A DNA stretch of 44,187 nucleotides, filler included, from Jimgerdemannia flammicorona (taxonomy: Eukaryota): NCBI GenBank assembly GCA_003990765.1. It is 2 parts of 2 records of this genome, joined end to end, with 100 filler letters (N's around TTAATTAATTAA, not from the genome) between each part and the next. Parts side by side here need not be neighbours in the genome. Positions count along the whole stretch, not along the records: positions 22,150 to 44,187 come from RBNJ01001345.1; 1 more part is not named here. The stretch is one strand, 5' to 3'. Shown here piece by piece: positions 1 to 44,187 of this stretch (within the stretch, counting starts at the first letter, position 1; every line of letters starts with the position of its first letter). Below the pieces are notes generated by a model. The model worked only from the letters and a program-made list of their open reading frames with translations. It ran no database searches and was not told the origin of the DNA. Both the position numbers and the translations under genes were made by a program.

Positions 1-1960
1 GCATCACGAGATATTGAGGGTATAATGATAGCATTAACAGGCTTATACTCCTTTTCCCAGATACATTCCATCTGATTCTTCCATTCATCAATTAAGGATT
101 TTTTCCATTGCTCATGATGGAAATAATGCATGTTGATACGTAGATCTAAGGCCGAAGCTATGCTATATAATGGTGTCGTCTTGCAGTAATACTTTAGAAG
201 TTTCATATGTACATTCTCAGCAGCGGTAAGCATTATCTATAAAAAATAAAAATATATACATATTACTTCCCAATTACTTACTAAATTAGTTCCTAAATTC
301 ACAAATAAAATTACTTTCAAAATCATATATATACCTGATTAAAATGTTCACCAGTTTGATATGTATCAATAACATCTTTGAGGTGATTACATAGCTGATT
401 AAATAGTGGAATAACAGCTGCTATTGTAGGATACTTCGAAGCTAACATCACAGTTGTCACTTTGGCAAAAGGCTGGAGAAATCGGCAAATCAATTCAAAT
501 TGTTACCATGTATCTTCAGATATATTGCTCATTTGCTTATCCATAGCACACAATATATCCAAGCCCTATTTGGATGTAATATCAATTTATTTAGTACCAA
601 AATACTTCCAAATTGTATTCCAAAATCTATACAAATAGATTCAAAATCTTACCTTATGAATCTCTAGAGCATGCACTAACATTTCATGTGTAGAACTCCA
701 TCTTGTCATAACATCTAAGAGAGGCTTCAAAATGGGAATTCTGGAGGATTCACAGACCTTTGCCAGTTGTACTTGTCATTGTACTGAATTTTTGATCTTC
801 TTTATCAACTCCTGTAGCTTTCCAATAGGCTCGCTAAGAGAACCAAGAGCATCATGAACGACGAGATTCAACATATGCCCGAAACAGCATACATGAGCGA
901 GCGGATGATAGAGATTCTCAAACAGAGTATCATTATTACTGGCATTGTTACATACAACAGCAATGATTTAATTGTCACTAGGCAATAAATCATCTATTAC
1001 CAGCTCCAGACTTTTCGCAAGATTGGTACCTATGTGTGTTATTTCGCTAATATTCACAAAGTCTAAGATAATGTCATACATCTTCCAATTACTGTCAATC
1101 CAATGAGCTGTTATTCCAAGGAAAGCCTTGATGTTAACGTCCAATGTCCAACAATCAAGTGTAAGTGACACCTTTGACTTGAGCCCTGCTAGCCTTACTT
1201 TCACTTGAGTCTGCAATAGTTCGAATTTCTTTCAAATAACTCACGAAATTATATCAGCTGATGGAAGGGCCAGATCAGAGTGTAATATGTGAAGGAGATA
1301 CTTGAAGCCAGCATTTTTGATAGTGGAGAATGACTGATATCCAGTGATAATGAAGTTGGCAATTAACTGATGGAAATTTTCATTACTTAAAGTCTTGCTA
1401 GTGTGTTCCTATTTGTAATAATAAAATTTGATCAATTATTTTTCTAATAACCTCCTAAGTACTTCCCGAATTCCATTCTATCCATACTCACAATATCATC
1501 TTTCTTAGACCAGCAAGGATTCTCAGCATGCTGGAGAGATAAGAGCATGGCATTGTGATGCTTCCAGAGATGTCATTTAAGATTGTTGATATTGCCATCC
1601 TTCGATATATAGCTCTAAGTCGTGCAATGGTTGCAACTGATGAGCTTACTTTGTAAATTCTATTTGAATAGAGAGATATGAGACTATATTAGAACCTCAA
1701 CCGCTTACAATCAACCACCCACCCTTACGACTGAGACCAATCACTCCTATGAATTCAACTATTAGCACAATGTATAAAACTACCTTTGTGGCATGATTCC
1801 ACACCCAGCTATCACCAGGTTTTGTTTTTATTTTTATTCTCGTACTCGTTGGTAATAATGAACTGGTGGAGATATCTGATATATCCTCCTATATATCCTC
1901 TGATATATCATCCGATGGTTCCGAGATTTCTCCTAAATGTACTTCTTGATCTTTAGACAT
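1..1960 (-). pseudogene. hAT (Ac/Tam3-like) transposase with BED zinc finger, spliced, multiple stops, 3' end outside window
   Basis: Manual translation: DSWVWNHATK|NLQSKLISCNHC...HLWKHH (BED), SLTLDCWT...FLGITAHWID, CFGHMLNLVV (CxxH), LDVMTRWSSTHEML, FLQPFAKVT...YPTI, KLLKYY. Putative GT-AG introns at about 237-335, 566-652, 1408-1490 and 1660-1783. Confidence 0.9.
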
Positions 1961-2299
1961 TTCGAATGTTTGATGATGGCAGGGACTGGGAGCTTGAGTG
2001 GGAGGCCAAGAGCTGGAAAGTGGCTAGGAAGTGGCAAGCTAGGGAGTGGCGAACTGGGAAACGAGCTGGGGGGGCAGTAAACTAGGGGGCAGGGAGTTGT
2101 GGGGAGGTGGCGAGCAGCAGGAAAAGCCAGGAACTATGGGGGACAGTGAGAGGGAGAGCAGCGAGGTGGCATGCGATAGCCAATGATCAATTGTGGACAG
2201 AGGATAGATGAATAAATATACACGGGTGGTGAACTGGTACCCATCATGCAACTGCAAACAGCAAACAGCAAACATACTTTAGAGATTCAGCATGTTCTG

Positions 2300-2645
2300 C
2301 ATTGAGCAAGGTTTGCAATGACATTTGAGCGAGGTTTGTGATGCATTTGAGCGAGATTTGCAGTGAGGTTTGAGCAAGATTTGTAAGCGAGATTTGCAAG
2401 CGAGATTTGCACATAAGATTAAAGCAAGATTTGCATAAGCCAGGCTTTGCAAGCCTTGCACTTGCAAGCCTGGACAAGCTCAGTCACAAGCTGATATAAC
2501 GTGTATATAAGCTGATATCACGTGATATCAGCTATTGGCTGAGCTTGCAAGTGCAAGGCTTGCAAATCTCACTCGAATCTCGCTGCAAATCTCACTCAAA
2601 TGCACCACAAACCTCGCTCAAATGTCGTTGCAAACCTTGCTCAAT
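2300..2645. repeat. Inverted repeat (hairpin 1), arms ~2300-2469 and 2542-2645
   Basis: ATTGAGCAAGGTTTGCAA...GCAAGCCTTGCACTTGCAAGC mirrored by GCTTGCAAGTGCAAGGCTTGC...TTGCAAACCTTGCTCAAT; the loop holds the perfect palindrome AGCTGATATCACGTGATATCAGCT (2510-2533). Confidence 0.9.
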
Positions 2646-2679
2646 TGGGGCTTACACAGAACCCGCTGAATCATGTAGA

Positions 2680-2912
2680 GAGGAGTGGAATACAGTGAGA
2701 AAAGCTCCAGATTGCAAGTGTAAGCGTAAGCATAAGCATAAGCATAAGCGTAAGCATAAGCATAAGCTTTGCTCTGCTCAGTCTGACAAGCTGATAATAA
2801 GCTGATATCACATGATATCAGCTATCAGCTAAGCAGAGCAAAGCTTGTGCTTGCACTTATGCTTACGCTTATGCTTGCAATCTGGAGCTTTCCTCACTGC
2901 AATCCACTCCTC
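2680..2912. repeat. Inverted repeat (hairpin 2), arms ~2680-2778 and 2832-2912
   Basis: GAGGAGTGGA...GCTCCAGATTGCAAG..(TAAGCA)n..TTTGCTCTGCT mirrored downstream; the loop holds AGCTGATATCACATGATATCAGCT (2800-2823). Confidence 0.9.
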
Positions 2913-3021
2913 TTGCATTCCACTCCTCTTACATTTCACTCCTTTTGCACAACCCTCATATATTCCTCCACCTCCCTCACCCTCATTCCTCAGATTGCAA
3001 ACAACATGCAATTTAGAAATA

Positions 3022-3128
3022 GGTTTCGAAAGAGATTTCGAAGAGATTCCGAAAGAGATTTCGAAGAGATTCAGAAAGAGCTTCTGAAAGAGATTCCGGA
3101 GAGATTCTGAAAGAGCTTCTGAAAGATA
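3022..3128 (+). repeat. Short 11-13-bp tandem repeat (GAAAGAGATTTC-like)
   Basis: About 8 imperfect copies visible. Confidence 0.8.
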
Positions 3129-3256
3129 TTATAGCTTTTGAACATTTAAGATATTGAAAGCTTACTTTTGCCTCTTGTTCTTTTCGCCTCGTCCTTTGCT
3201 TCACCTCGTTCTTCGCTTCACCTCGTCCTTTGCTTTGCCTCACTTAATTTACTGCT

Positions 3257-4547
3257 ATGTTGAGAAAACGTGGATATGACTGCCCGGCCAATAAGTATTT
3301 ACTTGGCCCCCCCCAAGCTCGATGCACTTCAGCTTGCCATCCCAAAGCTCAGCACCCTAAAGATGTCCAGCTTGCCGACACCCAGCCTGCTGAGCTTGCC
3401 GACACCCAGCCTGCCGAGCTTACCAACACCCAGGTTGCCAAGCTCGCTGACTCCCAGCTTGCTGACCCTCAGCTCCCCGATCTCCAGCTTAACTGCCAGC
3501 TTGCCACCAGTCTGCAAGCACAAGGTCCCCCACTAGATCCCAATAATGCAGCTCGAAAAAGTTAGTTTTTTTTTTTTTTTTCTTTTTAAATCAATGTTCA
3601 AATTTTTTTCCTAATAACATTTGAAATATATATATCCTCCAGCTTCTAAGTCTGGGCCAGAGTGCAAATCTTGCTACAATTGCCATTTTTGCCATCAAGT
3701 TTGCCTAAACACTATCTGGAAGCATTGCCAAATCAATTTCCCAGGTGCCCCAAATCTCATAGAGAAAAGGCCTTACAAATCGGACATTAGGCATGCTTTC
3801 GCTGCAGCCAACAAACACATTAAGAAAGTACATAATGACCAACTGAGGCAAGAAGTCATAAGAGTGATAGAAAACCATGCAAAAATCATAGAACGTTCGT
3901 CATACCATACTGACTTCAAGGTGAATACCAAAGCATGGAACAAGCGAGGTTGTCCGGATGGAATTGTCATCATGGATGAACACAAAAAACTGCTGGCCAT
4001 ATTTGAACGAGTACTGGTGAAGAATGACAAAATGCTTTATACGTGACTGATAGATGGCAGGCTTGTGCATTTTGTTGAGGGGAGTGGTGGTGGAGGAGAT
4101 GGAGAGGTGGGAGAGGTCAGTGCTGGTGGAGGAGTCGGCGCTGGTGGAGAGGTCAGTGGAGAGGTCAGCGCAGGGGTGGTTGGTGCAGGGGAGGTCAGCA
4201 TGGGGGAGGTCAGCATGGGAGAGATCGGCATAGGAGAGGTCGATGCAGAGGAGGTCAGCACGGAGGAACATAGAGAGGTCGGTATGGGGGAGGTTGGCAC
4301 GGAGGAACATGGGGAGGTTGGCGTGGGGGAGGTCGGTGCAGAGGAACATGGGGAGGTCGGCGCAGAGGACAAAATGGAGGTTGGCATGGAGGAGGTCAGC
4401 CCAGAGGAGGATATGGAGGAGGAGGATATAGAGGAAAGTGGTTCGGAATATATGGAGGAAGATGGTTTGGAATATGAGAAGGAGGAGGATCAGTTGGTTT
4501 ATAGCAATGAAGAGGAGGATCAGTTGGTTTATAGTGATGAAGAGTAA
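3257..4547 (+). pseudogene. Spliced passenger gene of unknown function inside the hAT element (basic middle region, Gly/Glu-rich repeats, acidic tail)
   Basis: Exon 3257-3560; intron GTTAGT...CCAG 3561-3642 with CTAAT branch site splices in frame (..ARK-T-SKSGPE..); a single TGA at 4044-4046 is followed by an in-frame continuation to 4547; a further GTAAGT...TTAG intron follows at about 4563-4668. Confidence 0.6.
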
Positions 4548-4789
4548 GATCTATTCACACCAGTAAGTTCTTTATTTTCCTGATTTACTTCCTATTTTTT
4601 TCCGATTTCATTTTGATTTCTGATTCCTAATTATGTTTCTGTTTGTTTATTCTAAATATATATCTTAGATGTGCAATATATTTTTTTTGGTGCCTTGTAG
4701 CTTAAAGACAGATTAAAGATGGGTCTGTGTTAGGTTAAATACGGGTCAGGGTTGGGTCACATATATTTCTTGGGTCGGGTCATGTATAT

Positions 4790-5040
4790 TTCTTGAGTTG
4801 GGTTAAAGATGGGTTACATATAATTCCAGGTCGGGTTAAAGATGGGTGATATACATTTCCAGGTCGGGTTAAAGATGGGTGATGTATAATTCCAGGTTGG
4901 GTTAAAGACAGGTGACGTATTATTCCAGGTTGGGTTAAAGATGGGTGATGTATTATTCTGGGTCAGGTTAAAGACAGGTGATGTATAATTCCGGGTCGGG
5001 TTAAAGATGGGTGACATATAATTCTGGGTCGGGTTAAATA
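4790..5040. repeat. 33-bp tandem repeat (CCAGGTCGGGTTAAAGATGGGTGATGTATAATT), ~7-8 copies, hAT subterminal repeats
   Basis: Head-to-tail units ending about 30 bp from the TAGTG-type terminus. Confidence 0.85.
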
Positions 5041-5073
5041 TGTATATGGGTTGGCTCAGGTTGTGATGCACTA

Positions 5074-6687
5074 CTGGCAGCCTCATCCCACTCCTCCTCA
5101 GGGACATCCACCAGCTCATCCTTACCAGCCGCCACCACCTGGCCCCCTTTCTCTATATCAGGGATCCCAAAACACACTTGCTGGGCCCCCTTCATCAGCA
5201 CATCCTCTGATGTCCTTCTCTTTGCAGCCGGGCCCCTCCTGATTAGAGGGGGGGGGGTGGAGTCCAATTCTGGCTCCCAGACCTCGAAGGTGCCATTGGC
5301 AAAAGGGTCCTTGCTCAGCACCTTCCCATCTCCTTCCTTGCCTACCTCCACCTCCCCTACCCCTTTACCAGCCCAGACACTGGCCTTGACACCCCCAGAC
5401 ACCTCAGCCCCAACTGCCTTCTTTGCCACCTTAACTGTCATACTTGCCAGTAGCTCCCTCTGCCTCCTGCACCCCTGTGCCCACTCCCACTGTCCCTTGT
5501 CCATGTGGATTCGCTTCCCCTCCACAACCTCCAGATGCGTCGACTCCTCATACATCCTCTAGGCCCTCGCTCTCCTCTCCACAGCTCCACTCATCTCCTC
5601 TAGCACCTCCAACAAGTCCTCCTCCTCCTTCTCACTCCTCTTCACCCTCAACACCTTACAGATGAATGCCCCCTACATCAGCACAGAAGGCCAGTCACTT
5701 GTCTTCTCTGTGGCCTCCTTTCCTGCCAGCTGAATCCTGATATCAATGTCGCCCATCCTGATCATCGTCCCCTCCTACACCTGAAAGCCGATGTCCACCA
5801 CATCACCATACTCAATCATCACCTCCTCCACCCTCTTCCTAGTCTCCTCCTTGGTCACCATGGGCACCTCCTTCACCAGAAGCTGCACCACCCTGGGGTC
5901 CCATTGCAAGCACCACACCATGGGGACCACCACTTCCCCAACCACAACTCCAGTCTTCAGTACCTCATCCAGCAGACTGGCCTCCTCAAATCCCACCTCG
6001 ACTCCCTCCAGACCCTTCAAGAACTTCACCAAGGCTGCCCCAGCCACCTGCTTCGAGATGAGCCCCAGAACCATCCTTGCTATCACAGCCAAGCCCCAGA
6101 AGCACAAGGTTACCGCAAACTCCGAGATTGACTTCTTGAGCAATAGAGTCACTGCCAGCTCCATTACACCATCCACCAGGTCCCCTTTCCACATCGGGAA
6201 CCCCTGCCCCCCCTGGTCATCAGCCATCACATCTTCTTTTTTTTCCTGATTCCCTGTCATACTCCTATCAATAGTCACACCCCCAGCTGCAGCACCTCCA
6301 GCCCCTACACCTGTACTCCCAGCCAGAGCACTGCCCCCCCTCTCAAGGCTCACCTTGCCTTTCCCCTCAGCAGCACCAGCCCTATTACCAGCCAGCCATC
6401 CACTCTCCTTAACCTTGTCTGTGAAGCTCGGGAGACCAGATCTTCCCCCCTTGCCACCAGACACTGGTCCCCCTCCAGAGCCTTCTCCATTCTTCAGTCC
6501 TCTGAAAGCCCCCATCTCCAGGCCATAACCCCTTCCCACCTACTGCCAGTCAAAGGCCCTAGATCCACCCGACCTAGTATGCACACCTGTATGGTCATTG
6601 CTCTCCATGTTGCTAGTCACCTTTCACCAAAAACATTGTCAAAAGTATTGTCTGAGTCTTGTGTCACCTGAATGTTACTGGTGAAAG
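5074..6687 (-). mobile_element. LINE copy: 5' UTR and 5' part of ORF1, interrupted by the hAT insertion
   Basis: LLLKKSISEFAVTLCF, IEYGDVVDIGFQV and DELVDVPEEEWDE match ORF1 of the LINE at 12141; same CTTTCACCAGTAACATT 5' end. Confidence 0.9.
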
Positions 6688-6699
6688 CTGCCTTCCAGA

Positions 6700-7142
6700 A
6701 GTTGGATGAACACTTCTCTAATAAATATCTATTCATATATTACTTCTAGTATTAGCCAATAGCAATATTATAAATAGTGAATAAATCTATTAAATAATCC
6801 ATAAACTACTCTTAACTAAATCTATACTATATTAAGTTCCACTCTTAACTAGATTTAGAAATTTCCTAATTGGGTATTATCTGTAGCAATATACTGATTC
6901 AACTAAGCAGATCTTAGTTTCTTGAACTTTTTGAAATAAGGAAAATTCTGAATATCCAGAACAAGTCTAAGAAAGGACTTTAGTTAAGATATCAACTCAA
7001 TCTTAAAATCAATAAGTATAGATAATATACTCAATATGAAATTAATCTTGATCTAAAGAAAATAGTCTTCTAGAATATTCTAAACTTCTAAAAAATCCTT
7101 TCAGAACTATGCAATAGTATTCTAACAAAGTACTCTTTTATA
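6700..7142 (+). mobile_element. Degraded LTR fragment (R/U5) of the Gypsy family at 33429-44054
   Basis: GAAATTTCCTAATTGGGTATT...AACTAAGC...CTTAGTTTC...GAAAGGACTTT match the reverse complement of 33429-33860, with many C>T/G>A changes. Confidence 0.8.
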
Positions 7143-8441
7143 AACCCCATCTTCTCTCAGATCTATCAACTATCTACTTATCTTCTGACCCCTACAATAC
7201 TTATCTTTATCAACTTATCTCAGAACTCCTCAGATATATCCTATAGCTTGAGCTTCAGATCTATATTCAGAATCTTATATATAACTAGAGTCTCAGTCTT
7301 CATCTGATCTCCCTCAACCATAGCACTCTCTCTTTGGACCACTCCTTTTACTAGACTATTACTCCTTATCCTTGCTCTCTCTATAGCTCAGATACTGGCT
7401 ATTATCTCTATTCCTTCAGTATCCAGATAATCTTCAGTCTCTCATTTAAGCCTGCCAGGAGATCCTTCTATCTCTGTCTCTTCTTCAGTTATATCCTTTT
7501 GTAATTAATAATCTCCATAACTGTCCTAGTCTCATACTTCTTCCAGACCACTCTATACTACTTTACTACCTCCACAAGATCCTTCAGAGACTCTAGTAAG
7601 TCTTTCTTCTCCTCTGAAGTCTGCTTTACTCTTAATATCTTATACTTAATAGAGGTCTACTTTAATACTACTAGTCAGTCTCTTGCCTTCTCTATATTCT
7701 CTTTCTTAGCTAGCTATATCTTAATATCCACATTATTTATTCTAAACTCTATTCCTTCTTATACTCAAAAGCTAATATCTATTATATATATACTCATATT
7801 ATTTCATCATATTCACAATTAGCTTTCTTATCTCCTCTCTCCTCACTATGGGAATATTTACCACCACTAGCTAGAGCTTTATCTCAAATATCTTACTATT
7901 GAGACTACTACTTCTCCAAATACTACTCTCTTCTCCAGTACCTCCAGCATGAGCCCCCTGTCCTCAAATTATACTTCAATCTCTTCCAATTCTTATAGCA
8001 ATATTACTGAGGCAGCCCTCTTCATCTATTGGATCAGTAGTCTCAAAACTAACTTTGCCATGACTACTAAGTCTCTGAAGTACAAGCTGACTACAAATTC
8101 TGATACTGATTTCTTGAGTAATAGTACTACTAGTAGGTCTGTTATACTATCTACCAAATTACTAGGTTTTGTACTATTTACAAACTCAGCTCTCTCATTA
8201 GCTATCATATTACTATTAGTAGTCTCTCTCTTCTCTCTAGCTACTACTCTATCAGCTCTATTACTCTAGTCCCCCAGAGTAGCTCTATCAGATTCTTTAT
8301 AACAGATGTCTTTCTCTTCTCTCTCCTCAGCCATATATTCAGCTCAACAGATATATCCCTAGCCTTAATCTTATCAGTAAAGCTCATTCTTCTTATTTCC
8401 AGCCCCCCTCCTCCTGATATTCTATTACTTCTGATCCTACT
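7143..8441 (-). mobile_element. Highly degraded LINE ORF1 remnant
   Basis: LVDSITDLLVVLLLKKSVSEFVVSLYFRDLVVMAKLVLRLL (8026-8208) is homologous to ORF1 of the other LINE copies. Confidence 0.8.
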
Positions 8442-9113
8442 TATAATAAAATAAGATGCAATGAATGAGTAAATAGATGAGAAGTAATATATGATAAGTG
8501 ATTATGTGACTCAGTAATGATATCACTATCAATCAAGTATAATATATGATATATAAACAATGAATGTAATGAATGATATGAATGATGTAAAAAATGATAT
8601 CCAGCTTATCTCCAGCAATCAGCACCAGTAATCAGTACTACAGTAACTCAGATCATTGCTTAATAATTATGGTCCTAATTACAAAGTATTTTTGATTACA
8701 AACTATCTAACAAAGGTCAAGATCACAAATCTCACCATAGTTACCAAATTAGTCACTTATATTTAGTCAGAAATCATAGATCAAATTGTATAAATACTCC
8801 TCAGTTTCCATCAGTCTTTAATATAAGAATTAAGTTCTCCTTTATATATATATGTACATTCTTCTGAGTCTTAATAATAATACCTAAGTGACTCTAGTGT
8901 TTCTGACTAAACTCCAGAAGCCTAGCTAACTTCTGTCAGAACTGAGACAAGTATATAAATCATAAAGACTTAAGTAAATCTATTGAATCTGAATTCTAAG
9001 ATGAATTCAGTCTGTGCATAGCAAAGAATAAGTTTCTTACAACTATAGTTGATAAGAAGGACACTACTACTATAATTACTTTCAAGTGAGTACTTCCTCA
9101 AACTGAAGGCTTC
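8442..9113 (+). repeat. 5' LTR of the old Gypsy (3'-truncated)
   Basis: Colinear with 20249-20851 up to CTCAAACTGAAG(G/A)CTTC; TATAAATA near 8789. Confidence 0.85.
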
Positions 9114-9363
9114 ATTGCTGAGTAAAGTAGTCTAGCTAAAGAATTCAACATTGGGCTAAGAGGAGGAGTAGTTGACTAAGGATTTACTGGTGAAATTTAT
9201 GTCATCTTGTAAAATTTTGGAGACATCTCATTTGAAGTCAAAGCAGACCAAAGAATTGTCTAGACAATCATTGAAATAATTCATCAAAATCTCACTATTG
9301 AAGAAGTCTCTGAGCTCTCTCAGACAGATCATAACAAATAAGAGTTTATATCAATCAATAAAT
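9105..9363 (+). pseudogene. dut: dUTPase remnant (motifs 2-5) in the old Gypsy
   Basis: EGFIAE*SSLAKEFNIGLRGGVVD*GFTGEIYVIL*N...DQRIV*...EEVSELSQTD. Confidence 0.8.
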
Positions 9364-12219
9364 CCTCTAGTCAAAAGGTTACTACTATAAAGGAAGATGA
9401 TGAAAACTTATATAAGAGAATTGTAGATAGTTATATACTATGTGGACAATGCTCTCATTCTATCCAAATATACTACATAGAATATATTGGTGAATGTCAT
9501 ACATACCTCTCCAAAGTTTTCAAAATCAATTCTGAAAGATACCAAGCCCATCAGACTAAAGAACTCAAACAAGACCACTCTCCTTATAAAGAATGGAAAG
9601 AGACTGACTTTGAGGAGACTAACTGTAATTAGGACAATAACAAGAATGAGAAACTCAATACTATTAAGAAAGAAGTCATTTGCATTAAGTTTACAGACCA
9701 AGTTTACAGACAGAATGTCAATATCTTACTGGACAGTAGTGTTACTGGAAACTATATCAGTACTAAGACTGTTAAGAGGATTAGTACTCAAAGTAGACTA
9801 GCTACTAAGAAAAGAAGTGTTATCTTTGATGATAGCAAGTCTGTATCTTTGATTAAGATCTGCAAAGACTTATTGCTCAGGATTGGCAAATATCAAGAGA
9901 AGTTGAACTTCAGTATTATAAACCTCTCAGAACAAGATATTATTCTAAGAAAAGCCTGGTTGACCAAGTATAACCCAGATATTAACTGGAGGATCAATGA
10001 GATTAACCTGACTCATAAAGGCAGAAAGATCACTCTAATACCCCAGAAAGGTACCAATTATCAAGGAATTGAAATCATCTCTACTATTCAAATGAAGAGA
10101 CTCTTCTACAAAAAAGAAAATATCTACTTTATCTGTACTGTACAAGAAGTCACTAAAGTCCTAAGTAGCCCAATTCATCAAAAGCTTAAGAATTGTTTAA
10201 GGAATTTTAAGATATATTTCAGAATTCCCAAGGACTTCCACCTAAGTGCCAAATTCAATATGGAATTGATCTCATTCCAGGGTCTGAACCTCCATACAAG
10301 AGTATCAACCAGCTAGCTCAATCTGAACTCAAGACTCTCAAGGATGAGGTGATCAAACTATTGACCCAAGGATATATTGAACTCAGCCACTCTCTATTTG
10401 GAGCCCCCATTATATTTATTAAGAAGAAGAATGGCTCTCTATGAATACACATTGACTACAGAGCTCTCAATAAGATCACCATCAAGAACTGATATATATC
10501 TAGGATTGATGAGTTATTGTACTAAATCTTCAAGGCCAAGACCTTTTCCCTACTAGACTTGTGAAATGGCTATCACCAGATTCTCATTGATAAGAAAGAC
10601 ATTGAGAAGACAGCTTTCTGAATACAATTTAGATACTACCAGTTCCAAGTTATGCCTTTTAGTCTGATCAATATATTAGTAATATTCCAGTATCTGATAA
10701 ATGATATCTTTAGACTACTGCTCAATATTTATATTCTGATGTATATTGATGGTATACTAATCTACAGCAAAACAGTAGAGCTATACTAGACCTACCTCAG
10801 ACAGATACTGATCCTTCTGTAAGAATACCAGCTCTATACTAAGATGAGCAAGTATAGGTTCTATCAAGACCAGATCAAATATCTAGAACATATTATCTCT
10901 GTTGAAGGAATCAATATGAATCTCCAAAAGGTATTAGCCCTTAAGAATATTCCCATCCCCACTACCCTCAAGCTATTTCTGTGCTTCCTGAGTATTGTAG
11001 GTTACTACTGAAGATTTATCTAAGAATACTCTGCTATTATAGCCCTATTGATCAGTTTGGCCTATAAAGGAGTGAATATTAAGACTGAATAGACTACCAA
11101 GTATACTCAGGCTATAGACTACCTCAAGAGACTCCATACTGAGGCCCCAGTACTAATTGTATCTGACTCTACTAGGCTATTTACTCTGACTACAAATATC
11201 TCTAATATTGTCATTAGAGCAGTGCTCAAGTCAGCTGAGACTTAGTATACTATCTATGAAAAGGAACTCCTGGACATTGTCACTGTACTCTAGGAATAGT
11301 AACATTTCCTTCTAGAATAACTATTTGTAGCCTATACTAATTACCATACTCTATAATATATTTATATACAGTCTATACTAACTTATAGATAAGCCTATTG
11401 GATGGAAATCATTGCCAACTTTGATATAGAAATCAAGTATATCTCAGGCAAAACCAATCATGTGGCTGATGGTTTCACCAGATATATGGAAGATGAACTT
11501 GTCTTTATAGTTGAGTAATTAGAGACCTTACTTAGATGATTAAGGATAGCTACCAACAAGACAGCTCTCTGGTAAAATTCCTTCAATTCTGCCAAGACCC
11601 AGAGGCTGAGATCCCAGAATATATGAGGCAAATATCCAAAGATTTACTTACCATAATGGACTTATTTACAGAGACTATGATAGAGTGATTATATTCAATA
11701 ATGATACTCTATAGCTTAAGATCATATAGGAACTCTATAACACTTCTGCAGCAGGATACTTTGGCTTTAAAAAGACCTACAACCTCCTCTCAAGAGAGTT
11801 CTACTAGTCAAAGATAACTAAGGATATCAAAGATTTCATAATCTTATATAAGATATACCAAAGGTTCAAAAGTAGTAACAAGCTACCTGTAGAACTTCTG
11901 CAACCCCTACCTATTACAAGTCACTACTGAGATCAGATTACAATAGACTTCATTATCCAGCTCTTCAAGACCAAGACAGAATGGGATGCCATTGTAGTAT
12001 TTGTAGACTACCTAAGTTAATAAGCCTATTTTGCACTCACTAAGACCACTGTCACAGTACTAGAGATTGCTGAGATCTTCCTCAACCAAGTATTTAGACT
12101 ATATGACATGTCTAGCACTATTGTATCTGACCAAATGAATCTTTCACCAGTAACATTTGGGTGATACAAGACTCAAACAACACTTTATACTATGTTTTTG
12201 ATGTTTAGCAACTAGCAAC

Positions 12220-14136
12220 ATGGATGGCAATAATCGAACTGGTGAGCATACTGGCCAGGGGAGTGATGGCACCTTTGGCTGGCAGCAGGTGGGGAGGAGG
12301 GGAGATGGTTTGGGGATGCCAGGGGCCTTGATGGCTAGCCGAGGTCCTGGTGGTAGAGGGAGGGGCAGGCTGAGACAGAGAGGAGGAGAGAGGTTGACCT
12401 TTACTGATAAGGTCAGAATGGGCAAGATGGTCTCAGGCCTTGATGGTTGACTGGGCCTGGGGATGGCGTCAATGGCAGCTACTGGGGGACAGGGAGGTGT
12501 ACTCAGGGGAGTCTCAGGTAGCAGGGGAGGAGCAGGAGTAGGGGCTGGAGATGTGACTGTTGATGGGGCTGTGACTGGGGATCTGGCAAAAAATCCAGAT
12601 GTGACAGCGGTTGGCAATTTGGGACTGGGCATGGGCACGAGGCCCCGGGACCTGACAGATGGAGTGACGGGCATGGTGTCAGCCCTGTTACTCAAGAAGT
12701 CGAGGTCAGAATTCATGGTCACAATGTGCTTCCAGGGCTTGGCAGTGATGGTAAGGATGATTTTAAGGCTGGTGGTGCAGGAGGCTAAGGGTGTAGCGTC
12801 GGTGAAGTTTCTGAGGGGAAAGGAAGGGATTGAGATGGGGTTTGAGGAGGAAGACGCCTTGTTGGCAGCCATGGAGAAGAGGTTGATGGTTGGTGGGGTT
12901 GTGGTCCCTATGGCCTGGTGCATACGCTGGGACCTGTGAGTGGTGCAGTTGATGGTGTTGGATCTCTCTACTGTATCGAAGGAGAGGATAAGGGAGTTGG
13001 TTGTGGCGGCAATCCAGGAGTATGGTGAGATTGTCGATATTGGGTTCAAGGTCTGGGAGGGAACGGAGCTTCAAACTAGTGATGTGGATGTCAGGGTAAG
13101 GCTGGCTGGGAAGGAGAATATGGGGAAGTCAAGGGACTGGCCAGCAATGTTGAGGTGGGGACTGGTGGAGTGTAAGATCACAAGGGTGAAGGAGACCCAG
13201 GAGGAGGAGGAGGACCTGTTAGAGGCTCTGAAGGATCTGGAAGGTGTGGTTGCGAGGAGGAGATTGGCCTGGGAGGAGTTTGAGGCCAGGATGGTAGTGG
13301 GGGAGGTGGATGGGAAGAGGGTCCAGATGGAGAAGGGGGCCTGGGAGAAGATGCAGGGGAGGTGGATCCAGAAGGAGCTGTTGGCAAAGTTGAGTGGGAG
13401 TAGGGCTGGTGGAAGCTCAGGGGAGGGAGTTGCTGGGTTGCAGGAGAGCGCCTGGGCTGAGGGGGGAGAGATGGCCCAGGGCAGGGCTCAGATTGGAGTG
13501 GGGGAGAAGAAGGAGGGCAATTTGGAAGCAGATGCCAAAATGGGTGAGGGTGTGCACCCTCAGTATAGTGATCCAGATGGAGTGGAGGGGGAGGAGGAGC
13601 TGATGGATGTGCCAGATGAAGAGTGGGATGAGTCAGTGAGGAGGAGCGTGCTGGTGGACCCTGAGGTGGATGGGGGATGAATCGCCCAGGGTGCGGCTGA
13701 GGCGGTGGATGAGGAGAAGTAGATGTGGAAGACCCTGGAAGGGGTAGTGGCTGAAGAGCTAGGGGGTGAGGACTTCTGGGTGATGGAGGAGAGGCACTGG
13801 GAGGAGATCCTACAGGAGGAGGAGGTGCTGAGGAAGATGAGGAATGAGATCCTAGCTGTCCTCCTGGAGTTAGTTGAATATCAAGTTGATGGTCAGCAGG
13901 AGGAGGAACTTAGGAAGATTGCAAGTGACAGGGCACTCTTTTTGTGGAACTCAAGGAAGGGACTGGTGAAGTGGCGCGCAGTCTGCTTGGACTACCGGGC
14001 GGATATGGAGGAAGTGGACAGGGTGGAATGTCAGGAAATCTTGGGGGCACTGGATGCTCAGGATATCACAGAGGGTGACTTGGAAGCTGAACAGTACTTG
14101 GATCTGGCAGGAGATGAGATGAGCATGGAATTATAG
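12220..14136 (+). pseudogene. LINE ORF1 (Gly-rich N-terminus, RRM-like core, acidic helical C-terminus), with in-frame stops
   Basis: In-frame ORF pieces 12220-12450, 12463-12939, 12940-13680 and 13723-14136, separated only by TGA/TAG stops; IQEYGEIVDIGFKVWEGTELQTSDVDVRVRL. Confidence 0.8.
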
Positions 14137-14167
14137 GTTGGGGTCTTTGTTGTAACATTCCTTCAAT

Positions 14168-17100
14168 ATGAACAGTACAACTAGGATATTCTCGCTGAAT
14201 GTTAATAGGTTACAGGGGGTGGCTAGGAGGAAGTATATTTGGTTGGCTTAAGGGACTGGATGTGGACCTCTTTTTGTTGCAGGATGTTCATTATGAGGCT
14301 GATGTGGACTTACAGAATTGGACTAGGGAATGGGGGGGTGAGGCATTTTGGAGGGGGAAAGTGGGTATTCTTATTCAGAAAGGGATGGGGAACATTGGGG
14401 ACATTGGACATTGGGGGTCTTGGGTGGTGTGGGGAGTGTGGAAGAGGCCTGGATGGGGCCCACTGATGGTTGGGTCTTGTTACTGCCCAGCTGAGAGAGG
14501 GGAGAGAGTGGATTGGATTTATCGATTGAATGAGGCTGGAGTATTAGGAGGAGTTGGACTGGACTGTTTGGGGGGTGACTTCAATATGGTAAGGGATAGG
14601 AGGTTGGACAGAACTGATGGTGGGAGAGGCATGCAGGGTGAGAGTGGTGGGTTGGGTGACTGGTTGGAGACAGAGAGGTTGAGCTCTCTAGTGGACTCAG
14701 AGAGACATTTTTGGACTGATTGGTGGGTATACACCCACTGGGTGGCAGGGCTGGGCTCCAGGATTGACTGGGTTCTAACAGCAGAGTGTTGGGGAGCAGA
14801 TGTCTGGTCAGGGCTGGAAGTTGTATGGTGTCTGTGGTCTGATCACTGGGGGCTACTTGGAGGGGGGAGGTTTGGGGAAAATGAGAATAGGCCTGGACAT
14901 TGGCAGCTAAATTCTTTCTTGTTGGAGGATAGGGGGTTGTGGGAGGGTTGGGAAACAGAGGTGGTGGGTAATATCGGCAGGTGGCAAGAATAAGGACTGG
15001 AGATTGGTGACCGCTGGAGAAGACTGAAGGCGAATGCTCAGAGGTATTGGAGGGAAGCTGGGAAAGGAAAATGTACCCAGTGAAGGCAGTGGGTGTGGTG
15101 GGCCTCACGGCATCTGGCAATACTCATGGAAAGATGGGTAGGTGTGCTGGAGGATGGGGACGTGACTGATTGGCATATTGTGAGAATCTGGCAGGAGGTG
15201 GAGGAGCTTAAAGGGGTGCTACGAAGAGAGGAGGAGGAGCAGTTGCAGGGAATGGTGGCCTGCCTGTGGTGGCAGGGGCTTGAGGAGGGGGAGAGGCCAA
15301 CTAGGTTCCTGTCATGGTTGTTACAAGCATGACGAATGAGGCAGCAGTGGGAGGGGGTTTTGGATGTGGACAGTGAGCTGATGGTAGGGACTCTGGTGAT
15401 TCTGGGACTATTGTGAACCTGGTGGGAGAATCTTTGGAGTGAGGAGGAAGGAGGATTAGATGCTCTGGATGTTGAAAGGCAGCTGGGGGATTGGTACCTG
15501 AACCCTGTGATGGGACTTGGGGCATTGGGGGACCCAGTAAGTGGTGAGGAAATTTGCAGAGTTGTGGCCTCAATGAGTAAAGGGACAGTCCCGGGAGAGG
15601 ATGGACTTTCCTGGGATTTTTGGCAGAAGATGACTGGGGTGGGTGAGATACTAGAGGAAATGACAGCTATGTGCGATGGAGTTCTTCGGTCTGGTGTTTG
15701 GATTGGGGGACAGTACCTAGGGCTAGTCTCCTTGCTCTATAAGAATAAGAGAAGGTGAGAGGACTGGAAGAACTGGCAGCCAATTATGCTTCTCGACATG
15801 GACCACAAACTGGTGACGAAAATTTTGGTGGTGAGACTGCAAGGTATTGCTCAGCAGGTGCTTGGTGTGGAACAGTGTGGGTTTGTCAGTAGTCAGTTGA
15901 TTCGAGATGGGACAGCCTGGGTTCATGGAGTGATTGAAGATGCCTGGGCAGCAGGGGTGGATGGCAGGTTGGTGTTTCTGGACCAAGAGAAGGCTTATGA
16001 TAGGGAGTGGAGAATATGGCTGGAGGGTGTGCTGAAATGGATTGGTATCCCTCAAGGGTTCCGAGGATCATTGATCAGTCTCTTGGAGGATAGTCAGGTG
16101 GCATTGGTCATCAATGGCCACAGGGGGGTGACCTTTCCCCTGGGATGTGGGGTACTACAAGGGGACCCCTTGTTACCCATTTTGTATGCCCTTTCCCTGG
16201 AGCCACTCCTGGACAGAATTCGGCATCAGATTGAAGGTTTGGACATTTTAGGGGTTAACTGGAAGGTGGGGGCCTTTGCTGATGATATGGTGGTCGGGCT
16301 GGGCTCCTTGGTGGATGTGGGAGAGTTACAGAGGACTGTGGAATAGTATGAGAGGGGTTCTAGTGCTAAGCTAAACTGGCACAAATGCGAGACACTGGTG
16401 CTGGGCACTGGAATTGTTGGTGGCGATGTCATTGGGACAGTGGTACCGGCTGGTGAACCGGTTCATTACTTGGGGATCTACTTCTCGGTGTTTGGATCTC
16501 TTCTTCCCCGAGCATGGTGGGATCATAAACTTCTGGAGTGGGGTAATGTTTTGCTGCATTGGGGAGGCTGGCATATGTCTCTAGCTGGGAGAGTGATGGT
16601 GTTGAATCTATACTGGATGCTGAAGCTGTGGTATGTTGGATATCATTTGGATTTCCCAGCCTGGGTGGTCAAGGGGCTGTTGAAGATGGTGAGATCATAG
16701 ATCTGGGGAGGGTGGCAAAGCCAGGTTGGTTGGGAGGTGCTCACACTGCCCTTGGAGAGAGGTGGGCTGGGCTTAGTAGACTTTACTAAGTGGCTTCTTT
16801 GTCTGAGAGCCTGGTGGCTGTGAAGGGTGAGCAAGCTTCAGGGTCAGGAGTGGGTGCCACTCATGTAGAGATTATGAGAGGTTTGGTACTCTCCACATGG
16901 TGGTTCTGGTGATTTGCTCACAATGGTGGCCATGGAGGGGAGCAGGAGGATGCAGTTTATGGGCTTTTGGTGGGGGGTGGTAGATGGTGCTAAGAAAATT
17001 GGACTTCGGTGGTGAGATGATGAAGCTGAGGAGGTTTGGGGCCTGCAGATGTGGCAGTGAGACAGGCTTCTACTGGGTGGCATTCTGGTGGAGAACTTTC

Positions 17101-17828
17101 AGCTTGGCGAGGGTCTGGAGAGTCTGCGAGGCCTGGGTAGAGACCTGTGGCCAGAAGTCTGGCAGAGGGTTGGAATTGGTGAGGAGTGGGATTGGAATGG
17201 CCTCTGGCATTAGAGCAAATGGGTGAGGCAGTGGCTGCCCCCCAAGTTCTGGGTGGTGTGGTGGCGAGTCCTACAGAGGAATATGATGTTGAACTATCGG
17301 TCGGGACACTTGGTGGCCAGTGGAGTATTTAAGTGTGAGGATTGTTTCAATGTTGGTCAGGAGGGAGGAGTGATACAAACACCTGAACATTGGCTTGGCG
17401 AATGTGAGGTTTTGGAGAAGTTCTGGAGATGTATTATGGACTAGGTGGGGCTGGGTGCTATAGAGAGAAAGGGAGGGGGGAGATGGGGAGAGCTTCGCTG
17501 GAGACTGGTGGGTGGGGTTGGGGATGAATGGCTGACCCTTAGTTGGGCTTTGGCTATGTGGGTTGGGTTGGCTGGGCACTGGGTTCATGTCTTTGAAGAA
17601 GGGCATCAGGTCAGGGTTGGTGAAAAGGTAGCCCATTGGGAATGGTTGCTGTTGGACATTTTGAATAGCTGGTGGCAAGGATGGGGAGTGGGTGGGGGGA
17701 ACCACAGAGGTCTGGTGCAGTGTATATCTCAGAAGAGTAGTGGGAGGATTCGGGTCATTGGTAATTGGGTAGTGCTCAGGCAGGGGGAGGTTGAGGAGGG
17801 GGGGTTGGGTCCCCAGGGTATTGATTGA
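14168..17828 (+). pseudogene. LINE ORF2: apurinic endonuclease, reverse transcriptase and C-terminal CCHC
   Basis: SLNVN, LLQDVH, GGDFN, SRIDW, SDH (APE); HWQLNSFLL, EGERPTRF, PGEDGL, LDQEKAYDR, QGDPL, FADD, YLGI, GGLGL (L1/Tx1 RT); CEDC...EHWLGEC. Confidence 0.92.
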
Positions 17829-20248
17829 GGGTGGGGGAGATATTGTATTGTTAACAATATAGACTTCAGTAATAAAGGGCAGTCCAAGAGACTATAAAAA
17901 AAAAAAAAAAAAAAAACTATTATATCTGACCAAGATACCAAGTTTACAAGCAACTTCTAGAAGGTATTCTTCTCTCTCTATAGAACTAAGCTGAAGTTCT
18001 TTACTACTTACTACTCTTAGACTAATTGTCAGACCAAGTGAACTAATAGGACCCTCAAGCAGATATTCAGCATCTTCTGCTGTTACAAGTAGAATAATTG
18101 AGACAAGTATCTAGCCCATGCCAAGTTTGTCTATAAAAATAGCCAGCAAACCTCTATGAAGAAGACCTCATTCTTCCTGAAACATAGTCAATACTCAAGG
18201 ACCTCAAGTACTCCTGTGAAATTAGTAGTTCCAGCAGCTCAAGATTTGGCTAAGACTATTTCTGACTTTATGCAAATGATAAGAGATATTCTTATAGAAG
18301 TACAGGACTACCAGACTAAGTATACAAACTTAAAGTAAAGAGAAGTCTCCTATAATATTGGTGACATAGTTATGCTTAGAACAGACCATCTCTATCTAGA
18401 TACTCTGGTATAGTAACTATTCAAGAAACTCTATGCTTGAAGAATTGGACCCTATAAGATTGTGGAAAAAGTCAGAAAAGTCAACTACAAGTTGTAACTC
18501 TCTTATAATATTCAAGTATATCTGGCATTCCATATCAGCCAATTGGTAGACTATTATGAGAACTTATTCTCTGAGTATACAGTTCTACCACTATCCCTAA
18601 TTAGGATCAATGACTATGAGGAATTCAAAATTGAGAAAGTGTACTTAACCACAAGGTCTACAAATATGCCAAAACAGTCAAGTGGTTTTTCCTTATTAAG
18701 TGGAAAGGTTACCCCACCCATGATGCTACCTGAAAAAAAGAAGAAATGCTAAAGAATGTATAAAGCTCTTCAGGACTATATAGAAATACTCACCCCCAGC
18801 AGAGAAAGAAACTATAGCTCTAAAATTTAGAGTACATAGCAAAAGAAGAAGATATCATATTTATATAAGATATACAATACTGAATATTACAGAAAAAAAG
18901 AACAACTATAATTAATCAATAATAGAATACTCAGGCAAAGAACAACTCAGCAAGATACAGCAAAACATATTTGAACAATTCTATTTCACACCATCTGTAT
19001 CATCTCTACTGGAGAATGACAGATACTTCATATAGAACTTAAGAAAGCCAATGACATCAAAACCAATCAAAGTCTATCTACATGATAGATATTGTTATTA
19101 AAAATTATCTCAGATTATAAGAAATACTATTTCTGAGAGGTTTGAATCCCAGCCACAACAATAGGAGCCCTTGCCTTAGACAAAGATGGTTAGTCCTCAC
19201 AAATATATCAACAAGATAAAAAAAAAAAAAATGGACTAAGATCTATCCATTCTGTATAACTATATTTATAATATAGTGATATATTTAAAATTAGAATTTT
19301 CTCATATGACTAGTACATGTCCTGCTTACAGCAATAAGTCATACATTCTACTGGAAAATGTGATCAAATTAAAGTCATATCAGATAGATTAATAAATATA
19401 AATACCTTGGGCTGAAGCATACTACAACTTCCATCCCCCTCTTCTCTCTCTAAAGAAAAGATAAGATAAGAATGTCAGCTATCTGCTGCCAAATAGCCCA
19501 CTATAGCCAGCCTCTCTCAAGCCAGGTTGACCACCTTTTTGGACACATTCAGGTCACTATCCAAGGAAGGAACTGCTGCTCTAAGATCCTTAACCTCTTT
19601 AGCCAGGACCTAGGACAGTATGTCCTTGACTACTGTGAAGTCATCAAAAGGACCTACCTTGCTATCAGCTGCCTAGAAATCTAGTATAAATAAAAAATTG
19701 TCCATCAACTTCTTAATATATAAATGACCTACCTACTGATCAGACCTCAGACTGGACCAACCTAGTAGGTATAAGCAAAGACTAGATAAGAAGGTCTATC
19801 AAATTATGTACTATACACTCTTTACAATTTCCAATCTCAACTATGTACAACTGAAAGACTTTCAGAACCTCTCATTCTTTGAGATTGTTAAGCTGGAAAT
19901 CAAGATTATCCAAGAAGCCAACTTCTGGATTACTTTCAAATCCACTAATTATAAATCTCACTGGAGCTCTCTCTTATATAACAATCTAGACCAATGGCTC
20001 TAAGGTCTCTCTGATCTTTTTGAAGAACTGCCTATCTGAATAGATATTTCTAGGCATAAGGAATAAGAACTCAACTTAGATGGTCTCAATTATATTAGAT
20101 GGAGAACTCTTACTTCAATATCTATATTAGTTTAAGAACTATTTGTAGACCTCATTGACTTCTCTATCTTAGATATTGAGTCATCAGCAACTATCCCTCT
20201 AGCCACTAGAGGAGAAGATAATAATACTGATTTTTAAGAAGAGAAAGA

Positions 20249-20933
20249 TATAATAGAACAAGATATAATGAATGAGTGAACAGATGAGATATGATATATG
20301 AATGATATAAATAATATGAAAAATAATATCTAGCTTATCTATAGCAATTGCTACTACAGCAATCAGTGCTGCAGTAACTCAGATCATTACCTAATAATTG
20401 AGGTTCTAATTATAAAGTATTTTTGTTCACAAACTACCTGACAAAGGTTGTGATCACAAATCTCACCATAGTTATCTTATATTTAGTCAGAAATCACAGA
20501 CCAACTTATATAAATACTCCCTAGTTTCTATCCAAAATAAAGGAGTTTTAGTTCAGTCCTTGATATAAGAATCAAGTCACCTTCCATATACATACATTTC
20601 TCTGAGTCTTAGTAATGATATTTAAGTAATACTAGTATTTCTAACTAAGCTCCAGAAGTCTAGCTAACTTCTGTCAGAACTGAGACCAGTATATAAATTA
20701 CAAAGACTTAAGTAAACCTATTGAATTTGAATTCTAAGGCAAATTCAGTCTATGTATAGCAAAGAACAAATCTCTTATAACCACAGTTGAAAAGAAGGAT
20801 ATTACTACTATAACTACTTTTAAGTGAGTGCTTCCTCAAACTGAAGACTTCTTGATATATATTATATACTAAGTCTCTTTGTTTTCCCAATTATCCAAAG
20901 GATAAGAGAGGGGTAGAAATAAGAGTTATTATA
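20249..20933 (+). repeat. 3' LTR of the old Gypsy (~685 bp)
   Basis: Preceded by a PPT, matches 8442-9113, followed by a near-TSD. Confidence 0.85.
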
Positions 20934-20982
20934 TTACTACTACTCTTATAAGAGCCTACAGAGCTCTCTCCTATACTATACT

Positions 20983-21630
20983 TATAAGTATATATACTGA
21001 AATCATATATTACCCCCAGATTAAATTTAGAAATTACATACAAGATCATGAAGCTAAGTCAAACTAAAGTTACAGATTACCAAATCTGAATCAGGAAATT
21101 ATCTGATGCTTAGTCAGAAACAAGTCACAAGAACTATAGTAATAACTGTAGTAATAACTATATAGCAATAGCCACAATAACTATAGCAGCCATACTTATA
21201 AATAAAATCTTATATAATATGACTGTATGTTGACTCAGCATAACTAACATACTAATGGCTATTTTAGTTTAGTATTAAATAGTATTAAAATATATAAATA
21301 CTATCTTTTTTTTTGAACTATAAAGTGATACTTCTTTTACTGAGATCAAATTCTATAATAAAGTCAGTTATTGGATTCCTTAATCTACTTCTAGGATTTT
21401 AACATATTTATATAGAGCTCAACCTCTATATGTGAATTAATAATGACCAAAAAGAAAATAGTCTTCTTAAACTTCTAGAAAAACTCTTTCAGAACTATAT
21501 AACATTACTCTAATAAAGTACTTTCTTATAACTTGATAGTAGTAGTTTTTATAATCCAATACTACTTCAAGATACTTTCTCACCTATACTATACTCCTGA
21601 ATACAAATAATAATAGTATATAAATGATGA
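20983..21630 (+). mobile_element. Degraded short 5' LTR, PBS and leader related to the Gypsy at 33429-44054
   Basis: GATCATGAAGCTAAGTCAAAC near the start; the end ...CTTATA-ACTTGATAGTAGTAGTTT..ATCCAAT..CTTCAAGAT mirrors the LTR/PBS junction at 41940-42000. Confidence 0.65.
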
Positions 21631-21638
21631 TAATATAT

Positions 21639-22049
21639 TGTAACAGACCAAAAACGTACCACCTGAATTATAACTTAGCCAGATGATGCGAACAATTAGC
21701 ATACTTACTCAGCATGATGTGACTTCCAGTGTATCATAGTTACTCATGCCCGCCACACTTATAATTAGCCAAGACACCAGATCAGGATTGTTTACCTGTG
21801 TCCTGCGGACACACTCATGTCCTGCGGACACACTCATGTCCTGCGGACACACTCATGTCCTGTGGACACACTCATGTCCTACAGACACACTCATGTCCTG
21901 TGGACACACCTGTACCCAGAGAACACACCCAAACATTACCAAAGATAGCAAATGTATAATTAGCCACATAGTAACCAGATAGCAACCAACTTGTATAAAT
22001 TACCCCAGTGGCGAGAGTGAATAAAACCTCAGTCCGAAAGTTGAATACA
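21639..22049 (+). mobile_element. Gypsy-like LTR, cut by the assembly gap
   Basis: Starts TGTAAC; TATAAAT...AGAGTGAATAAAACCTCAG is similar to the LTR at 25247-25695. Confidence 0.65.
21799..21909 (+). repeat. 19-bp tandem repeat (TGTCCTGCGGACACACTCA), ~6 copies, in LTR U3
   Basis: Read directly; each unit contains a TGTCC/GGACA dyad. Confidence 0.9.
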
Positions 22050-22149
22050 NNNNNNNNNNNNNNNNNNNNNNNNNNNNNNNNNNNNNNNNNNNNTTAATTA
22101 ATTAANNNNNNNNNNNNNNNNNNNNNNNNNNNNNNNNNNNNNNNNNNNN
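22050..22149. other. Assembly gap with artificial six-frame-stop linker
   Basis: 44 N + TTAATTAATTAA (22094-22105) + 44 N. Confidence 0.97.
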
Positions 22150-22189
22150 AAAATGGCATTGCTGATGCTTTATCCCGCACTGATCTTCC

Positions 22190-23254
22190 TTGTTTCCATC
22201 GTCTTGCCCCTTACACTCAGACGCTTCTGACTGCGATTGGTATCATTTGCATTCCGCGCTTCCACCCATCATTGCCTTCTTTTTGTGGTTTGGACTGGCA
22301 AAATCAATGCGCCACTCATACTCTTCAGGACAATGCAGCTTCCTCCAATTCTGCAATCTCCATGGCGGTAATTATGCCTCCGGCAGGCCTTTGCCCACAT
22401 CCGAACTGGTGCTAATGCGGTGGGTCTGTAGCTTGGCCTTGCGATGGCTTCAACCATCCACAATCAAATGTTACCTCTCAGCTGTTCATTCTCTACACAT
22501 TGACTCCGGTTTTGCCAATCCATTCATCAGTCTTCACCAACTTCCCCGAGTGATGCATGGCATGAAGCGGTGGCTAGGCATATGCCCAACTCGACCTCGG
22601 CTTCCTATCATGCTTGGTATTCTTCACAGTCTTATCAGTTTGCTTCAGCTATCTGATTATGATGATCTGCATCTTGCGACCACGATGTTACTTGCATATG
22701 TCGGCTTTCTTCGCTCCGGCGAATTTATGTGGGATGGGTCTTTCGATCCCGTTTCCCAGCTGTCCCGCGGCTCTGTGGTCTTTTAACCTAGCATTGCCGA
22801 CCCCACCCATATTACGCTCACCCTGCCGGCCTCTAAAACAGACCCGTTTTGCCAGGGTGCAATACTTTTTATTGCCAAAACGGATCCCGCCATGCCATGC
22901 ATTGTATCCTTACTTCGCCTTCTTTACCTGGCGCACCCAGCCCCACCCGACACCCCTCTGTTCCGGCGTTCCACGAATCGATCATTCTCTCGGGTCTATC
23001 TCATTAGTCGTCTTTGTATGTTACTTTCACAGATTGGTCTGAATCCACTTCTTTATGCCGGGCATAGTTTTCGGATTAGTGCAACATCCGATGCCGCTGC
23101 GGCCGGTTTATTCGATTACGAGATTCAGATGTTGGGTCGGTGGGAGAGCGTGGCATTTAAAGGCTATATTCACATGCCTATTTCTCACATTCTCCACCTT
23201 CAGGCTTCATTAACTCGTAATACTTGTTCTGTTACTCATATTACTTGCGATTAA
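22190..23254 (+). pseudogene. Tyrosine recombinase (DIRS/Ngaro type), one in-frame TAA at 22784
   Basis: STIKCYLSAV, RLPI, GFLRSGE (R), SKTDPF (K), GHSFRI (HxxR), LGRWES, GYI (Y). Confidence 0.93.
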
Positions 23255-23278
23255 CGATTTCCCGTTCCTTTTTTTCTA

Positions 23279-23644
23279 CCGCATAGCCCGCGACACCAGC
23301 TTATTCCGGGTCCCACGTGGCATGTGACACCAGCCTTTACCTCTCCTCATCAGCCTTACATTACCGCGTGGCTCGCGACACCAGCCTTTAATCCACCCAC
23401 CTCTGCCTCTTGCCACCGTGTAGTTCGTGATACCAACCTTTTCCAACATTGTGCGGCTTGCGACACCAGCCCTCCTTCTTTTTGTTATCGCGCAGCTCGT
23501 GACATCAGCCTACTCAGACCCCCATGCAACTCGTGACATCAGTTCTATCCCTCGATCGCTGGGCTCGTTAAATCAGCTTCTTGGCTGTCGCATGATTCGC
23601 GACACCTGCCCTCGGTTTTAACCGCGCGGCTCGCGACACCAGCC
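23279..23644 (+). repeat. Array of ten 23-bp repeats (consensus CCGCGYGGCTCGCGACACCAGCC) with unique 9-29-nt spacers
   Basis: Copies start at 23279, 23313, 23364, 23416, 23449, 23488, 23522, 23556, 23588 and 23622. Confidence 0.85.
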
Positions 23645-23824
23645 ATATCATCGACATTGGGCGCAGCCTTTCTATTAAGCCTTCGGCACCTTTCTATCAT
23701 CTACTCCGCTCACATTTCTATATCTATAACCCCCTTTTTACTTCATTTGGGCCAAGTTCTTTCTTTCGGTGCTGCTAACTCACACTGCTACACATCATCA
23801 TCCTGCACATTTTACATATAACAT

Positions 23825-24575
23825 TTGGGCCGGTCTTTTATACCGTGTGTTTCCACCCAAATACAGAACAATCGATCATTTATTTGAGGTTTCTTTCCTA
23901 GGATTTCGGGGTGATACATGGTCATTTCGGTGACATGGGGTTATTGGTGTTTTATCACGAAGATTGACATCATGTAAGTGTAGCGTAGTTGACATTATGC
24001 AAAACATAGTATAGTTATGCCTCCCTAGCATAGATCGACATTATGGCAAAAACATTGAATGAGGGGGCTCGCTCGAGACCACAGGTCAATGAATGCAGGA
24101 AGGTCTTGGGTGTATAGTGCCCAAAATGTTTCAATGCCATTGTTTGTCTAAGGCATGTCTAAATCAGGCGTAGTCTTTCCTTTTTTGGTACTAGCGCAGT
24201 AGACACATTACTTCTATATGTAATTCTACCATTCACTCAACATTACTTCGTATGTGCTTTACACTTACACTTTTGCACTTCTGTACATTTATACGCATTT
24301 CATTACCACCCACCTCACCCTACATATATATACATAGTGGTTGGGCTGGTCTTTTATACCATGTGTTTTCACCCAAATACAGAACAATTGATCATTTATT
24401 TGGGGTTTCTTTCCTAGGATTTCAGGGTAATGCATGGTCATTTCAGTGACATGGGGTTATTGGTGTTTTATCATGAAGATTGACATCACGTGAGTGTAGC
24501 GTAGTTGACATTATGCAAAACGTTGTATAGTTACGCCTCCCTAGCATAGATCGACATTACGGCAAAAACATTGAA
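23825..24575 (+). repeat. Split direct repeats B1 (23825-24059) and B2 (24341-24575), 235 bp each
   Basis: TTGGGC(C/T)GGTCTTTTATACC...GGCAAAAACATTGAA present twice, differing mostly by transitions. Confidence 0.92.
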
Positions 24576-25695
24576 GGTCCTGATATATCAGAATATGGTA
24601 GAAACTTCATGGTCACAAAAACTGGAGCCTAAGTGGGAAGAACCTTACCTTGTGCAAAATATAAAAGAGACCAACTTTTGACTATGAAAACACTCAGGCA
24701 CAATCATCCCCACTGCTATTTACTAAAACTGACTCAAGAAGTATTATGGTCAATCAACAGAGTAATATCACAGCTCTCAAAATTACCAGTGCTACACAAT
24801 GAGCCATAGAAAGACAGTAGTATTCTACCAAGCCACCAACTATAGAGGAATTGTTTGATAGTATTCAGAGTATAGTACAAATACACTTATCACAAATTTT
24901 ACATTTTAAGATATACCAGGACTGGACAAGTTTCAAGAATACTTCAAGCTTGAGCAAATACTGAATTTATAACTAAAAATGGAAAAAGAAGACTGGACCT
25001 GAGAATGCCAGCTCTCTTATACTCAGATTACTATTGCCAAATAAGTAAACAAGTTGTTTAAAGAAGATGAAATGGCTTTAGCTTATATCTGAGAAGTAAC
25101 TCCAACAGACTTCAGACATATCAGGAGATAATATTGGGAGAATATAATGATGCAAATTATATAGTACAAAGAGATACAAATTGTAGAAGCTGGGAGTTTG
25201 AGTAAATAGAGTATCTTAGAGATGAATCACCTATTCAGGAGAAAGTTGTGATAGTTGATCTGAATTAGAAACATAAATCAGGAGAATTAGACATTTGATC
25301 ATAGTATCTGAAACCAATTTCTAATATAGTATAGCCATATAAATAGCCATCATAGAACTTTGCTACTAGTGAAAACCTTATTACTAGCAAATACTTTGCT
25401 ACTAGTGAAAACCTTACTACTAGTAAATACTTTGCCATTAGCAAAATGACTCATAACTTAGCCACCTTATAGCTAGCAAACTTGTATAAATAACCCAGTA
25501 TCTCAGAGTGAATAAACCTCAGATTGAAATAGTTCAAAGTAAAGAGAAAACAAAGAAACTAGTAAGCCTATAGGTAGATACACTTTGAACTCACCCACCC
25601 CTGCATCCCAAGGACTCTGCAGAGTCAAAGAAGATCAAGTTTTCAAGATAGAGAAATCTGATGTACTTCCAAGGTTAAGCATTTACTATGTTATA
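24576..25695 (+). mobile_element. 3' end of a second Gypsy element: integrase GPY/F tail, accessory ORF remnant, PPT and 3' LTR (~25247-25695)
   Basis: KLEPKWEEPYLVQNI...LKKYY; PPT AGGAGAAAGT then TGTGAT; TATAAAT/AATAAA in the LTR; 18-bp tandem repeat at about 25357-25445. Confidence 0.7.
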
Positions 25696-26869
25696 ATATC
25701 TAGATAAGCTACTCAAGAATTTCTTATTACAGAGACTCTATATAGTATCTATCTCTTCTCTTATTATCTTATTTTCTATTATTAAATTTTATCTTAAGAC
25801 TATTTTAATAATAATCTTAAGACTAGAATTCATGGGCTCTCCTCTCCATAACTCTGACTCTGATCACATTATAAAGACCTCTCTTTTGGATAATCTCTTT
25901 GCTCTTTCTCTTTTTATTTATACTACTGATATAACTACTAGTAATTCTATATTTTCAACCTAGACCACCTACTCAAATAGACACAGATACAGATAAATTC
26001 TTATCTCAATATCCCCTCTAGCCTTGCCACCAGACATAACTGCTTTCTATAGTCTTCTATTTGAGTTATATTTCAATAGTCACAATTAGTACAAATATTC
26101 CAGTCTTGTATAAAAATATATCATTATATATCTGCCTGTATTCTGTAATACAGTCCTTAGTCTAGCATTATTTAGTATAGATGTTCAACCACAGACATAC
26201 TTATCATCTCAAGTTTTAATTTAATAATAATATACTAAAATTAGAAAAGAAGATAGATATGAGGAGAGAGAGAGAAATTAACTTGAGTGTTTAGATTTTT
26301 AAGGTCTAAAAGAATGTTTTGTATAAATCAGAACTTCATAAATAAGTCAGTAAGGTGAGAGGATAGAGAGAGATAAGGTAGAAAGAAGAACAAGAAATAA
26401 GAGATTAAGGTAAAATATATAGTATAGTATATATTGATTTTATTATATTGTGGAATATGGTAGAATAAAGCCTCATGACTCTTAACTCATTCAACTATAC
26501 AATGATACTATTATTAGACACTCAATGTCTCAGTCACTAATAATACTATTATTATATATATATATACTTGGAGGATGATATAAATTTTACTGACTTTAGA
26601 AGTTGAGAGTTTATAGCTATATTATGATATATATGATTAAAGTGAACTGTATAATATTAATCTGTATGAAATCTAGTATAATTATTTTCTTCTCCTTTTT
26701 AATAACTATTTGTATCTTTTTAAAAGTTTTATCTTAATCTATATTATCCTTCTTCTCTGTTATTGACTCCTTCAACTATATCCTATAGACCAATAATAAG
26801 AAGATAGATTAGATAATAGATATGAAATACTGAAAGCTATTTGAATCATATTTAGATATATATATATAT

Positions 26870-29800
26870 ATATTTTTTTTTATTTTTATTTTTTATAGTT
26901 ATATAGACTTCCACTTTATTACCAAACCATCTATAATATACAGTTAATATAAATATACTCCTCACCCAATCCTACTCAGAAATTTCTCTCTCTCTCTCAC
27001 TATTACCAAAACACTGCCAACCCCCCCACTATCTCCATCCTCCCCCCACTCTTTCTACAGATTATATTCACCAATTATTACCAATACCCTCCCCCAGTAC
27101 TTCCACCCCTCTACTACCAATTCAATATATCTAATATCAGCCACTCTTATTTAACTATCCTCATCCCCAAGAGCAACTGTTGATCCTCCTCAAATACAGA
27201 AAGCCAATGTCTGGTCAGTCTAATCCAAATTACTAGCACTCATCCTAATATTAGCCACTCATCTCCCAACCCCCCTATCAGCCTCCTCTGGAGGTCATCC
27301 CATCTCACTCCTACTACCAACTCTGGTGAGTACACCCCCAGCTACACCTCAATCTTTCTCCAAAAGTCCCCCATCACCTCATACTCCTCTAGTCAATATT
27401 CAGGAGTCTGTACCACCTCTCTCTCTTCTGCTCAATGTTCAGACACTTCTTGTACTCCCAGATATCCCTTTTAACCAAGTGGCCTATCTGATAGTTTAAC
27501 ATATTATTGTACTGTAAAACTCTCCACTATACTACCTGAACTTGCAGGGGATCTATCTTGCTGCCTGCTTGCCCTACTGCCAAATACTATTTCAGTCTCA
27601 CTTCTTGCCAATTCCCACTCCCTGCTATACCTCAGGCCACAGATCTCTCCCATATTCCCAAAGGCACTCTATGCCATCCTCCAAGCAAAAATCATCTACC
27701 AGTACTCCACTTAATAGAAGATAGTCCCACCTCTATATCTGGGGTCTCCATTTCTCCTCCCTCTCATTACCCCTTTATTGGAGACCAATATGGTATGCCC
27801 CATCAGCTACCCCCTACCAGAATCTTCTATACTATATCCTCTGACTTCTCTCTAAAGCCACCAGAGAAAGAAGATCCCCAGTCACACCATGGGGGGAGAA
27901 TTGAGCTTTCCACACCTACTATATAAGGGGAACCCACTCTCTGCCCCTCAACTTGCTCACTTCAGTGACCATACTTTCAAGTAGTGAAGATGCTTGGAAA
28001 AATCTATTAGACCCAGGCCTCCCCTGTCCACTGGCCAGATCAACACCTCTCAACCAATCTGACTCTGTCACTCTATCTATATTCAGGTTCTGGCCATCTT
28101 TAGCAGTTACTTGACCACTCATGCTGAAATGTCCAAGTGGTATCCTAGATATTACAGCTTAGGTGGTCAGTTTACATTCATCACAGTTACTCTTTCTACC
28201 AGAGAAATATAGTGACCACCCCACCCTAAGAGAGTACTTCTCTACTCAGCCAACCTCTGCTTCCACCACTCATATGGCAGTAAGGAGCCACATACTGAAA
28301 AGTAAATTTCCAGATAGTGAATAGCCTCTCCTACTGAGACAATTGTTTCAATCATATCCCCACCTACTATTCCTCCTCTCAGCACCAAAGTCTCACACTT
28401 ATATCAGTTGAGCTTGATACCTAAGTACTCTTCATATCACTCTACTGTACCTTACAGAGCTGTAATATCTACAACTGACCCCAGTCTGACCATATTATCA
28501 GTAAAGGCCCCCACCTTCCAATTAATCTCTAGTATGTCCAACTCTCCCACCTTATACTGTATTTTATCCAAAAGTGGCTCCAGAGATAGTATATATAGAA
28601 TTGGCAACAGTTGACCCCACTGCAGCACTCCTCTGCCCAGAGGGAAAGAAATCCCTCTGTGTCCATTCAATATAATTACTGCCTGACTCTCTTCCAACAG
28701 ACTGACCAAGGTCCACCAGGCTCTATGGGGGACTCTAATGTACTTTAGCACCCTTTTCAATTACACTCACCAGACTCTATCATAGGCCTTCTTCTGATTT
28801 AAGAAAACCAGTCATTCATCCACCCCAGCAGTACAAACACTCTCAATAATATCATACACTCAGGCTATCTCATCTCTGATCAGATATCTCCCTATGAATC
28901 CTCTTTGCTCAGCCTCCAGAACTTATTACACTACTCCCTGCAGCCTAGCCACCAGTACCTTCATGACTAGTTTGTAACCCATATCCAGAATCATGATTTT
29001 TTCCACTCTTCCTACCTCCTTTTATTCTTAAACAGCAGAGCCACAAGACCGAAGCTCTGCTCTCCAATCCATACCCCAGAGTCTATTACTTCATTGTATA
29101 TTATTATTATTTTCTCCAGGGCCAACTTGACTCCTACAATCCTTTTCCAGAAATTCCATTATAAGCTATCCTCCCCTGCCACAGTTCCAGAGCTTGTTGT
29201 CTACAGAACTTACCAAATCTCCTTGCTCTAGACAGCAGCACCAAGATTGCCTAAGTCTGCTGCCAAATCAGGGTACTATTCCTCCAAGTACCTGTCAATG
29301 TCCAATACTCCCTCACCACTATCCTTCTCACTTCACAGGTATTCCCACTGCTTGCTCAACTGGTCCAGAATCTCCAGTGTCCCAACAACCAACTCTCCAG
29401 CCTCATTCAAAATCCCCTCCCACTGCTGCCAGACTCTTCTTGTCTATAACAGCTGTGACAAAAACTTGATAGGTTATTCCCCCTCTTCCAATCTCTGCCA
29501 CTATAGCCTGGCCACTATGCTCTTAACCTGTAGGTCCTTCTTCTGATACAGAATGCCCTTCAGCTCCTCTACCTCCAGCCTGGTCTATTATATATGCCAA
29601 TCTCCCTCCTCTCTTTTATTTGTCTGATCTGCCCAAGTCACTAACAACCTCACCAACCTCTAGGAGGCCCACCTCATTTGCTTTTTCCTCTGAGTACCCT
29701 GCATCCTTCTTGCCTCCCCCCAATACCATTGTGCCTCAGATTTCAATCATACTAAGTGATCCCTAATCCCCAGTCCTGCTGCTCTCCAACCAAGAATCCT

Positions 29801-32800
29801 AGAGCTAATGTCTATCTAGTGCTCCTAATGAGTCAATTTAATCCGGATTGGATTCGGATTGATTCGGATTGAATCCCATCCAGATCAACTCAGATGGGAT
29901 TCGAATCCCATCTGGATGGATCAACCATTGTTTTGATTTCCAAATTAGACAATTAAATGTTTACATCAATAACTTGATGAATAATCATCCAAATTTGATG
30001 ATCTTGGTGTCATTTGAAAGTCCTTAATATGGCCTATCTAATGATACCAAGAACATTGAAATTGGATTATGTGTTGCTGAGTTATGAAGGAAACCATCTG
30101 AATCGCCGATTTTGGAAATTCTTCGATTTGCCAATTTTGGAAATTTCGTCAAATGTAACGTTTTCTTTAATATCTCAGCAACACGTAATCCGATTTTAAT
30201 GTTCTTGGTATCATTAGAAAGGCCTTATTAAGGGCTTTCAAATGACACCAAGATTATCAAATTTGGATGATTATTCATCGAGTTATTGATGTAAACATTT
30301 AATTGTCTAATTTGGAAATCAAAACAATGGTTGATTCAAATCCATCTGGATGGGATTCGAATCCCATCCGGATTGACTCGTTTGGAGCACTATGTCTATC
30401 ACTTATGCCTCCTATAAGGAGGCCTAACCTAGCAAAGAGATATTCAGTTGCCAATATCCAGGCCCCTCCCCACCTCTCCCAAAATACCCCCCTCCTAATG
30501 GACCCCAGTAATCTGATCACAGACACCATAAAGTCTCTAAATTTCTCCAGATATCAACTCTCCAGCAATCTGCAGTCAATATCCAGTTAATCCTCAAGCC
30601 TAGCCCTGCCACCTAGTGGAAAAAGACCCTATAATCCCCACATCCAAGTCTCCCAGCATCTATTAGAGAGCTCAAACATTCGACTTCCTCTCAGGCTTCT
30701 ATACCCCCACTCCTGTCTGTCATCTCTCTACCCCTATTAGTTCTGTCTATCTTTCCATCATATATTATGTTAAAGTCTCCCCCTAGACAATCAATCTCTG
30801 CCTCCACCAATACTCCAGACTCTTATAGCTCTCAGATCTATTCCATCCTCTCCCCTCTTTCTACTGGACAATAATATAACCCAACTATCAGAGACCTCTA
30901 GCCTGGCCTCTTCCAAACTCCCACACTTCCCTACTCCTCTAATGTCTAATGTCTCCAATGTCCCCCTTACTCTTCCAAATCAGAATACCCACACAACCTC
31001 ATCAAACAGCCACACTACTTCATTCTTTCATCCAATCCTGACTATCTAAGTCTCTATCATGCCTAATATCCTATAGTAAGAACAAGTCATCTTCTATCCC
31101 CTTCAGCCATCTAAAAAGATATTTTGCCACCTCACTGCCTCTTATAGCCCATTGACATTCAGATATAAGATTCTAGTTATACTGTTTATATTGAATAATA
31201 TTGTTTAAATTATAGCTATATACTCTATAATTCCATACTCACAGCATCTCTAGCAATATCCAGGTCCCTATCTACCTCCAGTTCATTTGTCTCTCTATAT
31301 TGAGCCTTCAATATCTCCAAGATCTCCTGACAATCCTCACTATCCACAGCCTTCATCTCTGTACAGTACTCTTCATACACCATCTGTCACTTTGCCAGCT
31401 CTTTTCTTAGGCCCCATATATAATCAGCTCTATTATTTGCAATCACTAGAAGTGCTGCCTCTCTGATGATATTGATCTGATATACCTTAGCCTCCAACAA
31501 TACCACTATTATATCATCCTGGAGTTTCTGTGGCACCTCTTCACTATATATGATTTTCCCCCAATGTCTCTCACTTAGTATCTGGAAGTCCTCTCCCCCC
31601 AGCTACTCAGCTGTCATATTCTTAAGTATTTTCTACAGCCATTTCTCCTTGACCTCAGTCTCTGCCACTCTCTAGACAACTCTCATCTCTCCCTCCACCT
31701 ACCTCCCCTCTGCATTCCTCCTTGCTGACTCATCCCAATCCTCCTCTAGAATATTCTGCAATTTGTCATCAACTCTAGCCCCACTTGGTACCCCATACTG
31801 AGGGTCCTCTCTCTCTGCTATCTCTGCATCCTCCACAATAATACTCAGCCCTGCACCCTCTCCCTCTCCTGGGATCCCCTCTGGTGCTGCCCTCTTCTAT
31901 TCTACCCAGACACTTGCCTTCAATTAAGCCATTTCAGTGGTGGTCCCCCCAGCTGCCCCCCCTCTCAACTTAGCTAGCAGCTCTTTCTGAATGTACCTTC
32001 CCTGTGCTCTCTTCCAGGCTGCCTGATCTAGCCACACCTTGCTATTGACAATCTCTACAATCATCTTGGTCTCATACTTCTTTCAGGCCAATCTTCTCCT
32101 CTCCACAGCTCTAGCCAGATCCTCTATACCTTCAGTAAGTCCTCTTCTTCCTCTAGCATCTCTTTCACTTACAAGATCTTATACTCTACAGGTTCCCACT
32201 TAAGAACTGCCAGCCAGTCCCTTGCCTTCTCTGTATTCTTCTTACCTGCTAGCTATACCTTGATGTCCACATCTCTTGTCCTAAATTTGGTACCTTCCCA
32301 GACCCTAAACCTAACATCCACAATCTTCTCATACTCCTTGACAGTCTCTACAATCAACATCTGGCCATTTCTTTCAACACCATAGGAACATCCAGTACTG
32401 TTAGCTGCACTACTCAGGAGTCCCAGTGCAAGCACTGGGACATAGAGATTACTACTCCCCCTACTATCACTCTCTTCTCCATTCTCTCCAATAGTATCTC
32501 CTCCTTCTCAAAGCCTATCTCCACCACTTTTAGTCTCTTCAAAACTTCACCAATGTGGCCCCCTTCATCTTCTGAGTCAGAAGCCTAAGAATCATCCTTG
32601 CTGTCACTACCAAGCCTCAGAAATATAATTTGATAGTGAATTCTGACCTCAATTTCTTAAGTAATAGTGCTGTCACCAGGTCTGTCACATCATCTGTCAG
32701 GTCTCTGAGCCTTGTGTCCACCCTCTGTCCAGATTTACCATCAATTATTACATCTGGATTTTTTTCTAGGTTAGTAGTCCTCTTGCCATCAGCAGTCTCA

Positions 32801-33201
32801 ATCCCACCAGCCACTACTCTCCCAGCTCTACTGCTCTCACCACTACAAGCTGCTCTCCCAGAACCTACAGCCCTCACTATCTCCTTACCCTTTTTCAGCT
32901 AGCTCTACAGTCTTACCATCAGTTGACCTTCCTTTATCTTATCTGTTAAACTTATCCTCCTAGTCTCCTATTTCCCAGTACTACCTCCTCTTCTTCTATG
33001 TTCTTCAGCCAGCAAGTCCCTCATACTTCTCCTCAAACCATGACTTCTCCCCACATACTGTCAGTTAAATATACTAAGGCTACTCTACCTAGCATATACC
33101 TCAGAATACTCATCAGTTGCCATGTTGCTAGTATCTTTTCTCCAAAAATAAAGTCTTGAATATTATTTGAAGTTTGTATAACCAAATATTACCAGAGAAA
33201 G
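26870..33201 (-). mobile_element. Degraded near-full-length copy of the L1/Tx1-type LINE
   Basis: T-rich tail ~26873-26895 with TTTATT signal; ILYILSLEPLLDKI..WKVGAFTDN (28452-28760); ORF1 LLLKKLRSEF (32617-32877); family 5' UTR at ~33125-33201. Confidence 0.9.
29817..30392. mobile_element. Non-autonomous hAT element (palindromic MITE, 576 bp)
   Basis: TIRs TAGTGCTCC..GAGTCAAT / ATTGACTC..GGAGCACTA; perfect 8-bp TSD TGTCTATC (29809-29816, 30393-30400); long internal inverted arms. Confidence 0.95.
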
Positions 33202-33428
33202 ATATTTATAACCTACTTGTAATTTAGAGATATATTAATAATTACAAGTTATGAATGAGTCAGAGTAGTATGATTTATTAATATAGTGGTAGAATACTGA
33301 GAGAATTTTCTTATATATATGTGATATTGTTTTCTTATTATAAATCTGCAATATAGTATTATAAAAACAGCTTTTTAGAAGATAGTCATCAAGGTTATAT
33401 CTAATAGTATTTGTAGAAGTAATAAAAG

Positions 33429-35469
33429 TGTAAGAGGGTTACTTTTTAGGATAACTGTTATGTAGTTCTGGAAGGGTTTTCTGGAAGTTCGGGATATTCT
33501 GGAAGACCGTTTTCTTATGGTCAAGGTCAATTTCATATGGAGTATGTCCTCTACGCTTATTAATTTCAAGATTGGGTTGACGTCTCAACCAAAGTCCTTT
33601 TCCGGACTAGTTCTGGATGTTCAGGATTTTCCGTATTTCAGGAAGTTCAGGAAACTAAGACCAGCTTAGTTGGATTGGCATATCGCTGCAGACAATACCC
33701 AATTAGGAAATTTCGTGGCAGGGTTGGGAGTGGGACCTAACAGGGAGCGGATTTACTTAAGAGTGATTTGTGGGTTATGGAATAGATTTATTTGCTATTC
33801 ATGATATTGCTATACTAGGAGTATTTGTGTGAAGGGGTATTATGGGGAAGTATTCAGGAATGTTCTTGTCTGTTCGAGTCTCAGATTCTGAGGTCTGGGA
33901 GAGGGGGTATTTATACTAGTGAGGGGCTATCTGGACTATGCTAGATATGGATGTAGCACTAAGTGCCTTGCTGAGTCGGAATGCAGTCACGTAGTACAAG
34001 TGTGATCTGACATGTCAAGAGATCATCTGACTGCTGAGTCAGTTCACAGTTACATCGTACAAGGCTAATCTATCTATACTATGACTGCTAGACTATTTAT
34101 AGGTCTAGGCACTATCTGGGTAGTCTTCGATGACATCACCATCAATTGCATCATCTCTGATGAAGTAGTCGTCTAGGAAGAGTGGTTCGTGGATTACTTC
34201 TCCTTGTTGGCTGAGGTAGTAATATATTGGGACTTCATCTCCGTCCCATAGGATAGTATCATCTGTCTCGTATGCTGGATAAGGTGTTGGTAGGCGAAGG
34301 ATGGGTGTATTGTCTTCACTTTCATCAGATCCACTATCTGCGTACCTTCTATAGGTTACAGCACTATGAGTCGCGGGGTTGTAGTAAGCTGGCGGCTGTG
34401 GTTCAAGTTGCTTGTACTCGGGTGGTGTGGTTGGTTCAATCTCGAGGGTTGTCTGGAGATACAGATTGTGTTCTCTGGTCTCTTCATTGTAGTTGAAGTA
34501 GTCAGGGGTGAATGCAGGTTAGTATTCGTGCCAGTGGTCATTGTCCCAATAAGTCTCGTATGCAGTTATGAACTGTTGTAAGTTCATTGGCAAGGTTGGC
34601 GGAGATCCTTGGCTAGAGGTCATATCAGCGTCAGAGGGGTTGTTGTCTTCTGCTTTGTCTTCATCGAAGTGGATTATATCATAGACGTCCTTCATGGCAT
34701 ATCTGACTTGAGGCATTTGCAGGATATGGTCATCGGGGTGCGGGAAGGTTCTGTCTGTGGTTTCGACATACTCGAGGTACTTGTGGTTGATTTCTTGTAT
34801 CATGTCATCGATTTGGCCGTAGGACAGGGTAGCAACCATTTCGCTGGTAGTGACTCGGAGGCGGGGAATAAAGGTGTTGTACTCATAGAAGAGTTCTCGA
34901 TGTTTGCGGGCGATGAGCTTCTGGTGTTGAGACATCTGGATAATGTCTGTATCATGGTGGTGTTCGACCATGTCTTCCAGGAGGCAGCCGATCTGGTAGT
35001 AGCTTGAGATTTGTCTGATTCGGTGTGCCTCGCTAAGCATGTTCAGGGCGTTCCATCGGGCTTCCACGAAGTAGAGGGGTGCCAGGCTATGGATATTCAT
35101 GAGGGGCAGAGGGGGTGTGGCTCGGTTGACAATGGCATTCCAAATGTCAGTGCGGATGCAGTTGTAGATCTCAGTGGTCATGTTGGTGTGTTTGGAAGTT
35201 GGGGTTGTTGTTTGTTTTGGTTTTCTGATTCGACGCATCTCGGTGCTCAGTATATATGCATTTGGTCCTGATTGGTAAGGTTCCGTTTGTGTAGATCTTG
35301 TATTCCGTGACTTCATATTGACTCAGCTTTGTGTACTGTGACTTCGGTTTGACTCAGCTTCATGATCAAGCAGGTGATTTCCAGATTTGTTCAGAGGTCG
35401 CGTGTGATTTCAGTGGCTTGTTCAGAGGGTGATGTGTAATTTCGGTGGCTTGGAGGTTGTGCGCTTACA
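33429..35469 (-). repeat. 3' LTR (2041 bp)
   Basis: Colinear with 41991-44054; TATA at 33908-33915; preceded on the minus strand by a PPT. Confidence 0.93.
34105..35316 (-). CDS. LTR U3-encoded protein of unknown function: 265-aa ORF plus an in-frame acidic 137-codon extension after a TAA at 34519
   Basis: Open frame 35316-34519; the same frame stays open to TAG at 34105; a homologous frame is present in the 5' LTR. Confidence 0.7.
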
Positions 35470-35484
35470 ACTCTCCCCTTCTTA
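35470..35484 (-). promoter_or_regulatory. Polypurine tract
   Basis: Minus-strand AAGAAGGGGAGAGT directly before TGTAAG. Confidence 0.9.
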
Positions 35485-35896
35485 GCTTTTGACGTTCTCG
35501 TCGGGGCCTTCTAATTTGTTCTAGTGTTGTTACACCGTTTGGGAGGTCAAAAGTCTGGTAAGGTCCATTTTCTCAGAAAGTGGCATGCTCGTAGTACAGT
35601 TGCCTAACGTGTTGGATTCACACGTTAAAGGCTCGTGTGTTCAATGCCATGTGCTGGAAGTGATTCTGACGTCGTTCACTGCTGGAGAATTTCCTCTAAG
35701 GAATCTTCTTAAATGTCTACGCCTTGTTTCCCACCAGTGGTACAGAGAGAATAGGCTTGCTTTCAGTTTTTGCTATTTTTCCAGGGATTCGGTAGTCTTG
35801 TCTTGTTTTGCTGAGTTCTTGATTTGGTTCGTGATAATTATAATGTTTGGAAGGATAATATATAGTGTGTGTGGATAGGTGCAGAGTATTTTGGTT

Positions 35897-38800
35897 CTAG
35901 TTGTTTAAGGACTCATATTCCTGAACTAGGTCAGTAGCATTCTGGAGGTTGGTCTTGGGTTCCCAGGTTGCATCGTGGATCGGGTAACCTTTCCATTTGA
36001 CAAGGTACTCGGAATGGTTCTTGTTACCACGTTTGTTGAGGATTTGTTCAACTTCATATTCTTCTTGGTCATTTATGATGACAGGTGCAGGTGGTTTGGT
36101 GGTCCGGTTTGGAAATAGCTTGTCATCATTGTCATTGTATCGCTTGAGACGTTGAACATTAAAGACTGGGTGAATCTTAATAGTGTCTGGTAGTGCTAGT
36201 TTGTAGGAGGTTGGAGAGACTTGTGCAATGATTTTGAATGGTCCAATAAACTTGCTGTTCAGCTTTGTAGATGGTCTGTGCTTGAGGTTGTCAACTCGGT
36301 ATCCTCTGATATCCAGTAGGACTTTTTCTCCAATGTCAAAGGTTTCTTCTCGGCGGTGTTGGTTAACATACTGTGACTGTTGTTCTTGAGCTCGGGATAG
36401 ATTCTCAATGGCAATCTGGCTTAAATTGCACATTCGGAGTAGGAATTCTTCAACTGCTTCAACTGTGGAGGGTTCTTCAGTGGTTCGGATAAGTGTCAAA
36501 GGGGTGTTTGGATTTTGTCCAGTATTGGCGAAGAATGGGGTCATTCCAAGAGAGGCTTGCTTGCTGTTGTTGTAGGCAAACTCGACTGCGGTGAGATGTT
36601 CATGCCAATCATCTTGTCTGTATGAGACATAGTTCCTTAGCATTTGTTCCAGAGTTCAGTTCATTCTTTCAGTTTGGCCGTCAGTTTCAGGGTGAAAGGC
36701 TGTGGATAGTGCAAGTTTCATTCCAAGGTGTGCATGGAGGGCTTTCCAAAAGTGGCTGGTGAATTTCGGATCTCGGTCACTAACAATGATCTTGGGAAGA
36801 CCATGATAGTGGAAGATGTTGTCAAATAAGAGTGTGGCTATGTCTGGTGCTGTTGCAGTAGTAGTAGTAGGCACAAAGTGAGCTTGTTTGCTGAGATAGT
36901 CCACAAAGACAACAATTGCATCTTTCCCGTTCTTTGTTCGGGGTAGTTGCATGATGAAGTCCATAGAGATTTGTTCCCAATTTGCAGATGGTACTGGAAT
37001 AGGGTGGAGTAAGCCAGGTTTTGCTAGTGTTGAGGACTTGTTTCATTGGCAGGCATCACAGGAAGTAATGTAGGTTTTGAGCTGATCTGCCATGCGGGGC
37101 CAATAGAAGTTTCGGGAGATAACTTCATAACATTTATCAAATCCTAAATGTCCAGCTGTAGGGGCATCATGATATTCGAATAGGATAGTCCTTCGGAGGT
37201 CTCGGTTGTTTGGAACATACAATCTGTCCTTGTAGTAGATAGCATTGTCCTTGAGTTGGTATTGATTATACCGGGTATGCTTGTCAGCATCATCATTGTT
37301 CAGGATTTCTCGGAGTGCTTGAGCTTCTTTATCATCAACATATGCTGCGATGATTTGTTCCATAATAGTGTTGGTAACCAAGGTCAGAGTTTGGATAACC
37401 TCTTCGATTAGTGGTCTGGAAATTGCATCGGCAACAATATTTTCCTTGCCAGGGCAGTACTGAATTTCGTAGTCAAAGTTGGTGAGGACTTTCATCCATC
37501 TAGCTTGCTTTCAAGAAAGGGTAGCCTGTGTCTTGATATTGACTAATGACTTGTGGTCAGTCAATACAGTAAAGTGTGCTCCTTCTAGGTATGGTCGCCA
37601 TTTAATCAGAGTGTCTACGATGGCTAGCATTTCCTTCTCGTGAGTTGCGTAGTTGATTTCAGCATCATTGAATTTGCGGGAGTGGTAGACCACAGGGTGT
37701 CCTTCTTGCATGAGTACTGCTCCAAGAGCTAGGTCAGAGGCATCAGTGGTAACTTCATATGGTAGGGCAGGGTTTGCCGCTTGAAGTACAGGTGTGGTTA
37801 TCAGGGCATCTTTCAGTGCTTGAAAGGTGGTATCTTGTTTGGGTCCCCAAGTTACAAGATTGTTGAAGTTTTTCTCTTGTTTCATGGTCCAGGGTTGTTC
37901 TTGTTTCTTACTGTGCTTAGTCATTTGGGTGAGGGCAGTAGCAATTTTAGCAAAGTTGGCAATGAATCGCCTGTAATAGTTTGCTAATCCCAGGAATGAC
38001 TGGAGGTCTTTCAGCTTCTTCAGTGTGGGCCAATCTTTGATTACAGCGATTTTGCTGGGGTCCACTTTGATTCCATTTGGGGTGACAATGTGTCCAAGGA
38101 ATTGAATTTCTTTCAGAAGAAATTCGTACTTGCTGAGTTTTGCAAAGAGTCGGTTTTCTCAGAGTTTCAGTAGTACTAGTTCAAGGTGTTCAAGATGTTC
38201 CTCCAGGGTTTTGCTGAAGACTAGGATGTCATCAATGTAGACAACAACGAATTTGTCCAGGTATGGATGCAGAATAGTATTCATCAGTGTCTGGAAGGTT
38301 GCTGGGGCATTAGTTAAGCCAAAGGGCATAACCAGGAACTCGAAGTGTCCATAGCGAGTTCGGAAGGCTGTCTTGTAGATGTCTTCTTCTTTCATGGCAA
38401 TTTGCCAGTAACCATTTCGCAGGTCAAAAGAGCTCATGAATTGTGGGTTGGTAAGTCTATCGAATATTTCATCAATTCTTGGTAGTGGGCAACAGTTCTT
38501 GATGATCTGTTCATTGAGGTCGTGGTAGTCAATGCACATTCGTAGGTCTCCTCCTTTCTTGACAACGAAGAGGACTGGTGCACCATAGGGTGATACACTG
38601 GGTCTGATGAATCCTTATTCTAGGAGTTCGTCAATTTCCTTCTTGAGTGCATCAATTTCTCTCGGAGACATGTGGTAGATTGACTTGAAGGCTGGTTTGG
38701 CGTCTGGGATAGTCTTGATGGCATGATCTACTGCTCGTTTGGGAGATAGGCCTTTTGGGAGCTTCTTTGGGAATATGTCTTGGAATTTCTGGAGTAGTGG

Positions 38801-41800
38801 TCTGACATGGCTGTCAACTTTGGAAAAATCTTCTTCAGAGTTCTCGGGTTCTCCTTTGGATGGTCGGATGGAGATGGTGAAGAGAGGGCATTTCTTGGCC
38901 AATTTCTTGAGTTGTAGCTTGTTGATGTAGGTGATCTTTGGTCCAGGGTCACTAGAATTGAGTGGGTCCTTTTCACCTTGTAGTTTGAAGTTGTGGCATC
39001 CTTTCTTGATGGTCAGAGAATGGTTTACCCAATCGATCATGGGGTTCTCTTGTTTTAACCATGGAGTCCCAAGGATGATTTCATTGTCTAGAAGTGGTAC
39101 AATTTGGAGGGTAACATGTACTCGGTAGTCACCAATTCGGAAGGGTAGATTGCGGACTTCTTTGCTAATAACATGTGAGGTTCCATCTGCTGTAGCAACT
39201 GCTTGAGTTTGCTGTACTGGGGAGGTGAAGACCTTGAGTCTGTTGGCTGTCTCCTCATTGATGAAATTGCCTGAGGCACCACTGTCTATTATAATCTTGA
39301 CAGGTGCTCCGTTGACAAAAGCCTTAAGGGTGAGCAGTTTGTCTGATCCAATGGTGGTGATTTCAGTTGTAGGAGCCTTTCTTCTGTTGGTTCTTCTTTG
39401 AGCTAGTTTGTTGACACAAGAGAAGCAATCATCAATCATTCAGGAAGAGTACATTCCAATACTATGAGGGCATTGGCCACTTGGTACATATCCATCTTCT
39501 ATCTTCTTGTAGAATTGTTCTTCTTTGCTCACAGTAGATTGGGCTGGGGCCTTGTTTGATGAGCCAAATCCTTTGGATCCTCGGATGGTGGGTAGTAGTT
39601 CAGGGACTTTCTTGACTGTCAGGGTTGACTCGATTTTTTCGAATAGGATCTGGGTGATGCAGAAGCCAATAGGGATCTTGAAGGGTGTCCAACTGTGATT
39701 TCGGATGAGGACAATGATTTCGCCTGTGTAATCTTCGTCGATGACTCCTCCTTCTACTGAGAGTCCTTTCAGTGCTAGGCTGCTGCAACAGCATATTCTT
39801 CCAACATGTCCTTCAGGGATTTGGATACTGATTCCTGTGTAGACTTGTTTGACTTCTCGGTTGGAAACTGTAGCTTCTTTGGCTGCATACAGGTCATATA
39901 TGGCTGCTTTTTGACTTCCTTTGGTTGGGGCCTTAGTAGTTTGTCTTAACTTGACAAAGTCTAGTGTTCTGGTGGTCAGGTTGTTGAGGTGGTGCAGAGT
40001 GGTGACAGTTGCTCGGGTTGCTGTTCAGGGTTTTCGGTTTGGGCAGACACTGGCCATGTGTCCTGTCTTTTGGCAATAGAAGCATGCTCCACTTCTTCGA
40101 AGTTCATTTCTTTCGCCTTCAGTAAGTTTCTTGAAGGTACTTGGCTGAGTGGGTTCATGATTTCTGGGTGTCCATGAGGTGGATGTGGAGGGAGCTCGAG
40201 ATGCTTCATGCTTGGGTTCTTCTTTCTTGGTCCAAGTCTTTTCCTTGTTGTTGAATTGCCTTTGGGGCAGAATTGGTCTGGCTGTTAGAATTCGCTTGAC
40301 CATGGTCTTGATTCTTGCCAGGCACCATTGTTGGTGGTCACAACCAACTGGGTGGCCTTGTTCTCGGATTTTTCTAGTAAGCCATTCAGGCAGGGTATCA
40401 AATAAATGGTCTGCTCTTGTACCATTTCATGCTTCATCATTGGCGATATATCCTAGGCTAACAGTGTTCAGGAGTGACTCGAGTTTTGTACAGAAGGTTT
40501 CGAATTCTTCTTTGCCATGTACATCAAATTTGAGGTTGCAGAGTTTTACTCAAGATTCAGCGATCATGGTTTCACTGCAATATTGAGCAATCATGAGTTG
40601 TTTGAGTCCAGGGGCTGCAGGATGGGCTCCATATCCTGGGCCATTGTTTGCTGCATTCTGGGCAACTACTGCAGGTCAGGTATCCCATGTGAGGGGTTTT
40701 TCAGGAAGGGTTCACCACCATTCTTCGGCAGGTCCTTGGAAGAATGTAACAACTCGGCGGACATAGGCTGTAGTTGTAGCAAAGAGTTGTTCCAGAGTGT
40801 AGTCTTGATTGTTTGTCAGAACGCGATCAGCAACTCGCTCATTGGTCCATTGATTGGCTTCAAAGTTGGTGTCAACTATGCTAATGAAGCTTTGGACTTC
40901 TTGTGCAGTACCATTGAAGGTAGGTAGGCTCAGATTTTTGGTAGGTTGGGTCTGTTCAGCTAAGGCAGTAATGGTTGCTGCCATTATAGCTACTTGGGCT
41001 GTGAGGTCTAGAATCTGTTGGTTCGCCATATTGATTGCTGGAGGTGGTTGGACTGCTGGTAGTGGTGTTACTAGTACTACTTGAGATACTGGTTCAGAGT
41101 GTGATGGGGTTCTTTGGGTCTGTGTAAGTTGCTGGAGTAGTAGTTGTAGATCTGGAGTGAGGGCTTGATAGATAGCTGTTTGTTGCTGTGTAGGTGTATT
41201 CTGTCCTGATGGGTGTGTGTCTCCTTCAGTGGTGTATCCGGGATCAAATTCGGTGAGATACTCCTTCTCTTCTTCGGTTTGGTCCCCGTGTAATTGGGTT
41301 TGCTCGGCGTCAAAGTAGACAGAATCAGTTGTATATCTGATTTCAGATAGACTTAATTCAAAGTCAAGTTCAGGTTTGGTATTGGTTTCAGATTCAGGTA
41401 GAGCTGTAGCAGGGCCTTCTTCAGGTTCAGGGTCAGGTAGTTGATGAAGGGTTTCTCTTGCTTCTTCTTTGAGGATATGGCGGGCCTTGCTGTTCTGGAA
41501 TCGGTAGTATAAGGCAGTCTTGGTCCTGGTACAGTGAAAGTTGGTAGAGTTGAGCCACATGGCTACAGAGGCTTGGGCTTCATGAGGAACTAAGGCTAGA
41601 AAGACTGCTGCTGGTTGTCCTAGGTCGCTCGGATTTGTGGAGCTAACAAAACTCTTGTTGAGAAGAGTAAAGAAGGCTTCAATAAGACCTTCTTCATCTT
41701 GACTTGCTGGGTGTAGTGCAAGGAGTTTGGTGAATAGGGTTTCACCTATTTGCTGGTTTAACTTGAGTACTTCTTTCTTTGAATGAAGTTTATCTCACTT

Positions 41801-41900
41801 GTTGTAGGTGTGGAGGTCAAATTGTCCTTGTATGTCAGGTTCAATTCTCTCTAGATTATCAGATGGTTCGGATAAATTCCAGTTCAGAGGTTGGGCTTTA
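35897..41900 (-). pseudogene. gag-pol: Gag-dUTPase-protease-RT-RNase H-integrase-chromodomain polyprotein, one frame with point stops
   Basis: LPTFNG, CFYCQKTGHMASVC (NC), dUTPase motifs, [93 protein letters not shown]. Start position approximate. Confidence 0.95.
39557..39965 (-). CDS. dut: dUTPase domain between the NC zinc knuckle and protease (missed by the ORF track)
   Basis: AAIYDLY (motif 1), GRICCCSSLA (2), GGVIDEDYTGEI (3), CITQIL (4), RGSKGFGSS (5). Confidence 0.93.
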
Positions 41901-41975
41901 TACCAACTTGTAGGAATTTGCAGAGGGGTTTATAGCGGGGTGAGGAAGCATCTTGAAGTGGAATTGGATTGTAAA

Positions 41976-41987
41976 CCACTACTACCA
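41976..41987 (-). promoter_or_regulatory. Primer-binding site, probably initiator tRNA-Met type
   Basis: TGGTAGTAGTGG 3 nt from the 5' LTR end; resembles the TGGTAGC.. of iMet PBSs after C>T decay. Confidence 0.6.
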
Positions 41988-41990
41988 AGT

Positions 41991-44054
41991 TGTAAGAGGG
42001 TTGCTTTTTAGGGTAACCATTACGTAGTTCTAGAAAGGTTTTCTGGATATTCTGGATGTTCTGGAAGACCGTTTTCTTATGGTCAAGATCAATTTTATAT
42101 AGAGTACATCCTCTATGCTTATTGATTTCAAGATCAGGTTGACGTCTCAACCAAAGTCCTTTTCCAGACTAGTTCTGGATGTTCAGGATTTTCCGTATTT
42201 CAGGAAGTTCAAGAAACTAAGACCAGCTTAGTTGAATTGGTGTATCGCTGCAGACAATACCCAATTAGGAAATTTCGTGATGGGGTTAGGAGTGGGACCT
42301 AACAGAGAGCAGATTTACTTAAGAGTAGTTTGTGGGTTATAGAATAGGTTTATTTGCTATTCATGATATTGCTATACTAGGAGTATTTGTGTGAAGGGGT
42401 ACTGTGGGGAAGTGCTCAGGAGTTGTGTTCGGATTGTTCAAGTCTGAGATTCTGAGGTCTGGGGGAGGGGGTATTTATACTAGTGAGGGGCTATCTGGAC
42501 TATGCTAGATATGGATGTAGCACTAAGTGCCTTGCTGAGTCGGAATGCAGTCATGTAGTACAAGTGTGATCTGATATGTCAAGAGATTGTCTGACTGCTG
42601 AGTCAGTTCACAGTCATGTCATATAATGCTAATCTAACTATACTATGACTGCTAGGCTATTTATGAGTTTAGGCACTGTCTGGGTAGTCCTCGATGACAT
42701 CACCATCGATTGCATCATCTCTGATGAAGTAGTCGTCTAGAAAGAGTGGTTCGCGGATTACTTCTCCTTGTTCGCTGAGGTAATAGTACATTGGAACTTC
42801 ATCTCCATCCCACAGGATAGTATCGTCTGTTTCGTATGCTGGATAAGGTATTGGTGGGCAAAGGATGGGTGTATTGTCTTCACTTTCATCGGATTCACTG
42901 TCTGCATACCTTCTATAGGTTACAGCACTATGAGTCACAGGGTTGTAGTAAGCTGGTGGCTGTGGTTCATGTCACTCGTACTCAGATGGTGGGGTTGTTG
43001 GTTCGATCTCTAGAGTTGTCTGGAGGTACAGATTGTGTTCTCTGGTCTCTTCATTGTAATTGAAGTAATCGGGGGTGAATGCGGGTTAGTATTTATACCA
43101 GTGGTCATTGTCCCAATAAGTCTCGTATGTTGTTATGAATTGTTGTAAGTTCATTGGCAAAGTTGGCAAAGTGATCAGGGTTGGCAGAGATCCTTGGCTA
43201 GAGGTCATGTCGGCATCAGAGGGATCATTGTCTTCTGCTTCATCTTCATCAAAGTGGATTATATCGTAGATGTCCTTCATGGTATATCCAACTTGGGGCA
43301 TTTGCAGGATTTGATCATTGGGGTGTAGGAAGGTTCTATCTGTGGTTTCGACGTACTCGAGGTACTTGTGGTTGAGTTCTTGTATCATGTTATCGATTTG
43401 GCCATAGGACAGAGTAGCAACCATTTCGCTGGTAGTAACTCAGAGGTGGGGAATAACGGTGCTATACTCATAGAAGAGTTCTCGATATTTGCAGGCAATG
43501 AGCTTCTGGTGTTGAGACATCTGGGTAATATCCGTATCATGATGATGTTCAACTATATCTTCCAAGAGGCGGCCGATCTGATAGTAGCTTGATATTTGTC
43601 TGATTCGGTGGGCCTCACTAAGCATGTTCAGAGCATTCCATTGGGCTTCCATGAAGTAGAGGGGTGCTAGGCTATAGATATTCATGAGGGGTAGAGGGGG
43701 TGTGGCTCGGTTGACAATGGCATTCCAAATGTCAGCGCGGATATGGTTGTAGATCTCAGTGGTCATGTTTGTGTGTTTGGAAGTTGTAGTTGTTGTTTGT
43801 TTTGGTTCTCTGATTCGATGCATCTCGGTACTCAGTATATATGCATTTGGTCCTGATTGTTAAGATTCCATTTGTGTAAATCTTGTGTTCCATGACTTTG
43901 TATTGACTCAGCTTTGTACACTGTAACTTCAGTTTGACTCAGCTTCGTGATCAAGCAGGTGATTTTCAGATTTGTTCAGAGGTCATGTGTAATTTTGGTG
44001 GCTTATTCAGAGGGTGATGTGTAATTTCGGTGGCTTGGAGGTTGTGCGCTTACA
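41991..44054 (-). repeat. 5' LTR (2064 bp) with an interrupted copy of the U3 ORF (42669-~43893)
   Basis: Colinear with the 3' LTR; TATA at 42472-42479; ORF pieces 43440-43823, 43086-43424 and 42669-42938 are all in one frame. Confidence 0.93.
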
Positions 44055-44187
44055 GGTACCTTCCCCCCTCTCAGCCAGCTCTCCAGTCCAGCTCCCTGCC
44101 GACCCCCCTTCACCTTCTCCGCAAAGCTCACCCTGCCAGACCCTTGACCTCCAGCTCTGCCCCCTCCTCCACCACCGCCCCCTGCCA
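44055..44187 (-). mobile_element. LINE ORF1 fragment, continuing beyond the window
   Basis: GGGGRAGGQGSGRVSFAEKVKGG matches RLTFTDKVR / PSFTDKVK of the other copies. Confidence 0.7.

Follow-up and report, generated by a model that had tools for sequence, protein, structure and literature searches.

A ten-unit repeat array in the 3′ untranslated region of a Ngaro-type retrotransposon from Jimgerdemannia flammicorona as a candidate set of reiterated binding sites

An array of 366 nt, comprising ten direct CpG-rich units of 23 nt and nine unrelated pyrimidine-rich spacers, was mapped on the + strand (23279–23644) of the window, that is, the whole 44,187-nt stretch of Jimgerdemannia flammicorona DNA that was analyzed. 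It is most likely an insert that is lineage-specific and non-coding and occupies part of the 3′ untranslated region (UTR) of a Ngaro-type tyrosine-recombinase retrotransposon, located between the stop codon of the recombinase gene (YR) and the terminal B1-A2-B2 repeats. Judging from the sequence, we tentatively regard the units as candidate reiterated binding sites, read in linear form and kept in the active lineage, and give this reading slightly less than an even chance. Protein binding (recombinase loading or packaging) appears to be the best-fitting idea for the array.

Host element and its 3′ end

The host of the array is predicted to be a Ngaro-type tyrosine-recombinase retrotransposon, truncated at its 5′ side by the contig end and inactivated. 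As the contig with the element begins at 22150, A1, gag, RT, and most of RNase H fall outside the window. The last residues of the RT/RNase H frame (22152–22214, + strand) hold a motif beginning NGIADALSR and overlap the start of the YR frame. Nine of the 21 residues were identical to the end of RNase H in the Mycena protein P0010 (E 0.007, in a single comparison with a 21-residue match), and the RNase H part of P0006 had no match in the window. In both P0006 and P0010, an RNase H-like domain lies immediately upstream of the recombinase.

The YR frame (22184–23254, + strand) spans 356 codons, with an in-frame TAA at 22784–22786 and the terminal TAA at 23252–23254, and is a dead copy. It is the only YR copy in the window. 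A total of 482 homologues were retrieved, the best of which were 40–43% identical and came from Agaricales fungi (E 1e-60 to 1e-68). In the catalytic region, the conserved columns (R, K, H-x-x-R, and W) align, and identity to the YR of L076, a complete relative, was 36% over 320 residues. A Pfam search of the window YR copy returned no hit; the relatives match Phage_integrase weakly.

About 30 codons lie between the RNase H end motif and the N-terminal region of YR, whose frame overlaps that of RNase H, and, judged from this frame spacing, there is no methyltransferase-like domain between RNase H and YR. The same layout was found in P0006, P0010, and L076. The missing methyltransferase-like domain sets Ngaro apart from the DIRS1 and PAT types. 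The RT/RNase H frame (22152–22415) and the YR frame overlap in the window, and an overlap of 258 nt occurs in L076 (5773–6031). In Mycena relatives, gene predictions fuse the two frames at differing points.

The 3′ end of the element is formed by a split direct repeat on the + strand. The arms B1 (23825–24059) and B2 (24341–24575, the 3′ end of the element) are 235 nt each, 93% identical, and 516 nt apart from start to start. A2 (24060–24340) was assigned by its position between them and is presumably a copy of the missing 5′ A1. The A1-[ORFs]-B1A2B2 layout of Ngaro elements is given in the open-access text of PMC9210276 and PMC8547959, and fungal Ngaro elements are surveyed in that of PMC3783388. 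With its recombinase directly after RNase H and B1-A2-B2 at its 3′ end, the window element resembles Ngaro (DIRS order), and the Ngaro context proposed in the preliminary description was borne out by the YR homology, the B1-A2-B2 end, the RNase H end motif, and the RVT_1 domain and A1 copy of the relatives described below.

Units, spacers, and folding of the array

The ten units start at 23279, 23313, 23364, 23416, 23449, 23488, 23522, 23556, 23588, and 23622, all on the + strand, and are separated in unit order by spacers of 11, 28, 29, 10, 16, 11, 11, 9, and 11 nt. Mapping of the unit starts, the core count, and the weight matrix confirmed exactly the ten 23-bp units and the spacer lengths of the preliminary description. 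The array also lies close after the YR stop as described, but the distance is 24 nt (23255–23278, + strand) and not 25 bp. On its other side, a unique, non-coding segment of 180 nt (23645–23824, + strand) with no unit-like match leads to B1. All ten co-oriented units lie within an ordinary pyrimidine-rich UTR: pyrimidines make up 83% of the leader before the array, 66% of the segment after it, and 73% of the spacers (99 of 136 nt), in agreement with the earlier claim of mostly pyrimidine-rich spacers, and 57% of the units. The array was read base by base in one decayed copy only.

The 17-nt core of the unit, with up to three mismatches, matched seven times in the 44-kb window, always within the array, where 0.02 matches would be expected by chance; none of 100 shuffles reached seven. 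With a weight matrix made from the ten units, the units scored 21.6–35.1 bits, and the best other + strand position in the 44 kb scored 15.5. Neither this matrix nor a half-matrix retrieved an eleventh or partial unit, including in the long spacers and the array flanks, and no other match to any spacer or unit was found within the window. The start of A2 (24066–24090) was rejected as an eleventh unit at the recombination site, its alignment score being 18 against a background of 18–22 and the weight matrix missing it. Truncated units in the two long spacers are not claimed either; an 8-nt likeness was seen by eye at 23348–23355, and no half-matrix hit exceeded the 99.9th percentile.

The majority consensus of the ten units equals units 3 and 10, the Y position excepted, and contains four CpGs along with two short palindromes, one an 8-mer that is nearly palindromic and the other 6 bp long. 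The 3′ half of the unit is best kept, with no change at G12, A15, A17, or C19; at C2, G14, A20, G21, and C22, nine of the ten units agree. The periods of the array range from 32 to 52 nt, six of the nine being 32–34 nt, and only three (51, 33, and 39) are divisible by three. All three + frames of the array are interrupted, and their translations had no Pfam match. Thus, a repetitive peptide ORF, which had been named as an alternative, fails.

Units and spacers differ sharply in likeness. The pairwise identity of the units was 68% on average (48% for the lowest pair) and 95% in purine/pyrimidine terms; 47 of the 230 unit positions depart from the consensus (20%), 41 of them by transitions. Over their first nine positions, the spacers were 31% identical (61% in purine/pyrimidine terms), compared with 30% and 60% expected from composition. 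When the seven spacers of up to 16 nt were aligned with gaps, their likeness equaled that of shuffles (p = 0.76, or 0.32 in purine/pyrimidine terms), and among the 45 pairs formed by the nine spacers and the 11 nt after unit 10, the best p value was 0.039 and nothing survived correction. These spacer tests are low in power, the sequences being 9–16 nt long and of low complexity. Tandem Repeats Finder returned no rows for 22000–25000 at a minimum score of 30, which agrees with a likeness confined to the units. The head-to-tail homology over the whole period that marks a minisatellite is absent.

With transitions prevailing at about 15:1 and six spacers retaining the basic length of 9–11 nt, a common spacer that had decayed at an equal rate should stay recognizable, and none is. 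Since the units are conserved and the spacers are alike only in composition, neither simple slippage nor a 34-bp satellite decaying uniformly is adequate as an explanation. The preliminary claim that the array is not the product of simple tandem slippage was therefore upheld, and its proposed check, a decayed minisatellite of about 33 bp, came out in its favor, as the spacers do not align with each other above shuffles.

A neutral origin of a less simple kind is the chief competing explanation and deserves serious weight, although we consider it less likely than not. A block of about 34 nt would have been amplified by slippage or template switching as a functionless, VNTR-like minisatellite hitch-hiking in the 3′ UTR, its pyrimidine spacers being scrambled by small indels while the more complex cores were changed by point mutation only. 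Internal tandem repeats are common in the non-coding parts of retroelements. This origin accords with the six periods of 32–34 nt, the direct orientation of all units, and their likeness of only 68%. The adjacent units 6–8 carry one and the same variant at position 18 of the unit, and the likeness of units 6 and 7 reaches 94% over 17 nt, as expected from local duplication. Moreover, pyrimidine tracts may change fast by slippage and so mimic constraint on the units, the low power of the spacer tests counts in the same direction, and the array is missing from 25 relatives of the same layout (see below) and hence dispensable. What weighs against neutrality is that the six spacers at 9–11 nt have a purine/pyrimidine identity at the level of composition, whereas the units reach 95% under the same excess of transitions. 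The spacers are also not visibly unstable on the time scale separating two copies, as the 28-nt spacer has the same length in the second copy, and Tandem Repeats Finder was empty even at a score of 30.

The units had been described as stem-loops or RNA structural sites, and this part of the description found no support. Compared with dinucleotide shuffles, the array folded no better (z of +0.40 on the + strand and +0.58 on the − strand), and the z values of the two best-kept single units ranged from −0.67 to +0.60. The GGCT...AGCC complementarity of the consensus amounts to 4 bp around a 9-nt loop, and the fold predicted for the unit on the + strand is CGCG/CGCG; thus, "stem-loop unit" is a reading and not an observation. 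A search of Rfam with the array (E up to 1) gave no match. The combination that marks a structured RNA, a fold beyond shuffles with compensatory pairs, was not found.

Hairpins in the RNA or single-stranded cDNA (GGCT/9-nt loop/AGCC or CGCG/5-nt loop/CGCG), acting in packaging, priming, or strand transfer, are accordingly worth considering only as an unlikely explanation. For GGCT/AGCC, 85% of the 40 unit-by-pair cells can pair, two-sided changes occur in three of the four pairs (four cells), and the covariation score was matched by 10–14 of 500 shuffles, a count that 5–25% of unconstrained alignments reach with this tool. Two of these double changes sit in unit 7, and the transitions per unit, tallied by hand for units 1–10, were 4, 3, 0, 6, 5, 5, 9, 4, 4, and 1. 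Given this mutation load, about 2.1 double-change cells would be expected by a hand estimate, compared with the four seen (Poisson tail of about 0.17), and a 4-bp stem is marginal in itself. For CGCG/CGCG, 90% of the cells pair, but 232 of 500 shuffles do as well, that is, with no excess. The position of the array is favorable to hairpins, as it would be close to where first-strand synthesis on the RNA presumably begins.

Decay of the array and its distribution

B1 and B2 differ at 16 sites, comprising 15 transitions; 10 of the sites are at CpG and 6 are non-CpG. In the units, 30 of 150 non-CpG positions are off consensus by a hand tally. Compared with the six non-CpG differences in 235 nt between B1 and B2, this suggests that the divergence of the units is mostly older than the present insertion.

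The observed/expected ratio of CpG was 1.15 in the array region, 0.86 in the YR gene, and 0.64–1.15 across the Ngaro copy (22150–24575), as opposed to 0.00–0.19 in the neighboring transposons (1–22050 and 24576–33000). This difference points to a strong CpG-directed decay of repeats in the source genome and to a comparatively recent arrival of the Ngaro copy. The array in the window is decaying along with its element, mainly by C-to-T and G-to-A changes, and 24 of the 40 consensus CpGs survive in the units. It is a small example of the survival of CpG-rich sequence where older transposons have lost nearly all CpGs.

In public sequencing runs, 8% of the sampled words were found, in two soil-metagenome DNA runs only (X1 and X2). 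None of the public runs containing the stretch was listed as RNA, which has no bearing on expression either way. In X1, a contig of 254 nt was identical to 24082–24335. In X2, 23 contigs fell on the element with 85–99% likeness. Their differences from the window were A>G at 28 sites and T>C at 25, versus C>T at 17 and G>A at 7, the window thus mostly reading T or A. At 22784, the X2 copy reads C, giving CAA instead of the in-frame TAA of the window. A 260-nt contig of X2 corresponds to 23106–23365 with 18 differences (about 7%) and no gap, covering the end of YR and the first two units with the spacer after each, and the length of the 28-nt spacer is unchanged in it. Further X2 contigs over 23528–23689 contain a single 1-nt deletion, at 23598. 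Between these parts of the array, contig cover was 0 at 23366–23446, and the depth was 0.08 at 23447–23527. Both ends of the array are present in other copies; the array is part of the family. As X2 may be from the same organism, its contigs show other copies and not other species.

A metagenome scan with the recombinase alignment yielded 79 loci with 31–45% recombinase identity. None of the 79 contained the 17-nt core with up to three mismatches, or at least two matches of an 11-nt core with up to one mismatch. Downstream repeats were examined in 66 loci (13 were too short): 25 had a repeat pair 341–751 nt apart, 12 had some other longest self-match, and 29 had none. The 25 relatives of the same layout are a lower bound, as the longest self-match alone was kept per locus. 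From the end of the YR match to the start of B1, these relatives have 63–305 nt, compared with 571 nt in the window copy; they lack room for an array of 366 nt and ten units such as the window element has between the YR stop and B1. In all nine relatives tested, the segment after B1 recurs 4.4–5.7 kb upstream with 97.7–100% identity, which is the A1 copy, and RVT_1 was detected upstream of YR in L076 (E 5e-17) and L049 (E 5e-16).

The 1.5 kb after the recombinase was also scanned for recurring motifs in the 71 of the 79 loci that were long enough. At least seven copies of some 14-mer occurred in five of the 71. Rejected as analogous arrays, judging only from their recurring motifs and the positions of these, were L026 (a T/G tract), L054 (a T tract), L048 and L072 (strict 25–26-nt tandems beginning at least 1 kb downstream), and L079 (a G-run motif doubled by B1/B2). 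When L045, L053, L062, L034, and L029 were read by eye, there was no unit-plus-spacer array in any; their content was a 200-bp palindromic insert, CTG-rich low complexity with a plain tandem, and three loose G-rich motifs. Among the 71 loci scanned, none thus has units and spacers arranged in a comparable way directly downstream of its recombinase gene. The unit pattern also matched 4 loci in viral contigs and at least 120 loci in contigs of prokaryote genomes; these matches were dismissed as chance, there being one per locus in unrelated GC-rich DNA.

The insert in L045 (7745–7975, about 200 bp) lies 0.8 kb past the recombinase gene of this distant Ngaro relative. It has inverted ends of about 20 nt, is filled with CTCGAGCC-type palindromic motifs, and has the look of a small foldback element.

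The question raised beforehand, whether the array is absent from related elements, received a divided answer: it is absent within the reach of the scan (0 of 79 loci), but both of its ends are present in other copies of the family. The array appears to be specific to its lineage and not a general requirement of Ngaro elements. Since 25 relatives of the same layout are without it, its function, if any, is not needed for Ngaro transposition generally. As these relatives are only 31–45% identical in YR, the absence shows lineage specificity and not a lack of function.

Candidate functions and surroundings of the window

If the units are reiterated binding sites, as we prefer, the array would have originated through tandem duplications of an approximately 34-nt block, as suggested by the six periods of 32–34 nt and the variant common to units 6–8, and would already have been in the source copy of the family. 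In the active lineage, the 23-nt cores would have been retained while the intervening sequence was free to vary. The cores would be sequence-specific sites recognized as linear sequence, the substrate being either double-stranded DNA (the integrated copy or a circular intermediate) or unstructured RNA. The binder may be the recombinase or Gag of the element, or a host factor for CGCG-containing sites, to which we assume that the CGCG-type motif of the units could be assigned. We infer the duplication origin, the constraint on the units, and all of the binding function. The divergence of the units (20% from the consensus, with pairs down to 48%) is loose for ten working sites and speaks against binding, as does the fact that the prevailing C-to-T and G-to-A changes cannot affect the invariant A15 and A17.

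Reiterated sites are known from other mobile elements, such as the 12-bp subterminal motifs of En/Spm (CACTA) and the 22-bp TnsB sites of the Tn7 ends, and arm-type sites are used by tyrosine integrases of the lambda family. The array resembles these systems in having short conserved sites in many repeats, with irregular and unconserved spacing, near the recombination end of the element, and the recombinase encoded by its element belongs to the tyrosine class, in which arm-type sites are used. However, binding is putative here, the ten sites share one orientation and are seen at a single side of the element, whose 5′ end is missing, and the nearest terminal junction is about 0.4–0.9 kb from the array. 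We know of no arm-binding domain in a eukaryotic retrotransposon recombinase.

A more specific form of binding, in which the recombinase of the element itself (or Gag) would be loaded onto the circular DNA intermediate at the ten units, is rather unlikely by our estimate. This platform would lie a few hundred bases from the B|A junction, where recombination is expected. If such a platform were true, it would correspond in a eukaryote to the arm-type sites or iterons of bacterial integrative elements. It would also be the first protein-binding array known to act in cis in a tyrosine-recombinase retrotransposon and would open a way to study how these poorly understood elements assemble their integration complex. 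Iteron-type arrays include plasmid iterons, the EBV family of repeats (site and spacer with a 30-bp period), and the STB repeats of the 2-micron circle of yeast, another element with a tyrosine recombinase gene. The array shares with them a period of about 30–35 bp, a conserved core with a looser spacer, and an element thought to pass through circular DNA. It has no sequence similarity to iterons, however, so the comparison is pure analogy, and no replication or partition function of Ngaro circles is known to us.

The reader of the sites might also be a host protein. A cluster of host transcription-factor sites (of the CGCG type or the CCG...CGG type), with an enhancer effect on A2, or on A1 in a circular or tandem form, would be a special case of the binding-site reading and is quite unlikely. 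Fungal zinc-cluster and MBF-type factors recognize motifs of these types, each consensus unit offers its four CpGs and both palindromic stretches, no other part of the element is as dense in CpG as the array, and the array lies about 0.4 kb upstream of A2. Nevertheless, a conserved unit of 23 nt exceeds the length that such sites need.

Among arrays without a binding role, the closest in kind are VNTRs and minisatellites of retroelements, such as the VNTR of SVA and tandem repeats within the UTRs of LTR elements. These are likewise internal, non-coding, lineage-specific arrays with periods of tens of bp in a retroelement untranslated region. The present array differs in its unrelated spacers, the lack of homology over the whole period, and the empty output of Tandem Repeats Finder. 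Even as a neutral internal repeat, it would still be a useful family marker.

A CRISPR-like or small-RNA-producing repeat-spacer array, the latter of which had been suggested beforehand, is highly improbable. CRISPR arrays are prokaryotic and have regular foreign spacers of about 26–72 nt, a leader, and usually cas genes. The likeness is confined to the outward look of conserved repeats with dissimilar spacers. In contrast, the present array lies in the 3′ UTR of a eukaryotic retrotransposon with no cas genes, its spacers are irregular (9–29 nt), 73% pyrimidine, and of low complexity, its repeat forms no stable hairpin, and neither spacers nor units match elsewhere in the window. It is not a member of the CRISPR class.

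The current picture of reverse transcription, circularization, and integration of tyrosine-recombinase retrotransposons depends almost wholly on sequence-based models. No cis-acting sites other than terminal repeats are described in the open-access text of the Ngaro papers PMC3783388, PMC9210276, and PMC8547959, nor was such an array found there; the word "tandem" is absent from the main text of PMC3783388 and PMC9210276, and "tandem repeat" is absent from the accessible text of PMC8547959. Literature searches over open-access text likewise yielded no description of an array of this kind. Ten copies of a long defined motif beside a recombinase gene would provide a concrete oligonucleotide to be tested against the proteins of the element.

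The window joins separately assembled contigs at an artificial joint (22050–22149; 44 N, a 12-nt all-frame stop linker, and 44 N), and features are thus not to be read across it. The AT-rich Gypsy-like sequence before the joint is not the upstream neighbor of the Ngaro element. At the end of that preceding contig (21799–21905), there are about six head-to-tail copies of a 19-nt repeat, the later ones with CpG-to-TpG/CpA changes. Just past B2, the translation of 24576–24700 resembles, as judged by eye from the usual motif, the C-terminal part of a Gypsy-type integrase with stops. If this is so, the Ngaro copy sits inside an older AT-rich Gypsy remnant.

Other repeats were observed farther from the element. 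Seven copies with a 33-nt tandem period occur at 4764–5071, in a region where both strands carry open frames that overlap. The GC skew was extreme over blocks of several kb at 12000–18000 (+0.37 to +0.55) and 27000–33000 (−0.35 to −0.50). The segments 33429–34890 and 41991–43475 are direct repeats of at least 1.4 kb, 89–93% identical and 8.56 kb apart, and probably represent either the LTR pair of a large element or an element in two tandem copies.

Follow-up and report, generated by a model that had tools for sequence, protein, structure and literature searches.

A nest of retroelements fills the 44-kb window of Jimgerdemannia flammicorona DNA analysed here (the window being the whole stretch of 44,187 nucleotides, filler included), and within it, at 24746-25205 on the plus strand, lies a decayed copy of a 153-aa accessory ORF, ORF-X. 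We read this copy as a dead relic of a genuine accessory gene that belonged to a non-chromoviral, dUTPase-bearing Ty3/Gypsy lineage, and we give that reading a probability of about 85%. To find relatives of the remnant, a stop-masked translation of 24559-25248 was used as query, with residues 66-230 scored. The search returned a single protein with E<=1 among 64 candidates, the 153-aa protein P0005 (E 9.7e-27), and BLASTP of the remnant against P0005 gave 54/88 identities (61%, E 3e-37). The nine ORF-X proteins with E<=1 among 20 candidates in a P0005 search, P0005 included, make up alignment A1; its eight further members are 66-83% identical to P0005. The A1 HMM matched the window in two frames, at 24746-24958 with 78.9 bits (HMM positions 1-71) and at 24928-25134 with 85.3 bits (positions 62-130). 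Alignment to the intact ORF of L001, an element described below, placed the ATG at 24746 and revealed eight in-register stops and 1-nt deletions after 24927 and 25190, the first of which puts the initial 61 codons in a different frame from the remainder. With eight stops and two frameshifts the reading frame of the window ORF-X is not intact, i.e., the copy is a pseudogene. The preliminary description of this DNA had placed the ORF at 24799..25210, which covered only the part after the first frameshift, so that the start and the frame are corrected here along with the coordinates. The peptide strings that it quoted are all present, at 24937, 25009 and 25138 on the plus strand and at 35004, 34938 and 34809 on the minus strand. 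At the DNA level, window positions 24577-25335 are 74% identical to L001 5626-6385 over 761 nt (blastn, E 1.6e-136). The differences between L001 and the remnant number 36/27/72 by codon position (chi-square p 3e-6), a bias indicating that the ORF-X lineage was under protein constraint before the window copy died. Judged from these comparisons, the remnant is a decayed gene, far beyond chance, and ORF-X evidently evolved under protein-level constraint.

The remnant had also been described as internal, lying between pol and the polypurine tract (PPT), and the window bears this out: integrase tail, ORF-X, PPT and LTR follow one another, and the order is the same in L001. The integrase tail, the SH3-like C-terminal part, is found at 24574-24786 on the plus strand (tblastn of L001 IN residues 183-253, 66% identity, E 1.7e-25). 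It is the sole remaining pol of the element, being cut upstream at 24576 by another inserted element; the rest of the ORF-X element is missing, and a sequence gap lies farther upstream at 22050-22149. Downstream of the remnant a polypurine tract, AGGAGAAAG, was read from the sequence at 25237-25245 (plus strand); it is followed by a T and then by the 3' LTR of the element, ~449 bp at 25247-25695 (plus strand). This LTR was located by blastn to the L001 LTR region, and its ends, TGTGAT...GTTATA, are decayed from TGTGAC...GTTACA. Contigs of four public runs, soil metagenomes among them, cover the remnant thinly at a likeness of at least 85%, and the loose end of one public-run contig, at 25680, goes on into an L001-type LTR end and primer-binding site (PBS).

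When metagenomes were scanned with A1, one locus was obtained: L001, a 6479-bp contig that carries an intact element of the ORF-X lineage and with it one more intact ORF. The Pfam order in L001 is zf-CCHC, aspartyl protease, dUTPase, RVT_1 and RNase H, and the integrase end is without a chromodomain. Pol ends at 5838 and ORF-X occupies 5795-6256 in the +1 frame, an overlap of 44 nt; about 33-35 nt 3' of ORF-X come GGAGGAAG, a T and TGTGACGG, that is, the PPT and the LTR start TGTGAC. In intact elements ORF-X is a 153-codon frame and the 3'-most cistron of the element RNA. Because the ORF-X frame in L001 is open from 5756, the open frames of pol and ORF-X overlap by 83 nt, and ORF-X could be regarded as a C-terminal extension of integrase made by +1 ribosomal frameshifting in the overlap, and not as a separate gene. 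Ty-type elements do use +1 frameshifting. Such an extension is nevertheless very improbable here: a common start Met (MAN...) is found in seven of the nine A1 members and in L001, the other two members starting at an internal Met, and the ATG has been kept even in the decayed window copy. The AlphaFold2 model of ORF-X consists entirely of helices and is of low confidence (pLDDT 50.8). No relatives of ORF-X were confirmed in viral contigs scanned with A1, which gave 35 pattern matches.

The best-preserved element of the nest is E1, a Ty3/Gypsy chromovirus on the minus strand. Self tblastn gave the order gag(CCHC)-dUTPase-PR-RT-RH-IN-chromodomain, with Pfam matches to Chromo (3e-18) and SH3_Tf2-1 (2.4e-18). 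Its assignment to the chromoviruses is based on this domain order, the chromodomain at the integrase C-terminus, LTRs of the TG..CA type, a PPT and a PBS-like sequence. The E1 3' LTR (2041 bp, TGTAAG...CTTACA) is at 33429-35469 and adjoins a polypurine tract, AAGAAGGGGAGAGT, at 35470-35483; the 5' LTR (2064 bp) is at 41991-44054, with the PBS-like TGGTAGTAGTGG directly after it, and all three features are on the minus strand. A very decayed relative of E1 occupies about 6707-20900 on the plus strand, with an LTR end at 6707-7143, dUTPase at 9126 and a chromodomain near 18760, and a LINE-like element, ~12140-17900, sits inserted in it. Thus two Ty3/Gypsy lineages are found in the window, one with the internal, post-pol ORF-X and one with an LTR-borne ORF, ORF-U3. 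The RT-RH segments of L001 and E1 are ~35% identical, and the dUTPase lies on opposite sides of PR in the two elements, the order in L001 being gag-PR-dUTPase-RT-RH-IN without a chromodomain. The lineages are therefore distinct, as had been claimed.

ORF-U3 is present in both E1 LTRs. Copy A, at 34105-35316 on the minus strand, has 403 codons and ends in TAG, the frame being interrupted once, by a TAA at 34519-34521; copy B, at 42669-43901 on the same strand, has four in-frame stops. The strings previously quoted for the U3 protein fall within a 265-codon ORF, 35316-34522, and through the TAA the frame runs on to 34108. The relatives of ORF-U3 are P0002 (65% identity) and P0006 (92%). P0002 has Gln at the position of the internal stop and is colinear beyond it, and G replaces A at 34521, giving CAA on the coding strand, in nearly all copies in four public runs (27, 11, 1 and 4 contigs). 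ORF-U3 spans nt 154-1362 of the 2041-nt LTR, or to nt 1365 with the stop, and nt 154-1386 in the numbering of the 5' LTR. A TATA-like CTCTATATAA, assigned by eye, is at ~nt 1955 of the 2064-nt 5' LTR, downstream of ORF-U3, which puts ORF-U3 wholly inside U3. In both LTRs, then, the ORF lies between the LTR 5' end and the putative promoter, the position of a U3-borne gene. A scan of viral contigs with A2, the four-member U3 alignment, gave 12 pattern matches and no confirmed relatives of ORF-U3. The repeat protein P0007, matched by phmmer with 35.8 bits over six repeats, was taken as a chance match.

Differences between copies A and B number 31/18/71 at codon positions 1/2/3 (chi-square p 5e-9), and the LTR flanks of the ORF are without phase bias (6/4/2 and 23/17/22). 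GC is 0.53 at codon positions 1 and 3 alike, so the pattern does not come from composition. The dN/dS between the two LTR copies is 0.16 overall; split at the shared TAA, it is 0.19 for the upstream part and 0.10 for the downstream part. By this substitution pattern ORF-U3 is under purifying selection. What had been said of the U3 protein, that it lies within the LTR of another Gypsy element, thus holds, and the protein proves to be a selected, 403-codon ORF that starts 153 nt into the LTR, upstream of the TATA-like box. The E1 LTRs are 89.4% identical to each other, and selection on ORF-U3 means that they did not diverge solely by neutral decay after one insertion. The 5-mers flanking E1 are unlike, GTACC vs CTTTT, which fits a recombinant E1. 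The LTR divergence, ~10% and with a coding pattern within the ORF, would misdate the element.

The preliminary description proposed, from an alignment made by eye, that the remnant and the U3 protein belong to a single accessory family shared by the two lineages. For the remnant itself, the alignment is at chance level. Its Smith-Waterman score against ORF-U3 is 34, compared with 32.8 +/- 4.8 for shuffled sequences; of 1000 shuffles 37.5% scored at least as high, as did 21% of 450 other decayed windows. A tblastn search of the window with ORF-U3 gave no match on the remnant at E<=10, and when the word size was set to 2 and the search confined to the 2-kb region around the remnant, the sole in-register piece scored 14.6 bits (E 6.4). 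The only segment of the remnant with borderline similarity to ORF-U3 is that for ORF-X residues 58-117, at approximately 24917-25095 (plus strand), which aligns with the ORF-U3 core, residues 98-155, at 34852-35025 (minus strand).

The intact sequences gave higher scores, of borderline significance. BLASTP of P0003 against P0005 recovered the by-eye register as its best alignment (U3 98-157 with ORF-X 59-119, 17/62 identities, E 0.039), and the Smith-Waterman score of the intact sequences was 56, against 34.5 +/- 5.5 for shuffles and 35 for reversed sequences. The score of 56 was reached by 0.33% and 0.47% of 3000 global shuffles and by 0.6-0.75% of 2000 local-window shuffles, p-values that need a discount for multiple testing because the pair was picked by eye among many possible pairs. 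Across 21 ORF-X/ORF-U3 pairs, the pairwise Smith-Waterman scores ranged from 26 to 60 with a null near 34, the low ones being at the null mean. When the A1 HMM was run on the window in six frames, the two U3 copies came out as the top non-self matches, in register, at iE 0.47 and 3.2; the score on copy A was reached by 36/5000 global and 34-58/3000 local shuffles, and that on copy B by 7/5000 global and 8-18/3000 local shuffles. In the reciprocal direction, a U3-core HMM placed ORF-X at the top of 12 non-self element proteins with 10.0 bits, the next being E1 gag with 2.3, and 4/10000 and 1/10000 shuffles reached 10.0. P0005 stands out as the most favourable member; with this HMM the remaining nine ORF-X sequences scored 0.0-7.3 bits, vs -0.7 to 2.7 for reversed controls. 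A weak match of the A2 HMM at 8530-8673 (iE 0.42), upstream of the dUTPase of the plus-strand chromovirus, where gag is expected, was taken as noise.

Profile-profile alignment, the check that the one-family claim called for, was run with hhalign. A1 against A2 gave E 0.03 and a probability of 1.7% over 52 columns; A1b (A1 plus L001) against A3 (U3 cut to the core) gave a score of 20.85, E 0.012 and a probability of 3.5%, with 2/376 column shuffles reaching the score, both profiles being shallow (Neff about 1.2-1.4). This leaves the claim borderline: the register was recovered, and the flanks are at chance. Outside the ~58-residue core no similarity was found, p being 0.42 and 0.79 for the N-terminal parts and 0.42 for the C-terminal part. 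With MAFFT the families are colinear, M1 of ORF-X standing opposite M46 of ORF-U3, with nine invariant columns and 20-22% identity. Under this alignment the predicted helices and loops of ORF-X and ORF-U3 coincide, the models being all-helical with pLDDT of only 50.8 and 49.5, values too low for comparing folds. A phmmer search with ORF-U3 against 1.84 billion representatives found three proteins at E<=0.001 (P0002, P0006 and P0007), none of them ORF-X, and neither ORF showed likeness to the gag of either element. No relative of ORF-X or ORF-U3 was found downstream of the chromodomain in the decayed plus-strand chromovirus, a region so decayed that one might have escaped notice.

There is about an even chance, we think, that the two ORF families are unrelated and that the likeness over 58 residues is coincidental, aided by the helical nature of both proteins, their similar composition and the choice of the pair by eye. 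That the remnant scores at chance level against ORF-U3 is in keeping with this, as are the hhalign probabilities of just 1.7-3.5%, the flanks at chance on either side of the core, the several ORF-X members that do no better than reversed controls or the pairwise null mean, and the lack of a cross-match in the full-library phmmer search. Further, ORF-U3 is 2.6 times longer than ORF-X, and its acidic C-terminal half (pI 4.05) has no counterpart in ORF-X. Coincidence accounts less well for the fact that four methods (BLASTP, hhalign, HMM and Smith-Waterman) independently picked the same register out of all those possible. Scores as high arise in 0.01-2% of shuffles, whether composition-preserving or local, and reversed sequences, in which helical periodicity is kept, score lower. 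Both ORFs are also alike in their 3'-proximal place, and both belong to Gypsy elements that carry dUTPase and reside in one genome. Common descent of a ~58-residue helical core in ORF-X and ORF-U3 therefore has, in our estimate, just under an even chance of being right.

How the ORF came to lie in U3 can be asked with the help of a related LTR that is without the ORF block. This short LTR, ~604 bp at 20928-21531 on the plus strand, has a purine tract, AAAGGATAAGAGAGGGGTAGAAATAAGAG, before it at 20897-20927, and after it come a PBS and leader like those of E1. Its matches to the long LTR are at nt 56-151, nt 1401-1459 (E 4e-4) and nt 1951-2068 plus the leader, and in place of nt 152-1400 it has 90 bp. 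In the same 5' LTR numbering the ORF is nt 154-1386; the missing block is thus the ORF, and the PPT and the LTR from nt 56 are unchanged, which points to a discrete insertion or deletion inside U3. Either the gain of a coding block within U3 or the loss of that block would account for this. Among the matches listed for four public runs, no contig skips the ORF block in the LTR. The earlier proposal had been that a single family, ancestrally internal, became LTR-borne when the PPT moved upstream. The positions of the two ORFs are as that proposal describes them, and at the RNA level nothing but the side of the PPT on which the ORF lies distinguishes one arrangement from the other. We nonetheless consider it highly improbable as a whole, the least probable of the readings considered here: ORF-U3 starts 153 nt inside the LTR and not at its edge, and the kinship on which the proposal depends is itself unproven. 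Moreover, the short LTR, with its own PPT, keeps nt 56-151 and nt 1401 onward and is without the ORF block alone, which speaks against an upstream shift of the PPT. If the kinship is real, the ORF would have entered U3 as an inserted block and not by a move of the PPT. On such a history a helical module of ~60 residues may have been exchanged between two unrelated Gypsy lineages of one genome, serving in one as a 153-aa gene before the PPT and in the other, after insertion 153 nt into U3, growing to 403 aa. We hold this exchange tentatively, at somewhat less than even odds.

Both ORFs are the 3'-most coding unit on the element RNA, ORF-X before the PPT and ORF-U3 just after it, in the transcribed U3 copy. 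Each would presumably be translated from a spliced or subgenomic transcript, or else through re-initiation where pol stops. Expression from subgenomic or spliced RNA is reported as typical of the ORF3s of LTR retrotransposons in the available part of PMC5408684. By analogy with 3' accessory proteins of retroviruses and retrotransposons, the product might be a small, all-helical protein working for the element itself, most likely in regulation or in the handling of RNA, although we put this role, the likeliest one, at well below even odds. Counting against it are the pI values of the ORF-X and ORF-U3 proteins, which at 5.7-6.8 are not basic, the absence of any Pfam family for either ORF at E<=10, the PDB profile searches and the low pLDDT. 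The PDB searches gave only weak matches for A1 and A2 (asparaginase E 0.06, SKA1 E 0.5), and the joint profile, A4, drew no match. In the Atlas no named family was a clear match for either ORF. The same Closter_coat cluster, together with Translat_reg clusters, appears there in the lists for both ORFs at 0.80-0.93, which we record as a lead only.

Retroviral accessory genes that lie in U3 or run into it include MMTV sag, primate lentivirus nef and foamy virus bel2/bet. Like ORF-U3 they are 3'-proximal and in or overlapping U3, so that they are copied into both LTRs; unlike them, ORF-U3 belongs to an LTR retrotransposon without env, and it has no sequence similarity to them. In a narrow search of open-access texts by phrase, as far as these could be viewed, no LTR retrotransposon was described as having a coding ORF within its LTR. 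Closer in position to ORF-X is the extra ORF3 between pol and the 3' LTR in the bdelloid rotifer elements Vesta, Juno and TelKA; in the accessible portion of the account, those lineages have dUTPase too (PMC5408684). The same portion describes one type of ORF3 in unrelated retroelement lineages and reads it as module sharing (PMC5408684). The rotifer ORF3s have, according to PMC5408684, recognisable domains (env-like, GDSL, DEDDy), whereas ORF-X is without a known domain, and sharing between lineages, reported for ORF3, is unproven for ORF-X. For some fungal chromoviruses an 'add. ORF' is drawn, unexplained in the available excerpt, in the post-pol place of ORF-X, a likeness judged from the figure legend (PMC2864245). 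That excerpt also covers dUTPase-bearing Ty3/Gypsy elements of basidiomycetes, PosPlaTy3-3, -4 and -5 and the Phanerochaete elements, in which, as between E1 and L001, the place of dUTPase in Pol varies, before PR or between PR and RT (PMC2864245). Unlike E1 and L001, these elements are reported in the excerpt with neither an LTR-borne ORF nor a 153-aa post-pol ORF (PMC2864245). In the crapaud element of Podospora, according to the part of the paper at hand, blocks in U3 set the LTR subfamilies apart, the remaining LTR sequence being conserved, and recombination or gene conversion can leave a single copy with LTRs of two subfamilies (PMC10787394). The crapaud U3 blocks given there are <200 bp and non-coding, as against the 1.2-kb protein-coding ORF block of the E1 LTR (PMC10787394). 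Retrosat2 has an ORF0 that, in the part of the source seen, is upstream of gag and not in the LTR (PMC3485330).

Little is understood of the additional genes that LTR retrotransposons carry, most of which have no known function. Taken by itself, the remnant is nothing out of the ordinary, a pseudogene of an accessory gene about which little is known, and its main interest is the possible link to a selected, LTR-borne gene. The case offers a small gene, conserved and under selection, of which an intact form and a pseudogene are clearly paired. It further offers another gene under selection, this one within an LTR, where comparison with a sister LTR that has no ORF delimits the block gained or lost, and a testable hint of a common core. 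If the two families are unrelated, two lineages would have gained 3'-proximal helical proteins independently. If they are kin, gene exchange between retroelement lineages would be documented, and an accessory gene would be workable on either side of the PPT. Were the tentative module exchange correct, every LTR, solo LTRs included, would carry a protein-coding gene under purifying selection, and ORF-U3 would be the LTR-retrotransposon counterpart of the retroviral U3 genes, with a donor that can be traced.

All three Gypsy elements carried a dUTPase domain, the position of which varied. Domains lay in the window at 39440-40024 on the minus strand and at 9126-9473 on the plus strand, the latter in the decayed plus-strand relative of E1, the minus-strand Ty3/Gypsy chromovirus, and at about 2715-3100 of L001, a metagenome contig with an intact element of the non-chromoviral lineage that has ORF-X, an accessory ORF, between pol and the PPT. 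In both chromoviruses the domain was 5' of PR, whereas the order in the ORF-X lineage was PR-dUTPase-RT; within the dUTPase core, a 63-nt stretch showed 81% DNA identity between the lineages. L001 positions 1-130 and 6224-6349 were 79% identical, the 5' end of the contig duplicating the stretch that runs from the last part of ORF-X across the PPT into the start of the LTR. The contig may represent two tandem elements with one common LTR, or it may have been assembled from two copies.

A short relative of the 2-kb E1 LTR, of about 604 bp and lacking exactly the ORF block, was found within 20897-21584. Because a purine tract lies on its upstream side and an E1-like PBS and leader lie downstream, this LTR is either common to two elements in tandem or the 5' LTR of one element beside a truncated element. 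The segment just upstream (20298-20851) repeats, at 79%, positions 8569-9113, which directly precede the dUTPase domain in the plus-strand chromovirus. Between the short-LTR leader and the N runs, short tandem repeats at 21740-21980 encode a repeated peptide, e.g., CGHTHVLRTHSCPADTLMS, in three frames. A separate tandem array, of seven 33-bp units, occupies 4764-5071.

The two N runs, of 44 N each (22050-22093 and 22106-22149), are within the filler at the join of the two records. To their 3' side, within 22050-24575, is an element richer in GC that carries direct repeats of 235 bp (23825-24059 and 24341-24575, 93%) and ORFs at 22184-23251 without a match to any Pfam family; it truncates the decayed ORF-X element at 24576. 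Two LINE-like copies, at 12140-17900 (+) and about 27250-32820 (-), had Pfam Exo_endo_phos and RVT_1 matches and shared about 65% identity, and their GC skew was very strong, reaching +/-0.55. One of the two interrupts the integrase of the plus-strand chromovirus.

In both E1 LTR copies, codon 266 of ORF-U3, the 403-codon ORF inside U3, is TAA (34519-34521 and 43086-43088, minus strand); the codon is Gln in 43 contigs from four public runs and in P0002, a related protein. The common TAA possibly reflects parallel C>T changes or gene conversion, and read-through of the stop is also possible; 3' of the TAA, dN/dS between the copies was still 0.10. Across ORF-U3, the two copies differed in the manner of coding sequence, with 31/18/71 differences at codon positions 1/2/3 and a dN/dS of 0.16. 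The LTRs themselves (33429-35469 and 41991-44054) have diverged by about 10%, and the 5-mers flanking E1 differ, GTACC versus CTTTT. E1 looks like a recombinant element, and LTR divergence used as a clock would give the wrong age for it.

Follow-up and report, generated by a model that had tools for sequence, protein, structure and literature searches.

A constrained reading frame inside the long terminal repeats of a chromovirus from Jimgerdemannia flammicorona: a probable LTR-borne gene for an acidic protein

We describe a Ty3/gypsy chromovirus whose 2-kb LTRs probably carry a genuine gene of about 358 codons for an acidic protein, a long-term resident of the element which would have been kept by selection in the transposing lineages. 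The repeats are true LTRs, the frame inside them is coding and constrained, and its product has no membrane segment. The frame had been noticed in a sequence-only reading of a 44,187-nucleotide stretch of Jimgerdemannia flammicorona DNA (the window), and this observation could be confirmed in part, while the interpretation attached to it is partly supported. Since the frame lies inside the LTR, every transposition necessarily places it in both LTRs, and it would persist in solo LTRs, as had been proposed.

The element spans positions 33429-44054 on the minus strand of the window, and its features are collected in Table 1. The two LTRs are 89.5% identical over 2069 aligned columns, i.e. 10% diverged. 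Pfam recognised zf-CCHC (5.9e-5), gag-asp_proteas (1.8e-13), RVT_1 (4.5e-29), RT_RNaseH_2 (4.1e-33), Integrase_H2C2 (5.5e-20), rve (7.2e-10) and SH3_Tf2-1 (2.4e-18), and in the last pol piece a C-terminal integrase chromodomain (PF00385 Chromo, 3e-18) spanning residues 200-249. The domain order PR-RT-RNase H-IN, taken from the coordinates, together with a gag zinc knuckle is that of the chromoviruses, and TG..CA LTRs with an internal primer-binding site and polypurine tract complete the picture; on these grounds the 2-kb repeats are chromovirus LTRs, as the sequence-only reading had it. The closest pol proteins found are only about 54-55% identical over the integrase-chromodomain part; P0021, whose element lies on a 28.7-kb contig, is 54% identical in IN. 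The nearest named pol relative, from Paraglomus occultum, shows 49% identity. Rfam and tRNA scans across the window gave no match.

Other copies of the element were recovered from sequencing runs that are soil and root metagenomes, which, like the Paraglomus relative, is no more than suggestive of a fungal host. The fit of their contigs to the window ends exactly at 33429 and 35469, and beyond these positions the contigs enter PBS-like sequence or unrelated DNA; a contig of run X2 shows TGGTAGCAGCAG at the LTR/PBS junction, the same junction as that of TGGTAGTAGTGG in the window. A target-site duplication of 4-6 bp is not present around the element, with GTACC upstream versus CTTTT downstream; this would agree with recombination or rearrangement of the copy, and family membership is unaffected by it. 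This copy of the element is dead.

Table 1. Features of the chromovirus and of its LTR-borne reading frame (positions in the window)
Feature	Position	Strand	Remarks
5' LTR	41991..44054	-	2064 nt; TGTAAGC...TCTTACA ends
3' LTR	33429..35469	-	2041 nt; TGTAAGC...TCTTACA ends; boundaries are the break points of other copies' contigs
Primer-binding site TGGTAGTAGTGG	41976..41987	-	3 nt past the 5' LTR
Polypurine tract AAGAAGGGGAGAG	35471..35483	-	one base ahead of the 3' LTR
Degenerate gag (CCHC), dUTPase, PR, RT, RNase H, IN, chromodomain	35897..41794	-	single in-frame stops
32-nt tandem repeat, 2.1 copies	35387..35452	-	5' edge of the LTR; copy number varies among copies
Candidate own promoter	35251..35356	-	TGAGTCA at 35350-35356 and 35319-35325; TATATA at 35256-35251
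Upstream in-frame codons (45)	35182..35316	-	probably leader or promoter, not coding
Likely CDS, 3' LTR	34105..35181	-	Met46 to TAG, 358 codons; interrupted by TAA at 34519-34521
In-frame TAA (codon 266)	34519..34521	-	common to both LTRs; CAA (Gln) in most other copies
Matching CDS, 5' LTR	42669..43763	-	stops at codons 154, 266, 303; in-frame 18-nt and 3-nt insertions
TATAAATA, presumed promoter of the genomic RNA	33908..33915	-	189 nt past the CDS stop; identical in both LTRs
AATAAA, presumed poly(A) signal	33787..33792	-	would serve genomic RNA and LTR-internal mRNA

The sense frame runs on the minus strand from 35316 to 34105 (403 codons followed by a TAG stop) and is present in each LTR. 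The sense frame of about 400 codons that had been noted in both repeats is thus found at the stated coordinates, but it is not open in this element: besides the TAA at codon 266, which both LTRs share, the 5' LTR has three stops of its own, at codons 14, 154 and 303. The length of the frame exceeds chance. The longest stop-free frame has 267 codons, and 405 codons are reached when one stop is allowed; among 1000 dinucleotide-shuffled versions of the LTR the maxima were 216 and 266 codons, respectively.

The true start of the coding sequence is probably Met46, and the first 45 codons would then be non-coding. Met1 is missing from the 5' LTR copy, Met27 is replaced by ACG in most other copies, and P0004 begins at Met46. 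Over codons 1-45 the LTR pair shows 3 synonymous versus 7 non-synonymous changes, matching the neutral expectation, and this stretch also contains two positions, 35208 and 35222, where other copies have frameshifting indels.

Judged from the comparison of sequences, the LTR frame behaves like a protein-coding gene under purifying selection. The differences between the two LTRs fall on the three codon positions as 31/18/72; given the dinucleotide context, 26/17/65 were observed versus 38.8/22.9/46.3 expected (p=0.0013). The number of synonymous codon changes was 58 against an expectation of 38.9 +/- 4.2, a value that was not reached in any of 5000 simulations, and two new stops were observed where 7.5 +/- 2.0 were expected (P=0.004). 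This signal is present in codons 46-265 (P=0.005) and in codons 267-403 (0 of 2000 simulations), and in the LTR pair it is absent from codons 1-45 and from both other frames. The Nei-Gojobori dN/dS is about 0.13 in frame and about 1.6 out of frame, with CpG sites in or out, but this method exaggerates constraint under transition bias, and the simulation-based ratio is about 0.46. Additionally, codon usage (RSCU) of the LTR frame correlates with that of pol at 0.73 (gag-pol 0.68), and the values for the other frames are 0.07 and 0.55. Neutral decay, with accumulating frameshifts and a dN/dS near 1, had been named beforehand as the outcome that would speak against a gene; the differences of the LTR pair do not appear neutral. 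LTRs that stem from a single insertion are expected to diverge neutrally, and the test on the pair assumes that the two do not simply have such an origin. We infer that the signal stems from a chimeric or gene-converted element, which would agree with the missing target-site duplication.

The other copies of the element point in the same direction. Nearly all of them have CAA at the TAA site, in all 4 public runs compared: the change at 34521 (A>G, turning TAA to CAA) makes up 376.4 of 387.5 depth in run X1 (27 contigs), 73.6 of 78 in X2 (10 contigs), 3.65 of 3.65 in X3 and 37.5 of 37.5 in X5. In these four runs the stop at the end of the CDS is retained, as TAA, in all other copies. Among the six indels listed for other copies, those between Met46 and the stop measure +3 and +18, and those outside measure +1, +1, -4 and +1. 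The indels of the LTR pair behave likewise, with 18 and 3 nt (multiples of three) inside the frame versus 2 and 1 nt (not multiples) outside, although the in-frame ones occupy the same two sites as in the other copies and are not independent evidence. Furthermore, a metagenomic protein, P0003, is 63% identical over 248 columns and reads openly through the TAA site, where it has Gln; at 45 of its 85 non-identical ungapped positions the substitution is BLOSUM-positive. When neutral evolution to the identity of P0003 was simulated, the share of positives was at most 0.49 in 1500 runs, and only 0.4-2% were stop-free. The openness of P0003 is partly ascertained because the protein database contains called ORFs only, and its conservative substitutions are free of that ascertainment. 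The general marks of purifying selection, i.e. synonymous excess, in-frame indels and an open diverged relative, are all found in this limited set, which covers one LTR pair, two protein fragments and contig summary tables.

The predicted LTR protein is strongly acidic (pI 4.42; 63 D+E versus 22 K+R) and contains 29 Tyr; in its tail, residues 267-403, the pI is 4.05, with 30 D+E versus 6 K+R. The maximum hydropathy over 19 residues is 0.86, i.e. there is no membrane segment, and therefore an env-like or sag-like protein is unlikely. The protein is probably soluble, with an N-terminal part predicted to be helical and a Tyr/Pro/Asp/Glu-rich tail which is probably disordered. It had been described as having a helical-looking core and an acidic tail; the tail is borne out by its composition, and the core is read only from the secondary structure in low-confidence models (AF2 pLDDT 31.9 for the full length and 41.7 for residues 46-265), which were too poor to be used for a fold search.

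No Pfam family was matched by the LTR protein at E<=0.1, and the best hit among PDB sequences, NDUFB9 at E=1.1, was taken as chance. P0003 is present in the ESM Atlas with a model of pLDDT 0.39 and TM at most 0.30, and no fold was assigned to it. For P0001 the best ESM Atlas score was 0.82, and two Mucoromycota clusters scored 0.81, a lead only. Since neither fold nor family could be assigned, any functional statement is weak. Among about 15 billion proteins only two fragments proved to be homologues, both on short metagenome contigs; searched by length, near lengths yielded 1 match from 903 candidates and shorter lengths 1 match from 68. A HMMER search at all lengths against 1.84 billion representatives returned 3 matches, namely the two LTR-ORF fragments and P0005 (E=4e-4, 30% identity), a protein of repeated units of about 68 residues whose short helical match was set aside as due to chance or to a small motif in common; these representatives contained no cellular homologue. 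At the DNA level, no relative was detected in the metagenome_contigs and viral_contigs scans. A tblastn match of the LTR protein at 6006-6128 of the window (E=6.6), adjoining an LTR fragment at 6759-7146, was regarded as chance in low-complexity sequence. Late-domain signals among the tail motifs (PPxY-like and YPxL-like) were also dropped, because PPAY is not retained in P0003.

With regard to control signals, the TATATA stands 70-75 nt ahead of Met46, and both LTRs retain it together with the two TGAGTCA, a putative promoter motif. Across the window, TGAGTCA shows no significant enrichment (18 matches versus 9.6 +/- 3.3, with 18 reached in 4 of 100 shuffles). The varying copy number of the 32-nt repeat appears in other copies as joints skipping 31, 32, 37 or 67 nt. 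The positions of promoters, transcription start and poly(A) site were obtained by reading the sequence only. The earlier placement of the frame is correct in that it lies between the LTR start and TATAAATA; the label U3 assumes the predicted transcription start.

On this basis we tentatively propose that the gene is driven by its own promoter, located within the initial ~250 nt of the LTR (32-nt repeats, two TGAGTCA, TATATA), and that the LTR-internal mRNA would end at the AATAAA of the LTR. Every LTR would in that case form a gene complete in itself, and so would a solo LTR. The protein may serve the element in trans, as a regulator or an adaptor, although this role is only weakly inferred; its tail, acidic and with many aromatic residues, has the make-up of transcriptional activation domains. 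A bolder extension, which we regard as doubtful, is that every LTR, even a solo one, is a complete gene with promoter, 358-codon CDS and poly(A) signal, whose product is a trans-acting factor, for example an acidic activator or anti-silencing adaptor, feeding back on the LTRs of its own family. If it were true, hundreds of dispersed regulator copies would outlive the elements that delivered them, and the purifying signal past the shared TAA could reflect read-through of the stop or independent use of the C-terminal part.

A different mode of expression is conceivable, though unlikely: the gene may be real and be expressed as in a complex retrovirus, as the 3'-terminal ORF of the genomic transcript R-U5-gag-pol-PPT-U3-R, by means of a spliced subgenomic RNA made from the 5' LTR promoter. 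Spliced 3'-terminal expression is known from MMTV sag, from lentiviral nef and from ORF3s of other LTR retrotransposons. The ORF directly follows pol and the polypurine tract, hence it would be present once per genomic RNA, and according to passages of PMC5408684 the ORF3s of LTR retrotransposons typically come from spliced messages. The promoter-like elements just upstream of Met46 argue against this route. The own promoter was preferred because splicing calls for an intron of about 6.5 kb; fungal introns are typically short, and such a length would be unusual if the host is a fungus. It is distinctly improbable that the ORF belongs to a very long R and not to U3, where genomic RNA would start at TATATA (35256-35251), U3 would be about 250 nt long, and the ORF would be a leader ORF before gag, repeated at the 3' end. 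The first 250 nt do resemble a classical U3, with a variable 32-nt tandem repeat and then a TATA-like box, and by the established retroviral mechanism reverse transcription rebuilds the same LTR from either start. However, R would measure about 1.4 kb, far beyond known R regions, the transcript would have to ignore the AATAAA of the 5' LTR at 1.4 kb from its cap, and the conserved TATAAATA stands at the canonical distance upstream of AATAAA.

That the frame is a mere passenger, a captured cellular gene or remnant which is useless to the element and slowly decaying, appears very improbable. The TAA is common to both LTRs, therefore the broken gene did not block the spread of the lineage, or the stop arose twice, and the LTR protein has no assigned function or family; against a passenger speak the lack of a cellular homologue among the 1.84 billion representatives, the purifying selection seen in the LTR pair and in P0003, the pol-like codon usage, and a TAA site that is open in most copies. 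An open frame arising by chance from A/C-rich non-coding LTR sequence is refuted within the one element pair and two fragments covered: the A/C-rich, T/G-poor sense strand does reduce the number of stop codons, but the observed length was never reached by dinucleotide shuffles, the excess of third-position and synonymous changes is specific to the LTR frame, and an open 63%-identical homologue exists. Refuted as well, by the junction data, is a segmental duplication of 2 kb around a shorter true LTR, which the sequence-only reading had raised against itself. The missing target-site duplication and the 10% divergence of the LTRs would suit it, but the 2-kb repeat itself begins and ends with TG..CA, PPT and PBS abut these ends directly, and copies from other samples break off exactly at its two ends, 33429 and 35469.

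One of the closest known systems is MMTV sag. Its ORF, a few hundred codons in sense orientation, is wholly contained in U3, ahead of the genomic promoter, hence both LTRs of every provirus carry it; the product is a type II membrane glycoprotein. The LTR ORF of the chromovirus resembles it in being located upstream of TATAAATA in both LTRs, where the placement in U3 rests on the predicted start, and differs from it in the lack of a hydrophobic segment (maximum hydropathy 0.86) and in its host element, a Ty3/gypsy chromovirus, apparently of a soil fungus, and not a retrovirus. No similarity of the LTR protein to Sag or to any named protein was found (Pfam at E<=0.1; nothing in PDB below E=1.1). 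Lentiviral nef and spumaviral bel/bet begin before the PPT and reach into U3 with only part of their length, and the foamy viruses possess a second, internal promoter for bel/bet. Like these genes, the chromovirus ORF would be an accessory ORF at the 3' end of the genome with sequence in common with the presumed U3; unlike them, its CDS is entirely downstream of the PPT, inside the LTR, and no homology was found.

In Ty3/gypsy elements of plants and bdelloid rotifers, passages of PMC5408684 describe ORF3/aORF genes 3' of pol which are family-specific and often orphan, and rotifer lineages which also have a dUTPase. Such ORFs, located between pol and the 3' LTR, occur once per element and are not carried by solo LTRs, whereas the chromovirus ORF is inside the repeat; it also departs from env-like ORF3s in that the PPT is upstream of the ORF and no hydrophobic segment is present. 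In PMC2864245, a figure legend on fungal elements lists an 'additional ORF with unknown function'. Passages of the same source describe fungal chromoviruses (Phanerochaete, Postia, Tuber) with a chromodomain integrase and a dUTPase, a pairing found in the window element likewise, and the passages on these dUTPase chromoviruses mention no LTR ORF.

A protein gene inside the LTR of a fungal retrotransposon was not reported in the literature searched, outside which most subscription journals lie, and this does not prove absence. By comparison with the known systems, the LTR-borne orphan gene may be considered a variant on the MMTV sag theme. The usual view of LTRs is that they are control regions which do not code, with MMTV sag as the textbook exception. 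For a constrained orphan gene wholly within the LTR of a high-copy, non-retroviral chromovirus, dosage would scale with the number of LTRs and not with the number of elements, and solo LTRs could remain biologically active as genes. LTR-masking pipelines of transposable element annotation would systematically hide proteins of this kind. The element may also serve as a test case for the gain of accessory genes, in which a 3' ORF enters the repeat when the PPT shifts relative to it.

The window's minus strand holds a degenerate LTR retrotransposon bounded by direct repeats about 8.56 kb apart, which resolve to a single 2.04-kb pair with 89.5% identity over 2069 columns. The internal region between them is one frame, interrupted by single stops, in which the Pfam domains follow each other from gag to pol as a CCHC knuckle, dUTPase, aspartic protease, RVT_1 and RNase H, and then integrase H2C2, rve, a Tf2-type SH3 domain and a chromodomain. 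The element belongs to the chromoviruses and has a dUTPase, a pairing known before in fungi (PMC2864245); the position of the dUTPase differs among reports on fungal chromoviruses.

Features of the chromovirus copy and of the frame in its 3' LTR
Feature	Position	Strand	Remarks
5' LTR	44054-41991	-	starts TGTAAGC, ends TCTTACA
3' LTR	35469-33429	-	starts TGTAAGC, ends TCTTACA
Polypurine tract (PPT), purine run AAGAAGGGGAGAG	35483-35471	-	ends 1 base ahead of the 3' LTR
Primer-binding site (PBS), TGGTAGTAGTGG	41987-41976	-	starts 3 bases past the 5' LTR
dUTPase domain PF00692	39440-40024	-	1.3e-31; between gag zinc knuckle and protease
403-codon frame, then TAG	35316-34105	-	one in-frame TAA at 34519-34521

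The sequence-only reading had taken the 2-kb repeats for LTRs, and they proved to be true ones. Contigs that represent other copies, taken from four public sequencing runs (3600, 448, 59 and 388 pieces), were aligned to 33400-35520; they cease to match exactly at 33429 and 35469, beyond which they enter PBS-like sequence (TGGTAGCAGCAG, run X2) or unrelated DNA (run X3, at both ends). A segmental duplication around a shorter LTR was ruled out, because the PPT and the PBS abut the repeats and the other copies diverge at both ends.

Several other repeats were recognized in the window. A fragment at 6759-7146 (plus strand) that matches the LTR's U5 end at 77% identity is strongly AT-enriched and has no copy of the ORF; its 5' side is truncated by unrelated GC-rich low-complexity sequence. 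A second direct-repeat pair (8626-9113 and 20357-20851; 86% identity, 11.7 kb apart) encloses a retroviral protease match, RVP_2, at 9633-10313 and a GC-rich, LINE-like insert at 12000-18000 with RVT_1 and Exo_endo_phos (E 2.6e-4, under the Pfam cut-off), which together suggest a further LTR element harbouring a nested non-LTR one. A 33-nt unit forms a tandem array of about 7 overlapping in-register copies at 4764-5071, in G/C-skewed low-complexity surroundings, and a direct repeat of 235 nt (93% identity, 516 nt apart) occupies 23825-24059 and 24341-24575. Two 44-base runs of N (22050-22093 and 22106-22149), which could be read as assembly gaps or masked stretches, fall in the filler between the joined parts. 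Upstream of the 5' LTR (44055-44187, minus strand), the G-rich sequence has, by eye, a Gly-rich translation similar to that of the minus-strand frame in 5775-6539 and 8244-8501, with the motif SF-x-x-K-[VI]-K; these LTR copies may be flanked by another repeated element.

The sense frame of about 400 codons previously noticed in both LTRs is present in each but interrupted: the 5' copy (86.6% identity by tblastn) shares the TAA, is also stopped at codons 14, 154 and 303, and contains one in-frame insertion of 18 nt and another of 3 nt. The length of the frame nevertheless exceeds chance, its stop-free stretch being 267 codons, and 405 with one stop allowed, against maxima of 216 and 266 when the LTR was dinucleotide-shuffled 1000 times and read in all six frames. 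The start codon is probably Met46 (ATG, 35181-35179). Met1 is missing from the 5' LTR copy, Met27 is ACG in most other copies, and the only frameshifting indels listed within the 403 codons (-4 at 35208, +1 at 35222) are both upstream of Met46. Codons 1-45 differ between the LTRs by 3 synonymous and 7 non-synonymous changes, for a neutral expectation of 2.2 and 7.6, and P0004, a metagenomic protein fragment from JGI, begins at Met46. These observations together point to a CDS of 358 codons at 35181-34105.

Comparison of the two LTRs gave a coding signal. The 121 differences within the frame fall at codon positions 1/2/3 as 31/18/72; 108 are transitions and CpG sites are close to saturation, and therefore the counts were conditioned on dinucleotide context, which left 26/17/65 observed against 38.8/22.9/46.3 expected (p=0.0013). 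Synonymous codon changes numbered 58 (38.9 +/- 4.2 expected; 0/5000 simulations as high) and new stops 2 (7.5 +/- 2.0 expected, P=0.004). The synonymous excess was found both in codons 46-265 (31 vs 22.0 expected, P=0.005) and in codons 267-403 (23 vs 14.5; 0/2000 simulations), and was absent from the other two frames of the LTR pair (17 vs 24.9 and 13 vs 16.7 expected). Non-CpG sites changed at 2.5-9% in positions 1 and 2, 21-25% in position 3 and 13-20% in the non-coding LTR, and the CpG class at 44-71% in all LTR regions. By the Nei-Gojobori method, which overstates constraint when transitions predominate, dN/dS of the pair was about 0.13 in frame as opposed to about 1.6 out of frame; simulation gave a ratio of about 0.46. 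Codon-position composition and codon usage agree with pol (RSCU r=0.73; the gag-pol value is 0.68, and the other frames give 0.07 and 0.55).

Only two fragments matched the LTR protein among about 15 billion proteins: P0004 (128 aa, 92% identity) and a second metagenomic fragment, P0003 (247 aa, 63% identity across residues 160-402), whose frame is open throughout, with Gln facing the window's TAA. In simulations of neutral drift that took the window's codons down to 64% identity at the amino-acid level, with 500 runs for every one of three transition shares, just 0.4-2% of the runs were stop-free. The database takes only called ORFs, which makes the open frame of P0003 in part an effect of ascertainment. 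The conservative replacements of P0003 are free of this bias: BLOSUM-positive residues made up 0.53 of the non-identical positions (45/85), the simulated mean being 0.28-0.32 and the maximum 0.49. In nearly all contigs of other copies 34521 is G on the plus strand, giving a CAA codon (depth 376.4 of 387.5 in run X1, 73.6 of 78 in X2, and all in X3 and X5), and every other copy has TAA and not TAG at 34105, so that the CDS stop is preserved. The six indels listed in other copies are +3 and +18 inside Met46-to-stop and +1, +1, -4 and +1 outside; the former two are not independent of the LTR-pair indels, as their sites are identical. Substitutions in these copies were covered at the listed variant places, 377 further ones lying outside codon-position counting. 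That the LTR frame is a gene is well supported by these comparisons.

The LTRs of a single insertion are identical at the start and are then expected to drift neutrally, hence a selection signature between them needs explanation. At most variant places with the best support, seven transversions included, the 5' LTR has the family majority and the 3' LTR differs. The element is inferred to have arisen by recombination between two family members or to carry gene-converted LTRs. In that case many non-CpG differences would stem from transposing lineages, and the CpG decay would have occurred in place. The absent target-site duplication (GTACC upstream of the element, at 44055-44059, vs CTTTT downstream, at 33424-33428), together with the purifying signature, likewise suggests such an element and not a single aged insertion. 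The TAA common to both LTRs is rare among other copies (about 3-6% of the depth in X1 and X2), and the constraint signal persists downstream of it (codons 267-403); possible explanations are read-through, a parallel C>T at CpA, or conversion over a short tract.

The protein from Met46 has 357 residues, pI 4.42, 63 D+E vs 22 K+R, 29 Tyr, 28 Pro and 2 Cys, and no hydrophobic segment (19-residue hydropathy maximum 0.86). The acidic tail noticed earlier was borne out (residues 267-403, pI 4.05); the helical core appears only as a low-pLDDT AF2 prediction, both runs giving long helices in residues 46-190 (pLDDT 31.9 and 41.7). For P0003, the Atlas model reaches pLDDT 0.39. No family, solved structure or fold matched in Pfam, PDB or ESM Atlas, and the protein is neither env-like nor Sag-like. 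A weak third match, P0005 (an ENA protein of 436 aa in an 18-member cluster), is built of repeats of about 68 residues and aligns with residues 156-193 at E=4e-4 and 30% identity, which could reflect a common small helical motif or chance.

LTR copies occur in soil and root metagenomes and in organism A, and the host is probably a fungus. The nearest pol proteins are about 54-55% identical, those of named organisms being from Paraglomus occultum (49%) and Haematococcus lacustris (37%), and the Atlas clusters nearest to the LTR protein query (P0001) are from Mucoromycota, a score to be taken as a lead only.

The ORF may be driven by its own promoter within the LTR's first 250 nt. This stretch has a 32-nt tandem repeat of variable copy number among copies; two TGAGTCA motifs, whose count within the window is not significant, and a TATATA 70-75 nt ahead of Met46 are kept in both LTRs, and an AATAAA lies at 33792-33787, 313 nt beyond the CDS stop. 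Expression from a spliced subgenomic RNA is possible but would involve a 6.5-kb intron, unusual in a fungus, and for this reason the own-promoter route is favoured. Possibly, too, the genomic RNA starts at the upstream TATA, which would place the ORF in a very long R.

The ORF resembles MMTV sag in one respect, being a sense ORF within the LTR, upstream of the presumed genomic promoter, and nef and foamy-virus bel/bet in its 3' end location; with no homology and no membrane anchor, it stands outside these families. Unlike the extra ORFs that Ty3/gypsy elements of plants and rotifers carry (PMC5408684), it lies downstream of the PPT, inside the repeat. Phrase searching, with incomplete literature coverage, turned up no description of a fungal retrotransposon that has a protein gene inside its LTR. 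The genomic RNA of LTR elements runs R-U5-...-PPT-U3-R, and thus the ORF would be at the RNA 3' end, the place of retroviral accessory genes. The acidic, aromatic-rich tail behind a predicted helical domain weakly suggests that its product may act as a regulator or adaptor.

Follow-up and report, generated by a model that had tools for sequence, protein, structure and literature searches.

A dUTPase domain between nucleocapsid and protease in a dead Ty3/Gypsy chromovirus of Jimgerdemannia flammicorona

Retrotransposons have been reported to carry a dUTPase domain only rarely (Rodriguez et al., 2017; PMC5408684), and the fungal elements that do differ in where they place it. For example, PosPlaTy3-3 of Postia placenta has been reported to bear a dUTPase at the amino-terminus of Pol, and dUTPase-bearing elements have also been found in Phanerochaete chrysosporium, in addition to Tmt1 of Tuber; variable dUTPase positions were described in this set and independent acquisitions were suggested (Novikova et al., 2010; PMC2864245). 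Another example is the dUTPase of betaretroviruses (MMTV p30, M-PMV), which is an NC-containing trans-frame product encoded beside the protease, PR (Hizi and Herzig, 2015; PMC4531489). That the enzyme is a trimer, that the Asp in motif III is catalytic and that uracil incorporation is lowered are established background in these accounts (PMC4531489; PMC2864245).

The locus described here lies in the genome of J. flammicorona (assembly GCA_003990765.1), within a window (the whole stretch of DNA analysed, 44,187 nucleotides in two joined parts) of which positions 22,150 to 44,187 come from RBNJ01001345.1. Positions 44054..33429 of the minus strand are read here, with a probability of about 0.85, as a full-length but dead Ty3/Gypsy chromovirus with a dUTPase domain inherited within a retrotransposon lineage. 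Its features are the following.

41991..44054, minus strand: 5' LTR of 2064 nt, with a TG start and a CA end, detected as a repeat by self-BLAST
41976..41987, minus strand: putative primer-binding site, a TGG... stretch 3 nt past the 5' LTR, read from the sequence
40028..41560, minus strand: gag region, with an ATG at 41560, the frame being open from 41698, and four in-frame TGA codons
40037..40087, minus strand: CCHC zinc knuckle of the nucleocapsid (Pfam PF00098, zf-CCHC, E=5.9e-5, 23.4 bits against a cut-off of 20.8)
39557..39934, minus strand: dUTPase domain (Pfam PF00692, E=1.3e-31), all five motifs recognisable
39416..39523, minus strand: conserved Cys-x-His ... Cys-x2-Cys linker between dUTPase and protease, interrupted by a TGA
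39050..39322, minus strand: retropepsin-type aspartyl protease (Pfam PF13975, E=1.8e-13; PF08284, E=6.2e-12)
38171..38560, minus strand: reverse transcriptase, RT (Pfam PF00078, E=4.5e-29), with YIDD at 38239..38228
37523..37849, minus strand: RNase H domain (Pfam PF17919, E=4.1e-33; PF17917, E=8.1e-30)
36689..37207, minus strand: integrase (IN) H2C2 zinc domain and catalytic core (Pfam PF17921, E=5.5e-20; PF00665, E=7.2e-10)
35909..36331, minus strand: integrase C-terminal SH3 domain and chromodomain (Pfam PF24626, E=2.4e-18; PF00385, E=3e-18)
35471..35488, minus strand: polypurine tract immediately upstream of the 3' LTR, read from the sequence
33429..35469, minus strand: 3' LTR of 2041 nt, with TG..CA ends and 90.4% identity to the 5' LTR

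A single minus-strand frame holds gag, the CCHC knuckle, dUTPase, protease, RT, RNase H, integrase and chromodomain, in this order according to Pfam, and ends at a TAG (35899..35897). The arrangement PR-RT-RNase H-IN with a C-terminal chromodomain and a gag CCHC knuckle is that of a Ty3/Gypsy chromovirus, and in the RT tree the RT of the element groups with chromoviruses. The protease carries its DSGA at 39286..39275 (minus strand), and the gag region can be aligned with that of relative P0016, the N-terminal 328 aa of gag giving no Pfam match. No env-like ORF is present between integrase and LTR, where the pol stop and the 3' LTR lie 430 nt apart, with non-coding sequence in between. The LTRs are flanked by GTACC and CTTTT, respectively, without a target-site duplication; this mismatch gives no support to a simple single insertion, and the missing duplication could be explained by decay or by recombination between copies. 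Inside the 2-kb LTR sits an ORF of 265 aa, which may be a genuine gene. Elsewhere, 63 ORFs of at least 90 aa occur at positions 1-33500, and only two of them have Pfam matches, both to retroelement domains; in the window as a whole, no tRNA genes, Rfam matches or host-gene matches were detected.

A preliminary description of this DNA had placed the dUTPase at 39557..39965, and the Pfam search recovers nearly exactly this span: PF00692 matches 39934..39557 with 109.4 bits against a cut-off of 22, covering profile positions 4-128 of 129. The coding strand is the minus strand; read on the plus strand, 39557-39965 is full of stops. The match takes up residues 31-156 of a stop-free segment of 194 aa (40024..39443) in the frame starting at 41698. 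All five motifs are recognisable in the gag-pol frame, as had been claimed, namely AAIYDL (motif I, 39907..39890), GRICCCSS (II, 39802..39779), GVIDEDYTGEI (III, 39748..39716), ITQILFEK (IV, 39658..39635), and RGSKGFGSS (V, 39583..39557), all on the minus strand; but motifs I and II are substituted at conserved residues, and the window copy does not have five motifs with their key residues intact. In alignment A1, which includes 11 relatives, the Gly found in motif I of nine of them is replaced by Ile in the window copy, and the motif II Arg common to all 11 is replaced by Cys. Because intact relatives keep those residues, the failure belongs to this copy and not to the family; a copy that has lost both of them is by itself uninformative on activity.

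In a phmmer search of the PDB, the window dUTPase found its best match in 3f4f (1.4e-23), and cellular-type dUTPases (3f4f, followed by 3lqw at 1.5e-22) were much closer than lentiviral ones (FIV 1f7d, 2.6e-14, and EIAV 1duc, 2.8e-11). No recognisably betaretroviral entry appeared among the best 60 of the 67 PDB matches, whose entry titles give no organism. Relative P0014 (47% identical) was modelled with a pLDDT of 96-98 in the dUTPase core, and Foldseek with this model returned 3lqw (E=1.9e-14, TM 0.93 normalised by target length), with human, yeast and Arabidopsis dUTPases also on top; the beta-barrel fold of dUTPases is thus predicted, on this relative rather than on the window copy. Cellular trimeric dUTPases (yeast 3f4f, Entamoeba 3lqw, human 1q5h, and Arabidopsis 4oop) stand as the best matches in both sequence and fold, and share length and the five motifs with the window domain; unlike them, the latter is embedded in a retrotransposon polyprotein and mutated at conserved residues.

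The fusion in frame with gag and protease, as proposed in the preliminary description, holds to the extent that the frame is kept from gag to protease, but this frame is not open in the present copy, since a TGA lies on either side of the dUTPase (at 40027..40025, between knuckle and dUTPase, and at 39442..39440, between dUTPase and protease). There are 11 in-frame internal stops (10 TGA and one TAA) and no frameshift. Neither the inactivated state of the copy nor the damage to two of its motifs figured in the preliminary description. Differences between the two LTRs are transitions in 173 of 195 cases and fall at CpG in 82 of 195, and the observed/expected ratio of CpG in the window is 0.27. 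Transition mutations, many of them at CpG, would have inactivated this copy at a later time, producing the 11 premature stops and replacing conserved residues in two of the dUTPase motifs, I and II. An alternative code in which TGA is a sense codon, suggested by the 10 TGA among 11 stops, was considered and rejected, one stop being TAA; it is also countered by the CpG depletion, by the transition-dominated LTR divergence, and by the 92%-identical intact copy P0001, which has ordinary sense codons at both of the window stops within its span.

Apart from P0001, metagenome data contain a decayed copy 79% identical to the window element, and the dUTPase-then-protease order recurs in nine or more remoter proteins whose dUTPase segment is 34-50% identical. 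In other relatives, the dUTPase comes after the protease, after the integrase, or in Copia elements. The order and the linker following the dUTPase are also present in P0014, P0016, P0025, P0037, P0044, and P0211, with gag similarity in P0016. Seven of the top 120 relatives of P0001 are polyproteins with a dUTPase, and in five of these the dUTPase precedes the protease. Among named elements, those closest in RT come from green algae and plants, in a search that scored only the 8000 candidates with the most words in common and in which multi-copy plant proteins predominated; protease matches in the Atlas were a mixture of Streptophyta and Basidiomycota, and a weak Atlas lead pointed to Mucoromycota (score 0.81).

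With its dUTPase between gag/NC and protease in a chromodomain Gypsy element, the window element is of the same type as PosPlaTy3-3, to which it is likened by published description and not by sequence; neither a Cys/His linker after the dUTPase nor a 2-kb LTR with an internal ORF figures in what is available of that description (PMC2864245). The preliminary description had made novelty depend on this domain order not yet being catalogued for the clade, and it had been, for chromoviruses (PosPlaTy3-3, PMC2864245). The dUTPase layout is genuine but known from fungal elements, which leaves the element largely ordinary. Variable dUTPase positions are also common to the published fungal set (PMC2864245) and to the metagenome relatives found here. 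Betaretroviruses resemble the window element in their nucleocapsid-dUTPase-protease order, their five-motif homotrimeric type of dUTPase, and the proposed exclusion of uracil (PMC4531489). In these viruses, however, the enzyme belongs to a gag-pro trans-frame product, whereas the window element and its intact relatives have a single frame; the window element has, moreover, a chromovirus-type RT, no env, and a dUTPase closer to the cellular than to the listed retroviral structures. Neither a gag-pro frameshift NC-dUTPase, nor a retroviral RT, nor env was found in it, and the single retroviral RT in the RT tree has a branch length of 10. The order of NC, dUTPase and PR was rightly given in the preliminary description as betaretroviral, and its statement that dUTPase is sporadic among Ty3/Gypsy elements agrees with the published rarity (PMC4531489 and PMC5408684, respectively); its wording of a dUTPase directly after the knuckle and before PR is correct as to order, but the domain begins 34 codons after the CCHC knuckle and ends 78 codons before the protease domain. 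Finally, Juno, Vesta, and TelKA of bdelloid rotifers are likewise LTR retrotransposons with a dUTPase, and Juno has an extra zinc knuckle after it that recalls the Cys/His linker of the window element; they differ in being animal elements with the dUTPase between protease and RT and without a chromodomain (PMC5408684).

The stops that flank the domain in this copy are the only point for regarding it as a chance resemblance, or as a host dUTPase gene that merely adjoins a retrotransposon. Such a reading is negligible. It is refuted by a match of E=1.3e-31 across 125 of the 129 profile positions and by the intact relatives P0014, P0211, P0215, P0221, and P0259, which encode the fusion as one protein, and it is at odds with a frame shared with gag and protease with no intron-like break. 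More serious is the independent capture inferred in the preliminary description, according to which the window family took up a host dUTPase by itself, in an event separate from those in betaretroviruses and in other Gypsy elements with a dUTPase. The greater closeness to cellular-type eukaryotic than to lentiviral enzymes in the PDB is in line with it, independent acquisitions have likewise been proposed for fungal elements (Novikova et al., 2010; PMC2864245), and P0221, with its Cys/His motif before the dUTPase instead of after it, hints at more than one insertion event despite a similar gross order. The dUTPase trees (147 rows by a quick method, then 65 rows by a quick and a careful one, all without taxon labels) also scatter the dUTPase-before-protease rows, with six label changes for nine rows; in both, the window domain stands apart from the other linker-bearing rows and joins P0282 and P0139 (proteins of 160-163 aa) at an unstarred branch with SH-aLRT 80-84. 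However, their alignment has only 142 columns, the starred branches require at most one origin, and the number of captures cannot be read from these trees because their resolution is too poor. The backbone of the RT tree is likewise without resolution; the window element falls in its unresolved base, outside a weak cluster (SH-aLRT 82) of seven other dUTPase-bearing elements. AU tests neither rejected nor proved a single origin; p was 0.362 for the linker-bearing lineage and 0.178 for the ten dUTPase-before-protease rows taken together. Against a separate capture stand also the gag similarity, domain order, and linker that the window element has in common with relatives of the wider lineage at 34-50% identity. 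Independence from retroviruses is plausible, but independence from other chromoviruses is not supported as stated, and the proposal as a whole is unlikely. In the inherited-domain reading preferred here, the dUTPase would have come by descent within a lineage of retrotransposons in which this order was already established, no capture having been made by this copy.

As for function, comparing the window copy with L001 gives a dN/dS of 0.09 over 119 codons of the dUTPase, 0.12 over 77 codons of the linker, and 0.13 over 232 codons of the protease region. From the values for dUTPase and protease region it follows that the domain is under selection in the active lineage, and purifying selection on it is as strong as on the protease region. 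The active lineage would produce a single gag-pol polyprotein that runs from capsid and CCHC nucleocapsid through dUTPase, the small Cys/His linker and protease to RT, RNase H, integrase, and, last, the chromodomain. The dUTPase may then be packaged with Gag-Pol into the virus-like particle, and would form a homotrimer, as is usual for the enzyme, while still part of the polyprotein or once released by the protease. There it would convert dUTP into dUMP and pyrophosphate, so that less uracil would be put into the cDNA by the reverse transcriptase and the cDNA would escape uracil-excision damage. This uracil-limiting role, already proposed in the preliminary description, is a standard inference and fits the dN/dS of 0.09. 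Strong purifying selection does not tell which function is selected, and the domain might instead be kept for a structural or regulatory, non-catalytic role, as has been reported for the truncated dUTPase-like peptide of bovine immunodeficiency virus; a retroviral dUTPase-related gene has been described as needed for replication although its protein has no dUTPase activity (PMC4261571). Unusual residues beside motifs II and IV in the window family, namely Cys-Cys ahead of the motif II Arg position in the window copy and L001, and Phe-Cys ahead of the IAQ or ITQ of motif IV in three copies, would suit such a role. Nevertheless, intact relatives have not lost the Asp of motif III, the Gln of motif IV, or the GFGS of motif V, the Arg-Ser of motif II is present in 11 of the 11 relatives of A1, and the P0014 model predicts a full-length dUTPase fold, all of which makes a non-catalytic role quite improbable.

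The linker after the dUTPase is common to P0001, P0014, P0016, P0025, P0037, P0044, P0064, P0086, and P0211, and has a pLDDT of 87-95 in the P0014 model. Its dN/dS of 0.12 indicates constraint equal to that on the protease. No Pfam family covers it in four linker-bearing relatives searched up to E=5, and among the proteins compared the Cys/His module is confined to dUTPase-bearing elements. We suggest, very tentatively, that the dUTPase of this lineage is accompanied by a small zinc-binding module not described before (Cys-x-His, about 13 residues, Cys-x2-Cys). If real, this module might anchor the dUTPase to the protease or to nucleic acid, and it would be a functional parallel, of separate origin, to the betaretroviral NC-dUTPase fusion.

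With the layout published and the copy dead, no new question is raised by this element, and only its Cys/His linker and the ORF in its LTR may be worth pursuing further. The finding adds one family and many metagenome relatives to the known dUTPase-bearing Gypsy elements, and the selection on their dUTPase supports the view that control of uracil matters for retrotransposon cDNA synthesis outside the vertebrate retroviruses.

The span 39557..39965 is the dUTPase domain of a Ty3/Gypsy chromovirus that is present at full length (about 10.6 kb). The plus-strand translation of this span is riddled with stops, so the feature belongs to the minus strand, where one frame starting at 41698 spans the whole element; the domain order was obtained from Pfam scans of the stop-free segments of that frame.

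Features of the element (all minus strand)
44054..41991, 5' LTR, 2064 nt, direct repeat with TG..CA ends
40087..40037, zf-CCHC (Pfam E=5.9e-5)
39934..39557, dUTPase, PF00692 (Pfam E=1.3e-31)
39523..39416, zinc-knuckle-like linker, Cys-x-His ... Cys-x2-Cys, between dUTPase and protease
39322..39050, aspartyl protease, DSGA at 39286..39275 (Pfam E=1.8e-13)
38560..38171, reverse transcriptase (RT; Pfam E=4.5e-29)
37849..37523, RNase H (Pfam E=4.1e-33)
37207..37046, integrase H2C2 (Pfam E=5.5e-20)
36976..36689, integrase core (Pfam E=7.2e-10)
36331..36137, Tf2-type SH3 (Pfam E=2.4e-18)
36058..35909, chromodomain (Pfam E=3e-18)
35469..33429, 3' LTR, 2041 nt, direct repeat with TG..CA ends

The dUTPase identity given in the preliminary description is confirmed by the PF00692 match (109.4 bits, the cut-off being 22; aligned over positions 4-128 of the 129-position profile), and its in-frame order of CCHC knuckle, dUTPase and protease is reproduced by the Pfam order along the single frame. 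The N-terminal 328 aa of gag have no Pfam match and align to the gag part of the relative protein P0016. A primer-binding-like site beginning with TGG lies 3 nt past the 5' LTR, and a polypurine tract is found immediately upstream of the 3' LTR; no target-site duplication was found in the 5-base flanks (GTACC vs CTTTT).

This copy has been inactivated by transition mutations, many of them at CpG sites, because the mismatches of the LTR pair (90.4% identical) are mostly transitions (173 of 195, 89%), 82 of the 195 lie at CpG, and CpG is depleted (observed/expected 0.27 in the window and 0.45 in the element). The element frame holds 11 internal stops (10 TGA and 1 TAA) ahead of the terminal TAG at 35899..35897, and no frameshift in the 5.7-kb coding frame; one TGA (40027..40025) separates the knuckle from the dUTPase and another (39442..39440) the dUTPase from the protease. 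In P0001, a 92%-identical copy carrying dUTPase, protease and RT, sense codons stand at both window stops within its span. Across the whole element (44054..33429), the combination of stops without frameshift and 9.6% LTR divergence dominated by transitions resembles the outcome of a mutational burst of the C-to-T type (methylation-linked or RIP-like) more than that of gradual neutral ageing. All five dUTPase motifs reported earlier are recognisable, although two carry substitutions relative to an alignment with 11 relatives: motif I has Ile where 9 of 11 have Gly, and in motif II the Arg shared by all 11 is replaced by Cys. Motifs III and V agree with the relatives' consensus, and motif IV retains its invariant Gln.

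Selection was estimated by the Nei-Gojobori method against L001, a 79%-identical related locus that is also decayed (stops and a frameshift). The dN/dS ratio was 0.09 for the dUTPase (119 codons), 0.12 for the linker (77 codons) and 0.13 for the protease region (232 codons), with dS of about 0.8-1.0; most of the divergence between the two copies therefore arose under purifying selection on the dUTPase that was no weaker than the selection acting on the protease region. The AlphaFold model of the relative P0014 (28-row alignment) reaches pLDDT 96-98 over the dUTPase core, and its top Foldseek match is Entamoeba 3lqw (E=1.9e-14; TM 0.93 normalised by target length), followed by human, Naegleria, yeast and Arabidopsis enzymes, all eukaryotic trimeric dUTPases. 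By sequence, the window dUTPase is nearer to the cellular type (3f4f, 1.4e-23) than to the lentiviral enzymes of FIV (1f7d, 2.6e-14) and EIAV (1duc, 2.8e-11); no betaretroviral entry was identifiable in the best 60 of 67 PDB matches, whose titles carry no organism. The role proposed earlier, limiting uracil incorporation during reverse transcription, is in our judgement likely to be right; the enzyme would act as modelled on the trimeric and retroviral dUTPases described in PMC4531489.

The close relatives all come from metagenome or assembly records. The dUTPase-then-protease order recurs at 34-50% dUTPase-segment identity in P0014, P0016, P0025, P0044, P0211, P0215, P0221, P0256 and P0259, and P0221 is an intact 1767-aa polyprotein (gag, CCHC, dUTPase, protease, RT, RNase H, integrase, chromodomain). 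Of the top 120 long relatives of P0001, seven carry a dUTPase, before the protease in five and between protease and RT in two (P0266, P0277). Other arrangements include protease-dUTPase (P0005, P0058, P0122), chromodomain-dUTPase (P0090), RNase H-dUTPase (P0117) and, in an endogenous retrovirus of a frog (P0007), a dUTPase at the C-terminal end of Pol; the domain is also present in nine Ty1/Copia-type polyproteins. At a limit of E=0.001, a whole-library search returned 19,264 relatives of the dUTPase, with tandem triple dUTPases as top scores. The window also contains a second element with the same layout (9093..10313, plus strand); it belongs to another family, is much more decayed, and lies in surroundings of about 32% G+C (8001-10000) and CpG observed/expected of 0.0 (8001-12000):

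9114-9362, plus, dUTPase remnant, 77% identity with P0016 across 83 aa
9633-10313, plus, protease, after the same Cys/His linker

The novelty suggested earlier does not stand, since a dUTPase at the Pol amino-terminus has been described in the Postia placenta chromovirus PosPlaTy3-3, together with a carboxyl-terminal one in PosPlaTy3-4 and one between protease and RT in PosPlaTy3-5 (Novikova et al., 2010, PMC2864245). These authors propose that such domains were acquired independently, and cite prior cases from Phanerochaete chrysosporium and Tuber melanosporum. In rotifer LTR elements the dUTPase, termed a rare domain among retrotransposons, lies between protease and RT, and in Juno an additional zinc knuckle comes after it (Rodriguez et al., 2017, PMC5408684). 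Betaretroviral dUTPase has been reported to resemble that of fungal chromoviruses (Llorens et al., 2009, PMC2774666), and a preprint on the Entomophthora muscae genome lists dUTPase among enriched TE-related Pfam families (10.1101/2023.09.13.557621).

The dUTPase trees (147 rows quick; 65 rows quick, then careful; 142 columns) are poorly resolved. The window dUTPase groups with two 160-163-aa proteins (SH-aLRT 80-84, unstarred), and six label changes are required for the nine rows with dUTPase before protease, only one of them forced by starred branches. A single clade was not rejected by the AU test, either for the six linker-bearing rows (p=0.362) or for all ten dUTPase-before-protease rows (p=0.178), a group picked after the first tree was seen. 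In the RT tree, the seven other dUTPase-bearing chromoviruses form a weak cluster (SH-aLRT 82) and the window sequence falls at the unresolved base; the RT closest to it (58% identical) belongs to an element without dUTPase. More than one insertion event is hinted at because the Cys/His motif follows the dUTPase in 11 proteins and precedes it in P0221. Independence from retroviral dUTPases is plausible, and independence from other chromoviruses is possible. The earlier interpretation is partly supported: its identity, order and probable role for the domain stand, and the independent capture is a candidate explanation.

A further reading frame lies within the LTRs:

34519..35316, minus (same strand as gag-pol), 265-aa ORF wholly inside the 3' LTR
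43086..43823, its broken counterpart in the 5' LTR

None of 1000 Markov-1 simulations produced a stop-free stretch as long as the 267 aa of this ORF (the longest was 195). No Pfam family matches it, and its nearest Atlas clusters are Mucoromycota proteins (score 0.81, weak). Elsewhere, an inverted fragment at 6759..7130 (plus) shares 77-79% identity with the inner end of this element's LTR and probably derives from a related family, as a solo-LTR or a truncated copy. Strong opposite GC skews mark 12001..18000 (about +0.43 to +0.51) and 26001..32000 (about -0.34 to -0.43), which are linked by three inverted stretches of weak similarity (70-73%); the remnant of an RT is present at 15759-16343. 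They look like two old, oppositely oriented copies of another retroelement, each strand-biased in composition.

The linker pattern, sought by regular expression, occurs in 12 of 289 proteins, all dUTPase-bearing (P0001, P0014, P0016, P0025, P0037, P0044, P0064, P0086, P0159, P0160, P0211, P0221). It matches no Pfam family and is modelled at pLDDT 87-95 in P0014; no description of a post-dUTPase Cys/His linker of chromoviruses was found in the literature searched, which is weak evidence of absence. The element is a newly found dead copy, dUTPase-bearing chromoviruses being already known; its conserved Cys/His linker and the 265-aa LTR ORF may merit follow-up.
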